A stretch of 64,000 nucleotides of DNA from Enterobacterales bacterium. GTDB taxonomy: Bacteria; Pseudomonadota; Gammaproteobacteria; Enterobacterales; GCA-002770795. The stretch lies in contig JBFFIY010000004.1 in assembly GCA_041556195.1 (NCBI GenBank), forward strand, positions 5,646-69,645, read 5' to 3'. Position 1 is the stretch's first letter; each line of letters starts with the position of its first letter. A program made the translations under genes and the position numbers. This document shows positions 1 through 64,000 of the stretch, piece by piece. The notes under the pieces were generated by a model that saw nothing but the letters and a program-made list of their open reading frames with translations, ran no database searches and was not told the DNA's origin.

Positions 1-249
1 ATCATCATGTATCAATGAATAGACATGAATGAATTCAATGGCACTAGCAGGGCCTGATAGATCAGATTCATGGGCTCCTAACGATAATCCTGTGGCATAA
101 ACCAGCATCGGTCTTAATCTTTTTCCACCAGCCAATGCGCTGTAGTGCATAGCCTGATGTAAACGCTGTGGGACAGATTGAGGATCAGGCAACCATTGAT
201 AGAGGTTGCCTTCAATGACTGAGCGCCACTTAATATCAAACTCATTCAT
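1..249 (-). CDS. ispA: Farnesyl diphosphate synthase (polyprenyl synthetase), N-terminal part; gene runs off the window start
   Basis: Not in the ORF track because it is open at the window edge. My reverse-strand translation from the ATG at 249 reads MNEFDIKWRSVIEGNLYQWLPDPQSVPQRLHQAMHYSALAGGKRLRPMLVYATGLSLGAHESDLSGPASAIEFIHVYSLIHDD. It contains the GGKRLRP motif and the start of the first Asp-rich motif (LIHDD). The start overlaps the xseB stop (ATGA), as in the conserved xseB-ispA operon. Confidence 0.9.
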   Translation of the reverse strand, partial: MNEFDIKWRSVIEGNLYQWLPDPQSVPQRLHQAMHYSALAGGKRLRPMLVYATGLSLGAHESDLSGPASAIEFIHVYSLIHDD

Positions 250-478
250 TATTGTTGAAATCGATAAGAGGGGAATCGCTATCAAGAGACTGCAGTTGTG
301 TGATCTTTAATTCTGCATCTTTCAAAGCCGACAGGCAGCTGTGAGTGAGCTTAACACCGCGTTCAAATGCTTTGAGTGAATCATATAAAGATAGTTCGCC
401 CTGTTCCATATTTTCCACGATAGACTCAAGTTCATTGAGTTGTTTTTCAAAATCTGCAATATTTTTTTTGGTTGCCAT
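242..478 (-). CDS. xseB: Exodeoxyribonuclease VII small subunit
   Basis: 78-aa ORF. FEKQLNELESIVENMEQGELSLYDSLKAFERGVKL is the typical XseB helical hairpin. It lies directly upstream of ispA and overlaps it. Confidence 0.9.
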   Translation of the reverse strand: MATKKNIADFEKQLNELESIVENMEQGELSLYDSLKAFERGVKLTHSCLSALKDAELKITQLQSLDSDSPLIDFNNNE

Positions 479-658
479 TGGGTATCCTTAGAGGATGAAC
501 TGTCAATAATGTTTATGATGTAGCCCTATTTTCCAGTAAGCGACTCTATTTTTCAATAAATTAGTCATTTTTGAAAAGATCACCACTGGATAAATATCAA
601 AATAGAGTTACACTTTATGTGATATTGTCCTAAATAAAAGTAACAGCGGGAGAACAAA

Positions 659-1417
659 GTGGATTTAGCAACGCTAATTGGTGTAATAGGTGTGTATGCG
701 ATTGTTGCTGTGGCTATGGTATTAGCTGGGGGGCTCGTGCAATTTTTTGACGTACCTTCTGTATTAATTGTTATCGTTGGAAGTCATTTTGTGGTGATTA
801 TGAAACATACATTCCCTCAGTTTATTGGGGCTGTAAAAGTGGGAATGAAATCTATCATGTTTAAATCTGATAGTTTACAAGAGCTTATTGACAAAATTGT
901 TGAACTGGCCGATAAAGCCAGAAAAGGTGGTTTACTTTCATTAGAAGGCGCTGAAATACCTAACCATTTTTTGAAAAAAGGTATTGGATTACTAATTGAT
1001 GGTCATGGGGAGGAGGTTGTTGCAGGAATATTACGTAAAGAGGTTAAATTGAGTAGTGATCGTCACGAAAATGGTGCTGCAGTATTTAAGAGTTTGGCTG
1101 ATGTGGCTCCTGCCATGGGCATGATTGGCACACTGGTAGGTTTGGTGGGAATGTTAGCCAATATGGATGATCCTAAAGCCATTGGTCCAGCCATGGCAAT
1201 TGCATTATTGACTACTTTATATGGAGCTGTAATTGCGAATATGATGGCTATCCCCGTTCGAGAAAAACTATTGATGAGAAACGAAGAAGAAAAATTGACC
1301 CAAAATTTAATTATTGATGGTTTACTCTCTATTCAAGCAGGTCAAAATCCCAGGGTGATTGAGCAACTTCTGCAAGGTTATTTGTATGAAGGAGATCGTC
1401 CGGTAACGGAAGAATAG
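659..1417 (+). CDS. pomA: Flagellar stator protein, PomA/MotA family
   Basis: 252 aa with a GTG start preceded by GGGAGAA. It is near-collinear with Vibrio PomA as I remember it (MDLATL..., VAPAMGMIGTLVGLV, DDPKAIGPAMA.ALLTTLYGA, QNPRVI). Confidence 0.85.
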   Translation: MDLATLIGVIGVYAIVAVAMVLAGGLVQFFDVPSVLIVIVGSHFVVIMKHTFPQFIGAVKVGMKSIMFKSDSLQELIDKIVELADKARKGGLLSLEGAEIPNHFLKKGIGLLIDGHGEEVVAGILRKEVKLSSDRHENGAAVFKSLADVAPAMGMIGTLVGLVGMLANMDDPKAIGPAMAIALLTTLYGAVIANMMAIPVREKLLMRNEEEKLTQNLIIDGLLSIQAGQNPRVIEQLLQGYLYEGDRPVTEE

Positions 1418-1428
1418 GGGCAAGATAA

Positions 1429-2349
1429 ATGGCTGCAAGCGAACCCGAAGAAGAATGTAAATGTCCTGACATTGGATTACCAGCGTGGATGGGAACCTTT
1501 GCAGATTTGATGGCACTACTGATGTCATTTTTTGTGTTGTTATTATCCTTTTCAGAAATGGATGTTCTTAAATACAAGCAGATAGCAGGTTCAATGGCGA
1601 ATGCTTTTGGCGTACAAAGTAAAGTCAAAGTCAAAGATGTACCAAAGGGTACCAGTATCATTGCTCAGGAATTTGCTCCAGGAAGACCTGAGCCAACATT
1701 GATTTTAACCGTCCAGCAAGAAACCGAAGACTTTACAAAAGACAGCCTGGATTTTGAAACAGAGCAATCTGAATCTGAGGCTGAAGATATTGAATGTGAA
1801 GAAGTTGAGGAAACTCCCCCAGTTACCATAATTGATTTGTCTTCACTTCAGGGCAATGTCGCAGCTGATGAAGCAGCTGAAGCATTGGCTCAGGAGGCTG
1901 CACAAAATCTGGTGACTGAACTCAATTCCGGTTTACTGGAACTGCAGGCTAAAAATGGCATTGTACTAATCAGGATCAGAGAAAAAGGGTCTTTCACCTC
2001 AGGTTCTGCAAAATTACGTTCAAGCTTCAAGCCGGTTATTGGAAAAATAAGGAACTTACTTTTACAAACAAAGGGTGAAATTCGAGTAGCTGGACATACG
2101 GATGATAAACCAATCAATACACCATTTTTTCCGTCTAATTGGGAGCTTTCTGGAGCACGAGCCTCTAGTGTTGTAAGGGAGTTATTGAAGACGGGTGAAT
2201 TTGATCGAACCCGGTTTAGTATATATGGCTTGGCTGATACTCGTCCATTGATTGCAAATGAGAGTGGAGATTCACGTTCAAAAAATCGTCGAGTTGAAAT
2301 TATGATTATTAATGATAGAAAACAAAAAAAGTCGGCAGAAGAACTCTAA
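1429..2349 (+). CDS. pomB: Flagellar stator protein, PomB/MotB family, with OmpA-like peptidoglycan-binding C-terminus
   Basis: The N-terminus LPAWMGTFADLMALLMSFFVLLLSFSEMDVLKYKQIAGSM matches PomB, including the conserved transmembrane Asp. The C-terminus (AGHTDD...NWELSGARASSV...NRRVEI) is an OmpA-like domain. The gene starts 12 nt after pomA. Confidence 0.85.
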   Translation: MAASEPEEECKCPDIGLPAWMGTFADLMALLMSFFVLLLSFSEMDVLKYKQIAGSMANAFGVQSKVKVKDVPKGTSIIAQEFAPGRPEPTLILTVQQETEDFTKDSLDFETEQSESEAEDIECEEVEETPPVTIIDLSSLQGNVAADEAAEALAQEAAQNLVTELNSGLLELQAKNGIVLIRIREKGSFTSGSAKLRSSFKPVIGKIRNLLLQTKGEIRVAGHTDDKPINTPFFPSNWELSGARASSVVRELLKTGEFDRTRFSIYGLADTRPLIANESGDSRSKNRRVEIMIINDRKQKKSAEEL

Positions 2350-2440
2350 ATTAGCAATGTAAATAGAGTTCTTGTGTTATGTTTTTTTTATAAAAAAACG
2401 GACTTTTCGTATAAATAATTTTATTTTAGAACGATAAGTT

Positions 2441-2722
2441 TTAATCATGTGAATGGTGTTCTCTACGCCATTTTGAAACCTTGCCACGATGAAATCTCCA
2501 TGGAGCTAAATCATCTCCAGATTCTCTTGGGATCCCTTCTCTTATCCATCGTTCAATCGTTGTAATGCTTACATCAAATTCTTCAGCTAAAGCATCCTTG
2601 CCTGTGATGATAACGCTTTTCTGAATCAGGGCCATAAGCTTAGATGAGCGTTTAGAGGGATTGTTCATTCCACGTCGATTAGGGGATGGTGGAAAAAATG
2701 ATTCTGGTACGAGGTAGTTCAT
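2441..2722 (-). CDS. Small helix-turn-helix DNA-binding protein (excisionase/AlpA-like); start uncertain
   Basis: The ORF track extends to 2737 from a TTG. The ATG at 2722 has GAGGGT 7 nt upstream. ITGKDALAEEFDVSITTIERWIREGIP looks like a MerR/excisionase-type HTH. I recognise no family beyond that. Confidence 0.4.
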   Translation of the reverse strand: MNYLVPESFFPPSPNRRGMNNPSKRSSKLMALIQKSVIITGKDALAEEFDVSITTIERWIREGIPRESGDDLAPWRFHRGKVSKWRREHHSHD

Positions 2723-3174
2723 TGGCATTACCCTCAAGAATTTAAATTACAGTTTTCAGACTGATAAGTTCTCTCCATTACAGAGTGCGATATTAAACAA
2801 CATATATCTATTAAAAATGACACAGAAGCTTTGTGACTTATTACCCATTAAAAAAACCAAAATTTCTAAAGCACTTCATTATTTTAATAAGTTTTTTTAA
2901 TAAAGCTTTTCAATAAATAACTGCTCTTCATAAACAGTATTGAATTTTTATGCCGAAAAAGTGTTAATAGAATTTATGAAAGTGTAATAAAATGTGTCGA
3001 GGGTAATAAAAATACCTTTGAAAGCCGCATGTAAGCTGGACATTTACATTTTGAAATTATTACAAACTTAAATTTACAAACCAGAGAGTTTTACAAATTT
3101 AAGAATAACTTTGTAATTATTTATCTAAGATGTTATCAAGAATAGGAACTAATAGAGGTTAAAAAAGAAATGGC

Positions 3175-3205
3175 AGAAGCAAAAAACATGATTTTTTTTG
3201 CTTCT
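3175..3205 (-). terminator. Rho-independent terminator candidate downstream of xthA
   Basis: The arms agaagcaaaaaa and ttttttgcttct pair across a short loop. On the minus strand the hairpin is followed by a T-rich tract (gccatttctttttt). Confidence 0.55.
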
Positions 3206-3227
3206 TTTAAAAATCAATTCTAACCCC

Positions 3228-4058
3228 TTAAGATTTAAATTCAATCCACATTGGAGCATGATCTGAGGGTTTTTCCATGGCACGAATTTCATAACTGATA
3301 TCGGCACCAGTCAGAATATCTAACAAGGGTTGTGTAATTAAAAAACCATCAATTCTCAAACCTCGTTTAGGTGTATCGTTAAATCCTTTACTTCTATAAT
3401 CAAACCAGCTTAATTTTCTTTGCTCGATATTTTCAAGATCATCAGGATTCAAATAACGATAAGCATCGGTTAAACCCCAGTCTTTGAGACGTTGAAACCA
3501 TTCTCTTTCTTCAGGTAAAAAACTACACTTCCCTGTTTTTAACCAACGTTTGGCATTGACTTCTCCGATGCCAATATCAGCATCTGTATCAGAAATATTA
3601 AAATCTCCAAGGATAACGAGGTTTTGTTGTGGATTATAAGATTCGTTTAGCCAGTGATTGAGATCAGCATAAAATTTTTGTTTATAAGGAAATTTCCATT
3701 CATGGGCACGGTTATCTCCCTGAGGGAAGTAACCATTAATAATAATATATTCTTTGTTGTCTTTATCAAGATAGGTGCCAGTGATTAAACGTTTTTGAGC
3801 ATCTTCTGGATCAAAAGGATAACCCCTTTGTACAGAAAGGGGAGGCTGTTTGCTAAGAAGCGCCACGCCATAATGTCCTTTTTGGCCAAAGGTTTCAGTG
3901 TGATAGCCTAAAGCAGTAATCTCTTCTAATGGAAAATCTGAATCCTGTGCTTTTACTTCTTGAATGCCTATAACATCAGGTTGGAGCTGGTTAATAACTT
4001 CTTCAATTTGATGTAGGCGGGCTCTGATACCATTGACATTAAAACTGACGATTTTCAT
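3228..4058 (-). CDS. xthA: Exodeoxyribonuclease III
   Basis: MKIVSFNVNGIRARLHQ aligns with the E. coli XthA N-terminus. The C-terminal SDHAP motif is present. The ORF-track start at 4073 is a TTG, so I prefer the ATG at 4058. Confidence 0.93.
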   Translation of the reverse strand: MKIVSFNVNGIRARLHQIEEVINQLQPDVIGIQEVKAQDSDFPLEEITALGYHTETFGQKGHYGVALLSKQPPLSVQRGYPFDPEDAQKRLITGTYLDKDNKEYIIINGYFPQGDNRAHEWKFPYKQKFYADLNHWLNESYNPQQNLVILGDFNISDTDADIGIGEVNAKRWLKTGKCSFLPEEREWFQRLKDWGLTDAYRYLNPDDLENIEQRKLSWFDYRSKGFNDTPKRGLRIDGFLITQPLLDILTGADISYEIRAMEKPSDHAPMWIEFKS

Positions 4059-4169
4059 GTAGTTAGGTTCCAAATTTACATTAAGTCACAGCATTTTTTA
4101 GCTCTGTGACAAAATAAAGAGTTGATGAATTGGCGCGAATTATACCGTAAACTGAAGCAAGTGTGATGC

Positions 4170-4206
4170 ATATCCCTAATCATTCATTCTGCCTGATTAG
4201 GGATAT
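4170..4206. repeat. REP-like hairpin repeat, family copy 1
   Basis: atatccctaatca / ttcattctgcc / tgattagggatat gives a 13-bp perfect stem and an 11-nt loop. This is the same family as 44370-44408, in inverted orientation. Confidence 0.8.
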
Positions 4207-4280
4207 TTCCCAATTTTTATCAGAATTATCAGATATTTTGGTTATTTGTACTATTTTGCTGTGCAAATTCGGAGAAGTTA

Positions 4281-5786
4281 ATGTTGGAAAGAACAATAAA
4301 TTTACCTCTGTTTACCCTGATTTTATTGGTTGTTTTGCTACTAATCGTTGGAGCAGCTTTAAATTATTGGTTTTCAGTTAGGAAACTAAAACAGCAAATA
4401 CATACTACAGAACAGGAGTTGTTGGAAAAAACACAGGATCAGGCACTAGGGGCTAATCAGCTGAAACAACATCGACAACAGCTTGAAGTACTGCAAAATA
4501 GTGCTGAAGAGTATGAAAGAAAATGGACGGAACAAACCTTACTGAGACAGAGTTTAGCGGAAAAACAGGCGGGTGCTGTGCAGCAGATTGAGAATTTACT
4601 GCATAACAACAGTATCCTTACCCAAAAGAATACAGAACTAGAGCAACTAAGCTCTGATTTCCAGCAAAAATACAATCAATCTGAAAAGCATTTGGCAGAA
4701 GTCAAAATTCAATTGGAAGATGAGAAAATAATATCTGAAGAAAAGTTACATTTGTTACAAAAATCCAGAGAACAGATGTCACAGGAGTTTCGTGATTTGG
4801 CCAGTAATGTCATGAAACAGAATTCTGAGCAGTTCAATAAACAACACCAGCAATCTCTAACTTCCGTATTAGATCCTTTCAAAGAACAACTCGGTGAGTT
4901 TAGAAAACGCGTGGATCTTATTTATGATACTGAGAGTCGTGACAGAGTCTCTTTACTTAAGGAAATTAATGGTTTAAGGGATCTTAACCAGAAAATTACC
5001 GAAGAAGCCTCAAATCTTACCAAAGCCTTGAAGGGCGATAGAAAAGCTCAGGGAAATTGGGGTGAAGTGATCCTGGAGCGTGTGTTAGAAGCCAGCGGTC
5101 TACAAAATGGTAGAGAATATGAAACTCAGAAACATTTAAAAGATGAAGATGGTAGTCGTTTTTTACCCGATGTGGTGATCCATTTACCGGATAAAAAAGA
5201 TGTTATTATTGATTCAAAAGTTTCTCTATCGGCTTACGAAAGGTATTTTTCGAGCGAGGATGAATCAATTCGAGAGCGATGTCTTAAGGAACATCTGGCA
5301 GCGATTAGAAAACATGTCGATGACTTGTCTAATAAAAATTATGCCGATCTCGAAGGAGTTAACACCCTTGATTTTGTTTTTATCTTTATACCTATTGAAC
5401 CCGCTTATCTTTTGGCTATTCAAGAAGATCCCAACCTGTTGACGGATGCCTTTTTGAGAAAAATCATCATTGTGAGTCCAACCACGCTTTTGGCCACTCT
5501 TCGTATTATAGAAAATGTATGGCGTTTTGAACTTCAGAGTAAAAACGCAGTGGAAATTGCACGTCAGGCGGGGCGTCTTTATGATAAGTTTGTGAACTTT
5601 ATAATAGATCTGGATAATGTAGAAAAAGATATAGAAAAATCTCTGAAAAATTTAGGTGCCGCCAAAATAAAACTACATTCAGGTAAAGGAAACCTGGTGT
5701 CCTCTACTGAAAAACTACGACTACTTGGCGCAAAAACCAGTAAGCAATTAAATAATAAATTGTTGGAACAATATGACGATGAGTAA
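4281..5786 (+). CDS. rmuC: DNA recombination protein RmuC
   Basis: 501 aa: an N-terminal transmembrane segment, a long coiled coil, and a C-terminal RmuC nuclease-like region (GNWGEVILERVLEASGL...REYETQ...PDVVIHLP...IIDSK). GGAGAA lies upstream of the ATG. Confidence 0.9.
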   Translation: MLERTINLPLFTLILLVVLLLIVGAALNYWFSVRKLKQQIHTTEQELLEKTQDQALGANQLKQHRQQLEVLQNSAEEYERKWTEQTLLRQSLAEKQAGAVQQIENLLHNNSILTQKNTELEQLSSDFQQKYNQSEKHLAEVKIQLEDEKIISEEKLHLLQKSREQMSQEFRDLASNVMKQNSEQFNKQHQQSLTSVLDPFKEQLGEFRKRVDLIYDTESRDRVSLLKEINGLRDLNQKITEEASNLTKALKGDRKAQGNWGEVILERVLEASGLQNGREYETQKHLKDEDGSRFLPDVVIHLPDKKDVIIDSKVSLSAYERYFSSEDESIRERCLKEHLAAIRKHVDDLSNKNYADLEGVNTLDFVFIFIPIEPAYLLAIQEDPNLLTDAFLRKIIIVSPTTLLATLRIIENVWRFELQSKNAVEIARQAGRLYDKFVNFIIDLDNVEKDIEKSLKNLGAAKIKLHSGKGNLVSSTEKLRLLGAKTSKQLNNKLLEQYDDE

Positions 5787-8649
5787 TGTTCAAACAAAAC
5801 TATTGCAAGCTTTAGAAAGTGATAGTTTGATTGTTTGTGCCAGTAGACGCCAGGTCAGAACTATTGTCAACCTTCAAGACAAACAACAATCTGAACTAAA
5901 TAAAAACAGTTGGAATAGAGCTTCAGTCCTATCCTGGCAAGATTGGTTGCTTTCATTGTTTGAGATGTGCGCTGTGGCCAATACGTTTTTTTTGGAAAGA
6001 GACATATCTGAAACTGACTCTCAGCCTGATGACGAAAGTAACAATTATTTTGTTCCAACATTGCTGTTCTTGTCAGAGGAGAAATGGATCTGGAAGAAGC
6101 TGTTCAATGAACAAAAAGAGCAAGCTGATAAATGGAGTGTTGCACAAAAAAAGTCATTGCTAAATTCATTGCATTCCGCCTGGAAACTTTTTAATCAATG
6201 GCAATTAGATTTTAATGAAAGCAGTCTGAATAAAATAAGTTTTGAGCAAACAGAAGAACCGAAATTATTTAAACAACTCGTTCAGGACTTTGAAAATTAT
6301 TGTTACAACAATCAATATATTAGTCAATATAAGCTAAGTGATTATCTTATAGAGCATGTGTTTGAAAAAAATAAGCAAATAAATGTTTTATTACAACTAC
6401 AATCTCCCAGTTTGGGCGATATTTGTTTATATGGCTTTGATGATTTAACGCCACAACAACAAAAACTGATTAAAAAATTTGAAGAACTTGGTAAAAAAGT
6501 TATAAACATAGAGTTTTTAGACTCGGTTTATTCACCGGTTCAATCCGACTCATCACTTATTGCTTGTGCTTCAAAAGAAACTGAATGGTATGCTGCGGCA
6601 AAATGGTCCAGGCAATTGGCTGAGGAAAATCCTGAAGCCAATATAGCGATAGTGGTACCAGATTTAGCCAATGAACAGTCTCGAATTTTCCAAATTTTTC
6701 AAACTAACTTTCAACCCGAACAAACATTTAAACCTACATCAGAAGTCTCTCAAGGCTTTAATATTTCTGTGGGTGAAACACTTGTTCAACAAGATGTGGT
6801 GATCTCAGCGCGGCGTTGGCTAAGGCTTGCTAAAGGTGCAGATCTCGATAGCTGGTTACAAGCCATAGTCGATCCATTTTGTGCAGGTGCAAAGACCGAG
6901 ATCTGGAGTAGAGCCTCGTTGCGACAACAACTATCTGTTCAGAAACAAAATAATTTGCAACTGTCGCCCTGGTTACATCAAAAACAACTTTCAAGAATTA
7001 ACATAGAGCCGTTGCAAAAATGGAAACAGTTGGTGGTTATGCTTGAACAGGCTTTTTCTGAACCCGTAAAAATTGAGCGTAATAATCTTCCGAGTTTTTG
7101 GTGTGTCTGGAGTGAAAATCTATTAGTAAAAATAGGTTGGCCGGGGGAGCAAGCTTTGGGCAGTGTTTGTTATCAAGCACAACAACAATGGTTATCTCAG
7201 CTGCGACTGCTGGCAAAGATGGATAAACTGGTAGGCAAGATCTCCCATGCGGAATTTATGGAGTTGATTGATGATCAATTATCCTCCGTTATCTTTCAGC
7301 CGGAATCTCCAACCGCAAGAGTGCAGGTGTTAGGTTTATTTGAAGCCATTGGATTACCTTTCGATTACTTACGTTTAACCGGCATGGATGCCAACACTTT
7401 ACCTGCCAGTGCAAAACCTAACCCATGGTTACCTGTAAGTTTACAGAAATCCCTGAATATGCCCGGTGCTTCCAGTCAGCGTGAATTAGCTTTCTCTCAA
7501 AAACTTATTTCAGGTTTTGATGCGCTCTGTTCGCAATGTTCCTATAGCTATGCCGTGGCAGATCTGAATACTGATAATTTACCCAGCCCGCTGGTTAGCC
7601 ATTTGCCCCCTGCTGAAACGATTTCTGCTGAGGCTTCCAATGAATGGGTAAATCTTCAAACATCAGCACAGCATCATTTGCAACAGGATTGGCAAGATGA
7701 GTATGGTATGGCGCTAACAACCCAAACTCAAACTCGATCTAAAGAGCTCAGCTATTCGGTAAAAGGGGGCGTAAGTCTGTTGAAAGATCAAGCCGCCTGT
7801 CCATTTAGAGCCTATGCCCGACATCGACTGTTTGCAAAAATGCCAGATGTTGAAGATATTGGTATCGATCCTATGGTTCGGGGAAATTGGGTTCATCAAA
7901 CCCTGGAAAAATTTTGGCAAAAAATAGGGCATCATCAAATTTTATTGGATATGACTAAACCTCAAATCTTGCAGCAGGTTCAAGATTGTGCGAAGTTGGT
8001 TATCTTAAAAGACAATGAAGAAAATGTATTAGTGCGATTTGAATATAACCGTACTGTTGATTTGGTAATGGTTTGGTTAGAGCTTGATCTGCAAAGACTC
8101 CCCTTTGAGCGCGTTCTGGTTGAACAGGAAAAAGAGCTTAAAGTGGCAGGTTTAAAATTTAATGTTCGTGTTGATAGAATAGATGAGCTGGATAACGAGC
8201 AATATTTAATTATTGATTATAAAACCGGAACCCCAAATACCAGCGGTTGGAATCAACCTCGCCTTGATGAACCACAACTGCCACTATATGCCATGTTATT
8301 ACAACAAAAAACCGGCGCTATTGCTTTCGGGCAATTGAATATTAAAGCCTGCCTGTTAAAGGGGTATGGGGACAAACATATAAATATTTCAGGGATCAAA
8401 GTTGGAGAGAAATTGCCCAAATCATGGGCTGAATTAATGGATTTCTGGAAGCATAATCTCACATTAATCGCCCAGGAATATATTGAAGGACTTGCCAGTG
8501 TTACTCCGACAATACGTGCTTGTGATTATTGTGATTTGAGTCATCTTTGTCGTGTCAATGCCATTAGGGTTGTTAATCAGGCCGAAGAGCAAACGGATGA
8601 TAAATTAAACATCGAGAAACCTTTTGAAAATAAGGTTGAAAAATCATGA
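5773..8649 (+). CDS. addB: AddB-type PD-(D/E)XK nuclease subunit of a two-subunit helicase-nuclease
   Basis: 958 aa. The C-terminus has RVDRID...LIIDYKTG (D...D/ExK nuclease motif) bracketed by four Cys residues (ACPF ... CDYCDLSHLC), like the AddB iron-sulfur staple. There is no N-terminal Walker A motif. It overlaps rmuC by 14 nt and addA by 4 nt. Confidence 0.75.
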   Translation: MTMSNVQTKLLQALESDSLIVCASRRQVRTIVNLQDKQQSELNKNSWNRASVLSWQDWLLSLFEMCAVANTFFLERDISETDSQPDDESNNYFVPTLLFLSEEKWIWKKLFNEQKEQADKWSVAQKKSLLNSLHSAWKLFNQWQLDFNESSLNKISFEQTEEPKLFKQLVQDFENYCYNNQYISQYKLSDYLIEHVFEKNKQINVLLQLQSPSLGDICLYGFDDLTPQQQKLIKKFEELGKKVINIEFLDSVYSPVQSDSSLIACASKETEWYAAAKWSRQLAEENPEANIAIVVPDLANEQSRIFQIFQTNFQPEQTFKPTSEVSQGFNISVGETLVQQDVVISARRWLRLAKGADLDSWLQAIVDPFCAGAKTEIWSRASLRQQLSVQKQNNLQLSPWLHQKQLSRINIEPLQKWKQLVVMLEQAFSEPVKIERNNLPSFWCVWSENLLVKIGWPGEQALGSVCYQAQQQWLSQLRLLAKMDKLVGKISHAEFMELIDDQLSSVIFQPESPTARVQVLGLFEAIGLPFDYLRLTGMDANTLPASAKPNPWLPVSLQKSLNMPGASSQRELAFSQKLISGFDALCSQCSYSYAVADLNTDNLPSPLVSHLPPAETISAEASNEWVNLQTSAQHHLQQDWQDEYGMALTTQTQTRSKELSYSVKGGVSLLKDQAACPFRAYARHRLFAKMPDVEDIGIDPMVRGNWVHQTLEKFWQKIGHHQILLDMTKPQILQQVQDCAKLVILKDNEENVLVRFEYNRTVDLVMVWLELDLQRLPFERVLVEQEKELKVAGLKFNVRVDRIDELDNEQYLIIDYKTGTPNTSGWNQPRLDEPQLPLYAMLLQQKTGAIAFGQLNIKACLLKGYGDKHINISGIKVGEKLPKSWAELMDFWKHNLTLIAQEYIEGLASVTPTIRACDYCDLSHLCRVNAIRVVNQAEEQTDDKLNIEKPFENKVEKS

Positions 8650-11600
8650 ATATCCCTTCAGATTTTGAAGCCAGGCAGAGAGCTTTAGATCTTCAAACAA
8701 GTTTCATTGTTCAAGCACCTGCGGGTTCAGGGAAAACCGGACTGTTGACTCAAAGATTCCTGGGTTTATTAACAACGGCAGATGATCCTGAGGAAGTTTT
8801 AGCGATCACCTTTACTCGCAAAGCTGCAGCTGAAATGAAACAACGGTTACTTGAAGCTTTAGAGAAGGCGCATTTCCCCGAGCCAGAGCCATCTTATGAA
8901 AAGGTGACGTGGCAACTAGCGAATAAAGTGCTGCAACGAGATCAACAATTAACCTGGTCTATTTTACAAAATCCATCAAGATTAAAAATAAAAACCATTG
9001 ATGGATTATGTGCCAGTCTGGTTCAGCAATTACCTGTTTTGTCAGGACTTGGAGGTAACCTTGGCACTACTGATAGTGCTAATCAATATTACCTACAGGC
9101 TGCAGAAAACATTGCACTGTTAATTCATGATGAAGATTTTGGACCAAAGCTAATGCCGCTGGTAGCGCATCTGGATGGTAATCTGAGAAAACTTCGAGAG
9201 TTATTAGCTGATATGCTGTCTAAACGTCTAAATTGGGGAGCGGTAGTTAATGATGTAGCCAGCCAGGAGCATTCAGAGCAGTTACTCGAACAGGCGTGGA
9301 CTGATTGGGTTTTTTGTCGAATTAATCGCCTGGCTGAGCAAATGGAGCCTTTACGCAATCAATTACAACCCTTGTGGCAGTATGCTTGTAATCAATTAGC
9401 TTTGGAAGAAGCTAACAATGTTCCTCAACATAATGCAGTAAGTTGGTCAGAGCTATCTAAACAGGGTTGGCCAGAGCCCTTTATGGAGTCATTATCAAGT
9501 TGGTCAAGCATGGCTAATTGGCTGTTAACAGTAACGGGCGAATGGCGAAAAACGGTTAATAAAAATCAAGGTTTTTTACCACAAAGTGCAGCAAATTCTT
9601 CTGATGAGAAACAACTATTTAAAGAAAAATCTCAGCAGATGAAACAGTTTTTACTTAACCTTAGAGAGCAAACGAATCAAGAAACAGAATCACTAAGAAT
9701 TTTATTACAGGAAGTAGCAAAACTACCCAATCCTGAATTTTCACAAGAGCACACTGAGTTGCTTGACTCATTGATGCTTGCATTACAGCTATCACTTGCC
9801 GAGCTATGGATTTTATTTAAGCAACAAGGTGAATTGGATTTTCAAGAAGTCTCTTTAAGAGCACAGCTCTCACTCGGTGAGATTGACCAACCTACGGATT
9901 TAACGTTACGATTAGATTATCAAATTAAACATATTTTAGTGGACGAGTTTCAGGATACCTCACAGGACCAAAGGCAACTATTAAAATTACTCACCGCAGG
10001 TTGGCAATTTGATGATGGGAGAACCTTGTTTTTGGTGGGTGATCCTATGCAATCCATCTACCGTTTCAGATCGGCAGAGGTGAGTATCTTCCTTGAAACC
10101 TGGCAACAACAACAACTCGGACAGATCGCCCTTGAACCTTTGTCGTTAACGGCTAATTTTCGTTCACAAAAAAATTTAGTGGAATGGGTTAATGGGGCCT
10201 TCCAAAAGATTTTTCCTAAACAAAATGATGAGCAACTGTCAGCGGTTTGTTATGCAAGATCTGAAGCCATGCGTGATCCTATAGACATAAATGCGGTTTC
10301 TGTTTTCCCTCAGGCTGGTAGAGATGATGAACAGGAGGCTCTTTGGATCCTGGGTCAGATCCAACATGTATTACAAAATAAGCCTGATGATAGCATGGCA
10401 ATATTGGTTAGAAATAAAAGTCATCTTTCCATGATTGCTCCTTTATTGCGCCAACATAAAATTGCTTTTGAAGCAGTTGATGTTGAACCGTTAGATTTAA
10501 AACCTGTGGTGCAGGATCTATTCAGTTTAACCGCAGCATTATCTGATCCTGCTGATCGAATACATTGGTTGGCTTTGTTGCGAGCTCCCTGGTGTGGCCT
10601 AACTCTGAAAGACATAACCATGTTAACTTCCCATACTGAAAGACTCATTCCAGATTTGTTAATTGATAAGAAATTACATAAACAGCTTTCAGATGACGGA
10701 CAAATTCGGCTATTAAAAATGGCAGAATTTGCTGAACAATGGTTGAATGAAAGGGGACAGAAACCTGTTCCTGAATGGGTGGAGTCCGCATGGATGAACT
10801 TATCTGGCCCAGCCACCACAAACCCACAGGGATTAGAAGATGCACAGGCTTTTCTGGCTTTATTGAGGCAGTTCATTCAAAAAACTCAAACCACAGGCAT
10901 ATCGCTTGATTTATTTAGAGAGTCGCTTTCACGGTTATTTGCACAGCCGGAAAAAGGTGGAAAAAATCCAATTTATCTAATGACCATGCATAAATCTAAA
11001 GGTTTGGAATTCGATCATGTTTTTTTACCGGGACTTGGCCGTTCAGCCAGAGCAGAGGACCAACCTTTACTTGGTTGGTTACAATGGCCAAAATCTGATG
11101 GAGAATATGATTTGTTAATGGCTCCAATCAAAGGACCCGGTGAAAAACAAAATGCATTTTATAATGTGATCTATGAAATACGCAAAGCTCAGTCAGTATT
11201 CGAAGTGCAGCGTTTACTTTATGTTGCAACGACTCGAGCGGTTAAACAGTTGTATTTATCGGGGCATATTAAAAATACTGATACTGATAAACCACCAGCC
11301 AATTCTTTGCTTTCCATTTTATGGCCAGTTATATCTGAAAAGTTTAATAAGCTATCTGATGAAGATAGAGCTACACAGATGGCTAATGAATTAGAAAATC
11401 TGGTGATTGAACGTCGACTTCTGACACGTTTAGATAGTAACTGGCAACCTCCAGCAGTGGAAGAGAATTTTATTGATGATCAAAATTTAAAACAAAAAGA
11501 TAATTTGATAAGGGAAGATGTTGAATTCTCCTGGGCAGGGGAGCGATCACGAGTTGTGGGGGTGATTGCACACCGATTATTTCAATGGATTGCAGATTTT

Positions 11601-12173
11601 TCCAAGTTTAATGGGTATGAAAAAAACAGTCATCTACCCAACGATGAGCTTCAGTTTATTCCGTGGTTTAATAAACTTACACCTCTACTCACACAACAAA
11701 TAATGCAGGAGGGGTTAACAGGAGAACAAGCAACTCTGGCAATGAAAAATCTGCAAATGATATTGCGCAATAGCATGACAAGTAAAATAGGTCGTTGGAT
11801 CCTGGATCCAGGACATAAAGACCCAAAGAATGAATGGGCATTGACTCTAAAGGAACGGGGAGAAATTAATCATTTGGTCATTGACCGAAGTTTTATTGAA
11901 CAAAACGCTATTAATCAAAGTTCTGCTGATCAAGGTTTTGCCGATAAAAGTTCTTTAGGTCAAACAGATGTCCGCTGGATCATTGATTATAAAACAGGCT
12001 CTCATCAGGGAGGTGATTTAGAGGGATTTTTGGAGTCAGAATTACAACGTTATAAACCTCAACTTGAGCGTTATGGTCGAGCAGTTTCTAATATGGAAAA
12101 TAATCCAATAAAATTAGGTTTATACTTCCCAGCTATCAATGAATGGATAACATGGGATTTACCAGCTTGTTAA
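8646..12173 (+). CDS. addA: AddA-type UvrD/Rep-family helicase with C-terminal PD-(D/E)XK nuclease
   Basis: 1175 aa. Motifs: Walker A APAGSGKTG, motif II ILVDEFQDTSQ, MTMHKSKGLEF, YVATTRA, and a C-terminal nuclease motif RWIIDYKTG. Confidence 0.8.
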   Translation: MNIPSDFEARQRALDLQTSFIVQAPAGSGKTGLLTQRFLGLLTTADDPEEVLAITFTRKAAAEMKQRLLEALEKAHFPEPEPSYEKVTWQLANKVLQRDQQLTWSILQNPSRLKIKTIDGLCASLVQQLPVLSGLGGNLGTTDSANQYYLQAAENIALLIHDEDFGPKLMPLVAHLDGNLRKLRELLADMLSKRLNWGAVVNDVASQEHSEQLLEQAWTDWVFCRINRLAEQMEPLRNQLQPLWQYACNQLALEEANNVPQHNAVSWSELSKQGWPEPFMESLSSWSSMANWLLTVTGEWRKTVNKNQGFLPQSAANSSDEKQLFKEKSQQMKQFLLNLREQTNQETESLRILLQEVAKLPNPEFSQEHTELLDSLMLALQLSLAELWILFKQQGELDFQEVSLRAQLSLGEIDQPTDLTLRLDYQIKHILVDEFQDTSQDQRQLLKLLTAGWQFDDGRTLFLVGDPMQSIYRFRSAEVSIFLETWQQQQLGQIALEPLSLTANFRSQKNLVEWVNGAFQKIFPKQNDEQLSAVCYARSEAMRDPIDINAVSVFPQAGRDDEQEALWILGQIQHVLQNKPDDSMAILVRNKSHLSMIAPLLRQHKIAFEAVDVEPLDLKPVVQDLFSLTAALSDPADRIHWLALLRAPWCGLTLKDITMLTSHTERLIPDLLIDKKLHKQLSDDGQIRLLKMAEFAEQWLNERGQKPVPEWVESAWMNLSGPATTNPQGLEDAQAFLALLRQFIQKTQTTGISLDLFRESLSRLFAQPEKGGKNPIYLMTMHKSKGLEFDHVFLPGLGRSARAEDQPLLGWLQWPKSDGEYDLLMAPIKGPGEKQNAFYNVIYEIRKAQSVFEVQRLLYVATTRAVKQLYLSGHIKNTDTDKPPANSLLSILWPVISEKFNKLSDEDRATQMANELENLVIERRLLTRLDSNWQPPAVEENFIDDQNLKQKDNLIREDVEFSWAGERSRVVGVIAHRLFQWIADFSKFNGYEKNSHLPNDELQFIPWFNKLTPLLTQQIMQEGLTGEQATLAMKNLQMILRNSMTSKIGRWILDPGHKDPKNEWALTLKERGEINHLVIDRSFIEQNAINQSSADQGFADKSSLGQTDVRWIIDYKTGSHQGGDLEGFLESELQRYKPQLERYGRAVSNMENNPIKLGLYFPAINEWITWDLPAC

Positions 12174-12217
12174 ATTTCTCAAGCTTTATACTGAACTCAT
12201 TTGAGTAAAAATTATAT

Positions 12218-13480
12218 ATGTTAGAAAAACAAACTATTCGGCAATTATTCCAACGTGAGCTGTGGAGCTGGTCTCTCGTTTCTTTTGCACTGGCTGTTAT
12301 TGAAGGCGGTGTAGCTGGTGTTTTGGTGAACTTGATTTTTAAGGGGCAAGTGAGTGATTTCTGGTTGAGTCAGGCTGTAGCAATTACCGCCGGTGCCCCC
12401 GCTATTGCTAACTTAAGTAGTCCACTATGGGCCAAAATAGAGCAGGGCAAAGATAAGGTAAAACTGGTTTATCTGTTAAACCTGGGCAGTTCGACTTGTT
12501 TGATGTTATTTATTCTGGCACCTATTAATCCTATAGGTATGTGGATGATGGTGACGGGGGCGTTATTAGGACGAATATGCTGGTCAGGTGTGTTAACGGT
12601 TCGTTCAGCTTTATGGAGAGCCAATTACCCCAGGTATCTTCGAGCTAAAATTACCGCTAGTCTGGCCTTACCTATGTCTCTGATCCTTGCTGGAACGGGT
12701 TCATTAATCGGCTGGGTGAGTCAGAACTCAATAGAAAATATTCGCTTGCTGTATATCCTGTTGATGCTATTAGGCGTGACAGGTGCGTTTTATTATCGGC
12801 ATTTGCAAATCAGAGGGGCTAAAACTTTAGCTGAGTCTGAAAACAATCTAAAAGCTGAAGAGGGTCAATTTAGTTGGACGATGTTATTCAACATTCTCAA
12901 ACAGGACAAACCCTATCGGCAATATATGTTTACCATGTTTATTTTTGGTTCTGGCAACCTGATGTTTATGGCACCGCTCATACTCATCATTAACGAACAG
13001 CTACATATACCACAATGGCAACAGATCATGATGACATCTTCTCTTCCTCTTGCTGTTTTGCCTTTGACCATTGGTTTATGGGCTAAAAAGTTAAACCGAT
13101 TACATGTGGTTCAATACAGAGCATTTCATAGTTGGAGTTTTGTTTTAGCCATCGGTCTATTTGCTATTGCCAGTGCTTTACAACTACCAGCTTTGTTATG
13201 GCCGGCATCCTTTATGTTTGGAACTGCTGTGGCGGGTGCCGTGCTAGGTTGGAATCTGGGACATCATGATTTCACCACACCAGAGAGAGCATCGCAATAT
13301 ATGGCCGTACATGTAACTTTAACTGGCGTAAGAGGTCTTATTATGCCGATTTTAGGAGTTAACCTCTATCAGGCATTAAATGCTTTAAGCCCGGAATTAG
13401 GACGCTACAGTTTGTTTTTACCCTTAACATTAAGTTTTATTGGTGCAATGGCATTTGTCAGGTTATCTAAAAAGTCTTAA
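12218..13480 (+). CDS. Polytopic membrane transporter, probably MFS-type
   Basis: 420 aa with about 12 hydrophobic segments split by a central hydrophilic loop. I recognise no diagnostic motif. Confidence 0.5.
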   Translation: MLEKQTIRQLFQRELWSWSLVSFALAVIEGGVAGVLVNLIFKGQVSDFWLSQAVAITAGAPAIANLSSPLWAKIEQGKDKVKLVYLLNLGSSTCLMLFILAPINPIGMWMMVTGALLGRICWSGVLTVRSALWRANYPRYLRAKITASLALPMSLILAGTGSLIGWVSQNSIENIRLLYILLMLLGVTGAFYYRHLQIRGAKTLAESENNLKAEEGQFSWTMLFNILKQDKPYRQYMFTMFIFGSGNLMFMAPLILIINEQLHIPQWQQIMMTSSLPLAVLPLTIGLWAKKLNRLHVVQYRAFHSWSFVLAIGLFAIASALQLPALLWPASFMFGTAVAGAVLGWNLGHHDFTTPERASQYMAVHVTLTGVRGLIMPILGVNLYQALNALSPELGRYSLFLPLTLSFIGAMAFVRLSKKS

Positions 13481-13569
13481 GCTGGTTGAGAAATAACTGA
13501 CTAGCGACTAAAGTTATAGGAGTTTCGAGTATCGAGTTTTGAGATTTTACTTATTAATAAAGGTATTTT

Positions 13570-13971
13570 ATGGAAATCCCTGTTACCACATTATTTGTTG
13601 CTATTATGGCTTTATTTATTCTCTATCTGGCTTATAGAGTGGCAAGTTCCAGGCGTACACATAAGGTTGGTGTGGGAGATGGCGGTAATCGCGAAATGAA
13701 AGTTGCAGTGAGATGCCATGCTAACGCTGTTGAATATTGTCCAATTATTTTGTTATTACTACTGGTAGCAGAATTAAATAAAGTTCCTGCTACATGGCTT
13801 TACATTGCAGGAGGTGTATTAGTTGTTTCCAGACTAATGCATGCCTGGGGTATGACAAAAACTCAGGGGAACTATTCTCCCGGACGTTTTTATGGCATTT
13901 TGGGTACATGGTTGGTATTGATTTTTTTGGCGGGTTTAAATCTATCAATTTACTTTGGTATTCAATATTAA
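13570..13971 (+). CDS. MAPEG-family membrane protein (YecN-like)
   Basis: 133 aa with 3-4 transmembrane segments. VGVGDGGN...RCHANAVEYCPIILLLL..AE resembles YecN/MAPEG. Confidence 0.7.
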   Translation: MEIPVTTLFVAIMALFILYLAYRVASSRRTHKVGVGDGGNREMKVAVRCHANAVEYCPIILLLLLVAELNKVPATWLYIAGGVLVVSRLMHAWGMTKTQGNYSPGRFYGILGTWLVLIFLAGLNLSIYFGIQY

Positions 13972-14000
13972 GAGTTAAGAGAATTTAATGGGCTATTTAA

Positions 14001-15533
14001 ATGTCTAACAAAAAAGTAATCACCGTGTTTGTTCATGGCTGGAGTGTGACCAATACTGAAATCTATGGTGAATTGCCTTTGCGTCTGGTAAAAACAGCTA
14101 AGAAATATCAATTAGAAATAGAAATTAAAGAAATATTTTTAGGACGTTATATTAGCTTTCAGGATGAAGTTACTATTGATGATATCTCCGTTGCTTTTCA
14201 GGCTGCCATCAACGAGCAACTTAAACCATTTATAGAAGCAGGTGAGCGGTTTGTCTGCATTACTCATTCAACTGGCGGCCCAATTGTTAGAAATTGGTGG
14301 CAGCGGTATTACGCAAGTCCTTCATCGAAAAAACGCTGCCCTATGAGCCACCTGATTATGCTGGCTCCTGCTAGTTTCGGTTCTTCATTAGTACGCCTGG
14401 GCAAGAGACAACTTAGTCGTTTGAAATCATGGATTGAAGGATCTGAACCTGGAACCAATGTATTAAACTGGTTAGCACTTGGCAGTGAACAGGCCTGGGA
14501 TTTAAATAAACAATGGATCCGTTCTAATGGCCGTCAAATTGGTAAAAATGGTTTTTTTCCTTTTATCCTGACGGGACAAACTATTGACCGCTCATTGTAT
14601 GATTTTTTAAATAGTTATACGGGAGAGATGGGAAGTGATGGCGTCATTCGTGTGGCTTCGGCAAATTTAAATGCCAGATATATCAGATTAGAACAAACAC
14701 CGGATCCTGATGAAAAAGGAGAATGTTCCTTTGCCTTACTTGAGCTTATTGAAACGGCTGATGCAGCGCAAATACCTTTTAGAATATTAAAGGGAAAATC
14801 CCATTCTGGAGAAACCAGGGGAATTATGCGTAGCGTCAAAAACAATAATTCTGATAAAAAAAGTGAACAAACTTTGGCGGCCATTATTGATTGTATTTGT
14901 GTGACTAACAAAAAGGAATTCAATCAGCTTATTAAATTTTTTAAACAACAAACTCAAAAAGTACAATTACAAGAAAAAGTAGAAACAGAAAAAAACATCT
15001 TTCCAGAAGATACCTGTTTTATTCATGATACTTTTACTCAAGTTATTTTCAGAGTCAGAGACAACGAAGGGCGAGCCGTTGAAGACTACGATCTTATACT
15101 TACCGCAGGGGATGCAGATGATCCTAATCATCTGCCTCAGGGGTTTTGTGTTGATCGCCAGAGAAATCCAACTAATAGAGAAATTTTAACCTATTATTTA
15201 AACAATGATGTTATGCGTGGAAGTTCTGCCATTACAAATGAACAGGGAGAAGTAATCAGAAAACAAATCGAACCAACATGTAAGTTAGGTTTTAAAATTT
15301 TCCCACGTCCCGATGAAGGATATGTACATTATTTACCATGTCATCATGAAGCATCAGCAGATATTCTTGATGCGGTTTTGTTGCCTAATGCAACAGTTAT
15401 GATTGATGTCATCTTACAACGAGTGGTGAGCAGCAACCTGTTTGGTCTATATCATGTCAAAAATAATAAAATACCTTCAGGAAAACATGGATCTTTTCGT
15501 GAACAAAAACCAACGAAGAAAATCATTTTCTAG
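14001..15533 (+). CDS. Alpha/beta-hydrolase (lipase/esterase-like) with an uncharacterised ~250-aa C-terminal domain
   Basis: VFVHGWS followed by a nucleophile elbow ITHSTGGP (a GxSxG variant). I do not recognise the C-terminal half. Confidence 0.55.
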   Translation: MSNKKVITVFVHGWSVTNTEIYGELPLRLVKTAKKYQLEIEIKEIFLGRYISFQDEVTIDDISVAFQAAINEQLKPFIEAGERFVCITHSTGGPIVRNWWQRYYASPSSKKRCPMSHLIMLAPASFGSSLVRLGKRQLSRLKSWIEGSEPGTNVLNWLALGSEQAWDLNKQWIRSNGRQIGKNGFFPFILTGQTIDRSLYDFLNSYTGEMGSDGVIRVASANLNARYIRLEQTPDPDEKGECSFALLELIETADAAQIPFRILKGKSHSGETRGIMRSVKNNNSDKKSEQTLAAIIDCICVTNKKEFNQLIKFFKQQTQKVQLQEKVETEKNIFPEDTCFIHDTFTQVIFRVRDNEGRAVEDYDLILTAGDADDPNHLPQGFCVDRQRNPTNREILTYYLNNDVMRGSSAITNEQGEVIRKQIEPTCKLGFKIFPRPDEGYVHYLPCHHEASADILDAVLLPNATVMIDVILQRVVSSNLFGLYHVKNNKIPSGKHGSFREQKPTKKIIF

Positions 15534-15656
15534 AAGTTGAGATAACTTAAAAGTTTCATAGAAATTTACGACTGAGATTACACCGGAGTTTTCTCGTAAA
15601 GAAAGTAGTGAGGAATGGTGAAAATTATATGTTAAAATCAAAGAAGGGCAAATAAT

Positions 15657-16376
15657 ATGTGGAATTCTCAAATAATAAACTTAAAAAAAAATAATCTTAT
15701 CTTGCTGATAATTATATGTTTGTTTTTTTGTTCGGGAGCGGTGATGGCTGATAGTCTCTGGAAATTAAAAAAAGACAAAAAAGACATACAGGTTTATACC
15801 AAACAGGTGGAAGGTTCACCTTATAAGGCAGTTAAAACAACAACGCTCATAAAGAATACAAAATTGGCGTCAATGGTTGCATTAATTTTAGATGCGAAAG
15901 CTTGTAAAGACTGGGCACCAAAATGTGCAGAATCCTATATTATTAAGCAAATATCTAACACAGAATCCTACGTATATACCCATAACTCCATGCCTTTTCC
16001 GGTAACTGATCGAGACGTTGTATCTCTTGTTAAATGGCACCAAAACCCCAAAACTTATGAAGTTACTATGAATAGTACCGCTACCGCAGATATAAAAGAA
16101 AAAGTAAAGCGTAGACTTCGTTTGAAAGAAGCAACGGTCAGTTGGACATTTAAACCATTAGCAACAGGTGGCATAGAAGTAACTAACCAGGCTCATATCA
16201 ACCCTGGCTCAAACTTACCAGGCTGGATCACCAACATGCTTCTGGTGAGCACTCCTTTTAATACTATGAAAGCTTTCGCTAAAGAAGTGGCTAAACCAAA
16301 ATACCGCGATGCCTCGGTTGATTTTATTAAAGAACAGCCTGAGAATGAGGTTGAACCTACGGAAAAGAATAAATAA
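15657..16376 (+). CDS. Secreted START-domain (lipid-binding) protein
   Basis: A signal peptide (LILLIIICLFFCSGAVMA/DS) precedes a START-like core (W.L...KDIQVYTK...YKAVK ... MPFPVTDRDVV ... NLPGWITN). Confidence 0.6.
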   Translation: MWNSQIINLKKNNLILLIIICLFFCSGAVMADSLWKLKKDKKDIQVYTKQVEGSPYKAVKTTTLIKNTKLASMVALILDAKACKDWAPKCAESYIIKQISNTESYVYTHNSMPFPVTDRDVVSLVKWHQNPKTYEVTMNSTATADIKEKVKRRLRLKEATVSWTFKPLATGGIEVTNQAHINPGSNLPGWITNMLLVSTPFNTMKAFAKEVAKPKYRDASVDFIKEQPENEVEPTEKNK

Positions 16377-16596
16377 CCTGTTTTTATCCCGAGTTCAGGT
16401 TAAATAAAAAATCTCATATCATAGCCTGTGTTTTAAGGGAACCGGGCTGTTTAATATATGCTACAGGGGCGATAATCAGGATCTTTAGATAACTCAATGG
16501 CTTTATCAGTGATATATTGAATAGTAGAATTTTCACCATCTGTTTTTATTTTATTAATGTAATCTTAAAACAAATTTTCATCACTATACATTAAAT

Positions 16597-17739
16597 TCAT
16601 TGACCCGAAACCGATTTAACCCCTGTTTGAAATTTATAAATCTGAAATGGTGCATGTTTACCTTGTGTGCTCAATCCTATAACCTGATGCAGGCTGGAGC
16701 AACTAACATAGAGCCAATCATCTTTGCCAAAACTATAACCATCAGGCCAGCGTAATTTATTATTTTTCAATAGAGTTTCTATTTGTCCTGTTGGATCCAT
16801 GCGGATAATGGCTGAATGTTCCAGATCGGAAAGGTAAATATTGCCTTCCAGATCGGTTGTCATGCCATCTGTCATGGTTTTTTCCCCAACAATTTCAATA
16901 AAAGTCTCAAGTTCTGTGTCAGTTAGATTGGGATCAGATAGTTTGTCTCTGTTAATTCGATAGAGTTTGTCACTTGAAATCGCCGCATAATAGAGCCATT
17001 GGTCGTCTCTGCTTAACGTAATGCCATCAACACCAGGGTTGATGCTAAATAATCCATAGGCTGTCATGGGACGACCTTGTACAACGGGGACGAATGCTTC
17101 TGCGACAGTGCTTTTGTGCCTGATCAGACGTTTCCAGGCTTTACGTTGTTCTATGTCGTAAACAACGAGGGCAGGTTTTTTATTAAATAGACCGTCATCA
17201 CTGATATAAATAAATTTCAGATCAGCAGATATATTAAAATCGTTGGCATGAGACAGAAAACCAAAGACATCAGTATCAAAAATATAATCCTGTACAAATT
17301 TTTCTTCATTGAGATCATATTCAATTAAACGTGCTGGTTTATTGTCTAAAATCCATAGATGATTTTGAAGATCTATACGTACGGAATAAGCATTTTTAAT
17401 TGGTTTAATATTAGCATCAATATAGGTTTGTGCTGAAGGCCAGGAAGTCGCCTTGCCATTGACCAGTTTTGCCAGATTATATGGAGGTTTCCCTTCCGGG
17501 TGAAAAGTAAAATACACTTGTCCATTGCGGGTAACTGCTAAATTAGCAGGAGGATAGGGCAGATCTGCTACCAGTTGTAAATTTTCTATCGGTAATAGAG
17601 GTTTTCCGCTGCGATCAGGAAAAAGTGCAGATTCTACATAAAATACTCTCATTATTATGACAAATACTATCGTTATGAAGAAAATCGCGAGAAATAAGGT
17701 CGAAATGAACAACTTTATTTTCTTAGTATTGATGTTCAT
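16597..17739 (-). CDS. Membrane-anchored beta-propeller protein, major royal jelly/yellow-like (or SMP-30/strictosidine-synthase-like)
   Basis: An N-terminal transmembrane anchor is followed by repeated propeller-like segments (VRIDLQNHLWILDN; DGITLSRDDQWLYYAAISSDKLYRI; TDLEGNIYLSDLEHSAIIRMD). Confidence 0.45.
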   Translation of the reverse strand: MNINTKKIKLFISTLFLAIFFITIVFVIIMRVFYVESALFPDRSGKPLLPIENLQLVADLPYPPANLAVTRNGQVYFTFHPEGKPPYNLAKLVNGKATSWPSAQTYIDANIKPIKNAYSVRIDLQNHLWILDNKPARLIEYDLNEEKFVQDYIFDTDVFGFLSHANDFNISADLKFIYISDDGLFNKKPALVVYDIEQRKAWKRLIRHKSTVAEAFVPVVQGRPMTAYGLFSINPGVDGITLSRDDQWLYYAAISSDKLYRINRDKLSDPNLTDTELETFIEIVGEKTMTDGMTTDLEGNIYLSDLEHSAIIRMDPTGQIETLLKNNKLRWPDGYSFGKDDWLYVSCSSLHQVIGLSTQGKHAPFQIYKFQTGVKSVSGQ

Positions 17740-17874
17740 ACTATATTGGTCTATTTTATTTAATCAGGTATAGATGATATTACCTGATTTTTAAGGCAAA
17801 CGTAAAAATAAGTAATTTTTAAACCAGTCTACGGATTGACCAAAATCTTAATTTCAAGAAAGAGGTGAATTCTT

Positions 17875-18282
17875 GTGTCTGATAAGATGAATATATCAAC
17901 AAATCAACCAAACTGGTTAGTTGAATGGCGAGAAGATGCGGGTTATATATGGGTACAATCTAATGGTTATTTGTCCGCTATTGATTTTTTAGAGTTGGGA
18001 AAAACCGCGATAAAGTTAAGTGCCAATAATGCTTGCAACCGAATATTAATTGACCATAAAAAAATGACAACGGATTTGTCTATCTCAGGTTTACTTGACT
18101 TTCCCACTAACATAGAAGCAGAAGGTTTTATCATTACCAGTGTCATTGCCGCTGTGTTACCAGAAGATGAAGACTCTGCTGAATTTATCAGGATTTTTGC
18201 AGCGGGTGCTGTTGCCAGGGGCCACCGATATAAATTATTCAAGTGCACTGAACGAGCACTTGAGTGGTTATTGGATCAGTAG
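17875..18282 (+). CDS. Hypothetical protein (possibly STAS/SpoIIAA-like fold)
   Basis: 135 aa with a GTG start after AAGAGGTG. I recognise no motif. Confidence 0.3.
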   Translation: MSDKMNISTNQPNWLVEWREDAGYIWVQSNGYLSAIDFLELGKTAIKLSANNACNRILIDHKKMTTDLSISGLLDFPTNIEAEGFIITSVIAAVLPEDEDSAEFIRIFAAGAVARGHRYKLFKCTERALEWLLDQ

Positions 18283-18306
18283 TTCTGTTATCAATCCTGG
18301 AGCCTC

Positions 18307-19767
18307 TTACCCTTGTTTAGAGAAATTTTTTAGTTCTCCAATAAGAGCGCTTGAATAGTCCTTAATTTGACTAAGAATTTGCTTTTGTATGGGGCTATTA
18401 TCAGGTTGATTTTGTAAGTCTTCTAACTTCGTGAGTAGTTGTGGGTAGTTGAGCGTAGCATCTGAGTCTTCAGATAGAAGCATGAATGCTCTATATTCAT
18501 TCCATGCTTGAATTTCTTGTACTGATAAACTCTCTGGAGCATTTCTTGCCCGATATCTCAACAGCATTTCATCCAGTCGCCCATCATTAAAATAGAAAGT
18601 TGATTGGCTAAGATCATGCCAGCTTAGCTTTCTAATATGCTCCATTTGCTTTTTATCTGAAGCTGAGAAAAAACCGCCAGAATAGAGTGCATAATCTGGA
18701 TTGCTAATGGGAGCAAATTTATTCTGAGTGTAAACCTCATGTAAGGTATGGCAAAAACTATTTAGAAAACCGGACACTATTTGTGCTTTATCTATACATT
18801 CACTCAGATTGATGTTTAGTCGTTTTTGAACAGTTTCATTAAGCACACCCAATGGCGCTATGGCAGGACATTTATTAAGATGAACTTCTTTAATTGCAAC
18901 TCGCTCGATACCTTCGGGTAAATCTTCTTGTCTGGTAAAGAGCCTTAAGGATAGTTCTTCCGGTGTTAAGTTATGTAAATCATCAATAGACGGTACAAGA
19001 TTCAGACAAATGATACTATTTTTATTAACAGGATGTGCCATTAAAGGCATCATAACGCCGGTAAATTGATTATTACTGCCCAACATACCTGAACAATGCA
19101 CAAAGGGTTTTCTGGTCTCTAAATTGATTTCGAGAGAGGCTCGGTTTTTCTTTCTTAAATCAAATAAGAAGTTAAATAGTCTGGGTTGTTTTTGTTTAAC
19201 TAATTTTGCCATGGCAATGGTAGCATAAACATCTGCCAGTGCATCATGGGCATTCTCATGTTCTACCCCATTAGCTTTGGTTAATAGTTCCAGACGAAAA
19301 CTGGCTTTACCTTCCTCGTTGATGGGCCACTTGATGCCCTCTGGTCTAAGTGCATGGGTCATGCGTAACATGTCTAGAATATCCCAACGGGAGTTACCAT
19401 TTTGCCACTCTCTGCTATAAGCGTCATAAAAATTACGATAGAGCCCAAAACGAATGACTTCATCATCAAAACGAATGCTGTTGTAACCAACGGAGCAGGT
19501 ATTAGCTGTTGAAATTTCAGCCTGTATAGTATTAAAAAAATCCCTTTCACAAACACCTTGCTCCATAGCTTGTTGTGGAGTGATTCCGGTTACTAAACAG
19601 GCTTCTGGATGGGGCAGAAAGTCGTTTGAAGGCTTACAAAAAATATTTAAAGGCTCACCGATGATATTAAAATTATGATCGGTACGAATACCCGCAAACT
19701 GACTAGGTTTATCTTTGGCAGGATTGATTCCGAAGGTTTCAAAATCAAACCAGTAAAATGTTTGCAA
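18307..19767 (-). CDS. sbcB: Exodeoxyribonuclease I
   Basis: The N-terminus FYWFDFETFGINPAKDKPSQFAGIRTD matches the SbcB DEDDh exonuclease N-terminus. HDALADV is present. Length 486 aa. Confidence 0.9.
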   Translation of the reverse strand: MQTFYWFDFETFGINPAKDKPSQFAGIRTDHNFNIIGEPLNIFCKPSNDFLPHPEACLVTGITPQQAMEQGVCERDFFNTIQAEISTANTCSVGYNSIRFDDEVIRFGLYRNFYDAYSREWQNGNSRWDILDMLRMTHALRPEGIKWPINEEGKASFRLELLTKANGVEHENAHDALADVYATIAMAKLVKQKQPRLFNFLFDLRKKNRASLEINLETRKPFVHCSGMLGSNNQFTGVMMPLMAHPVNKNSIICLNLVPSIDDLHNLTPEELSLRLFTRQEDLPEGIERVAIKEVHLNKCPAIAPLGVLNETVQKRLNINLSECIDKAQIVSGFLNSFCHTLHEVYTQNKFAPISNPDYALYSGGFFSASDKKQMEHIRKLSWHDLSQSTFYFNDGRLDEMLLRYRARNAPESLSVQEIQAWNEYRAFMLLSEDSDATLNYPQLLTKLEDLQNQPDNSPIQKQILSQIKDYSSALIGELKNFSKQG

Positions 19768-19966
19768 GAGAGTTCACCCTTAAATGGAGTATATGGCAAG
19801 ATTATGCTATTGAATTTAGCTGGTTGCAACATGTGACGGATTAATTTAAACAGCAAAGCCTGTAACATATTGTTTTTTTGTTAGTTTATGATATGGATTG
19901 GCGTTGTTACTGATGATGGCTATCTTTATTTTGAGTAATAGACAAATAGTTTGTAACGATACATTT

Positions 19967-20074
19967 TTTGTAACCATTCAGAGAGTAGTAAAATGCACCC
20001 GTAGCTGAATAGTTAACAATTTTGTAACTACTCAGCGAGTTGTTAAATGTGCTCGTAGCTGAATAGTTACGCAA
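19967..20074. repeat. Two tandem copies of a 54-bp unit upstream of the AhpD-like gene
   Basis: Unit 1 is 19967-20020 and unit 2 is 20021-20074. My ungapped hand alignment gives 42 of 54 identical positions, including the shared core cgtagctgaatagtta. A third tttgtaac lies at 19950-19957. Confidence 0.8.
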
Positions 20075-20098
20075 TTTTTTTATTAAAGGAGAAGTAAC

Positions 20099-20647
20099 AT
20101 GACTGAGTTTACCGTACATAATATAGAAACCGCACCTGAAGAGAGTAAACCATTGCTTGAAGACTCTTTAAAATTTTTTGGTATGATCCCTAACATACAT
20201 GGCGTTATGGCGGAAGCTCCCGGTGTGCTTGAAGGTTATAAAACAATGGTGGGTCTTTTTCAAAATTCATCATTAGATGCTGAAGAATTGACCGTTGTCT
20301 GGCAGACGATTAATGTAGAACATGGATGTCATTATTGTGTACCCGCTCATACTGCAATTGCTCACATGATGAAGGTTGATCCTGCATTGTCTGATGCCTT
20401 AAGAAACCGTCAGCCTATGCCAACTGATAAACTTCAGGCATTACATGAGATGACACTTTCAATTATAAGAAATCGAGGAAAGGTTGATGATGCTGAACTG
20501 GAAAAATTCTTTGCTGCCGGTTACGGAAAACGACAACTTATGGAAATTATTTTAGGCGTTTCACATAAAGTGATGAGTAACTATATTAATCATATTGCAG
20601 AGACACCTTTAGATGAAGCCTTCGCTCCCTTTGAATGGTCAAAGTAA
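20099..20647 (+). CDS. Carboxymuconolactone decarboxylase / AhpD-like family protein
   Basis: 182 aa with EHGCHYCVPAHT (the CxxC..H motif of the AhpD-like fold). AAGGAG lies upstream of the ATG. Confidence 0.75.
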   Translation: MTEFTVHNIETAPEESKPLLEDSLKFFGMIPNIHGVMAEAPGVLEGYKTMVGLFQNSSLDAEELTVVWQTINVEHGCHYCVPAHTAIAHMMKVDPALSDALRNRQPMPTDKLQALHEMTLSIIRNRGKVDDAELEKFFAAGYGKRQLMEIILGVSHKVMSNYINHIAETPLDEAFAPFEWSK

Positions 20648-20703
20648 TCAATTTAGTTGAATCCTGGTTCAACTGATTAATTCAGATTGAACATATTTAA
20701 AGG

Positions 20704-20732
20704 CCTCGGTATCATTTGATTCGAGGTTTTTT
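20704..20732 (+). terminator. Terminator candidate after the AhpD-like gene
   Basis: cctcg ... cgagg stem followed by tttttt. Confidence 0.45.
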
Positions 20733-20753
20733 GTTCTTTTTAGGAGTGTAGTA

Positions 20754-21347
20754 GTGATACCAATGGGAGAGCCTGCGAATTTTGTAACAGGTTTAGTTTC
20801 TACCTTTTCAGTTATAGGTCTGGCTGAATTTGGCGATAAAAGCCAGTTGGTTTGTATGAGTCTTGCAATGCGTTATCGAGCACTTCCTGTTTTTTTCGGC
20901 GCGTTGACAGCATTCTCATTGTTGAACTTAATGGCAATAACTGTAGGGAAAGTGGCATTACTCTGGCTACCTGCTACGTGGGTTTTAATAGGTGTTGGAT
21001 TGTTATTTTTAGGTTTTGGATTGCATAGTTTTTATGTAACCGAAGAAAATAATGATGATTTAGTAAAAAGTAAAACTAGTCATGGTGTTTTTATAAGTAC
21101 AGTATTATTACTAACCGTGGCAGAATTTGGAGATAAAACGCAATTAGCGGTTGCTGGCCTGGCAACGAGCCTGGATATATATAGTGTATGGTTTGGGGCT
21201 ACCCTGGCTTTAGCCACAACATCAGCGATTGGGATCTGGGCAGGTAGACAATTACTGCAATCGATGTCAATGAAAATAGTTCATCAGATCAGTGGTCTTT
21301 TATTTTTTGTACTAGGTATTGCTGCATTTATTAAGGCTTTTATCTGA
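20754..21347 (+). CDS. UPF0016 / GDT1-TMEM165 family cation (Ca2+/Mn2+) transporter
   Basis: Two copies of the signature E-x-G-D-K-[ST] (AEFGDKSQ and AEFGDKTQ) within a 6-transmembrane protein. GTG start after AGGAG. Confidence 0.8.
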   Translation: MIPMGEPANFVTGLVSTFSVIGLAEFGDKSQLVCMSLAMRYRALPVFFGALTAFSLLNLMAITVGKVALLWLPATWVLIGVGLLFLGFGLHSFYVTEENNDDLVKSKTSHGVFISTVLLLTVAEFGDKTQLAVAGLATSLDIYSVWFGATLALATTSAIGIWAGRQLLQSMSMKIVHQISGLLFFVLGIAAFIKAFI

Positions 21348-21358
21348 GAAAACGTCAT

Positions 21359-21391
21359 TCAGCCTCAGGAACATCTAATTCATGAGGCTGA
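21359..21391. terminator. Hairpin between convergent genes (possible bidirectional terminator)
   Basis: tcagcctca / tgaggctga forms a 9-bp perfect stem between the GDT1-like stop (21347) and the NRPS stop (21413). Confidence 0.45.
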
Positions 21392-21412
21392 CTATTTCTC
21401 TGAGAGTTGAGG

Positions 21413-24400
21413 TTAAGTTAGGTTGTTACTAATAGTCTCAATGGTTTTCATCAGGTTATCAGAAAGCATCTGAACAGTTTTGTCAGTAAAGAGTTTCTGG
21501 CTATAGGTTAAACGAATTGTGAGCTTTTCTTCAATTACACCAGCTTCGAAATAGAGTAAGTATCCCAGATGATTGGCATCGTCAATCTCAGTAATTCCCT
21601 GTAAATCCATTGTCGGTTTAAAAGGAATTTTATCAGGCATTATTGCGTCAATTTGACCTACATAATTAAAGAATAGTTGAGGATTTTGATGTGCTGTTAT
21701 TTCGGGATGTTTGCTAATGTATCTAAGAATATTGTAGTTCATATTTCTAGTTGGCACCTGAGCCAATTGTTCGGTGATGTCCTTCACAAAGGCTAAATCG
21801 TCATTAGATGTAGAACTATTTGCTACAAGCCTGACAGGGAAAACTGTATTTAGCCAACCAACAGTTCGAGATAAATTAATATCTGTCTGGCCACTATCTC
21901 GACCATGACCACAGATACTCACAGTGGCTTCGTTTTCATTGGTCCATTGTTGAGTCATTTTCAGAAAACTCGCAAGAAGAATATTCTGAATTTTTAGCCC
22001 AAGATTTGCAGGTATGGTTTTTAATAACTTTTTAGTGCAATCATGTGATGTCTCAAAGGTTATAGTCTTGGCCGAAGCCTCGATATTAGAATGATTATCT
22101 AAAGGGAAGTCTGTAGGAATTGTTGGACTGGGGTGCGTTGCAAGTTGTCCCCAATAATTTAAATCAGTTGTAAAATCGGCATTGTGGGCATACTGGTGTA
22201 AATACTCAGTCCATTGTTTTAAGGAAGAAGTTTTTTGGGCGAGTTTGATTTTAAGGCCGCGTCTGGCATATTCATAACCCTTCATCAAGTCTTCAAAAAT
22301 AATTCTGGAAGAAACCATATCTAATAACAGGTGGTGGGCAACAATGGCTAGTTTTCCTTCGTTTTTTGAAGTTTTAAAGTAAAGAGCTTGAATAAGTGGA
22401 GCTTCATTAAGCCGGATATTTTTATTACTTTGATTAATGTATTCGATAATTTCATTGGATTGATTCTCAGGCGCTGATTGAGTTAAATTGTAATTAAATA
22501 GTACTTTTTTATCTGGTAAACAATTTGAACTTTGTTGGATCCAGCTTTCATCATCGTGTTGTAAGAATCTAACCCTGAGAGCATCATGATGCATGAGTAG
22601 GTTATCTATCGATTTTTGTAAGGCTTTAACTGAAATATTTTTATCGACATTAAATAAAAACAGTCTGTTCCAGTGATTGGGATTTACGAAATCATCACTG
22701 AAAAATTTGATTTGTCTGGCACTGAGTGGAAACTCTCCTTCGATATGTGTTTGTTCAACATTTACCTTTGTTAGTTTTGAACTAACAGCGGCTAAATCAG
22801 AAATTGTTCTTTGGTCAAATAAGGTACTGGTTTCAAAAATTAAACCTTTCTCTTCGGCGGCGCAGACAAATTGAATAGCCATTAAGCTATCGCCACCCAA
22901 ATCAAAAAAGCTGTCATGAATACTAATTTTCCCGGTTGGAATTTTAAGGATCTCCGACCAGATATTAGCAAGTTTTTTCTCAATTTTAGTTGAGGCAGGG
23001 GTGAATTTAGTGAAACGTTTAATAGACTGTTCCGGTTTGGGTAATTTATTCCTGTTAAGTTTACCGCTATTGGTTCTAGGGATTTCATCCATTTTCACAA
23101 ACAATGCTGGAATCATATAACTCGGAATATTCTCTGATAGAAAGTTTTTTATATCTTCGGTTACCAGATCTTTTTCACTAACGTAATAGGCTACTAATCG
23201 TTTAGCTTCTTCCCCTTTCCCGTGGGTAACAATAACAACATCTTTAATTGATTCAAAGCCGGATAGAACAGTTTCAATTTCAGCTAGTTCAATTCTGAAA
23301 CCACGAATCTTAACTTGTGAATCAAGCCTTCCGAGAAAATCTATATTGCCATCTTCCTGATAACGAGCCAGATCCCCTGTTTTATAAAGTGTGTCACTGG
23401 GATTGTTTGAAAAAGGATTTTTGATAAATGCTACTTCAGTTAATTCGGGGCGATTGAGATAACCATCTGCGATCCCAACTCCTCCGAGGTAAAGTTCACC
23501 AGCCACTCCTTTGGGTTGTAGTTGCAAATTATCATCGAGAATGTAGCTTTGTGTGTCAGATAATGGCTTACCTATTGGGATACAAGATGATTGAATATGA
23601 GGTTCGCAATAACTAAAAGTTGAATAAATGCTGGCTTCAGTTGGACCATAGAAATTATATAATTCAGCCTGGGACATATGATAAAAATTATCACGTAATG
23701 ATGGTGCTAATGCTTCACCGGCAGCAAGTACGCGAGTTAAACTATTAAGATCATCATTTTTAGCAATAGATAATAATGCGTTGAGTAAAGAAGGAACCAT
23801 GCAGCTAGTGGTGATTTGGTGTTGTTTGATCAAATCAATAAGATAGCCAGGATCTTTGTTTTTATCCTGTTCAATTAATGCTAAAGATGCACCAGAAATT
23901 AAAGGCCAGAAAATTTCAGCCACAGAAACATCAAAAGTAAAATCTGTACTCTGTAGCATGATATCAGTAGTATTTAAAGGTAATTCATTATGTAAAAACA
24001 ATAATCTTGGAGTGACATTTTTATGGAGGATGGGTACACCCTTAGGTTTTCCTGTAGATCCTGATGTGTAAATGATATAGGCGAGTGCATCTTCAGTGAT
24101 ATTCAGTTCAGGGTTTTCATCTGAATACATATGAGTTTGAGACGCTTCTTCATTTAAATTGAAATAGATTGAATTGATTGATTTTGAAGATTTTAAATCA
24201 TCACAAAGAGACTGTGTTTCATTGTTGTAAATCAGCAAATCAGCATTGGTATCCTCAAGAATAAATTCAATTCTGAACCTGGGGTAATCGGGGGCTAAAG
24301 GAATATAACAACTGCCGGTTTTTAATATGGCTAACAAGCTGGTAATGAGCTCGGGCCCACGGTTAAGGCAAACAGCAATTTTACTATGAGGTTTAATTCC

Positions 24401-26071
24401 TTTTTCAATCAGGTGGTGTGCAAGCTGATTGGCTCTTTCGTTGAGTTGTTGATAGCTGAGTTTTTGCTCGCTGAGTAGTGAAGAGTTAAGTTGTGAAGAA
24501 CTAGTCGCTTGTAATGTATTTCCATCTGCATTAAAAAGCAGAGCTGTAGCTTGAGAAGTAGATGTAACCTGTTGTTCAAATAATTGTTGAATGGATTTAA
24601 TAGAACTTGTTTCTGAAGCAATATTTTTTGCTTGTCCTAATGTAAGAAGTTGAGCTTCTTCCTCAGCGGAGTTTAATTTAAATTGACTGAGTTTAAGATC
24701 GGGGTTTGTAGTCATTTGCTCCAGAATCAACCGGATATGATTCATCGCTTGTTCAATAAACTTTCTATCAAACATGGAGGTGCGGTACTCGAACCATAAG
24801 CCTATGCCATTTTCTAATATTTCATAGGATAAAGATAAATCGTCATTAACATCATTATATTCAGATTCTAGTGGCTGAGTTGTTATACCTTCAAGGTGTA
24901 AATTGAAAATTCTGGATACGGTTTGTGCCATGGATAAATTAAACATAGTTCCATCAAAATCAGTAACCGTTTCACGAATTGTGCTCACGATATCCAAGGC
25001 TGGAAATTTTTGATGGCGTTTATCTTCTTTACGACTGGCAGAGACCCTTCCGAGTAACTCGTGATAAGTCGGATCACCAGAAAGATCAATTCGGACAGGA
25101 ATAATATTTACGAAAAAACCGAAAAGGTGTTTGAAACCAGGCGGACGAATATTGACAGGATAACCAATTAAAATATCATTTAACGCAAAATAACGATGGA
25201 TAAATATACTAAAAGCACAAACAATAACATTAAATAGAGTGGTTTTGTTTTTAGAGGTATTTTCTTTAAGTGCTTTAGCAAGTTCCTGACTGATATCAAA
25301 ATAAACACGGTGGCCTTGCTTGTCATCAACCTGTTGATTTTTTCGGCCATAACTATAGTCAAAATAATGATTAGCATCTAAGAGTCGATTTTGCCAATGG
25401 GTTTTAGATAAAGCATGTTTTTCTTCATCTAATTGAGTACGGCTGTCATTAAAATAATCATCCCAATTTTTTTTGGTCGGATCATAAGCTGTTTCTAGTC
25501 CCTGATAACCTTCATTGTAAGCAATAGAAAGAGACTCAAGGAAGAGAACCGCAGAGCGACCATCAGAGATCATATGAGGAACCATGCCAATAAGATAGTG
25601 AGTGTTAATGGCTGTTTTAATCAGCGCAGCACGCACTATGGGAAATTCTTTAAGATCAACGGGTGTGTTTAATTTTTTTGACAGGTAATCGAGTCCCTGT
25701 TGTTTTTGCTCTTCAGTCTCTTGTAAATTATCTGTAGAAATGTCTTCATAATCTAAAAAATAGACAGCCTCTTGCTTCATACATTGATAAGGGACCCCTT
25801 TTTTTTCAATAAAATAAACTTTTAGAGAATCAAAATATTTTACAATATCATGCAGCGCCTGACCCAGACGATTTTTATCCATTGGGCCGGTAAGTTTGAC
25901 CTTAACACAGGTGTTATAGGAAGTGTTTTCCGGATGTAACTTCCATTCGATCCAAAGACCCTGTTGTTGTTTGGTCAGAGGATAAATTTTATCGTTTGAA
26001 GTTTGTTTGGACATAGATATTCCGCTAGTTTCTGCGCTAATTGTATCTGTAGTAAAATTTTCTATCTTCAT
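21413..26071 (-). CDS. Single-module non-ribosomal peptide synthetase, domain order C-A-T-C
   Basis: 1552 aa.
- C1: active-site motif PHMISDG at about aa 165-171.
- A domain: LSYQQLN, YTSGSTGKPKG, FDVSV, NFYGPTE, GELYLGG, YKTGD, KIRGFRIEL, NSGKLNR.
- T domain: FFDLGGDSL, with the Ser at about aa 1062.
- C2: HHLLLDMVS at about aa 1246.
No TE, R or E domain is present. Confidence 0.95.
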   Translation of the reverse strand: MKIENFTTDTISAETSGISMSKQTSNDKIYPLTKQQQGLWIEWKLHPENTSYNTCVKVKLTGPMDKNRLGQALHDIVKYFDSLKVYFIEKKGVPYQCMKQEAVYFLDYEDISTDNLQETEEQKQQGLDYLSKKLNTPVDLKEFPIVRAALIKTAINTHYLIGMVPHMISDGRSAVLFLESLSIAYNEGYQGLETAYDPTKKNWDDYFNDSRTQLDEEKHALSKTHWQNRLLDANHYFDYSYGRKNQQVDDKQGHRVYFDISQELAKALKENTSKNKTTLFNVIVCAFSIFIHRYFALNDILIGYPVNIRPPGFKHLFGFFVNIIPVRIDLSGDPTYHELLGRVSASRKEDKRHQKFPALDIVSTIRETVTDFDGTMFNLSMAQTVSRIFNLHLEGITTQPLESEYNDVNDDLSLSYEILENGIGLWFEYRTSMFDRKFIEQAMNHIRLILEQMTTNPDLKLSQFKLNSAEEEAQLLTLGQAKNIASETSSIKSIQQLFEQQVTSTSQATALLFNADGNTLQATSSSQLNSSLLSEQKLSYQQLNERANQLAHHLIEKGIKPHSKIAVCLNRGPELITSLLAILKTGSCYIPLAPDYPRFRIEFILEDTNADLLIYNNETQSLCDDLKSSKSINSIYFNLNEEASQTHMYSDENPELNITEDALAYIIYTSGSTGKPKGVPILHKNVTPRLLFLHNELPLNTTDIMLQSTDFTFDVSVAEIFWPLISGASLALIEQDKNKDPGYLIDLIKQHQITTSCMVPSLLNALLSIAKNDDLNSLTRVLAAGEALAPSLRDNFYHMSQAELYNFYGPTEASIYSTFSYCEPHIQSSCIPIGKPLSDTQSYILDDNLQLQPKGVAGELYLGGVGIADGYLNRPELTEVAFIKNPFSNNPSDTLYKTGDLARYQEDGNIDFLGRLDSQVKIRGFRIELAEIETVLSGFESIKDVVIVTHGKGEEAKRLVAYYVSEKDLVTEDIKNFLSENIPSYMIPALFVKMDEIPRTNSGKLNRNKLPKPEQSIKRFTKFTPASTKIEKKLANIWSEILKIPTGKISIHDSFFDLGGDSLMAIQFVCAAEEKGLIFETSTLFDQRTISDLAAVSSKLTKVNVEQTHIEGEFPLSARQIKFFSDDFVNPNHWNRLFLFNVDKNISVKALQKSIDNLLMHHDALRVRFLQHDDESWIQQSSNCLPDKKVLFNYNLTQSAPENQSNEIIEYINQSNKNIRLNEAPLIQALYFKTSKNEGKLAIVAHHLLLDMVSSRIIFEDLMKGYEYARRGLKIKLAQKTSSLKQWTEYLHQYAHNADFTTDLNYWGQLATHPSPTIPTDFPLDNHSNIEASAKTITFETSHDCTKKLLKTIPANLGLKIQNILLASFLKMTQQWTNENEATVSICGHGRDSGQTDINLSRTVGWLNTVFPVRLVANSSTSNDDLAFVKDITEQLAQVPTRNMNYNILRYISKHPEITAHQNPQLFFNYVGQIDAIMPDKIPFKPTMDLQGITEIDDANHLGYLLYFEAGVIEEKLTIRLTYSQKLFTDKTVQMLSDNLMKTIETISNNLT

Positions 26072-26835
26072 GAGGTGTGAAAGTATTCTCTAGTAGGGAT
26101 AACCAACGCATAGGGTACTTTTGATGAACAGGGGCTGCCATCCCAGTAATGGTAATTAATGGTTTTATCGTCAATGGTTAGATGACTCAAACTAACGGTT
26201 GTTGCATCATCCCGGTGCATACAAATTGAATTTTTTCCCGGAGCAGGGTGATGAGAACGATGTAACATTAACTGCTGCTCAATAGATTGTGGTGGTTGCT
26301 CTTCAAAGTAGTGTGATCTTTGATGAATAACAGATTTGGTATCTACACTTGATGAGGTGGCAAAAGCCGGCAAGTCAACTTGATTAAGCACAGTCCCATC
26401 CCAAACCAGTTGAGTTTTGACAGATTTAGAAATCATTAATAATCTAAAAGCTTGATACTGTTTTAGATCAAGTGTTTTTAATTGGTCTAAAAGTTCAGCC
26501 TGACTTTGACAAAATGCTAATGACTTAATTAATAATCCGCGACTTTTTTGAATAAGCTTTTTTTTGCCTTCAGCCTGTTTTTGAGCCTGCTCCAGAACTT
26601 GTTCCTGAATTAAGGGAATTTGTTTTTCATAAAGGTTTAAAAGACACAGCAAAACTCCATCGTTATTAACAGCAAGCCAACTACCACCGCCATCGGGATC
26701 GATAGGCATTAATGCCTGTTGTTTGTTTTGCTCGAACTTTTTTGGCTTCATTGCCTTGCTTCGGAGTTTTTGTTCATCCCGATTAAAACAAATGGATAGT
26801 GTTTCTCCGGTTTGAAACCAACTTACTGAGCACAT
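26068..26835 (-). CDS. NRDE / TANGO2-family protein (Ntn-hydrolase-like, N-terminal Met-Cys)
   Basis: 255 aa, beginning MCSVSWF with the eponymous motif in SICFNRDEQ. The stop overlaps the NRPS start (ATGA). Confidence 0.8.
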   Translation of the reverse strand: MCSVSWFQTGETLSICFNRDEQKLRSKAMKPKKFEQNKQQALMPIDPDGGGSWLAVNNDGVLLCLLNLYEKQIPLIQEQVLEQAQKQAEGKKKLIQKSRGLLIKSLAFCQSQAELLDQLKTLDLKQYQAFRLLMISKSVKTQLVWDGTVLNQVDLPAFATSSSVDTKSVIHQRSHYFEEQPPQSIEQQLMLHRSHHPAPGKNSICMHRDDATTVSLSHLTIDDKTINYHYWDGSPCSSKVPYALVIPTREYFHTS

Positions 26836-27356
26836 GCCTGCTTCTGTTCATAAGCAACAGTTGAAGGTGCTTTGCCAAAGTTTGTGGCTGGAGTAATGTG
26901 ATTGACTCTTAAGATAATGGAAATAATGGCCATATGATGTGTCGTATGACTATGAACAAATTGTAATTCACGCAGCAGTGTTGATTTGCCTTCCATTATA
27001 GCAATGGTTGCATCAGTGGTTACTGATACAGAAATTTTTTGTTCCTGCGAGCCTTTGAGTTGTTCCAATTGCTCACAAATAACGCGGATTTTTTCACCTG
27101 CAACCGTCAACTCGCTTTCAATAACAGGATCACGTTCTCGCTTGTCATAATCTATTTCATTGCCGGGTAGACCTGAGAAAAGTGCGAAATAAAAATCAAG
27201 TATATGTCTGACATGACCGCCAATAGATGCGTTGCCAGCCACCAATTCAGGCTTTGAATACAAAGACCTATCTGTTTCATTGATAGATGTTAATGAACCA
27301 AACAGTTCATTTAATATTGATTGATTGTTAATGACAATCTTATCCAACAGATTCAA
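26823..27356 (-). CDS. DinB-superfamily (DinB_2/YfiT-like) metal-dependent protein
   Basis: 177 aa. His-rich motifs GGHVRHILDFY and FVHSHTTHH are spaced as in DinB four-helix-bundle metalloenzymes. TTG start 5 nt after GAGGAAG. The 3' end overlaps the NRDE gene by 13 nt. Confidence 0.7.
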   Translation of the reverse strand: MNLLDKIVINNQSILNELFGSLTSINETDRSLYSKPELVAGNASIGGHVRHILDFYFALFSGLPGNEIDYDKRERDPVIESELTVAGEKIRVICEQLEQLKGSQEQKISVSVTTDATIAIMEGKSTLLRELQFVHSHTTHHMAIISIILRVNHITPATNFGKAPSTVAYEQKQACAQ

Positions 27357-27412
27357 AATTTCTTCCTCAAGCCATTAATATTGTAGCGTGTGTGTAAATA
27401 CGAATTTCGACC

Positions 27413-27418
27413 ATTATA
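27413..27418 (-). promoter_or_regulatory. Candidate -10 hexamer (TATAAT) for the DinB-NRDE-NRPS operon
   Basis: The minus strand reads gtaggaTATAATggtc about 55 nt upstream of the TTG start. I see no convincing -35 at canonical spacing. Confidence 0.35.
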
Positions 27419-27603
27419 TCCTACTTATGTTACAAATTTTAAGCCCTCAAGCCATTGAACTTGCTTTTAAGTGGGTAAAAATTAACCGAAATCTCTAAAT
27501 AATACAATTTAATCTGTGATCCTACTGTGGATCCTGAGTTTAGAAATATTCTCTACCCAAATTTAGACGAGTTGTTGATGAGGGGGTATATTAAACGGGT
27601 GTA

Positions 27604-30066
27604 TTAATTGAAGTTAACTTGAATGGGTATTTGAGCAGAATGCTTACTTTTTCTAAATAACACATAAAGCGCACTCAGAAATAGTCCTAATATCCCACCG
27701 CTCCATAATGTTGATTGTAATGGGTGGTCAAAAAATGTGGCCATTTGGTAAAAAATGACTGCAGAACCGTAAGCCAGACCTGTACTCCAGGAAATGCCCA
27801 GAATCGCCCAATTCTTGCCGGTTTCTCGAAACATTGCTCCAGCGGCAGCAATGCAGGGAGAGTAGAGCAGAATAAATAACATATAGGCAAAAGCACCTGT
27901 TTTTCCATCAAAACGGCTTTGCATTGCCGTCATGGTAGCCACATTGACCTCTTGTTTTAGCGCCGCCTGTTGTTGATTTTCAGTTTCATCAATCACGCCG
28001 AGTCCCAGAGGATCGGTAAGGTTATTCATGGCATCTGCTAAATTGACGGGAATGGTTTCAAGTGCAGTGATGAGATCATTTGACAGATCAAAGGGCGGCT
28101 CTTCTTCCACGTCCTGAGATTTATTGTCCATGTTAGAGTAAAGAGAATCCAGAGTTCCAACTACGACTTCTTTTGCCAATACGCCAGTGATAATGCCCAC
28201 CGTAGCTGGCCAGTTATCCTGTTCGATGCCCATTGGGGCAAAAATGGGAGTGATTGTTTGTGCAGTGGCACTTAATACAGATTGTGAGGAATCTTCATTA
28301 CCAAAACTGAGATCTGTTCCCAGACTATTAACCACATTAATAATCATGACCACAATGACGATGATTTTACCGGCACCTAACACAAAACCTTTGAGTTTAT
28401 TCCAGGTATTGATAAGTACATTTTGCAAACCAGGTAATTGGTAGCCTGGTAGCTCCATTAAAAAGTCTTGTGCATTACCCTTTAGTATGGTGTTTTTTAA
28501 AATAAGCGCAGTCAGAATGGCAAATCCAACACCTGTTAGATAGAGCAAAAATACAATATTCTGACCTCCCTGAGGAAAGAATGTTGCTGCAAATAAAGCA
28601 AAAACTGTTAATCTGGCCCCGCAGGACATAAAAGGCGCCATTAATACTGTTAATATACGCTCTCTATGTGAGTCCATGGTTCTAGTGGCCATGATGGCAG
28701 GCACATTGCAACCAAATCCGATAATAAGTGGCACAAAAGCTTTACCTGAGATCCCCAGTTTTTGTAAAGATCTATCCATGACAAAGGCTGCTCGGGACAT
28801 GTAACCGGATTCTTCGAGCAAGGTTAAAAATAAATATAATGCGCCAATGATTGGGATAAAGGTTGCTACAACTTGAACACCTCCGCCAATGCCTTGCGCC
28901 AAAATGATGCGGATCCACTGTGGAATGCCAAAATCGGTTAGTAAATGGTCTAACCCATTGACCAGAAAAGCTTCTACAGTTAAATCAAAAAAGTCGATAA
29001 AGGCGCCACCAATATTGATACTGAATAAAAAAAGTAAATACATAATCAATAAAAAAACAGGGACACCAGTGACATTGCCCAACACCCATCGATCTATTTT
29101 ATCTGTAAATAAATTTTTGGCGGGCTTTGATTGAGAGGTTACATCTGTAGCTATTTGCAGAGCCCGGACATAATGCTCCTGGGCTATTAATTGAAAGATG
29201 GTCTTGCTGGTTTTTTGATAAACATCCTGACTTAATTCAATGGCTTTGTCAGTTAGCTGATTTTCCTGATTTTTTTTGTTTTCAAGAAACTGGTTGTTTT
29301 CAAGAGTCTGGGTATTTTCGTGGTTTTCTTTATTTATTGAAGTTTTACCATGTTTGTTATGTTCTGCATCGGAAGTAACTTTTGCATCAGAAGTAAGCAA
29401 GGAAGCTTTTTCCAATTCATTTAAAGCAAAAAGACGTTCACAGTTAAACGACGCTTGAAAAGAAGAGAGAGCATTTTCGAGCGCATCAATATATGTGAGT
29501 CCCAGTGAGCAGGGTTGCTGATGTTGAGATTCAGCGATTTCAGTGAGCAGTTTGTTTAGATCTTTGTCACGATTTAAGGAAAAGGTAATAACCGGGCATT
29601 GAAGTTGTTGTGAAAGTTGTTCGGTATCAATGATCAGATTTAATTTATCGGCCATATCAATCATATTAAGCAACACAATGACAGGAATACCCTGCTCTCT
29701 TAACTGAGAGGTCAAATAAAGGCTTTTTTCAAGTGTTGTAGTATCAATAATGTTGATATAGAGATCATTATTGTGTTGTTTAACATATGAACGAGCGATT
29801 TGTTCATCAAGTGAAGAATGGCTTAAATTGAGTGAATAAGTGCCAGGTAAATCAATAACTTCAAAGAGGTTACCAGAAATTGAAAATTGACCGGATTTTT
29901 GTTCAACAGTGACACCAGGCCAGTTTCCTGTTCTTTGTCGAGTTCCGGTTAGACGATTAAATAAAGTTGTTTTTCCAGAATTAGGGTTGCCTATTAAAGC
30001 AATAGTATGGGATAAGTTTTCGGTTGAGCCTTGAGTTGTTGTTTGAGGATCGCAGCAATTTTTCAT
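27604..30066 (-). CDS. feoB: Ferrous iron transporter FeoB; start uncertain
   Basis: G-domain IALIGNPNSGKTTLFN, DLPGTYSL and NMIDMA precede a polytopic membrane domain. The ORF-track start at 30141 is a TTG that overlaps feoA, so I prefer the ATG at 30066 (MKNCC...). Confidence 0.93.
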   Translation of the reverse strand: MKNCCDPQTTTQGSTENLSHTIALIGNPNSGKTTLFNRLTGTRQRTGNWPGVTVEQKSGQFSISGNLFEVIDLPGTYSLNLSHSSLDEQIARSYVKQHNNDLYINIIDTTTLEKSLYLTSQLREQGIPVIVLLNMIDMADKLNLIIDTEQLSQQLQCPVITFSLNRDKDLNKLLTEIAESQHQQPCSLGLTYIDALENALSSFQASFNCERLFALNELEKASLLTSDAKVTSDAEHNKHGKTSINKENHENTQTLENNQFLENKKNQENQLTDKAIELSQDVYQKTSKTIFQLIAQEHYVRALQIATDVTSQSKPAKNLFTDKIDRWVLGNVTGVPVFLLIMYLLFLFSINIGGAFIDFFDLTVEAFLVNGLDHLLTDFGIPQWIRIILAQGIGGGVQVVATFIPIIGALYLFLTLLEESGYMSRAAFVMDRSLQKLGISGKAFVPLIIGFGCNVPAIMATRTMDSHRERILTVLMAPFMSCGARLTVFALFAATFFPQGGQNIVFLLYLTGVGFAILTALILKNTILKGNAQDFLMELPGYQLPGLQNVLINTWNKLKGFVLGAGKIIVIVVMIINVVNSLGTDLSFGNEDSSQSVLSATAQTITPIFAPMGIEQDNWPATVGIITGVLAKEVVVGTLDSLYSNMDNKSQDVEEEPPFDLSNDLITALETIPVNLADAMNNLTDPLGLGVIDETENQQQAALKQEVNVATMTAMQSRFDGKTGAFAYMLFILLYSPCIAAAGAMFRETGKNWAILGISWSTGLAYGSAVIFYQMATFFDHPLQSTLWSGGILGLFLSALYVLFRKSKHSAQIPIQVNFN

Positions 30067-30091
30067 AGAGGAGTGGATATGTGAGACTGGT

Positions 30092-30322
30092 TTATAGCTC
30101 TTTAACCAAAAGTTGTTGCGCGATGTTTTTCCCCAGGCCAATTCGACAGTGACCTCTACTTAAAACCACATCACCCTGACGGTTACGTAAGATTTGAATC
30201 AATGAACCCAATCCAAGTCCCATAGCGAGTAGTCGCACCTGTAATTGTGATGAAACCTTCATAGCGTCAATACTGACTTTGACGGATTCATTGATTTCAG
30301 AAAGAGGTATGAGCTGTTCCAT
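30092..30322 (-). CDS. feoA: FeoA (small SH3-like ferrous iron transport protein)
   Basis: 76 aa, immediately upstream of feoB. RLLAMGLGLGSLIQILR...GDVV is FeoA-like. Confidence 0.85.
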   Translation of the reverse strand: MEQLIPLSEINESVKVSIDAMKVSSQLQVRLLAMGLGLGSLIQILRNRQGDVVLSRGHCRIGLGKNIAQQLLVKEL

Positions 30323-30350
30323 AAAACTAAACCTAAAAAGTAATGTAAAT

Positions 30351-30370
30351 GCGAATGATTCTTAATTATG
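30351..30370 (-). promoter_or_regulatory. Weak Fur-box-like sequence upstream of feoA
   Basis: The minus strand reads cATAATtAAgAATCATTcgC. Against GATAATGATAATCATTATC I count about 14 of 19 matches if one inserted base is allowed. The site lies 29-48 nt upstream of the feoA ATG. Confidence 0.3.
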
Positions 30371-30715
30371 GTTAAAAAGTGACAAAATATCAAGGTTTTT
30401 TAGACTTAACCCATAATTTTCATCTAAACAACTATTTCTTTAACCACGTATTAAGTGTAATCCACTTAAGATAAACCACCTTGATCCAGATCATGGGTAC
30501 TGCTTCAGATTGTTTTAAAAAGGGATAATTAAAAAAATTAAAACTAATATAATCTGAGCTCTGGATAAGAATAGTCAAAATACTATTAAATATTAGTAAG
30601 TTACAAATACTTTATAGCTGCAATAATTTTATTACAGAGTTAAAATAGTTGTGCTGGGTGGCAGTTCTTATCCCGAACTCAGGTTAATATACCTGGCTTC
30701 GGTTGTCTTAATCGG

Positions 30716-31450
30716 TTGAACACCTTAGTATTGGCAATCTCATCCATTAATAAGAACAATTTCGTGTCTTTTAAAGTTGTAGAGTCAAAATCAGGGGTTT
30801 GGTATATCAGTCTTGGTGGATTATTTATTATCCTGTTACTGTTGAGTGGATGGTTTGGTTGGAAACAGGGGGGAGCCAGAACTGTTGAGCTGAGTCATCA
30901 GCTGACAATTGTCAGTGGTTTGCATGATGAGTTAAAGCTGCAAGTTGCGACCCTACAGCAACAATTACTCGAAATTGAAAGACGAGAGAAGATAGCTTTA
31001 GTGAGTGTCAAACAATCCAGTGAAGATATGTTAGCACTTCAGGAGCAAACCAAACAATTAGAAAAAGAATTGTCTTTTTATCGAAGCATTATGGCTCCCG
31101 AACTGGGTCAGTCTGGTTTAACCATTGATAGTTTAAAAGTCATACCTGAGTCGGGTGGTCGCTATTATTTTGAATTGGTGTTAACTCAAACTAAAAAACA
31201 GGATTGGTATTTAAAAGGTAGTTTTAATCTGTCACTATTGGGTAAACAACATGATAAAGCTGTTACTTTACCAATGAAGTCATTGATAATGGAGGAAAAT
31301 TGGAAACCGGAATTTTCATTCCGATATTTTCAAAAAATTGAGGGACGTTTCCAACTTCCTGAAAACGTTACGATTGCTAGTGTTTCAGTGACAGCATCGA
31401 CTAAAAAAGGCAAACAAAGGGTAGAAAAAAACTTTCCCTGGAGCTTGTAG
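30716..31450 (+). CDS. Hypothetical membrane-anchored coiled-coil protein; start uncertain (TTG in the ORF track)
   Basis: 244 aa: one transmembrane segment (WYISLGGLFIILLLLSGWFGW), a coiled coil, then a beta-rich C-terminus. It lies 13 nt upstream of the bactofilin gene. Confidence 0.45.
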   Translation: MNTLVLAISSINKNNFVSFKVVESKSGVWYISLGGLFIILLLLSGWFGWKQGGARTVELSHQLTIVSGLHDELKLQVATLQQQLLEIERREKIALVSVKQSSEDMLALQEQTKQLEKELSFYRSIMAPELGQSGLTIDSLKVIPESGGRYYFELVLTQTKKQDWYLKGSFNLSLLGKQHDKAVTLPMKSLIMEENWKPEFSFRYFQKIEGRFQLPENVTIASVSVTASTKKGKQRVEKNFPWSL

Positions 31451-31463
31451 GAGAATTCTCTAA

Positions 31464-31883
31464 ATGTTTAACGGCAAAAAGAAAAAAAGAGCAGTAGATA
31501 CACTGATTACTCAGCACACCACGATTAGTGGGAATATTGATTTTTCAGGTGTTTTGTATGTTGATGGTTTGGTTAATGGTGATATCACAGCCAAAGAAGA
31601 AAAATCGGTTCTGACTATAGGTGCCAGAGGACAGGTAACCGGTGAAATAAGAGTACCTCATGTAGTGATTTTTGGACGCGTGAATGGTGATGTACATGTT
31701 GGAGGTGAAATTGAATTATTAGCTAAATCGCATATTGAGGGCAATGTTTATTATAGCCAAATTCAAATGGCTATGGGAGCTGAAGTTAATGGGAAACTGG
31801 TTCATACCAACCCGGGTCAGACACAACGTTTAGAACATAAGCCCGTAGAGCCACTACCAAAAAAGCGGGTAATAGAAAAGTAG
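31464..31883 (+). CDS. Bactofilin (polymer-forming cytoskeletal protein, DUF583)
   Basis: 139 aa with the repetitive beta-helix pattern (ISGNIDFSGVLYVDGLVNGDI...VTGEIRVPHVVIFGRVNGDVHVGGEIELLAKSHIEGNVYY). Confidence 0.8.
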   Translation: MFNGKKKKRAVDTLITQHTTISGNIDFSGVLYVDGLVNGDITAKEEKSVLTIGARGQVTGEIRVPHVVIFGRVNGDVHVGGEIELLAKSHIEGNVYYSQIQMAMGAEVNGKLVHTNPGQTQRLEHKPVEPLPKKRVIEK

Positions 31884-31980
31884 TAATCATCTTATTAATC
31901 GGCGATAATACTGCTTTTCCAGATAGTATTAGTTCTCTTGATATTATTAGTCCAGTTTATTTTTGTAAGTCCGAGAATTT

Positions 31981-32331
31981 ATGAACGAAGAAACCATGCC
32001 TTCTGCTCCCATTGAAGTGACAGATGCCGCAGTAAAGAAGGTACAATTATTGTTAGCCGAAGAAGAAAATCCCGCGTTAAAGTTAAGGGTATTTGTAACA
32101 GGTGGAGGTTGTTCAGGCTTTCAATATGGTTTTTCTTTTGATGAAAAAACCAATGATGGCGATACCCTGATAGAAAAAGATGGTATTACTGTGGTGGTGG
32201 ACCCTCTTAGCTTGCAATATCTAATGGGATCAAAAGTAGACTACACCGAAGGATTACAAGGTGCTCGATTTATAGTTGATAATCCGAGTGCAGTAACGAC
32301 CTGTGGTTGTGGTTCATCATTTTCTATTTGA
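31981..32331 (+). CDS. erpA: Iron-sulfur cluster insertion protein ErpA (A-type carrier)
   Basis: 116 aa with GGGCSGFQY and a C-terminal CGCGSSF. Confidence 0.9.
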
Positions 32332-32552
32332 TCGTAAAAAATAGCGTATATTTATCACGAGTTCAGGTTTTTTACGAATTGCTTCATCAAGTAATTGTCT
32401 GATTTTTAGCAACAGCTTGTTGAAGTCATAGGGTTTGTACAGAATATTCTTTTGGACTTCTTGAATTATTTCACTTTCATTGGACATTTCATTCATTTCA
32501 TTATAGCCACTAACTAGAACAGTTCTATGTGTTTTAATAGAGGTTTTAAGTT

Positions 32553-34217
32553 TTAGGATTTAGCTTTAACAACGTTGTTTCTGCCATTCTCTTTCGCTTG
32601 ATATAGTGCTTTATCAGCAGCCTCCATCATGGCCTCAGCTGTTTTAAATTGAAGCATATCTGCTACACCACAGCTAAAAGTGGCATTGAATGTTGTTTCT
32701 TCGCCATGAAAATTTAACTCTTCAAAATTGCGTCTTAATTCATTAAGTATGTTTATAGAGTTTTCTGTTGATGTATCGGGAAACACAATCACAAATTCCT
32801 CTCCCCCATAACGACCAATAATATCTGTTGCTCTTAACCTTTGCTTAAGTAGACCGGCAAAACTTTTGAGAACGCGATCACCTGTACTGTGTCCATAATT
32901 ATCATTTATCTTTTTAAAGAAATCCAGATCAAGCATGGCTACACAAATTGGACTTGGATTACGTTGTCTAAGAGAGATTGCATCATTAAATCTTTCCATG
33001 GCCACTGCATGATTAAGAAGTCCGGTCAGGCTATCTTTGACCATGTGAGTTCTTAGCAAACGAGCCCGTTTAGCCCTGACTTTAACTGAGGATAATAAAA
33101 GTTCTGGTGAGACGGGTTTCATTAAAAAATCATCCCCTCCTTTTTCCATCGCCAGAAGTTGTCGTTCAACTTGATTTTCAGAAGATAAAAATATGATGGG
33201 GATGCTAATGAATTTATCCATTTGGCGTACCACCATGGCAATTTCATCCCCATTACAACCAGGCATATACATATCAAGCACCAGTATTTCTGGATCAAAT
33301 TCTGCCATAGCTTCAAGAACCTGCTCGGGATTGGTCAAAATACTGGTTTCCAGCCCCTCGTTTTGTAAAATTAAAGAGTGGTATTCTGCTTGACTTTTAT
33401 CATCATCAATAATCATGACTCGGTAATTTTCGTTAAGATCTTTGGTGTTTTCAGTTTCAATAAAAGAAAGTAGATTGTTTATGTCTAAAGGTTTTTCGAA
33501 ATAACCGCGACCTCCACCTCTAACTGCTGAAAGTCGGGCTTTAAAATCTGTTCGATTTGATATGAAAATAAGTGGTGTACGAGCGTCTAAACCTAAATGC
33601 ATGTGGCTTAGAATTTCTCCTGTATTCCCCTCTGGTATACCAATATCAACTAAAATAGCTGATGGTAATTGTTTTTCCAGTGCTTCAAGAAATGGTGAGA
33701 GTTTTTCAAAAATACGTACATTATAAGCAAATTTTTCAATTTGTAAGGCTATTTGCTTTCCCTGAAATTGATCATCTTCTACCAGATAAATGAGTTTGTT
33801 TTTTGGTTCATTCTTTATGGTTTTTTTCAGAATGGTGCTGCTTCTTTTGGGGATTGATATGTGTGTGGTGGAAGAATGAAGGTGTTTTCTGCATATGCTT
33901 CGAAGCTCCTGTATCAGTTCACCGACTTCTCTTAGTTGAAGAGTTGCAGTGGGAGATGAGTTTTCTCCCAGTGCATTTCTTAAGGGTTCTGTAACTTCTT
34001 TGGCCTTATCGCTAATTTCTTGAAAGCCAAATGCCCCAGCAGAACCTGCAAGATTGTGAGTTAGACGAAACAGAGCTTCTATTTTGACAGGATCAGAAGC
34101 ATCATGTTTGAGAGCTGACCATGTATCTTTGATATTGCTGAGTATGCTGGGAAGTTCCTGTACGTAATTATTTTGAAGTGATTGTAGTTTGTCAGATATT
34201 GTAGATTGCTCAGTCAT
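32553..34217 (-). CDS. Hpt-REC-REC-GGDEF response regulator / diguanylate cyclase
   Basis: An N-terminal Hpt-like motif (LTHNLAGSAGAFGF) is followed by two receiver domains with acceptor Asp residues (ILVDIGIPEG and LVLDMYMPG). The GGDEF domain has an intact GGEEF and an RATD I-site 5 residues upstream. Confidence 0.85.
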   Translation of the reverse strand: MTEQSTISDKLQSLQNNYVQELPSILSNIKDTWSALKHDASDPVKIEALFRLTHNLAGSAGAFGFQEISDKAKEVTEPLRNALGENSSPTATLQLREVGELIQELRSICRKHLHSSTTHISIPKRSSTILKKTIKNEPKNKLIYLVEDDQFQGKQIALQIEKFAYNVRIFEKLSPFLEALEKQLPSAILVDIGIPEGNTGEILSHMHLGLDARTPLIFISNRTDFKARLSAVRGGGRGYFEKPLDINNLLSFIETENTKDLNENYRVMIIDDDKSQAEYHSLILQNEGLETSILTNPEQVLEAMAEFDPEILVLDMYMPGCNGDEIAMVVRQMDKFISIPIIFLSSENQVERQLLAMEKGGDDFLMKPVSPELLLSSVKVRAKRARLLRTHMVKDSLTGLLNHAVAMERFNDAISLRQRNPSPICVAMLDLDFFKKINDNYGHSTGDRVLKSFAGLLKQRLRATDIIGRYGGEEFVIVFPDTSTENSINILNELRRNFEELNFHGEETTFNATFSCGVADMLQFKTAEAMMEAADKALYQAKENGRNNVVKAKS

Positions 34218-34443
34218 TTATTCATTTATTCCTTTATTGGTTACATTATAATTTTCGGAGTTGAAAAATATTTTGCTTAAAAAATTAGAAAAGTAGATTA
34301 TAACGTTGTATTTTTATTTACATAGAATGAATAGGAGGGATAGATCCAAGTTAATATTTCTACTTGAAATTTCTATATCTGTCAAGTTGTATTAAGAACA
34401 GTGAATGTAAAAATTCTTAGAATTTAGATTAGTAACGAAAATT

Positions 34444-37368
34444 TTAACTCAAAGGAGAAAATAAAGATTCGATATCATCCATGCTAAATGAAATTTTTGA
34501 TTGGGCTTTTTCATCTAAAATGGCCTCATAAAGCTGACGTTTTTTATCTTGCAAAGCTTGAATTTTTTCTTCGACGGAATTTTTACATATCAAGCGATAG
34601 ACAAAAACAGGTTTATCCTGACCAATACGATGTGCTCTATCGGTTGCCTGATTTTCGACAGCAGGATTCCACCAGGGATCATAATGGATCACAGTGTCGG
34701 CCGCCGTAAGGTTAAGCCCTGTTCCTCCAGCTTTTAAACTAATTAAAAAAACTGGTACATCTCCATTTTGAAATTGGTCAATAACCGTTTGTCTATCTCG
34801 TGTGCTTCCAGTTAAGATCACATGAGGAATATTTCTTTGTCTCAATGCGGCTGCAATAATGGAGAGCATTTGTGTGAACTGTGAAAATAGTAAAACTTTT
34901 CTACCTTCTTCTTGCATCTCGCTTAGCATGGACATTAACATATCTAATTTGGCAGAGTGTTTAATTGATTGTGCTGACTGCAATTTGACTAAACGCGGAT
35001 GACAGCATAGTTGTCTGAGCTTTAATAAAGCATCTAAAATAACGAGCTGGCTTTTATTTAAGCCCTGTTCTTTTATCGCTGATTGTACCCTTTGATGCAT
35101 GGCCAGTCTTATTGTCTCATATAGATCTTGCTGATCTTCGTAAAGGGTAACAGTATTGTTGATTTCTGTTTTTGGTGGTAATTCCAGTGCGACTTCCTGT
35201 TTTCTTCTGCGCAGTAGAAAAGGTAAAATTCGGCTAGATAGAGCTTGCTGTCTATCTATATCAGAATTTTGTTCAATTGGTTTTCTATAAATTCGTTGAA
35301 ATGCCCTATGACTGCCTAAAAAGCCAGGAGATACCACATCAAACAAAGACCATAATTCACTTAAATGGTTTTCCATGGGGGTACCCGTTAAGGCAATTTT
35401 ATTATCGGCATTAAGTTGTTTAATCATTTGGGTGGTTTTGGCTGCAGGATTTTTTAATGCCTGGGCTTCATCCAGAATAAGAACAGAAAAATGACTTTCA
35501 AATACATGATGCCAGTCGCGTCGAATTAAGGGATAGGAAGTAATGAGGACATCATGGTTTTTGGCATCCTGCCAAAGATGTTCTCTTCCTGCACCATGAA
35601 TGACAAGGGTTGAGAGTTTTGGAGAAAACATTGTTGCTTCATTTTGCCAGTTATATAATAAACTGGTGGGAGCTAACACTAAAGCGGGAGATTTAAGAGA
35701 ACCTGCCTGTTTGAGAAGATCCAGATGCGCCAATGTTTGGACGGTTTTTCCCAAGCCCATGTCATCAGCCAGAATGCCTCCCAGGCCCACTTTCTGTAGT
35801 AACTGTAACCAGTTAACACCGGTTTGTTGGTAATCTCTTAAGGTTGCTGTGAAGTGCTCTGTTGGAAGAACTGGGTCAATTGGTTCTTGCCCGATAAGTT
35901 GCAAAATAAGTTTGCGCCAGTCAAGACCAGTTCTCCAATCAACCTCGATACTTTTTTCAAGTTCTATCAACTGAGCAGCTTGGGTTTTATTAATAGTGAT
36001 TGCGAGAGATGATGGAGGTTTTTTATCAAAAAGTTCGAGCAATGTCCCCATAATTTTGGATACCAGCTTTCGCTCCAATGGTAATTGCCTTCCATCCGGC
36101 AGGCGAATTAATATATTTGCCTCTCCTTTTTTTGAAAGAGCCAGATTGATGGACTCCATCTGTTCTATCATTAAGGGGAGTAATTCAATATTGACTCCAT
36201 CGATCACAGCAGCTAATTGAAATCCAAACCAATCGTTTTTTTGAGTTTCTTCTACCTGTGCCATGACCTGTTCAGCTTTGGCTAATCTAAACTGAAAATG
36301 GGGAGAGGTGATCACCTTCCAGCCAGCTTTTTTTAATTCAGGTAGATCTTGTATCATAAAGTCAATCCAATCATCGGCAACAGGCAATGTTTTACGTTGA
36401 CTCTGATGAATAGCGCGAGTACGCCAACTTACTTTATCCAGGTTGTTGATGGCCAGCCGTTCCAGTTTTTTGTTTCGCGGATAACTAAAAATTTTATTTT
36501 CTTGAAAGATTCTGGCATCCACATCATGACAATCAAAATCAACCTCAGCATTTTGATAGCGCATCAATAAAGTTCCTGTATTTAGCCACAACTTTTCATC
36601 GTGGCGAGAGGGCGTTGAGTCCAGATAAATAGTAGGAACTGGTTCGCAGGACTGAGCAGAAAAAATGGGAATTTTTTTAGGCGCAGGCAAGCCAGCTAAA
36701 GAAAATGACTCTATTAGAGGGTTCGTTTTTTCTGGATCTAACCAACGATTAATAGGAAGATTTAAATGACTGATGTCTTTTTTTAGTGATAATTTGCCAA
36801 GGGTGCCTTCTCTTATATCCACGTAATGAGATAAGCAACTGTCTACATGTAAAGATTGGGAAGTTTGATTAGTTTGCCCATCATGTAATGACTGATGTGC
36901 AGAAGTCGTGTGCCAACTGGCTTTTTGTTGGCCTTTATTATTGATCGTCCAAAGCAATGATACAGGTTGTTCTTGTCCAGAAGCCAGGGCTTGTCCATAA
37001 AAAGTTTGAAAATGAAGACGATGGTTGCGAGTTAGTTGTCCTAAAATCTGGTTTCTATTTTCAGAAGTTAGTTGATTGAGGCGACCCTGTGCGTCTGACA
37101 AAGGCTGAAGAGCGACAATATCTTGCTGATCAGCCGCAGATGGATAATTTCCTTGCTGAACACGTAGCCAATCGAGCTTTTTAGGTTTTCCAATCACACC
37201 TGAAAAACTGACTCTCGCCTGGTGGATAGTGATAAACCAACCCTGTTCATCGATTTCCAACAAGTAAAGTAACCGATAACTGGTACGACTGCTGGCTTCA
37301 CGTGTGGTCAAAGGACCATCGTTGCGCATACCAAGCATCCATTGTGAAAGTTGTGAGGATTTATCCAC
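34444..37368 (-). CDS. SNF2-family helicase/translocase with a ~500-aa uncharacterised N-terminal region
   Basis: C-terminal motifs: DDMGLGKTVQ, LILDEAQALKN, LTGTPMENHL and GGTGLNLTAADTVIHYDPWWNPAVENQATDRAHRIGQ. Confidence 0.9.
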   Translation of the reverse strand: MDKSSQLSQWMLGMRNDGPLTTREASSRTSYRLLYLLEIDEQGWFITIHQARVSFSGVIGKPKKLDWLRVQQGNYPSAADQQDIVALQPLSDAQGRLNQLTSENRNQILGQLTRNHRLHFQTFYGQALASGQEQPVSLLWTINNKGQQKASWHTTSAHQSLHDGQTNQTSQSLHVDSCLSHYVDIREGTLGKLSLKKDISHLNLPINRWLDPEKTNPLIESFSLAGLPAPKKIPIFSAQSCEPVPTIYLDSTPSRHDEKLWLNTGTLLMRYQNAEVDFDCHDVDARIFQENKIFSYPRNKKLERLAINNLDKVSWRTRAIHQSQRKTLPVADDWIDFMIQDLPELKKAGWKVITSPHFQFRLAKAEQVMAQVEETQKNDWFGFQLAAVIDGVNIELLPLMIEQMESINLALSKKGEANILIRLPDGRQLPLERKLVSKIMGTLLELFDKKPPSSLAITINKTQAAQLIELEKSIEVDWRTGLDWRKLILQLIGQEPIDPVLPTEHFTATLRDYQQTGVNWLQLLQKVGLGGILADDMGLGKTVQTLAHLDLLKQAGSLKSPALVLAPTSLLYNWQNEATMFSPKLSTLVIHGAGREHLWQDAKNHDVLITSYPLIRRDWHHVFESHFSVLILDEAQALKNPAAKTTQMIKQLNADNKIALTGTPMENHLSELWSLFDVVSPGFLGSHRAFQRIYRKPIEQNSDIDRQQALSSRILPFLLRRRKQEVALELPPKTEINNTVTLYEDQQDLYETIRLAMHQRVQSAIKEQGLNKSQLVILDALLKLRQLCCHPRLVKLQSAQSIKHSAKLDMLMSMLSEMQEEGRKVLLFSQFTQMLSIIAAALRQRNIPHVILTGSTRDRQTVIDQFQNGDVPVFLISLKAGGTGLNLTAADTVIHYDPWWNPAVENQATDRAHRIGQDKPVFVYRLICKNSVEEKIQALQDKKRQLYEAILDEKAQSKISFSMDDIESLFSPLS

Positions 37369-37537
37369 GAATTAACTGCTGAGTAAGATGACGAATAGCG
37401 GATTATAACATGGCTTTTTATCGATGGCTTTCTAAAGTCAGGAATTTTTTTTAAAGTCGAATGATTTTTAGGTTAATGTTCTAGTACAATACAACATCAT
37501 AGGCATAACATAAATTTATAATATTCGGAGCACATAA

Positions 37538-38746
37538 ATGAATGATCTGACTCATCAGCTTGAGTTGATTCAACGGGGTACTGACGAAATTGTACCGATG
37601 GAAGAGTTGGAATTACGTTTGAAAGAAAATCGACCACTTAGAATTAAGGCTGGTTTTGATCCTACAGCTCCCGATTTGCATTTGGGTCATACTGTATTGA
37701 TCAACAAAATGCGCCAGCTCCAAACACTCGGCCATGAGGTTATTTTTCTTATTGGAGATTTTACCGGAAGAATTGGTGATCCCACAGGAAAAAACATCAC
37801 TCGAAAACCTTTGTCTGAAGAAGATGTTAGAGCCAATGCGGAAACCTATAAACAACAGGTTTTTAAAATTCTTGATCCTGAAAAAACAGAAATACGCTTT
37901 AATTCTGAATGGATGAATGCGATGTCATCTGTCGATATGGTTCAGCTCATGCAAAAATATACAGTTGCAAGAATACTGGAGCGTGATGATTTTGCCAAGC
38001 GTTATAAAAGCTCTCAACCTATTGCCCTACACGAATTTTTATACCCTTTGGTGCAGGGGTATGACTCTGTGGCGCTTAAATCTGATATAGAACTTGGCGG
38101 AACCGATCAAAAATTCAACTTGTTGGTAGGACGAGATCTGCAAAGGAGTTATGGACAAAAAGGACAGATCATCTTGACCATGCCTATTCTTGAAGGTTTA
38201 GATGGTGTACAAAAAATGTCAAAATCATTGGGTAACTACGTTGGTATTAACGATGCTCCCGATGAGATGTTTGGTAAATTGATGTCCATCTCAGATGAGA
38301 TTATGTGGCGTTACTTTGAATTATTAAGCTTTCGTCCAACTAAAGAGATTGAACAATTACAAGAACAAGTCGAGCAAGGTCGTAACCCACGAGATGTTAA
38401 ATTTGAACTCTGTCAGGAACTCGTTGCACGCTTTCATGATGAAAGTGCAGCGAAAAAGGCACAGGACAATTTTATTGCACGTTTCCAGAAAGGAGCGATG
38501 CCAGATAATATTGCATCAATTGAGTTGGTGGTTGCCAGTGATCAAGGCAGTGCTATTGCTAATATCCTCAAACAAGCCAATCTGTGTTCCAGTACTTCTG
38601 ACGCAATGCGCATGATTAAACAGGGCGCTGTTAAAGTCGATGGAGAAAAACTGAGTGATCCTAAAATGGAATTTGCCTTGGGGACAAAAGCTATATTTCA
38701 GGTCGGAAAACGTAAATTTGCTAAAATTACATTAGTTAAAGCCTGA
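37538..38746 (+). CDS. tyrS: Tyrosine--tRNA ligase (type 2, ~400 aa form)
   Basis: HIGH-type motif DLHLGH, KMSKS, and a C-terminal S4-like domain. Confidence 0.95.
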
Positions 38747-38862
38747 ATATTCTGGGAAATAACCATTATTTTTGATTATAACAAGGATCAGAGTTGAATC
38801 TACCTTTACAAACGCTATGCTAAAAGGAAGCAATCCTTTTAATACCGTAGGGTAATGTTGAA

Positions 38863-41265
38863 GTGATACTTGCATTAATCAACAATGTTGAGCGATACCA
38901 GTTCCTGTTTAAACAGTTAGGCAGGCAACCTATACCTGTTGTAATTTTTGAATCTGTTTCAAAAATACAACGATGGTTGGAATTAAATCAGGAGCCAAAA
39001 GGATTATTGGTTGATTGTTCAACACCGGTATTTGAAGATTTTCTGATACGTTTTACATTGCAACATACCGACATACCAGCTCTTTTATTATCTGACCAAA
39101 CAGAAGATCAGCTGGATCTCAGATCACGCTTATTTGTTGAACGGTTAAATAGAAAACATACCATCATTGATCGGGGGCGGTTATTACTGGTTGATGATTC
39201 TAAAACAATCCGAATACGCTATAAAAAAATACTGGAAGCCGATGGTTTTCAGGTTGATCTTGCGCAAGATGCCGAACAAGGACTACAGAAAGCCCTGCAT
39301 GGTCATTATGATTTGGCGATCATCGATTATTTTATGCCTGGTGATAATGGAGCTCAGCTTTGTCAAAAACTTCAAGCTCACGAAGATACCTCAGAATTAG
39401 TCTGTTCAATATTAACAGGTCAATATGAAGAATCAATTGTTGATGAATGTCTTAAAGCCGGTGCACGAGAGTGTATGTTTAAAAATGAGTCGATTGAGCT
39501 TTTTCGAGCAAGAGTTACGGCTCTACATCGCTCACTCCAACGCAAACAACAAATAGAAAAAGAACGATCACGATTAATTGGCTTATTAGACTCTGTGGCT
39601 GAAGGTGTGTATGGAGTTACATCTGATGGCCGTATCCAGTTTGTTAATCCGGCTACATTAAGACTGCTGGGTTGTTCAGTAGTTGATCTATTAGGTCGTT
39701 ATCCTCATGACTGTATCCATCCTGTTGATAGCGGAGGACAACCGACTTCTGCAGAGATGTGTTTCTTACAGCAAGCTTATTTGTTCGGTGATGAGTTACG
39801 CGAATGGAGAACATTGTTTAGCAGGGCGGATGGTTCCTTATTTCCAGTGGAATGTAGTGTAACTTTGCAGGGGGATAATACTGAAGATACAGAAGAAAAT
39901 GAAGGAACAGTCGTTGTATTTAGAGATATTTCAGAGCAAAAAAAATTAGAAAAAAACTGGCAATGGCAACTAAATCATGACCACTTAACTGGTTTATTAA
40001 ACCGAAATGCCTTCGAAGAAATTCTGGAAAAAGAATTAGGTCGAGTTAAAAGAAGTCGAGAACCTTCACTTATCTTATTTATTGATTTAGACCGTTTTAA
40101 AGTAATTAATGATGAATTAGGACATGCCGCTGGCGATCAACTACTGGTGAATCTGGCTGAGCAGCTAAAAAATCGTGCAAGAAATACGGATCAGGTCGCT
40201 CGCTTATCAGGTGATGAGTTTGTGGTGTTATTAAGCAGTGTTTCCAGAGGTGAGTTGGAAGAGCTAGCAGAAAAATATCGCCTACTATTAGAACAAACGA
40301 CTCTTCAATGGAAAGGAAAAGAATATAAAGTTACCGGTTCTGTAGGCGTCGCTATTCTTGATCGAGAGTCGGGTTCATTGATTGAAATGTTAGCCAGAGC
40401 AGACTTGGCATGCCAGCAAGCTAAACAGAAGGGGCGTAACCAATGGGCTTTATATAGTAAAAATGCTGAAGCTCAAACCCAGCAAGGTAATTGGCATCAG
40501 AGATTAAATTCGGCCATTGAAAATAATAATTTCACCCTGTTAGAACAACCTGTTTTTGATGCCGTTAATGTTTCGGAACAGGTAGGCTCAGAGTGCTTGT
40601 TACGGTTAAAAGAAGGTATGGCTTTTATTGCTCCAACTCTTTTTATGTCGAATGCTAAAAGATTTGGATTGATGTTGAAAATTGATAGGTTGATGATTGA
40701 TAACTTAGTAGAATATTGCCAAAAATTTATTCAAAATGACAAGCTGGTTTCACAAAAAAAACAACCACCAGACAAGCAGTTGACAGTGAAACAGTGGTTT
40801 TCAGTTAATCTCTCAGTTGAGTCCCTGTCCAATGAGGTTTTTAGAAATGAATTGCCAGATGTTTGGAAAGACTCTGGTTTAACAAATTCTCAATTGGTGA
40901 TAGAAATAGAAGAAGAAGAATTATTTAAATTTCCTGATTGGCAGCAGTGTTTAGCTCAATTGAGACAGAAAGGATTTAGAATTGCTATCGATCACTTTGG
41001 TATGAGTATTCAATCTTTATTGAATTTACCGCAAATGCCAGTGGATATCATAAAACTTGATACGGCATTGACTCGTGATTTGGCTGCTAACCTGGCAAGA
41101 AGTAACCTGATTGATGCTATAGTGACCACTGCCAAACAGAACAAAGTAGATACTATTGCCCTACATGTTGAAACAGCTGAAGAATTGGATTTATTACAGG
41201 CTCGTTCAATAAATTTTATTCAAGGATTTTATTTAGGGAAACCCATAGAGTTTGATAAGAATTAG
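38863..41265 (+). CDS. REC-PAS-GGDEF-EAL c-di-GMP signalling protein
   Basis: Receiver LLLVDDS...LAIIDYFMPG; a PAS-like segment; a GGDEF domain with the variant SGDEF and an RNTD I-site; an EAL domain with the variant ECL but conserved N (SVNLS), EIEE, DHFG, KLD and QGF residues. GTG start. Confidence 0.85.
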   Translation: MILALINNVERYQFLFKQLGRQPIPVVIFESVSKIQRWLELNQEPKGLLVDCSTPVFEDFLIRFTLQHTDIPALLLSDQTEDQLDLRSRLFVERLNRKHTIIDRGRLLLVDDSKTIRIRYKKILEADGFQVDLAQDAEQGLQKALHGHYDLAIIDYFMPGDNGAQLCQKLQAHEDTSELVCSILTGQYEESIVDECLKAGARECMFKNESIELFRARVTALHRSLQRKQQIEKERSRLIGLLDSVAEGVYGVTSDGRIQFVNPATLRLLGCSVVDLLGRYPHDCIHPVDSGGQPTSAEMCFLQQAYLFGDELREWRTLFSRADGSLFPVECSVTLQGDNTEDTEENEGTVVVFRDISEQKKLEKNWQWQLNHDHLTGLLNRNAFEEILEKELGRVKRSREPSLILFIDLDRFKVINDELGHAAGDQLLVNLAEQLKNRARNTDQVARLSGDEFVVLLSSVSRGELEELAEKYRLLLEQTTLQWKGKEYKVTGSVGVAILDRESGSLIEMLARADLACQQAKQKGRNQWALYSKNAEAQTQQGNWHQRLNSAIENNNFTLLEQPVFDAVNVSEQVGSECLLRLKEGMAFIAPTLFMSNAKRFGLMLKIDRLMIDNLVEYCQKFIQNDKLVSQKKQPPDKQLTVKQWFSVNLSVESLSNEVFRNELPDVWKDSGLTNSQLVIEIEEEELFKFPDWQQCLAQLRQKGFRIAIDHFGMSIQSLLNLPQMPVDIIKLDTALTRDLAANLARSNLIDAIVTTAKQNKVDTIALHVETAEELDLLQARSINFIQGFYLGKPIEFDKN

Positions 41266-41279
41266 GTGCGAGATGCGAG

Positions 41280-42404
41280 TTATTGTGGAAGGTAAACTCC
41301 GCCCAAAATAGCCTCTCTTGACGCACCGGTTGCAGACATCATATTACCTGTTTGTTGGTTTAATCGTTGCATGGCTAACCAGGCGAAAGCTGCAGCTTCA
41401 ACCTGATCGGGATCTAAGCCTAACACCCGAGTTGTAACAACGTTTTGTTTTAAGTGAAGTCCAATTCTTTCTACCAGATATTGGTTATGGCAACCACCTC
41501 CACATAGATAAATTTCCGTCTGAGTACCTTGCATAATATTCTTAATTCCATCACAGATACTAATGGCGGTAAGTTCCGTCAATGTCGTTTGAATATCCAG
41601 GACAGAGATAGAATCAAAATGACTTAAGTATTGTTCTAACCAGTTAACATTAAAATATTCAGGCCCGGTGCTTTTTGGAGGTTCTTGTGAAAAGTAGTTA
41701 TCATCTAACAGGGAATTTAATAGAGGTTTGTTTATAGTACCCCCTCTTGCCCAATTTCCATTGTGATCAAATTGACCTTTTTGATGTTGCTGAAACCAAT
41801 GATCCAGTAAGGTATTTCCGGGACCCAGATCATAACCTTTAGCAGTATTTGAGTTGGATCCTAAAAAGGTTAAATTAGCAATACCACCAATATTAATTAG
41901 TGCTCTATCAATTTGTTTGTCCGCAAATGCATAATGATGAAAAGCGGGAACTAATGGGGCACCTTGACCACCCAGGGCAATATCCTTTCGCCTGAAATCT
42001 GCAACCACGGTGATCCCGGTTTCAACCGCTAATTTAGCAGGGTCAATAAGTTGCACTGAATAACCTGGTTGATCATGCAAACTGGCACAGTGGCGAATAG
42101 TTTGCCCATGAACGCCTATGGCAGAAATGTCAGTTGCTTTAATGTTAGCGTGCTCTAATAAGGCTTGAACCGTATGTGCATATTCAATTGCAAGTTGCTG
42201 TTCTGCAATAGCCATGCGATGAACTTCATTTTCTCCAGCTTGTGTGAGCGACTTTAATTGTTGATAAAGATTGTCAGAAAAAGGGCAGAACTTTGTAGCC
42301 AGGGTCTTCATGGGATTTGAAAATTCCATGAGTATTGCATCAATGCCATCAAGGCTGGTGCCAGACATTAGACCGATAAATAACTTATCTGAGGCTGGAG
42401 TCAT
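41280..42404 (-). CDS. anmK: Anhydro-N-acetylmuramic acid kinase
   Basis: 374 aa. GLMSGTSLDGIDA at the N-terminus is typical of AnmK. Confidence 0.9.
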   Translation of the reverse strand: MTPASDKLFIGLMSGTSLDGIDAILMEFSNPMKTLATKFCPFSDNLYQQLKSLTQAGENEVHRMAIAEQQLAIEYAHTVQALLEHANIKATDISAIGVHGQTIRHCASLHDQPGYSVQLIDPAKLAVETGITVVADFRRKDIALGGQGAPLVPAFHHYAFADKQIDRALINIGGIANLTFLGSNSNTAKGYDLGPGNTLLDHWFQQHQKGQFDHNGNWARGGTINKPLLNSLLDDNYFSQEPPKSTGPEYFNVNWLEQYLSHFDSISVLDIQTTLTELTAISICDGIKNIMQGTQTEIYLCGGGCHNQYLVERIGLHLKQNVVTTRVLGLDPDQVEAAAFAWLAMQRLNQQTGNMMSATGASREAILGGVYLPQ

Positions 42405-42442
42405 ATTATTGGATGTCCGTCATGCTAGTTGATAACTGACAG

Positions 42443-43954
42443 TTAAGGAGAGGCTGATGAAGAGGGTGATTTAGAACCTATTGAGGCCAGGTAGAATCTT
42501 TCCTCCATATTTAATCTGGCAATCAGTGGTTGTGATTGTTTCTTAAAGTTACTTTTTTCTTTCTTAGGAATAGGTTTAGCCTGTGGCAGTTTTATGGTTC
42601 GAGGATTTCGATAAACACCGTTTACCAAAAAGGCATAATGTAAATGCGGTGCTTCGGCGAGTCCAGTTGCTCCCACTAAACCAATTACCTGCCCTTGTTT
42701 TACCCTTTGACCTTTTTTAACTTTTCTTTTAGAAAAATGAAGATATTTTGTGACATATTTTTCACCATGCTGAATAAAAACATAATTCCCATTATATTTA
42801 TTATAAGCAGATTTAATCACCTTGCCATCACCAGCTGCATAAACCGGAGTGCCTTTTCTGGCACTGTAGTCAACACCTTCATGGGCTTTATAGCGTTTTA
42901 AAATAGGATGAAAACGGCGCTTTTTAAAACTGGAAACAATGTAACGAAAGTTCACTGGATTTCTTAAAAAAGCTTTGCGCATACTTAAACCATCAGGGGT
43001 GTAGTAATTGCTATTGTCTTTTGCATCGGTGTAGAGAATGGCTTTAAATGCTTCACCTCTATTGATAAATTCGGCTGCTAAAATAGCACCATTTCCAATA
43101 AATTCGCCATCAACATAGCGCTTTTCATAAAGCACATTAAAACGATCTCCTTTGCGTAAATCTAAAGCAAAATCAATATCCCAACCAAAGATATGTGCCA
43201 GTTGCATAATCAAACTGTCACTCAATCCAGCTTTTTTTCCATCTAAATAAAGGGAACTTTCAATCTGCCCTTTAATCATGGATTGTTCAATATCTACCTG
43301 CTGAGTAAACAGACGGCTATGGTAGGTTTTGTTGCTATAACCAGAGAGCTTATTATCAGACTTGTTCGCATCATCTCTAAGAGTGACTATCAAAGTGGTT
43401 AATTCATCAATAGGATAACGCAGTTCAGACAGAATATTGTTTATGTCTTTTGTTATCTTTAACGTTTGGCCTGGGATCAGCTTTTTTAAAGTGGCAACGG
43501 ATTTGCCCAGTTTCATCAAACGATGCAGTTCTTTTGCAGGAATAGAATTTTGCTGAAAAATACGCGCCAGACTATCACCAGATTTTATGCGGACGGTTGT
43601 GGAATTCAATTGGGGTTCAACTACCATTTCAGGAAGTTCAGTTTGATCAAACTCTAACTCAAGTCGGTGTCTTTTCGATAGCTCAATTATGGGAAGAGTT
43701 TCTTTAGAAAGTTCGTTTAGAGAAGTTTTTTGTTGGGACAGTTTGCTCTGAGATAGTTGTGTAGAGATAGTGACAGTTTCAGGTTGTGCTGTGGCAACTG
43801 CCTGGCTCTGTTCGCCTGAAAAAAGAGAGAACATTAAGATGATAAAACCGATGACAGAAGTTGCCACTGCCATATGAAATCGACCAGGTAAACGTCTGTT
43901 GAGTTTCTCCTGACCAAGTTTCAAATGAGTTGTTTTGTAATCCTGTTTAAGCAT
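42443..43954 (-). CDS. M23-family murein endopeptidase with an OapA/LysM-like N-terminal region (MepM/YebA-like)
   Basis: HEGVDYSA and HLHYAF zinc-ligand motifs, plus an N-terminal transmembrane segment. Confidence 0.85.
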   Translation of the reverse strand: MLKQDYKTTHLKLGQEKLNRRLPGRFHMAVATSVIGFIILMFSLFSGEQSQAVATAQPETVTISTQLSQSKLSQQKTSLNELSKETLPIIELSKRHRLELEFDQTELPEMVVEPQLNSTTVRIKSGDSLARIFQQNSIPAKELHRLMKLGKSVATLKKLIPGQTLKITKDINNILSELRYPIDELTTLIVTLRDDANKSDNKLSGYSNKTYHSRLFTQQVDIEQSMIKGQIESSLYLDGKKAGLSDSLIMQLAHIFGWDIDFALDLRKGDRFNVLYEKRYVDGEFIGNGAILAAEFINRGEAFKAILYTDAKDNSNYYTPDGLSMRKAFLRNPVNFRYIVSSFKKRRFHPILKRYKAHEGVDYSARKGTPVYAAGDGKVIKSAYNKYNGNYVFIQHGEKYVTKYLHFSKRKVKKGQRVKQGQVIGLVGATGLAEAPHLHYAFLVNGVYRNPRTIKLPQAKPIPKKEKSNFKKQSQPLIARLNMEERFYLASIGSKSPSSSASP

Positions 43955-44025
43955 AAACCGAGAACATTGCTAGTATTAACCCTTATGTTACCCAAAAATT
44001 TCTTTTAATTCAATGAAGTGAAGCA

Positions 44026-44338
44026 TATACCCCTAATTATTCATTATGCCTGATTTCAGAGTGCTTGAGCTTTCTCAATTCGAGGCGCATTGATGAAGTA
44101 ATGGTTGTTCTCTTATAAATCAATGCAACAAAGAAGTGAGGAAGCTCAAGCACTTCTCCGATGGGTTTAAATTCACTTTATGCTTTGTTGTTGATTTTGC
44201 TAAGGGAATAACCATTGGCTGCAGGACGTAGGTACTTAGATTACGTCTGGAACTAGTAATCTGTGGCTGCAATCAACGCCGCGCCTAAAGCGAATTTAAA
44301 TCCCACTGAAACAGGCATAATGAATGATTAAGGGTATA
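44026..44338. mobile_element. MITE-like non-autonomous element (313 bp) with 27-bp terminal inverted repeats
   Basis: The left TIR is tatacccctaattattcattatgcctg (44026-44052). The reverse complement of the right TIR (44312-44338) is tatacccttaatcattcattatgcctg, giving 2 mismatches in 27. There is no ORF inside. The TIR sequence is the same as the dispersed hairpin repeat. Confidence 0.7.
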
Positions 44339-44369
44339 TAGATGATATGATAAATTATCTGTAATCTAA

Positions 44370-44408
44370 TATACCCCTAATCAGGCATAATGAATGATTA
44401 GGGGTATA
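44370..44408. repeat. REP-like hairpin repeat, family copy (perfect 14-bp stem)
   Basis: tatacccctaatca / ggcataatgaa / tgattaggggtata. It ends 17 nt before the yjbQ ATG. Confidence 0.85.
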
Positions 44409-44425
44409 TATCGAAGGGTGTCATC

Positions 44426-44851
44426 ATGTGGCTCCAAAAAGAAATTCAGCTAAAACCAAAAGCCAGAGGATTTCATCTGCTAACGGATGAGATCTTGCGT
44501 CAGTTACCTGAGTTGAATCAGGTTGAGATCGGGTTACTTCATCTTTTTATCAAACATACCTCTGCTTCCCTGGCAATTAACGAAAATGCAGATCCCACAG
44601 TTAGAACGGATATGGAAAGTCACTTTAATCACATGGTTCCAGAAAATGCGGCATATTACCAACACATCTACGAAGGTGCGGATGATATGCCTGCGCATAT
44701 TAAATCAACCTTAATTGGTTCAAGCCAAACAGTACCTGTGACCAATGGCAGGTTAAATCTGGGTACCTGGCAAGGTATTTATCTGTGTGAGCATCGTGAT
44801 TATGGCGGCGCAAGAACTCTGCTGATAACTCTACAGGGGCAGATCCATTAG
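44426..44851 (+). CDS. yjbQ: YjbQ-family secondary thiamine-phosphate synthase
   Basis: 141 aa. [25 protein letters not shown] and DDMPAHIKS are characteristic of YjbQ/UPF0047. Confidence 0.85.
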
Positions 44852-44867
44852 CTGCTTAGGCTGTTGA

Positions 44868-45128
44868 TTCCAATTTGTAGGTCGGGATTTATCCCGACTA
44901 AGTCGCTATTTCATAGCACCAATTTATAACCTATCGAGTTTTAAATTTATTCAGAATGAGGAGTTTGTTGATTTTCGGAATCAAAAAAAGAACGGAACAT
45001 TTTTCTTTAGCTGCTGGTTTTGATGCGTTTACTGATGATTTTAGATTTAATGCCAGGTATGAAATTAAACGAACAGCCTACGAATATTTGTCACCTTCAT
45101 TGTCGGGCTAAAGCCCGACCTACAGGTT
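44868..45128. mobile_element. Small insertion bounded by inverted hairpin repeats and flanked by a ~38-bp direct duplication of the yjbQ 3' end
   Basis: Direct repeats lie at 44831-44867 and 45120-45157 (about 33 of 38 identical, with one indel). The inverted hairpins are tgtag-gtcggga-ttta-tcccgac (44877-44898) and gtcgggc-taaa-gcccgac-ctaca (45102-45124). Confidence 0.6.
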
Positions 45129-45279
45129 GCAGACCCACTAGCTGCTTAAGCTGTTGACAGGTTTAGCGTGGTAACTTTTGGTTGCTGCGGTCTTGAGGTG
45201 AAGAACTTGTTAACCCCAGCTCTGGATAAGATAGGTTATTGAATTATATTAAACAATTCAATTTTTAATCAGGTTTTAG

Positions 45280-46512
45280 CTATGCCCATAGTGCTCCAAA
45301 AGGAACGACTAGCATATTTTCACCGAAGCTGGTTATGTGTTCACCTGAATAAAGTATGATCCCTGTAAAGAGATGCTCTCCAGCCAAAGTGTTTTTGAAC
45401 CATTTTAAATGTTTAAAATCTTTAGCCCCTATATTGGTTCCAGATTTTATCTCAATTCCGATCATTGCTCCGTCTTCACGTTCAATCAGGAAGTCTATTT
45501 CACGTTGTTGACGATCTCTATAGTGGCTTAATGTATATAGGCCATTAGCGGCATCGACCTGAGCAGCTAATTCATTAAAGGCGAAAGTTTCAATTAATTT
45601 GCCCGAGCGATCTGTATCAAAACGGATCCGATCCATGTTCCAGTCCAATAAAGATGTCATCAGGCCGCTATCTGTCATAAATAGCTTGTCTTGTTTTCCC
45701 ACTCGCTGGTAATCGGTTTGCGTCCATGGTTTGACTCGCTCGATTAAATAGAGTGCTTCCAATGCATTGATATAGGCCACTAGAGCTTGTTTTTGAATAG
45801 AAAGGCTACTGCCAATTTGTGAACTGTTCATAAATTTAGATGACCATGCTGCCAGGATCCTGATGAGCTGTTGCATTTGATCAAGTCGATGAATGCGCGT
45901 TATATCTTTCAAATCACGTTCTAAAATTGCATTGATGTAATCTTTATGCCAGCGTTTGCGTTGGCGGCCTTGTAATAATATTGCTTCGGGATAGCCTCCT
46001 GCGATTGCCATTTCAATGAGATCATCTTTACTGTGGTGGGTTGTTGGAGATTTAAGGCTGTTAGAGAAGGCATTTTCAATAAAAAGAGGTGGTGCTTTTT
46101 CTTGTTCGCCTCTACTCAGTGGACGAAGGCGTAGTTTTGTTATTCTTCCTGCAAGAGATTCCTGTACACCTGGCAAAGCTTGTATGTTTGTTGAGCCTGT
46201 CAGCAGATATTGACCGGGTCGAGTATCTTCATCGACCATTTTTTTTATGGCCAGAAGTAAAGCTGGAACTCGCTGGATTTCATCAATAATGAGAGTATTT
46301 TTATTGTGCTTAATAAACCCATGAGGATCATTTTCAGCAGATAATTTGAGAGTCGAGTCATCTAAGGTTCGAAATTCGATATTTTTGTCTACTAACTCTT
46401 TAGCCAGAGTTGTTTTACCACATTGACGGACACCTGAGAGTAACAGTATACGGCGAGTATTCAGAGCTTCTCGAATATTTTGTTTTTGCCATCTAGGATA
46501 TATGTTAAACAT
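45280..46512 (-). CDS. AAA+ ATPase with a C-terminal DUF4143-type PD-(D/E)XK-like domain
   Basis: Walker A SGVRQCGKTT, Walker B LIIDEIQ, and a C-terminal EIDFLIE...GIEIKSG (D...ExK). Confidence 0.75.
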   Translation of the reverse strand: MFNIYPRWQKQNIREALNTRRILLLSGVRQCGKTTLAKELVDKNIEFRTLDDSTLKLSAENDPHGFIKHNKNTLIIDEIQRVPALLLAIKKMVDEDTRPGQYLLTGSTNIQALPGVQESLAGRITKLRLRPLSRGEQEKAPPLFIENAFSNSLKSPTTHHSKDDLIEMAIAGGYPEAILLQGRQRKRWHKDYINAILERDLKDITRIHRLDQMQQLIRILAAWSSKFMNSSQIGSSLSIQKQALVAYINALEALYLIERVKPWTQTDYQRVGKQDKLFMTDSGLMTSLLDWNMDRIRFDTDRSGKLIETFAFNELAAQVDAANGLYTLSHYRDRQQREIDFLIEREDGAMIGIEIKSGTNIGAKDFKHLKWFKNTLAGEHLFTGIILYSGEHITSFGENMLVVPFGALWA

Positions 46513-46553
46513 GGCTTAGTTTGTTCTCCAGTTTCATAATTATTGAAAATTTA

Positions 46554-46714
46554 GGCTAATTGGATGATTTATATTAAGCTAATTGGATGATTTATATTAA
46601 GCTAATTGGATGATTTATATTAAGCTAATTGGGTGATTTATGTCAAGCTGATTGGGTGATTTATGTCAAGCTGATTGGGTGATTTATGTCAAGCTGATTG
46701 GGTGGGTTTAGAGG
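46554..46714. repeat. Head-to-tail array of seven 23-bp repeats (iteron-like), no spacers
   Basis: - Copies 1-3: gctaattggatgatttatattaa.
- Copy 4: gctaattgggtgatttatgtcaa, a hybrid of the two variants.
- Copies 5-6: gctgattgggtgatttatgtcaa.
- Copy 7: degenerate (gctgattgggtgggtttagaggt).
The array starts 42 bp upstream of the AAA+ gene start codon. Confidence 0.9.
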
Positions 46715-46857
46715 TTTTATTTGAACGTATAATGAAAAACTCATCAAGAACAACAAATATGATCGAGTTAAACCTGCTGTATTCAGAGCTGTAGTATTTA
46801 GCTATGGATCTAAACAGGTTAAAATAGGCTTACTATGATTTATGTTAAACAAAATTC

Positions 46858-47838
46858 ATGTTAAACCGTAGAATTTCAGTAGCACCCATGATGGACTGGA
46901 CCGATCGTCATTGTCGTTACTTTCATCGTTTATTAACATCTCAAACTCTGCTTTATACGGAGATGGTGACCTCGGCTGCTATAGTTTTCGGCGATAGTGA
47001 ACGCTTACTAGGTTTCAATAATGAAGAGCATCCTGTGGCATTGCAAATTGGTGGTAGTGATCCTGTGCAGCTGGCCGAAGCATGCAAAATCGTTGAAACC
47101 TTTAATTATGATGAAGTTAATTTAAATGTCGGTTGTCCAAGTGATCGAGTTCAATCGGGCATGTTTGGTGCTTGTTTAATGGCTGAACCAGATAGGGTGG
47201 CCGATTGTGTGGAGGCCATGGCTGAGAATTTATCAGTACCAGTTACAGTAAAAACTCGTATAGGCATTGATGAATTGGATTCTTACCAATTTTTAACTGA
47301 TTTTGTGGGTAAGGTTGCTGCTAAAGGTTGTGAAAGTTTTACAATTCATGCCAGAAAAGCCTGGTTAAAAGGATTGAGTCCTAAGCAAAACCGAGAAGTA
47401 CCCGAACTTAATTATGGGCGTGTTTATCAGCTTAAAAAAGATTTTCCACAGCTGGAAATCATTTTAAACGGTGGTGTGACAACATTGCAGCAGATTCAAA
47501 CACATCTAATGCGGGTTGATGGTGTGATGATAGGTAGAGCTGCATACCAACATCCGATGCTTTTGACCCGGATTGATGAAATGTTTTTTAACTTGCCTGG
47601 CTCATTTGTTTCTGGACATCAAACCATACGCGCCATGTATCCCTATATCGAAGCTCAATTGGCATTAGGTATTAAACTAAGCTCAATCACTCGTCATTTA
47701 CTGGGTTTATTTCAGGGCTGCCCTGGTGCAAAGTTATTTCGGCGCCATTTAAGTGAGCAAGCGCCAAAAGCCGGGGCAGGCATTGAAGTATTAGAGGCGG
47801 CATTAGCAAAAGTGCCTGAGTTGGCTGCTTTATCTTGA
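46858..47838 (+). CDS. dusA: tRNA-dihydrouridine(20/20a) synthase
   Basis: [20 protein letters not shown] and NLNVGCPS are typical of DusA. Confidence 0.9.
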
Positions 47839-47959
47839 AACTCGATTTGTCTATTTGACCAAAAAGTAGTGAATTATTACAGCTAATAAAATTATGCTTT
47901 TGCGGGTTTTCTATTCTATCTGTCTGTTTAATAACAACTAAATCAAATATTTTTAGAAC

Positions 47960-47975
47960 TGGCACAGTTCCTGAA
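47960..47975 (+). promoter_or_regulatory. Sigma54-like promoter candidate upstream of pspA
   Basis: TGGCACagttcCTGA has a perfect -24 element (TGGCAC). The -12 element is imperfect, with GA where GC is expected. It lies about 80 nt upstream of the pspA ATG. Confidence 0.35.
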
Positions 47976-48052
47976 TATTCACCTCTGAGATGAGAAAAAC
48001 ATCATCGGTTTTTCTCTAAATAACGAGTAATTGAATTATTCAGGAGTTCAAA

Positions 48053-48718
48053 ATGGGCATGTTTACACGTTTTAGTGATATATTTAATAGCAATATCAAT
48101 GCGTTACTAGATAAAGCTGAAGAGCCAAAAAAATTATTAAAATTAATGATTGTAGAAATGGAAAGTGCTTTATCTGAAGCCAGAACCAGCGCAGCTTCTC
48201 TTATTGCCAGTAAGAAAACTCTTCAAAGACAAGTTCGTAATCTTAACGAAGAAGCACAGACATGGGCTGCCAGAGCTGAGTTAGCTTTAGAACGTGATAA
48301 GGAAGATTTGGCCAGAGCCGCGCTCAAAGAAAAAAATGACTGTCTGCAAGCGGCTGAAGCAAAGACTAAAGAATTGCACGAACTTGAATTATCTCTCAAT
48401 GGACTTGAATCTGACGTACAAAAACTTCAGAGCAAATTAAACGAAGCCGTAGCCAAACAGCAAAAACTTAACCAACAGTATCAAACTCTGCAAAAGCGCC
48501 AAAATATCCGCCAGATAAGTCATCAAGATCAGTTAGGTAAAACTTTAGCGAAACTGGAAGGTTTTGAAAAAAAGCTGGATCGTCTCGAAGCAGAAGTTGA
48601 ATCATACGACATTGGGCAACAACCTGGGTTGGCTGAGCAAATCGATGGGCTTGTTAAAGACGAAGAGTTAGATGCAGAATTGGATGCATTAAAACAAAAA
48701 ATGAAAAAAGCGAGTTAG
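48053..48718 (+). CDS. pspA: Phage shock protein A (PspA/IM30 family)
   Basis: The N-terminus MGMFTRFSDIFNSNINALLDKAEEPKKLLKLMIVEME and the long coiled coil match PspA. Confidence 0.9.
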   Translation: MGMFTRFSDIFNSNINALLDKAEEPKKLLKLMIVEMESALSEARTSAASLIASKKTLQRQVRNLNEEAQTWAARAELALERDKEDLARAALKEKNDCLQAAEAKTKELHELELSLNGLESDVQKLQSKLNEAVAKQQKLNQQYQTLQKRQNIRQISHQDQLGKTLAKLEGFEKKLDRLEAEVESYDIGQQPGLAEQIDGLVKDEELDAELDALKQKMKKAS

Positions 48719-48780
48719 CACCGAATTTCAGTTTTTATTGGTCAGTGCCAAGCAAAAAGTAAAGTAACAGGAGAATTATT

Positions 48781-48984
48781 ATGAGTCGACGTGCTTTTGG
48801 AACGCAGTACTTTGCAAGAAGACCTGCTAAAGTTTCAGGTGTATGTGCCTATATAGCGCACAGAATGAACTGGGATGTGATAGTGGTACGTGTGGTTACT
48901 CTTATCAGCTTTTTTGTCGCACCTGGAATTAGCCTGTTGTCATATTTTATTTCAGCATGGTTGATCCCATCTGAGGGAAAGTGA
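48781..48984 (+). CDS. PspC-domain membrane protein
   Basis: 67 aa. VSGVCAYIAHRMNWDVIVVRVV followed by a transmembrane segment is a PspC domain. Confidence 0.7.
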   Translation: MSRRAFGTQYFARRPAKVSGVCAYIAHRMNWDVIVVRVVTLISFFVAPGISLLSYFISAWLIPSEGK

Positions 48985-49020
48985 TTTGGTTTAAGACTTG
49001 TTCAGAGTGAATTTGATATA

Positions 49021-49527
49021 ATGAGAAATCATTTTTTCTCGGAAAAGATATCATTGAACTTAAAATTCAAAACTCTGATCAGGTTATTTAGCTTTTTATT
49101 GGTGAACAACTTAACGACCACTTATTTATTGGCAACCGATTTACCTGTGGATGAAGGCATTCAGGCATCGAAACTACAAATTTCTGATGTCTGGATCAGA
49201 GCCATGCCTCCAGGACACATGATGAGTGCTGCTTATTTCAAAGTTCATAACCTTTCATCCGAATCTATTAGTATAATATCCGTTACCTCTGCTGACGCAC
49301 AATCCTGTAATTTCCATCAGACTAAGACTGTTGATGGGATCGTGAAGATGCAGGCATTAGAATCTTTGGAAATTCCCTCACAGGATGTGGTTCAGCTTCA
49401 ACCAGCAGGTATTCATCTGATGCTAATGGGAATAAAAAAGCCTTTGCAGGTAGGAGAAAAAATACCATTGCTGCTACAATTTTCAAATGGGACTAAAATA
49501 GCAGTAGATGCTCAAATACGGCGTTGA
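49021..49527 (+). CDS. Periplasmic copper chaperone PCu(A)C (DUF461)
   Basis: The signature is MPPGHMMSAAYFKVHN ... AGIHLMLMG (the H(M)x10M...HxM copper site). Confidence 0.75.
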   Translation: MRNHFFSEKISLNLKFKTLIRLFSFLLVNNLTTTYLLATDLPVDEGIQASKLQISDVWIRAMPPGHMMSAAYFKVHNLSSESISIISVTSADAQSCNFHQTKTVDGIVKMQALESLEIPSQDVVQLQPAGIHLMLMGIKKPLQVGEKIPLLLQFSNGTKIAVDAQIRR

Positions 49528-49612
49528 TTGTTTGGTTGTATGATTCAAAATTATACACCGCTGATAAAGGGTATAATGTTTCAAATTAATCTATCATGAG
49601 AGAATAAAACGA

Positions 49613-50644
49613 ATGAGTGACCGAGGATTGTCGGATATTGATAAAGATGGTTGGTGGCCCTCACTGGCAATCAAGTTAATTCCTTTAGCTTTAACCATCG
49701 TTGTAATATTTTTATATGGACTCAGTATATATTGGAGCCAGGAACCAGAAATAATGGCTTTGCCTCAGGAAAATGCCTGGAGAGAAAGTGGTGATAATAA
49801 ACAGCTAGTGGTGGGGTACAGTACTGTTGAAGCGCTTATTGTGACCTCAGAAACCTTACTTCACAAAAATGGTGGATTGCTCAGCAATGACGTCATGCCC
49901 CCCAGCGTATTTCAGGACAATATGCCAGCGTGGGAATATGGTGTGATTGTTCAAATCAGGGATATGGCCAGAGTTTTACGCAATGATTTCAGTCGTTCCC
50001 AATCACAATCATCTGAACAGAGTGATCTAAAAGAAGCTGAGCCCAGATTTAATGTCAGCCGAACCAGCTGGGCATTTCCTGAAGCAGAAGATGAGTATGG
50101 AAAAGGCATTAAGGGGTTGAAAGCTTATCAAACTAAATTGGCTAGTAGCGCAGACACACAAAGCCAATTTTATGCACGAGCAGATAATTTGCGAGAATGG
50201 TTAAAAGGGGTAGAAAAACGCTTAGGTAATTTGTCTCAAACCTTGAGCGCCAGTGTTGTTGAAGATCGAGAAAATACTGATTTAGCGGGAGATTCAGCTG
50301 CCAGTCAATCGACTCAGACGGGAAGAAATATCTCCGTTAAAACACCCTGGATGCAAATTGATGATAAATTCTTTGAAGCCAGAGGATCTTGTTGGGCGTT
50401 AATCATACTGCTTAAAGGGATCGAAGTAGATTTTAAGGCTGTATTAGAAAAAAAGAATGCAATGGCGAGCTTAAGACAGATCATACGAGAGCTTGAAGCC
50501 ACACAGGAAACATTGTGGAGCCCAATTATACTCAATGGTTCAGGGTTTGGATTAGTCGCAAACCATTCATTGGTTATGTCATCTTATATTTCCAGAGCCA
50601 ACGCAGCGATAATAGACTTAAGAGACTTGTTGGCCAGAGGTTAG
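49613..50644 (+). CDS. DUF2333-like membrane-anchored protein
   Basis: 343 aa with one N-terminal transmembrane segment. The assignment is from memory of the general shape of the family only. Confidence 0.45.
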   Translation: MSDRGLSDIDKDGWWPSLAIKLIPLALTIVVIFLYGLSIYWSQEPEIMALPQENAWRESGDNKQLVVGYSTVEALIVTSETLLHKNGGLLSNDVMPPSVFQDNMPAWEYGVIVQIRDMARVLRNDFSRSQSQSSEQSDLKEAEPRFNVSRTSWAFPEAEDEYGKGIKGLKAYQTKLASSADTQSQFYARADNLREWLKGVEKRLGNLSQTLSASVVEDRENTDLAGDSAASQSTQTGRNISVKTPWMQIDDKFFEARGSCWALIILLKGIEVDFKAVLEKKNAMASLRQIIRELEATQETLWSPIILNGSGFGLVANHSLVMSSYISRANAAIIDLRDLLARG

Positions 50645-50801
50645 AAAATATTTTTAACTGATTGAATTAAAACAAATAAAAAAATTAAATATGAAAGTTC
50701 TAGAGAAATAGTAGCCTAAATCAGGACTATTAAGTTCACTTTCTCTAACACAAGGTTACATTTGGTTACTTCTATTAGTGTTATGGTTTTACACATGTGT
50801 G

Positions 50802-50821
50802 TATACCCCTAATCATTCATT
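50802..50821. repeat. Truncated (half) copy of the REP-like hairpin repeat
   Basis: tatacccctaatcattcatt then diverges. It ends 17 nt before the ECF sigma ATG. Confidence 0.65.
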
Positions 50822-50838
50822 AATACGAGAGGAAGACA

Positions 50839-51375
50839 ATGGCTAAATCCATAATCGCTGATCCGGTTTTGTTAGAAAAAGCACAATCAGGAGACAGAAA
50901 AGCATTTGATCTACTCTGTCATCCTTATTATGGGCTAATATTTGGTCATTGTTTACAGCGATGTCGAGATGCATCTATGGCTGAAGACTGTACTCAGGAA
51001 ACCTTTTTAAAGGCATGGCGAGCCTTGCCAAGATTTCGAGGTGATAGTAGCCTTGTACACTGGTTACGAGTGATCGCAACTAATGTTGTTAGTAGTAGTT
51101 ATCGTAAAACCAAGGTGTTTTTGCCACTGGAAGAAGCTGATTTCATGATGCAAACGGTCTCCCTTGATCCAGAAGTAGAAATAGATCTGGATAAAGCCAT
51201 GAAAAAATTGCCTCTTGGCGCAAGGAAAGTATTTTGGTTATATTCAATTTTAGGCATGGGTCATAAGGAAATAGCTAAAGCTACAGGTTCAGCTGAAGGA
51301 ACCAGCAAAGCACAACTTCATCGAGCTAGAAAACTGATGTCTGTCTTTTTGAACTTAGAGCCTGTGTCGGTATGA
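50839..51375 (+). CDS. ECF-type sigma-70 family RNA polymerase sigma factor
   Basis: 178 aa. Region 2 is DCTQETFLKAWRALPRFRGDSSLVHWLRVIATN. Region 4 is GHKEIAKATGSAEGTSKAQLHRARKKL-like. Confidence 0.85.
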   Translation: MAKSIIADPVLLEKAQSGDRKAFDLLCHPYYGLIFGHCLQRCRDASMAEDCTQETFLKAWRALPRFRGDSSLVHWLRVIATNVVSSSYRKTKVFLPLEEADFMMQTVSLDPEVEIDLDKAMKKLPLGARKVFWLYSILGMGHKEIAKATGSAEGTSKAQLHRARKLMSVFLNLEPVSV

Positions 51376-51412
51376 TAAAGGTATTATTTATCTACTTCTC
51401 CTGGAGTAATTA

Positions 51413-52291
51413 ATGGAGCAATTATACAAAATTATATTATCTGTGATGATAGCCTCAGCCACAGGTTTTCTCAGTGCGGGTGAGAAAATCAATCAAGGTA
51501 TAGAGCTCACGATGGGCGATCAGGTGCATTTTATTAATGTGCGAGGCAAAGTGAAAATAACTGGTTGGGAGCAATCTAAAATTAATATAGAAGGAACTTT
51601 AGATGATGAAGCCAAGGGACTATTGGTGACTTCAGATAAGGGTAAGGTCAAAATAATTGTTGATATGCCCCATCATTTATCTCCCGCATCAGGTTCAGAT
51701 CTTCAATTGTATATTCCTATGACGAGTAAAGTAATTGCTGAAGGGGTTAGCACTGAATGGCAATTTGATAATCTTGGTAAGTTATTTGTGCATTCGGTTA
51801 CAGGTGACGTACGAGTCACTAATAATCATTCCGATGTTGTTCTTGAAGTAGTAAGTGCAGATGTAGTTATTGATGGAGTAACGGGTAATGCTATGGTTAA
51901 TGGATTAAGTGGCAAAATTGAACTACAAAAAATTATTGGTGAAGTGGTTGCCAGTACTGTTGAAGGAAAACTCCACTTTGTACAGCCTGATATTGGTTTG
52001 GCTCGTCTAAGTAGTGTAAATGGAGAAATAGAAGTTGATGGAACTCTAAAAGATGAGGGTATGCTTGTTGTCAATAGTGTTAATGGCAATGTTTTGCTTA
52101 ATGTTGGAAGTAGTAATAACTTTAGCTGTGAACTAAATGCATTACATGGTGGTCGGATAGAAAACAAACTAGCAGTTGCAGGTAAATCAGAATCAAAACA
52201 AATGGGTTCAAGCTTATCTTTAGCTGTTGGTAAAGGGGATGCTCGAATTGAAGCAACGACAATTTCTGGAACTATTTTTATTCAGAAATAA
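51413..52291 (+). CDS. Secreted DUF4097-like beta-helical ('putative adhesin') protein
   Basis: A signal peptide precedes repetitive G.V.V segments (VTGDVRVTN, VSADVVIDGVTGNAMVNGLSGKIEL, SVNGEIEVDG, SVNGNVLLN). Confidence 0.5.
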   Translation: MEQLYKIILSVMIASATGFLSAGEKINQGIELTMGDQVHFINVRGKVKITGWEQSKINIEGTLDDEAKGLLVTSDKGKVKIIVDMPHHLSPASGSDLQLYIPMTSKVIAEGVSTEWQFDNLGKLFVHSVTGDVRVTNNHSDVVLEVVSADVVIDGVTGNAMVNGLSGKIELQKIIGEVVASTVEGKLHFVQPDIGLARLSSVNGEIEVDGTLKDEGMLVVNSVNGNVLLNVGSSNNFSCELNALHGGRIENKLAVAGKSESKQMGSSLSLAVGKGDARIEATTISGTIFIQK

Positions 52292-52397
52292 ACAGCTCCA
52301 GAAATAATATAAAAAAGAATTAAAAGACCTCTTATTGAGGAAAATAAAAATAGACTTCAATGAATGAAGTTATAGCAATAGTGGTAGGAGTGGTATC

Positions 52398-54644
52398 TTG
52401 AAAAAGTTAATTCAAGAGTTGAAAAGGCGCAGAGTGTTCAGGGTAGCAACTATCTATGCTGTTGCTGCATGGCCGATGGTGCAGCTGGCAGATTTGGTTT
52501 TTCCTGCCCTGGAGTTACCTGATCGTGCCATGACCTATTTATTAGTTTCCTTTATAGCGGGTTTTCCTATTGCATTGATACTTTCATGGCTCTTTAATCT
52601 AACTTCAAAAGGGATTGTACTTGCTGGGAGCCCTGATGGTGCTGAAATAGGAACTGATGGCTCCAATAAGCACCATGACTGGGTTATTGTTGGAAGTTTA
52701 TTAATTGTAGCTCTTTTGTTTTTTGCTTTCTTTTCCTCAAAAGTGCCAATGGAACCAGAGCCAGCTAATCAATCCCTGGCGGCCCTTTCGCAAACGTCTA
52801 ACCAAAAGGCTATTGCTGTCTTACCTTTTAAAACCTTCAGTGCCGATCCAAATGACCAATATTTTGCTGATGGATTGAGTGAAGAATTGGCGGGAGCATT
52901 ATCAACAATATCAGATTTGAGAGTAGCAGCAAATACATCCAGTTTCGCTTATAGAGATTCAGCAAAACCTGTGACAGAAATTGGAAAAGAATTAAATGTG
53001 GGGGTGGTGTTAGAAGGCACAGTACGTCGAAATAATATTGATAATCGAATTCGCGTTTCAGCCAGCCTGGTTGATGTGGAAACTGGCTCACAAGTTTGGT
53101 CGCAATCTTTTGATAGAGAGTTTAAAAATCTGTTCAAAGTACAAGAAGAAATATCAAATGCTGTAACTGAACAATTAAAGCTCAAAATCACTGGAGAGCA
53201 GGTTGCAAGCAATCGGTCTATGCCCACAAGTGTTGATGCATTGATTGCGCATAGTGCTGGCAATGCTGACTTACAAAAACGCACAGTGCCAGCGTTGAAA
53301 TCTGCCATTATCTGGTTTCAAAAAGCGATTGAACTCGATCCCGGCTATGGTTCAGCTTATGTGGGACTGGCCAATTCAGCCAGTTTGACTTTTTTTTATG
53401 GGGGAATGTCTCGAGAAGAAGCCAAAGAAATATCTTTACCTGCCATCGAAAAAGCACTTCAGCTTAACCCCAATTTAGGTTCTGCATATGCTGCAAAAGG
53501 ATTAGTATTATTGAATGATGCTGAATCTTCAGGGGCAGAAGTGTTTATTGAAGCAGGTATTAACCTGGCAAAATCTATAGAATTAAGCCCCAATTATTCT
53601 CCAGCTTACATTTGGTATGGTAATGTTTTGGCTAATCAGGGAAAAAAACAAGAGTCAATCAAACATTACCGAAAAGCTTTATTACTCGATTCTCGTTCTG
53701 TGGTTGCTGCACATAACATCGCTGAAAATCTCTTTTCAGAGGGGCGTGAAAGAGAAGCTCTTGAATTGGTTGATCAAATTATTGAAATCGACCCTTTTTA
53801 CCCTGGAGCATTTAATTTAATTGGAAATATATATCTAAGACAAGGCCGCCTGGTAGATGCCTATGTACAATATAAAAAATCTTTAAAATTGGCTCCTCTC
53901 GATACTCAGGCAAGTTCTGGAATTTTTAAAATAGCACTGGAATTGAAAGATCAAACTTTGATTGATGATGCTTTAAATATTCTTGTTGAAATAGATAAAA
54001 ATAGTGGTGGTGGAAAGTTCGCAGGCCAACTGATGTTATTTAAAGCTCGGAGTAATATCCTTCAGGGAAATAAAACACATGCTCTTGAGCAACTGGAACA
54101 AGCCCTGGAAATGACACAGGGTAGTTTTTTATACGATATTATCTTGGCAGAAAAAAGCTATTTTTTGCGGGATTATGGTACTAGTATTGAAGCTTATGAG
54201 AATGTCATAAAGGCTAGAAAAGCGATAGGTAATAACTTTTTTGATGCCAGTGAAAATATCATGGCATTCAAATATGCCTTTGCTTTGCAACAAACAGGTG
54301 ATGAAAATAAAGCCAATCAAGTACTGGAAAAAATTGATGCAGCTTCAAGTAAAACTTTGCTAAAAGCTCATCCGTTTCCAGGAGACTATTTTGTACAAGC
54401 ATTGAGTGCAATGATAAAAAATAATCAAGATCAAGCTCTACTTTATTTGCGACTGGCAGTAAACGCGGGCTGGACTTCCACCTGGTTATTAGAGCTCGAT
54501 CCGGTATGGGAATCTTTATTGGAAGATGAGCGTTTGCTGTCATTGGTTAACATGGTAGATATCAAGTTGGCTAATATGAGGAGGCGTTTGGCATTAAACG
54601 CTGATCTAGGAGCTTCTTCACATAGGGTTTTATTAAGTCTCTAA
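52398..54644 (+). CDS. Membrane protein with a TolB-N-terminal-like (COG5616-type) domain and a long TPR array
   Basis: The N-terminus ELKRRRVFRVATIYAVAAWPMVQLADL is followed by a second transmembrane segment, then IAVLPFKTFSADPNDQYFADGLSEEL, then many TPR-like repeats. TTG start after TAGGAG. Confidence 0.65.
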   Translation: MKKLIQELKRRRVFRVATIYAVAAWPMVQLADLVFPALELPDRAMTYLLVSFIAGFPIALILSWLFNLTSKGIVLAGSPDGAEIGTDGSNKHHDWVIVGSLLIVALLFFAFFSSKVPMEPEPANQSLAALSQTSNQKAIAVLPFKTFSADPNDQYFADGLSEELAGALSTISDLRVAANTSSFAYRDSAKPVTEIGKELNVGVVLEGTVRRNNIDNRIRVSASLVDVETGSQVWSQSFDREFKNLFKVQEEISNAVTEQLKLKITGEQVASNRSMPTSVDALIAHSAGNADLQKRTVPALKSAIIWFQKAIELDPGYGSAYVGLANSASLTFFYGGMSREEAKEISLPAIEKALQLNPNLGSAYAAKGLVLLNDAESSGAEVFIEAGINLAKSIELSPNYSPAYIWYGNVLANQGKKQESIKHYRKALLLDSRSVVAAHNIAENLFSEGREREALELVDQIIEIDPFYPGAFNLIGNIYLRQGRLVDAYVQYKKSLKLAPLDTQASSGIFKIALELKDQTLIDDALNILVEIDKNSGGGKFAGQLMLFKARSNILQGNKTHALEQLEQALEMTQGSFLYDIILAEKSYFLRDYGTSIEAYENVIKARKAIGNNFFDASENIMAFKYAFALQQTGDENKANQVLEKIDAASSKTLLKAHPFPGDYFVQALSAMIKNNQDQALLYLRLAVNAGWTSTWLLELDPVWESLLEDERLLSLVNMVDIKLANMRRRLALNADLGASSHRVLLSL

Positions 54645-54726
54645 CAGAGTTTTTTAGAATTAAGAACTAAAACAGGAGCTCGGCCACAGGATACTGGATG
54701 TGTCCGAGCTAAATTTACTTGAAATT

Positions 54727-55275
54727 TTAGAATGCAGGTTTATCTTTTGCTTCATTGTAGCGTTTAACACTTGCTAAAATTTCTTCCTTGGCTTCATCAA
54801 TACCTTTCCATCCATCAATTTTCACCCATTTGCTTGGTTCCAAATCTTTATAATGCTTAAAGAAATGTTCAATCTGATCGAGTAATAATTGAGATAAATC
54901 CTCTGCTTTTTTGACACCTCGGTATACAGTAGAGAGTTTGTCGATAGGAACAGCTAAAATTTTAGCATCGGTTCCACTTTCATCCGTCATCATTAACACA
55001 CCGACAGGTCTGCAGCTAATAACCGAGCCCGCCAATAAAGGGTATGGCGTAGGTACCAATACATCCACTGGATCCCCATCTTCAGATAAAGTGTGTGGAA
55101 CATAACCATAATTAGTAGGGTAATGCATACAGGTCGACATAAACCTATCAACGAAAATGGCCCCGGAGTCCTTATCAACTTCATATTTGACAGGATCCGC
55201 ATGGGCAGGGATCTCAATGATTACATTAATTTCATCTGGAATATCGTGTCCAGAAGTGACTTTGTTCAGACTCAT
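54727..55275 (-). CDS. ppa: Soluble inorganic pyrophosphatase, family I
   Basis: 182 aa with [20 protein letters not shown]...DGDPVDVLV. Confidence 0.95.
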
Positions 55276-55584
55276 GACTTTAACCTATTGCAGAACCATT
55301 AATTTGTACGTGAAAAATCGAGCGCATAGTATACGTTATTTTAGGTATACCAACAAAAATATCTTCAATTTACAATGACAGTTTTGGTTTCTGGTCATAC
55401 CAGTGATAATAAGGAGCATTGAATAGATTAAATTCTGGTGTTTAACACAAAAACTAGCTATGTTGGGCGTCGGCTATGACTGGAGTTATGGATCCTGGTC
55501 TACGAATATAATAACTTCCATTATAAAAATTTTTGAAATAATAATGTCAAATATAAAAATAAAGTCTGAAACTTAGGGGGAAAA

Positions 55585-57576
55585 ATGAATTTAATGTACA
55601 TTCCACCAATAATTGGTGTCGTTGGCCTTGTGGCCGCTTTTATCGTTTACCAACTGCTACGAGCTTATCCAGCAGGTGACGGAACCATCACCAAAATTGG
55701 AGATGCCATCCATTCTGGTGCAATGGTATTTATGCATCGTGAATATAAAATGCTGTCAATGTTTGCCTTAGTATTAATGGTTCTTCTTTATATTTTCTTA
55801 GGAAAATATACCACTATCGCTTTTGTTGTAGGTGCAATAACCTCTGCTACGGCTGGTTATATAGGTATGTTTGCAGCGACGAAAGCTAATGTTAGAACTA
55901 CAGTAGCCGCCCATGAAAAAGGGGCTTCATCGGCTTTGACAGTTGCTTTTTTTGGTGGTTCTGTAATGGGGTTATGTGTGGCTGCCCTCGGTTTGATTGG
56001 GCTAGGTACACTTTATTATTTCTTTGGAAACGACCCTGAACACGCAGAAGCCATACATGGTTTTGGAATGGGAGCCTCAATCGTGGCACTTTTTTCTCGT
56101 GTCGGTGGCGGGATCTTCACTAAGAGTGCAGATGTTGGCGCAGATTTGGTGGGTAAATTAGAAGCCGGTATTCCAGAAGATGATCCACGTAACCCTGGCG
56201 TTATAGCTGATAATGTAGGCGACAATGTGGGCGATGTTGCTGGTATGGGCTCAGATATTTTTGAATCCTATTGTGGCTCTATGATTGCTACCATTGCTAT
56301 TGCAGCAACTTTGACTACTTCGACATTAGGTTTAGTGCCAGATTTGATGTTTTTGCCACTAGCGTTAGCTTCAGTAGGTTTGGTTGCATCATTATTGGGA
56401 ATCTTCCTGGTTAAAGTAATGTCGGCTCAAAGGCCTGAAGTAGCTTTAAGAGTGGGTACTATTGTTGCAGCCATATTATTTATTGTTGCGGCATACTTTG
56501 TTATTGCAAAAACTCATATATCTGCCAATGTCTGGTATGCAGTATTAGCTGGTGCAGTTGGTGGAATTTTTATCGGGCTTATTACTGAGTATTATACTTC
56601 TTCAAGTCCTGTGAGAAGGATCGCAGCATCTGGAAAAACGGGTCCAGCTACTGTTATTATTACTGGTTTGTCTGTAGGTAAACAGTCAGTGGCTCTGCCA
56701 ATTTTAGTAATTGTGGGCATTATACTTGTATCAACTGAACTAGCGGGTTTGTACGGTGTAGGTATTGCGGCAGTGGGTATGTTAGCGACCGTTGGGATCA
56801 CTATGGCAATTGATGCTTATGGACCAGTTGCAGATAACGCTGGTGGTATTGCAGAAATGGCTGGTTTAGGTGAAGAAACTCGTAAAATTACTGACTCGCT
56901 GGATGAACTGGGAAATACCACTGCAGCTATCGGTAAAGGTTTTGCCATTGGTGCCGCTGCTCTGGCTGCTTTAGCGATTATTTCGGCATTTCAGGCCACA
57001 TTAATAGCTAAACATCCTGATTTTAACCTGTCATTAAATAACCCGTTGGTACTATCGGGTATTTTCATTGGCGGAATCATTCCATATCTGATTGCATCTA
57101 TTACTTTAACTGCTGTTGGTGATGCAGCTATGGCGATGATTACAGAAATTAGACGCCAATTTAAAGAAATACCAGGTTTATTAGCTGGTACAGCTGAGCC
57201 TGATAGTGATCGCTGTGTTGACATTGCTACTACCGCTGCATTGAAGAAAATGATTCTTCCAGGATTCATCGCTGTTATTGCACCAGTGGTTGTTGGCTTC
57301 TTATTGGGTAGCGAAGCTCTAGGAGGCATGTTAGCAGGTGCTTTGTTAACAGCGGTTCTATTAGCTCTTAAAATGGCAAATGCTGGTGGTGCCTGGGATA
57401 ATGCGAAAAAATATGTAGAAAAGGGCAATCTCGGGGGTAAAGGCAGTGATACACATACAGCTACAGTGGTAGGTGATACTGTTGGTGATCCTTATAAAGA
57501 TACTTCCGGTCCGTCTATGAACATCTTAATTAATGTTATGGCTATTGTTTCTTTAGTCATTGCCCCTCTGCTATAG
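55585..57576 (+). CDS. hppA: Membrane-integral ion-translocating pyrophosphatase (K+-dependent-type signature)
   Basis: 663 aa and polytopic. Motifs: [46 protein letters not shown] and [15 protein letters not shown]. Confidence 0.95.
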
Positions 57577-57646
57577 CAGTTTCTTTGCTAAAGTTGCTCC
57601 TATCTTCTAGTTTTATCAGAGAAGGAAGGAGCCAGGGTTAAAATGA

Positions 57647-57667
57647 AAAGGGGCATATGCCCCTTTT
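57647..57667 (+). terminator. Rho-independent terminator after hppA
   Basis: aaaagggg-cata-tg-cccctttt is a GC-cored perfect hairpin. Its 3' arm runs into ttttctgatttt. Confidence 0.8.
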
Positions 57668-57805
57668 CTGATTTTAAAATAACAAAGTCATTGGTTCTTT
57701 TGAAAAAAATTTGCCATACTTGAAAAAATTACACTAATCACTTACCGTTTATTTATGATTCATTAATAATTCACCAGATAATTACTTATTTTATTTGCGA
57801 ACTCT

Positions 57806-58954
57806 ATGACAGATTTTATATGCCCTGAATTTAGCGAATTAGATCAAGAACTCAAAGATGATTTTTATGGGAGCACTCAAGAAGCCATAGAACTCATGGA
57901 TGGCTGTATTGATCGTTTAGCTGTTGAAAGTAATGCAGAGGATCTGAATGAATTATTTCGTTCGATGCACTCAGTCAAGGGAAATTGTAATATGGTTTTC
58001 ATTGCCCCAGTTGTCGAAGCCTTGCATGAGCTAGAGGAGATTGTTACTGATATACGTGATAATCGTTATGCTTATCACCCGAGTTATGGTGAATTTTGTC
58101 AAGCAGTTATCCATGAAACTGATGAAGTGCTTCGTGATTTAATGAATACTGATTGTGCCAGTCAAACTTTACTCGATCAGCTGGAAAAACTTATTTCGAC
58201 AGTACATCAAACACAAGATGATGAACAGCGACTTCACATTGTCCAATGTGCAACCAACGCTATCATGAAAGGACACTTTTCATTACAACAATCTCTGGAT
58301 AAATACCAACAACAATTGGAGCAAGAACAAAATCTTACAGAGCCATCTCAAGAAGGTGATTCAGCTGATGAAATACCCTCATCTATTGATTTTTTCAGGC
58401 AATTGGCTGAAGGAGCTCATGAAATTGATCCCTGGCGAGTGATCAGGTTAGAGAGAACAATTTCATTATGTAACGATTTAAATAAAATTTTTGGATCACC
58501 CGTTGATACCGAGCAATTATTAGCTGCGGTATATGTCCATGAATTTACCATGAACATGATTCCACGAGAGATTTTAGAAAAAGCAGATAAACTTGATGAA
58601 AAAGAAACCAGAGTCGTTAGAAAACATGTTGATATGGGGGCGGGATTGTTGCGACAGGTTCCTGGGTTTGTGGAAGCTTCAGAAATTATAAAATGTCATC
58701 ATGAACAAATTAACGGTGAAGGCTACCCTGCGGGTAAGGAAGGCGATAGTCGTTCGTTTGGTGCAGTAATTTTGGCCATGGCAGAAACTTTTATATCCAT
58801 TACCAGCGATAGACCCGATAGACCCTACAAAAAGACCTTGCTTACTGCTGTTCGAGAAATTAACAACGCTAAGGGAACACAGTTTTCTGCTGAGCATGTT
58901 GAAGGATTTAATGAACTCATCAAAAAATCCTATATTGCTCAGGCAAGGTGGTAG
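57806..58954 (+). CDS. Hpt domain fused to an HD-GYP-type domain (putative c-di-GMP phosphodiesterase)
   Basis: N-terminal Hpt motif FRSMHSVKGNCNMVF...LHELE. The C-terminus has VRKHVDMGAGLL and HHEQINGEGYPAGK (HHExxxGxGYP). The HD dyad position reads HE (VYVHEFT). Confidence 0.75.
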   Translation: MTDFICPEFSELDQELKDDFYGSTQEAIELMDGCIDRLAVESNAEDLNELFRSMHSVKGNCNMVFIAPVVEALHELEEIVTDIRDNRYAYHPSYGEFCQAVIHETDEVLRDLMNTDCASQTLLDQLEKLISTVHQTQDDEQRLHIVQCATNAIMKGHFSLQQSLDKYQQQLEQEQNLTEPSQEGDSADEIPSSIDFFRQLAEGAHEIDPWRVIRLERTISLCNDLNKIFGSPVDTEQLLAAVYVHEFTMNMIPREILEKADKLDEKETRVVRKHVDMGAGLLRQVPGFVEASEIIKCHHEQINGEGYPAGKEGDSRSFGAVILAMAETFISITSDRPDRPYKKTLLTAVREINNAKGTQFSAEHVEGFNELIKKSYIAQARW

Positions 58955-58988
58955 GATTTTAGTTGCGAGTTGCGAGTTAAGAGATGGA

Positions 58989-60281
58989 TTAAATCTCAAA
59001 TCCCTTTTCCAGTTTTTTTTCCACCAGAATGTTTTTCAGTTTAACGTATTGGGGTAATCCATTCTTATAAGGTGGGTAATCTTCACCTTGAATTAACGGT
59101 TGTAGATAAGTTCTTGCTTTTTCGGTGATCCCAAAACCATCTTCACGAATATAATCAGCCGGTAGCATTTTTTCAACATTTGCCACTTCACTTAAAGACG
59201 CTTTGCCTATTGACCAGGAGTAGGGAGTATTGGAATCCCTGACAATGGTGGGCATCACAGCATTTTCTCCAGTTAAAGCTAGCTCCATAGCTGCTTTTCC
59301 GAGTGCATAAGCCTGCTTAACATCGGTGGCTGAGGCAATATGTCGAGCGGATCGTTGTAAATAATCTGATACAGCCCAATGATACTTATAACCAAGATTA
59401 CTTTTAACCAGATCAGCAATAACCGGGGCAACACCGCCTAATTGATTATGCCCAAAGGCATCCACTGTGCCTGCATCCGCCAGGAACTTGCCCTGTTGGT
59501 TCTTGACCCCTTCAGACACAACGATGGCACAATATCCATAATCTTTAACCGATTGTTCAACCAGTTTTAAAAAGGCGGCTTCACTAAAAGCGACTTCAGG
59601 AAATAAAATAATGTGGGGAGCATCACCTTGATTTTCTGCGGCCAGGCCACCTGCTGCAGCAATCCAGCCCGCATGACGCCCCATAACTTCCATCACAAAA
59701 ACTTTAGTCGAGGTGGCAGCCATAGAGGCAACATCAAACCCCGCTTCCCTAATAGAAACCGCAATATATTTGGCGACAGAGCCAAATCCGGGACAATTAT
59801 CAGTAACGGGTAAATCATTATCAACGGTTTTTGGAATACCAACACAGGTTATGGGGTAGTCCATAGTTTCACTTAGCCTGGAGACTTTGTGGGCGGTATC
59901 CATAGAATCACCACCACCATTATAGAAAAAATAACGAATATTATGTGCTCTAAAAACTTCGATGAGCCTTTCATATTCAGCTCTGCTTTCATCTAACCCC
60001 TTTAACTTAAAACGGCAAGAACCAAATGCGCCGGAAGGGGTATGTTTAAGTGCAGCAATATCCTCATTGGATTCAAGACTGGTATCAATCAACTCTTCTT
60101 TGAGCGCACCAATGATGCCATCTTTACCTGCAAACACCTTTCCCACCTTCTCAGGAAACTGGTGAGCAGTTTCAATTAAACCGGCCGCAGAAGCATTGAT
60201 AACAGCCGTTACGCCGCCTGATTGAGCGTAGAAAGCATTGCCTGGTTCAGAGTCGGGTAAAGAGTTTTTATTGTTAGTCAT
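58989..60281 (-). CDS. pfp: 6-phosphofructokinase, probably pyrophosphate-dependent
   Basis: 430 aa. PFK motifs: GGGDSMDT, GIPKTVDNDL and MGRHAGWIA. By hand alignment to E. coli PfkA, residue 104 is Asp and residue 124 is Lys, which is the PPi-type signature. Confidence 0.8.
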   Translation of the reverse strand: MTNNKNSLPDSEPGNAFYAQSGGVTAVINASAAGLIETAHQFPEKVGKVFAGKDGIIGALKEELIDTSLESNEDIAALKHTPSGAFGSCRFKLKGLDESRAEYERLIEVFRAHNIRYFFYNGGGDSMDTAHKVSRLSETMDYPITCVGIPKTVDNDLPVTDNCPGFGSVAKYIAVSIREAGFDVASMAATSTKVFVMEVMGRHAGWIAAAGGLAAENQGDAPHIILFPEVAFSEAAFLKLVEQSVKDYGYCAIVVSEGVKNQQGKFLADAGTVDAFGHNQLGGVAPVIADLVKSNLGYKYHWAVSDYLQRSARHIASATDVKQAYALGKAAMELALTGENAVMPTIVRDSNTPYSWSIGKASLSEVANVEKMLPADYIREDGFGITEKARTYLQPLIQGEDYPPYKNGLPQYVKLKNILVEKKLEKGFEI

Positions 60282-60446
60282 AATGTTCTTTAAGGGCTAA
60301 TTGAAATTGTACTTATTATACAGGATTTGAGGTTGATTTTGTTAGCCATATCCAAAAATCTGTCTGTTATAATTCTTCCTTCCGAGTCTAATAGTTGTTA
60401 TCTTCTTATCTGGAAAAAAATTCAATTTTTTTAGGTTAATTTGTTA

Positions 60447-61802
60447 ATGGCACATATTCATATATTAGGGATCTGCGGTACCTTTATGGGCGGTTTGGCC
60501 AGAATTGCGGTATCTCTTGGCCATAAAGTTTCGGGATCTGATGCCAATACCTACCCTCCCATGAGTACTCAATTAGAGCAGCTTGGGGTAACCTTATATG
60601 AGGGCTACAAACCAGAAAACTTACAAGATGAACCGGATTTAGTGATTATTGGCAATGCTATGTCCAGGGGAAATAGCGCCGTTGAATATGTGTTAAATAA
60701 AGGCATTCATTATTGCTCAGGTCCACAATGGTTATGGGAACATGCTTTATTGGATAAATGGGTGTTGGGGGTGTCAGGAACTCATGGAAAAACCACCACC
60801 AGTAGCATGCTGGCCTGGATTTTGGAGTACAACGGATATCATCCAGGTTATTTAATTGGTGGAGTAACAGGCAACTTTGAACATTCGGCACAGATCACCG
60901 ACTCCCCCTTTTTTGTAATAGAGGCCGATGAATACGATTCTGCTTTTTTCGACAAACGCTCAAAAATGATTCACTACCATCCCAAAACCCTCATCATCAA
61001 TAACCTTGAATTTGATCATGCCGATATTTTTGCAGATTTAGCGGCAATACAAAGGCAATTTCATCACTGTGTGAGAACTGTGCCAGGAATTGGTCGAATT
61101 ATTTATCCTGCTGCTGATCCCAATATCGAAACAGTGTTAGAGCAGGGATGCTGGTCAGAAAAAGAAACCCTTGGAAGTACAGGCAACTGGCGCTGGAAAT
61201 TAATCAAGCAGGATGCCAGTTATTTTGATGTTTTGAATGGCCGCAATGAATTACTGGCAACTGTAAACTGGGAAATGATGGGAGAGCATAATGTCGCCAA
61301 TGCAGTGGCGGCTATGGCTGCGGCAAAACATGTGGGAGTGTTGCCAGAACTTTCTGCACAGGCATTATCACACTTTAAGGGTGTCAAACGCCGAATGGAA
61401 CTAAAAGGAGAAGTGAAAGGGATCAGAGTTTATGATGACTTTGCACATCATCCAACAGCCATTAAAACAACCCTTTCCGGCTTAAGAAAAAATGTGGGGA
61501 AAAGACGAATTATTGCAGTATTAGATCCTCGCTCCAATACCATGCGTATGGGCGTTCATAAAGATCTGTTGCCAAAAAGTCTGAGCGAAGCCGATCTGGT
61601 TTGGATGCATAAGCCAGACAACCTGGCGTGGGAGATTGAAAACGAACAACAGGGATGGAATATTGCAAACTCTCCTGAAAAAATCATAGAGGGTTTGTTA
61701 CCTCAATTACAAACAGGCGATACCGTTTTGATTATGAGTAATGGCGGGTTTGGCGGCATTCATCAAAAGCTGCTTGATGCATTGGAGACGCGGCATGGTT
61801 AA
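60447..61802 (+). CDS. mpl: UDP-N-acetylmuramate:L-alanyl-gamma-D-glutamyl-meso-diaminopimelate ligase (murein peptide ligase)
   Basis: [16 protein letters not shown] at the N-terminus and GTHGKTTT. I prefer the ATG at 60447 to the TTG at 60441. Confidence 0.9.
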
Positions 61803-62427
61803 TAAAATCAACGAACATAAACAACAAATGACTTTAGCTATCACTGGTGCCTCAGGTGCACCCTATGCGATGGGTTTATTACGACAACTATTGTTAGCAG
61901 AACAAAGCGTACATCTAATGATCTCCGATGCGGCAAAAGTAGTTTTTGCCACAGAAAGTCAACTTGAAATTCCCCGGCAATCTGAAGCCATCGCCCAATG
62001 TTTAAGAAAAGCGGTACAGGTTGAAGAGCAGGGCGAACTTAATGTTTACGCAAAAAACAACTGGTTGTCCCCTGTAGCAAGTGGTTCAGCTGCTCCAAAA
62101 ATAATGATCGTCTGTCCCTGTAGTACCGGAACATTATCAGCCATAGCAACCGGCGCCAGTGATAACCTCATCGAGCGAGCTGCTGATGTCATACTAAAAG
62201 AACAGGGGAAACTCATATTAGTGATCCGTGAAATGCCTCTATCGCCGATCCATATAGAAAACATGCTTAAATTATCTCGAATAGGCGTAAGTATTATGCC
62301 AGCCAGCCCCGGGTTTTATCATCAACCCTCCTGTGTTCAGGATCTGGTAGATTTTGTCGTTGCCAGAGTGATGGATCAGGCTGGTCTTCCTCAGACTCTG
62401 GTACCTAAATGGGGATATGGTACTTAG
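61795..62427 (+). CDS. ubiX: Flavin prenyltransferase UbiX
   Basis: [12 protein letters not shown] and [17 protein letters not shown]. The ATG at 61795 overlaps the mpl stop. The ORF-track N-terminal extension inside mpl is unlikely to be real. Confidence 0.88.
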
Positions 62428-62524
62428 TTTTTTTCCTATATAGTCATTAATTTCAAAAGCAGTAAAAACACATCACTGGTATACTATGCACAATTTTTTG
62501 CGGTGAGCAGGGGCCTTTTTTTAA

Positions 62525-63499
62525 ATGTCAGCACTAGAAATACAAGGATTAAAAAAAACCTATGCCAATGGCGTTGTGGCACTAAAGGGTATCGACTTAA
62601 CGGTTGAAAAAGGCGATTTTTTTGCGTTGCTTGGACCTAATGGTGCAGGTAAATCAACGGCAATTGGGATCATGACCTCTTTGGTGAGCAAATCAGCTGG
62701 TAGCGTATCAATTTTCGGCCACGATTTAGAACATGATATGGAAGCAGCGAAACGCTGTTTAGGTTTGGTGCCGCAGGAATTTAACTTTAATCAATTTGAA
62801 ACCTGCCAACAGATTGTGGTGAACCAGGCAGGATTTTATGGCATACCCAGAAAAATTGCATTAGAACGTTCAGAAAAAATACTCTCTCAATTGAGTCTTT
62901 TAGATAAAAAAGACACCATTGCCAGAATGTTATCGGGTGGCATGAAGCGAAGACTCATGATTGCCAGAGCCTTGATGCACCGGCCTAAATTATTAGTACT
63001 CGATGAACCAACAGCGGGTGTAGATATAGAACTCAGACGATCAATGTGGGAATTTTTAATAGAGCTTAATCGCTCAGGCACCACCATTGTATTAACGACC
63101 CATTATCTGGAAGAAGCTGAAAGCTTATGTCGAAACATTGCCATTATCGATCAGGGAACTATCATCAAAAATACCAGCATGAAAGCCTTACTCAATACCC
63201 TGGAAACCGAAACCATCGTACTGGATTTAAAAATGGGACATGCTGCCATAAAAGATCTATCACCCTACAACTATCGGGTTGTTGATGAAAACACATTGGA
63301 AGTCGAAATAAAAAAACAAGAAGGTTTGAATGCATTATTTGCGCTGTTATCAAAACATACTATTGAAGTCTTAAGTATGAGAAATAAAGCGAATCGTTTA
63401 GAAGAATTATTTGTAAAATTGGTCAATGATGGAAAATCGGAACAAGGGAGCACACAACAATCAATTGTAGAACTACCTGTTAGAGGTACTGGTTCATGA
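62525..63499 (+). CDS. yadG: ABC transporter ATP-binding protein (ABC-2 type, YadG-like)
   Basis: Walker A GPNGAGKST, signature LSGGMKRRL, Walker B LLVLDEPT. Confidence 0.85.
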   Translation: MSALEIQGLKKTYANGVVALKGIDLTVEKGDFFALLGPNGAGKSTAIGIMTSLVSKSAGSVSIFGHDLEHDMEAAKRCLGLVPQEFNFNQFETCQQIVVNQAGFYGIPRKIALERSEKILSQLSLLDKKDTIARMLSGGMKRRLMIARALMHRPKLLVLDEPTAGVDIELRRSMWEFLIELNRSGTTIVLTTHYLEEAESLCRNIAIIDQGTIIKNTSMKALLNTLETETIVLDLKMGHAAIKDLSPYNYRVVDENTLEVEIKKQEGLNALFALLSKHTIEVLSMRNKANRLEELFVKLVNDGKSEQGSTQQSIVELPVRGTGS

Positions 63500-64000
63500 T
63501 GATGTTTAGTTATGAAAACCGCGTAGCTCTAAAAAGTATTTTGATCAAAGAAGTTACACGCTTTACCAGAATTTGGGTGCAAACACTTTTGCCACCAGCT
63601 ATTACCATGAGCTTATATTTTGTTATTTTTGGTAATCTAATTGGTAAACGTATTGGCACCATGGGTGGTTATAGTTACATGGAATATATTGTTCCTGGTT
63701 TAATCATGATGTCGGTAATTACCAACTCCTACTCGAATGTTGTTTCATCATTTTTTAGCGCAAAATTTCAAAGAAATGTAGAAGAACTAATGGTTTCCCC
63801 TGTACCTAATAGTATTATTCTAATGGGTTTTGTCGGTGGTGGTGTTATGCGGGGTTTACTTACAGGGTTAATAGTGACCACCGTTTCACTTTTCTTTGTT
63901 GACCTACATATACAACATTTGTTTATCGTAATATTAGTGGTTTTTATGACCTCAGTTTTATTTGCATTAGGCGGATTTTTGAATGCCGTTTTTGCAAAAA
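63496..64000 (+). CDS. yadH: ABC-2 type transporter permease (YadH-like), N-terminal part; runs off the window end
   Basis: Not in the ORF track because it is open-ended. My translation from the ATG at 63496 reads MMMFSYENRVALKSILIKEVTRFTRIWVQTLLPPAITMSLYFVIFGNLIGKRIGTMGGYSYMEYIVPGLIMMSVITNSYSNVVSSFFSAKFQRNVEELMVSPVP... This is close to E. coli YadH as I remember it. The start overlaps the ATPase stop (ATGA). Confidence 0.8.
   Translation, partial: MMMFSYENRVALKSILIKEVTRFTRIWVQTLLPPAITMSLYFVIFGNLIGKRIGTMGGYSYMEYIVPGLIMMSVITNSYSNVVSSFFSAKFQRNVEELMVSPVPNSIILMGFVGGGVMRGLLTGLIVTTVSLFFVDLHIQHLFIVILVVFMTSVLFALGGFLNAVFAK

Follow-up and report, generated by a model that had tools for sequence, protein, structure and literature searches.

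A conserved DinB, NRDE/TANGO2 and single-module NRPS gene block with a possible role in N-acyl amino acid synthesis

Loss of TANGO2 leads to severe metabolic disease in humans, and the roles proposed for the protein are haem trafficking, acyl-CoA binding and Cys-Ntn hydrolysis. Among bacterial systems, the C-A-T-E order of domains is the architecture of the N-acyl-D-Asn prodrug modules ClbN and XcnA, while the detoxification routes of mycothiol and bacillithiol, like sulfur incorporation in lincomycin, proceed by an S-transferase and then an amidase. The aminolipid pathways known to us include neither DinB nor NRDE proteins. Human TANGO2 binds C16 and C18 acyl-CoA via its NRDE motif (PMC11867700), and a crystal structure points to a Cys-Ntn hydrolase that acts on fatty-acid derivatives (PMC13044924); a haem role for the protein is disputed (PMC12782551, PMC13044924).

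Our analysis concerns three minus-strand genes of an Enterobacterales bacterium, which encode a DinB-fold protein, an NRDE/TANGO2 protein and a single-module NRPS (Table 1). They lie within a window of 64,000 nucleotides, this being the whole stretch of DNA that was analysed. The preliminary description of the locus had reported that the three genes overlap, and we re-found the same coordinates and both overlaps, 13 nt between the DinB and NRDE genes and 4 nt, of sequence ATGA, between the NRDE and NRPS genes. It had also placed the block about 250 bp downstream of feoAB on the same strand; measured from the feoB stop, the gap is 247 bp. Neither the window nor the 5' spacer contains a match to an Rfam RNA family. 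Comparison with related loci supports the view that the three genes form a compact, co-conserved and uncharacterised biosynthetic unit. We propose, with a probability of roughly 0.4, that the locus represents an uncharacterised biosynthetic family whose NRPS product would be a lipoamino acid, that is, an N-acylated and possibly D-configured amino acid.

Table 1. Positions of the genes, NRPS domains and upstream site discussed in the text, numbered from the first letter of the window.
Feature	Position	Strand	Basis and remarks
NRPS ORF, 1552 aa	21413-26071	minus	single module C - A - T - E-like (Pfam, NCBIfam)
NRDE/TANGO2 ORF, 255 aa, N-terminal Met-Cys	26068-26835	minus	predicted Cys-Ntn hydrolase or acyltransferase
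DinB-fold ORF, 177 aa, TTG start	26823-27356	minus	ORF list; Pfam scores just under cut-offs
N-terminal condensation domain (C1), aa 28-476	24644..25990	minus	Pfam Condensation E 1.5e-131
Adenylation domain, aa 534-1004	23060..24472	minus	AMP-binding E 1.6e-80; code D V A S L A F I Y K
Thiolation (carrier) domain, aa 1027-1095	22787..22993	minus	PP-binding E 4.7e-16
Epimerization-like terminal domain, aa 1107-1547	21431..22753	minus	PDB matches; HHLLLD with His1247; Cys1387
Promoter-like site TTAAAA-18 nt-TATAAT, upstream of DinB gene	27413..27442	minus	consensus scan, 10/12 matches
MFS transporter, tentative cognate exporter, ~8 kb from block	12218..13480	plus	Pfam MFS_1 and identity to relatives' MFS

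The order DinB-NRDE-NRPS recurs in at least 11 other non-duplicate loci (L002, L004, L082, L084, L086, L093-L096, L098 and L102), in keeping with the compact, uncharacterised small-molecule operon first suggested. The triple is thus co-conserved in other genomes, and behind unrelated upstream genes: apart from L002, L093 and L094, discussed below, it is GlnE, chemotaxis or flagellar, or chorismate genes, not feoB, that stand upstream of the NRPS loci. Five further NRPS loci lack NRDE and have an Abhydrolase_11 gene in its place, and all 12 NRPS loci with downstream sequence carry NRDE, Abhydrolase_11 or both; judging by gene content, DinB is the constant element of these loci. In 8 relatives the NRPS is followed by an MFS gene, of which the window holds an orthologue. 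Along its whole length the window protein shares 41-43% identity (E 2e-86) with the MFS proteins of L082 and L092, whose genes stand directly after NRPS-Abhydrolase_11, and we tentatively regard it as a possible cognate exporter of the NRPS product. Literature searches on NRDE with DinB, OlsB with TANGO2, DUF833 and stand-alone C-A-T-E proteins retrieved no description of this gene combination, and we found neither a characterised counterpart nor a named family for the block, which agrees with the earlier statement that no characterised pathway has this set of genes.

The DinB-NRDE pair is a widespread module, far commoner than the triple. Of 79 genome loci found via NRDE, 78 have that gene directly behind DinB, and the two are adjacent in 37 of 47 metagenome loci found via DinB. 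Some overlap between the two genes is seen in 50 of 72 loci, and in 31 of the 72 it is the identical 13 nt, an overlap that is kept across phyla. Outside this lineage the pair adjoins OlsB/OlsA-like acyltransferases or ATP-grasp ligases. Counting as an amide-forming partner an OlsB-like GNAT (Pfam Acetyltransf_5/FeeM), an OlsA-like acyltransferase, an ATP-grasp ligase or an NRPS, we find one in 67 of the 69 loci with long flanks (55/56 and 12/13). The OlsB- and OlsA-like proteins of the sister loci score below the NCBIfam equivalog cut-offs, and such genes occur in sister loci only, tblastn giving no OlsB- or OlsA-like match in the window. Because the 13-nt overlap goes together with this steady company of acyltransferases and ligases, we argue that DinB-NRDE has an enzymatic pathway role.

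What are the three proteins likely to be? The product of the first gene had been called a DinB-fold metalloprotein. Its Pfam scores fall just below the cut-offs (DinB 22.6 against 23, DinB_2 21.8 against 24.8), some of its orthologues pass the Pfam cut-off, and a PDB sequence search with this protein alone gave no match, for which reason we took the fold from a structure model (pLDDT 92.5). In Foldseek the best PDB matches of this model were YizA, BH3987, YfiT, DR0053 and the Mtb mycothiol S-transferase, the top 14 were all DinB/YfiT proteins (TM 0.48-0.68, probability 0.82-1.0, with weak E values of at least 0.008), and the matches include the DinB domain of OvsA. The confident model supports a four-helix-bundle DinB fold, and to this extent the earlier claim stands, whereas the Pfam scores do not reach the family thresholds. 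Since the fold matches are weak, we make no subfamily assignment from them. In 27 homologues H51, H137, H140, H141, Y70, D71, R73, R75, R129, E130 and an FGxAxST motif are invariant, and we regard H51, H137 and H141 as putative metal ligands, which fit the three-His site expected of DinB proteins (one His on helix 1, HxxxH on the last long helix). On sequence grounds the protein belongs to a separate, large and divergent subfamily with YDxRxR and FGKAPST motifs, comprising 853 clusters at E<=1e-30; no sequence signature is known to separate DinB thiol S-transferases from other DinB proteins.

For the second protein, the earlier reading of an NRDE/TANGO2 protein with a Met-Cys start like that of Cys-Ntn hydrolases agrees with the Pfam assignment (TANGO2, PF05742, 43.7 bits against a cut-off of 22.6), with the invariant M1-C2 and with the structure model and its fold matches. 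Among 19 homologues M1, C2, R19, D20 and E21 do not vary, with N18 kept in at least 90% of them; H192, H195, C205 and H207 (C205-x-H207) are invariants specific to the bacterial subfamily, which also has a CMHRDDA motif of its own. The model (pLDDT 89, pTM 0.87) matched CV2077, acyl-CoA:isopenicillin N acyltransferase (IAT), NAAA, bile-salt hydrolase/penicillin V acylase (BSH/PVA) and acid ceramidase in Foldseek, the last four with probability 1.0, which supports an alpha-beta-beta-alpha Ntn fold and a predicted Cys-Ntn enzyme. A profile search with the protein reaches human TANGO2 structures, and an exact-sequence look-up of the 255-aa form gave no match. Public gene callers place the start at an internal Met, giving 227 aa; sequence comparison supports the Met-Cys start in preference to it.

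The NRPS begins with a condensation domain, C1, whose motif PHMISDG keeps the catalytic second His (His166) and has Pro for the first. The pattern PHxxSDG is kept in 56 of 56 family members, and C1 is the most conserved domain of the family (57-77% identity). Its PDB matches are to ordinary C domains at E ~1e-33, the RzmA starter C domain reaching only 1e-12, and they do not separate the starter, LCL and DCL subtypes. The adenylation code, read by hand against GrsA motifs and then by alignment, is DVASLAFIYK, beginning with D (Asp235) and ending with K (Lys517). Of 56 orthologues, 41 have a code of the form DVASLA(F/V/I)IYK, even though identity between the A domains is only 41-60%. The papers searched yielded no counterpart of the code except the substrate-unassigned DVASLAAYAK of lunaemycin Lun23, and the code is absent from the text of the PARAS supplement. 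Phosphopantetheine would be attached at Ser1062 in a GGDSL motif that is kept in the 7 orthologues examined.

At its other end the NRPS had been described as carrying a further condensation domain (C-A-T-C), and the terminal domain does give a Pfam Condensation hit (PF00668). We reject this reading, since both the PDB matches and the motifs are of epimerization type: the 10 PDB sequences matched at E<=1e-50 are without exception E domains (TycA, TycB, GrsA, BacC, PvdL), no C domain in the PDB reaches 1e-10, and the domain contains the E-domain motifs GHGR, RTVGWLNTVFPV and FNYVGQ. The architecture is thus C-A-T-E-like. The canonical E-domain signature is incomplete, His1247 being kept and the catalytic Glu being replaced by a conserved Cys: in a residue alignment C1387 falls on the Glu of EGHGRE in TycA and BacC, and xCGHGR is found in 52 of 56 orthologues, as against EGHGRE in 15 of 16 motifs of multi-module hits. 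Pfam finds no thioesterase (PF00975) or reductase release domain, as expected from the initial account of a one-module NRPS without thioesterase. There are about 55 full-length orthologues, at 34-65% identity.

How could a lipoamino acid arise from such a locus? The A domain would load one conserved, probably hydrophobic, alpha-amino acid onto the T domain. C1 has no upstream carrier in the locus (the scanned window ORFs contain no carrier or A gene upstream of the NRPS), and would N-acylate the amino acid from an acyl-CoA or acyl-ACP of primary metabolism. The E-like domain, with its His1247 and Cys1387, would then epimerise or otherwise process the tethered N-acyl-aminoacyl thioester. Release could be brought about by a trans-acting hydrolase or acyltransferase, namely NRDE here and Abhydrolase_11 or both in relatives, with NRDE acting on an acyl thioester or amide. 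DinB, in most loci translationally coupled to NRDE, would be the obligatory partner and carry out a metal-dependent step that every version of the pathway shares, and in most relatives the MFS pump would export the product. Such a lipoamino acid, made by an NRPS, would correspond to the N-acyl amino acids that the OlsB-like enzymes of sister loci are expected to form.

In favour of a lipoamino acid, the fold neighbours of NRDE act on fatty or hydrophobic N-acyl amides and include acyl-CoA:isopenicillin N acyltransferase. Against it, C1 is not assignable to the starter (lipo-initiation) subtype, the A code matches no retrieved substrate, and the best-known relatives of DinB are thiol S-transferases, a pointer to the sulfur chemistry weighed below. 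NRDE is equally conserved in carrier-free OlsB and ATP-grasp loci and is therefore not solely a release enzyme for a carrier-bound product; and since five NRPS loci do without NRDE, it is not essential to NRPS chemistry. It is conceivable, if rather doubtful, that DinB-NRDE more generally is an ancient, translationally coupled module of acyl-amino-acid metabolism (lipoamino acids or aminolipids), which separate lineages would have plugged into one of three non-homologous amide-forming machineries, namely OlsB/OlsA, ATP-grasp or NRPS.

The block had been credited with an upstream region of its own. The TATAAT and an SD-like GAGGAAG upstream of the TTG start of the DinB gene are indeed present, and the promoter-like site sits in a block, TTAAAWTTTGTAACA...TAGGATATAATGGTC, that is shared with L002, L093 and L094, loci of one other species, while the remaining spacer has diverged. 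However, promoter-like matches across the region do not exceed those in shuffled sequence (25 found against 33.7 expected). L002 is a groundwater gammaproteobacterial MAG, of which the present bacterium is a low-GC relative. No terminator-like site was found between feoB and the promoter-like site, and there may thus be read-through from feoB into the DinB gene.

This arrangement bears on the earlier suggestion of a metal-related metabolite, that is, of a metallophore whose synthesis is tied to ferrous iron uptake by feoAB. The same-strand position close behind feoB, with no terminator-like site between, fits such a product, as do the TonB-dependent receptor after the MFS in L082, the YHS-domain proteins encoded in sister loci, and the Shewanella NRDE gene SO0126, which adjoins a metal transporter gene (PMC10470608). 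But feoB lies upstream of the block only in the window and in L002, L093 and L094, the remaining NRPS loci standing behind other genes, and an adjacency limited to one other species lends the metal hypothesis little weight. Moreover, the receptor is seen in a single relative, the DinB-NRDE-NRPS locus has its own conserved promoter block, the window contains no match to the E. coli 19-mer Fur-box consensus at <=3 mismatches, and the one amino-acid module is accompanied, among the window ORFs scanned, by no genes for chelating groups, whether catechol, hydroxamate or thiazoline. A metallophore thus seems to us quite improbable. One might also suppose that NRDE traffics haem, as is proposed for Shewanella HtpA, and that it stands beside an NRPS by chance. 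HtpA (SO0126), a bacterial TANGO2 homologue, is reported to bind haem (PMC10470608), and feoAB is nearby. Yet the DinB-NRDE overlap is kept across phyla and the pair regularly occurs beside acyltransferases and ligases, HtpA lacks a DinB partner and lies next to another gene, and the haem role of TANGO2 is itself disputed (PMC12782551, PMC13044924), so we give this idea hardly any credence.

The remaining alternatives take up the bacterial systems named at the outset. In a sulfur or thiol-conjugate pathway, DinB would be a metal-dependent thiol S-transferase (as YfiT/BstA, mycothiol S-transferase and LmbV), NRDE an amidase trimming the thiol carrier (as Mca, Bca, LmbE and EgtC), and the product of the NRPS, ATP-grasp or OlsB enzyme would gain a thiol or thioether. 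The S-transferase-amidase logic of detoxification and lincomycin synthesis counts for this, and so do the fold matches to YfiT, the Mtb mycothiol S-transferase and the OvsA DinB domain, the invariant three-His pattern, an ATP-grasp partner resembling glutathione-synthetase-type ligases (E 1e-27), the redox flavour of sister loci with YHS (seleno)protein and DoxX-like genes, and the conserved Cys in the E-like domain. We nevertheless consider it unlikely: the DinB matches are weak and the subfamily is not assignable from them, the structural neighbours of NRDE are lipid or hydrophobic-amide hydrolases with no class II glutamine amidotransferase such as EgtC among them, the loci share no conserved gene for generating an electrophile or for a C-S lyase, and the OlsA-like O-acyltransferase and DedA partners indicate lipids. 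Alternatively the C-A-T-E architecture, as in ClbN, could serve to make an N-acyl-D-amino-acid cap for an assembly line encoded elsewhere, with DinB and NRDE as unrelated neighbours or tailoring enzymes; terminal E domains normally hand their product to a downstream D-specific C domain, and the absence of a TE fits as well. However, no second NRPS, PKS or ClbP-type peptidase was found in the window (ORFs between 3228 and 48718) or in about 16 related loci (<=10 kb flank), the NRPS is conserved with a hydrolase and an MFS exporter instead, its A code differs from the Asn code, and its E-like domain has Cys in the position of the catalytic Glu. We regard such an initiation role as very improbable.

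If DinB-NRDE is indeed such an acyl-amino-acid module, these bacterial loci would reveal native TANGO2-family chemistry, that of a Cys-Ntn enzyme which takes fatty-acyl thioesters or N-acyl amino acids as substrates and requires a metal-dependent DinB protein as its partner, and the NRPS would carry a new type of E-like domain with a His/Cys pair. The fixed, overlapping pairing of a bacterial TANGO2 subfamily with DinB offers a testable lead on the disputed biochemistry of TANGO2, and the neighbours of the pair have known reaction types (N- and O-acyltransferases, ATP-grasp ligases, NRPS), which makes for a defined experimental question. The large DinB subfamily (853 clusters at E<=1e-30) gains a clear pathway context, about 55 clusters emerge as an unstudied family of single-module NRPSs whose substrate code is conserved, and the epimerization-like domain with Cys for the catalytic Glu is a further gain.

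Set beside known systems, the NRPS is like ClbN and XcnA (of colibactin and xenocoumacin) in being a single module with an N-terminal C domain that lacks an upstream carrier, followed by A, T and a terminal E-type domain with no TE, and in its expected tethered product, an N-acyl-D-aminoacyl thioester. Unlike them it stands alone, accompanied in about 16 loci by neither a downstream assembly line nor a ClbP-type peptidase, has the code DVASLAFIYK rather than that for Asn and a Cys for the catalytic Glu, and is conserved with DinB, NRDE and/or Abhydrolase_11, and MFS. The bacterial NRDE protein shares with human TANGO2 and the Cys-Ntn hydrolases (IAT, NAAA, acid ceramidase, BSH/penicillin V acylase) an N-terminal Cys after Met removal, and with TANGO2 its PF05742 membership and NRDE motif, the Ntn fold being predicted here. 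The sequence alignment with human TANGO2 covers the N-terminal half only, however, and the bacterial subfamily differs in its own H192, H195, C205-x-H207 and CMHRDDA and in the overlap of its gene with that for DinB. HtpA (SO0126) of Shewanella is likewise a bacterial NRDE-family protein encoded near a metal-transport gene, but it has no DinB partner and is transcribed alone (PMC10470608), and the haem trafficking proposed for it is not suggested by the context here.

BstA/Bca, MST/Mca and LmbV/LmbE resemble our pair in that a three-His DinB-fold protein is joined with an amidohydrolase, in the lincomycin case within a biosynthetic pathway, whereas the candidate amidase here has a predicted Ntn fold and not the LmbE/Mca fold. 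In contrast to the DinB/YfiT thiol S-transferases, the DinB protein here falls in a separate large subfamily, with a gene context that implies no thiol substrate. Finally, in common with the OlsB/OlsA ornithine-lipid and FeeM-type synthases, the sister loci of DinB-NRDE encode OlsB-like (Acetyltransf_5/FeeM) and OlsA-like enzymes, which would likewise be expected to N-acylate an amino acid; in the window, which has no OlsB or OlsA gene, it is the NRPS that stands in their place.

Our analysis indicates that the overlapping DinB, NRDE (TANGO2-family, PF05742) and single-module NRPS genes 3' of feoAB form a block whose order is kept in other genomes. The gene layout noted in the preliminary description is present: three minus-strand ORFs, a 13-nt DinB/NRDE overlap and a common ATGA at the NRDE/NRPS junction. 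It had also proposed a search for co-occurrence elsewhere. Homologous loci were gathered by a genome scan with an NRDE alignment, by close-homologue look-ups and by a metagenome scan with a DinB alignment, and pooled by tblastn; they contain the triple, in the same order, in L002 (a groundwater gammaproteobacterial MAG), L004, L082, L084, L086, L093, L094, L095, L096, L098 and L102, at least 11 loci besides the window. The NRPS of L004, an Enterobacterales MAG, is broken by several frameshifts, which reflect either assembly error or decay, yet it is colinear. Upstream of the triple, feoB is restricted to the mutually near-identical L002, L093 and L094, while L082 and L084 have GlnE there and L086 has chorismate synthase. 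Downstream, the NRPS is followed by Abhydrolase_11 (a separate hydrolase gene) and an MFS transporter in L082, L084, L096 and L098, and by MFS alone in L004. Further loci (L088, L089, L091, L092, L099) read DinB-NRPS-Abhydrolase_11, mostly then MFS, with no NRDE. Every NRPS locus with downstream sequence available has NRDE, Abhydrolase_11 or both.

Features of the window discussed here
Feature	Position	Strand	Remarks
NRPS gene	21413-26071	-	ORF, 1552 aa, ATG start
NRDE gene	26068-26835	-	ORF, 255 aa, ATG start
DinB gene	26823-27356	-	ORF, 177 aa, TTG start
Promoter-like site TTAAAA-18-TATAAT	27442..27413	-	upstream of DinB gene
feoB-feoA region	27604-30322	-	feoB ORF as listed 845 aa, TTG start
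feoA	30092-30322	-	76-aa ORF
DUF6776-bactofilin pair	30716-31883	+	directly upstream of feoA
c-di-GMP enzymes (two)	32553-34217; 38863-41265	-; +	spans as listed
RmuC, nuclease, helicase	4281-12173	+	junctions overlap
MFS transporter	12218-13480	+	head of same-strand run
MAPEG	13570-13971	+	after MFS
510-aa ORF	14001-15533	+	no family match
START lipid-binding domain protein	15657-16376	+	last of run

The DinB-NRDE pair reaches far beyond the NRPS loci. Among 79 genome loci located via NRDE, 78 have NRDE directly after DinB, as do 37 of the 47 metagenome loci located via DinB. The taxa concerned include Vibrio, Photobacterium, Grimontia, Moritella, Amphritea, Marinomonas, Arenicella, Cellvibrionaceae, Gemmatimonadota, Acidobacteriota, Planctomycetota, KSB1 and a Cryomorphaceae MAG. 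Of 72 DinB/NRDE junctions, 50 overlap, and in 31 the overlap is exactly 13 nt. In Marinomonas pontica (L067) DinB is present as two tandem copies ahead of NRDE. When the neighbouring ORFs were clustered and scanned, a small recurring set emerged in the sister loci, that is, DinB-NRDE loci of other lineages: an OlsB-like GNAT N-acyltransferase (Pfam Acetyltransf_5 and FeeM; under the OlsB equivalog cut-off), an OlsA-like PlsC-type acyltransferase (Pfam Acyltransferase), ATP-grasp ligases similar to cyanophycin-synthetase and GshB-type enzymes, a DedA/VTT protein (Pfam VTT_dom), a YHS (seleno)protein (NF041384) and a DoxX-like membrane protein labelled by inspection, with no Pfam or NCBIfam match. 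L090 has an OlsF-like fusion of the OlsB-like and OlsA-like parts (Pfam Acyltransf_2 plus Acetyltransf_5). Loci with the order DedA-ATPgrasp-DinB-NRDE-YHS-OlsB occur in the cultivable Vibrio penaeicida, Photobacterium profundum, Marinomonas pontica and Grimontia. An ATP-grasp-like protein with a weak NCBIfam match to the ATP-grasp region of cyanophycin synthetase is probably membrane-anchored, judging from an N-terminal hydrophobic stretch. Across the sister loci (L006-L081, L103-L172) the YHS (seleno)protein, which is secreted, lies beside the pair in 50 of 80 genome loci and the DoxX-like protein in 24 of 80. Of the loci with long flanks, 55/56 plus 12/13 have one or more enzymes that form amides (OlsB-like, ATP-grasp or NRPS), and in the lineage of the window the NRPS holds the place of the OlsB-like and ATP-grasp enzymes found elsewhere.

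By Pfam the NRPS contains Condensation, AMP-binding, PP-binding and second Condensation matches and, as had been noted, no thioesterase. The C-A-T-C architecture first assigned to it has to be revised. The Pfam Condensation model takes in epimerization domains too, and the C-terminal domain matches solely E domains in the PDB (TycA, TycB, GrsA, BacC, PvdL; E 1e-51 to 1e-60), with no C domain at 1e-10 or better. Since GHGR, RTVGWLNTVFPV and FNYVGQ, all motifs of E domains, are also present in it, we describe the protein as C-A-T-E-like. In a residue-level alignment Cys1387 (window 21911-21913) falls on the Glu of EGHGRE in TycA and BacC; a single TycA entry has Ala there, presumably an engineered change. 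About 55 orthologues make up the family; they are full-length, single-module proteins of 1430-1650 aa with 34-65% identity, and all come from MAGs or metagenomes. The C1 (N-terminal condensation) motif PHxxSDG is found in all 56 members, xCGHGR of the E-like domain in 52 and the specificity code DVASLA(F/V/I)IYK in 41, while canonical E domains of multi-module matches have EGHGRE in 15 of 16 motifs. The Cys-for-Glu domain may be a distinct subtype.

The DinB protein scores slightly below Pfam cut-offs. The top matches of its model (pLDDT 92.5) are only DinB/YfiT proteins (YizA, BH3987, YjoA, YfiT, DR0053), with the OvsA DinB domain and Mtb mycothiol S-transferase ranking lower. H51, H137 and H141 are invariant and match the expected three-His metal site, which we regard as putative from conservation; the motifs YDxRxR and FGxAxST are invariant as well. 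The subfamily numbers 853 clusters at E<=1e-30, nearly all stand-alone proteins of 165-240 aa. NRDE exceeds the Pfam TANGO2 cut-off (43.7 against 22.6 bits). In public gene calls the start is an internal Met and the protein has 227 aa; however, M1 and C2 are invariant, with R19, D20 and E21, in an alignment of 19 homologues, so that the N-terminal Met-Cys proposed earlier is the true start. Its AlphaFold model (pLDDT 89) matches CV2077, acyl-CoA:isopenicillin N acyltransferase, NAAA, bile-salt hydrolase, penicillin V acylase and acid ceramidase, which places the predicted fold with Cys-Ntn enzymes acting on hydrophobic N-acyl amides or acyl-CoA. H192, H195, C205 and H207 (LHxSH...CMHRDDA; residues 192-207 of the 26068-26835 product), also invariant in the subfamily, resemble a possible metal site outside the region aligning to human TANGO2.

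A spacer of 247 bp separates the end of the feoB ORF (27604) from the DinB gene, whose TTG start is preceded by the expected SD-like site, GAGGAAG. The candidate TATAAT fares less clearly: the promoter-like site lies within a ~37-nt block kept in another species' orthologous spacer, of which the flanks have diverged, but promoter-like matches in the region are no commoner than in shuffled sequence. Between its -35-like and -10 hexamers this block (window 27413-27450, minus strand) carries TTTGTAACA, common to L002, L093 and L094, which may be a regulator site. We found no terminator-like site between feoB and DinB, so read-through from feoB may occur. The listed feoB N-terminus is probably over-extended (Pfam FeoB_N begins at residue 46, the orthologue alignment at residue 26), and residues ~250-320 form an N/Q/E/K-rich low-complexity insert. 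The DUF6776-bactofilin pair lies on the strand opposite feoA, and beyond it are two response-regulator c-di-GMP enzymes, Hpt-REC-GGDEF and REC-PAS-GGDEF-EAL.

What could such a block make? Beyond the gene order, overlaps, domain identities, conserved catalytic residues and co-conservation across many genomes, we infer a route of loading, N-acylation, E-like processing, release and export that would yield an N-acyl amino acid. The A domain would load a single conserved amino acid; its pocket has small residues at positions 239, 278 and 301 and is otherwise hydrophobic, and set against known codes it gives, as a weak guess, a bulky hydrophobic or aromatic substrate. C1 would then N-acylate it, and should use an acyl-CoA or acyl-ACP donor since no locus has a carrier or A gene upstream of the NRPS. 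The His/Cys E-like domain would epimerise or otherwise process the tethered intermediate, a trans-acting hydrolase/acyltransferase (NRDE and/or Abhydrolase_11) would release it, and the MFS protein would export the product. The window's MFS orthologue, about 8 kb away, is 41-43% identical (E 2e-86) to those that directly follow NRPS-Abhydrolase_11 in relatives. The same-strand run that it heads may belong to the pathway and have become displaced from it. Elsewhere on that strand, a PD-(D/E)XK nuclease of 958 aa and a UvrD-type helicase of 1175 aa come after RmuC and look like an AddAB-like recombination pair.

The N-acyl amino acid model fits the structural neighbours of NRDE, the binding of acyl-CoA by human TANGO2 through its NRDE motif (PMC11867700) and the proposal, from a crystal structure, that TANGO2 is a Cys-Ntn hydrolase of fatty-acid derivatives (PMC13044924). 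It also fits the presence of OlsB/OlsA, FeeM-like and DedA proteins in the sister loci. Its weaknesses are that C1 is not typed as a starter domain, that the role of NRDE must hold as well in loci without a carrier protein, and that DinB, the sole constant member, is yet given no step. The last is where the strongest rival gains: sulfur incorporation by a DinB thiol S-transferase and then an amidase, a scheme known from mycothiol, bacillithiol and lincomycin metabolism, would account for DinB, for the ATP-grasp enzyme that resembles glutathione synthetase and for the neighbours of redox character, but it fits the acyltransferases and the fold neighbours of NRDE poorly. The metal-related metabolite suggested earlier is a weak alternative; one TonB-dependent receptor among relatives and the YHS proteins of sister loci speak for a metallophore, but the adjacency to feoAB is confined to two species, and we found no Fur box in the window and no chelator-building genes among its scanned ORFs. 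Were the NRPS a ClbN-like module handing its product to a distant assembly line, an NRPS partner might be looked for, but none occurs in any locus. An HtpA-like haem role for NRDE sits poorly with a gene context unlike that of HtpA, and the haem function of the TANGO2 family is itself disputed (PMC12782551).

In the literature, curated families and named homologues we found no description of the DinB-NRDE pair, of its association with aminolipid-type and ATP-grasp enzymes, of the window's NRPS family or of the Cys-for-Glu E-like domain, in keeping with the initial view that no characterised pathway has this gene combination. The parts of the block are nonetheless members of known superfamilies, and together they offer a bacterial setting in which the unsettled biochemistry of TANGO2 is open to study.
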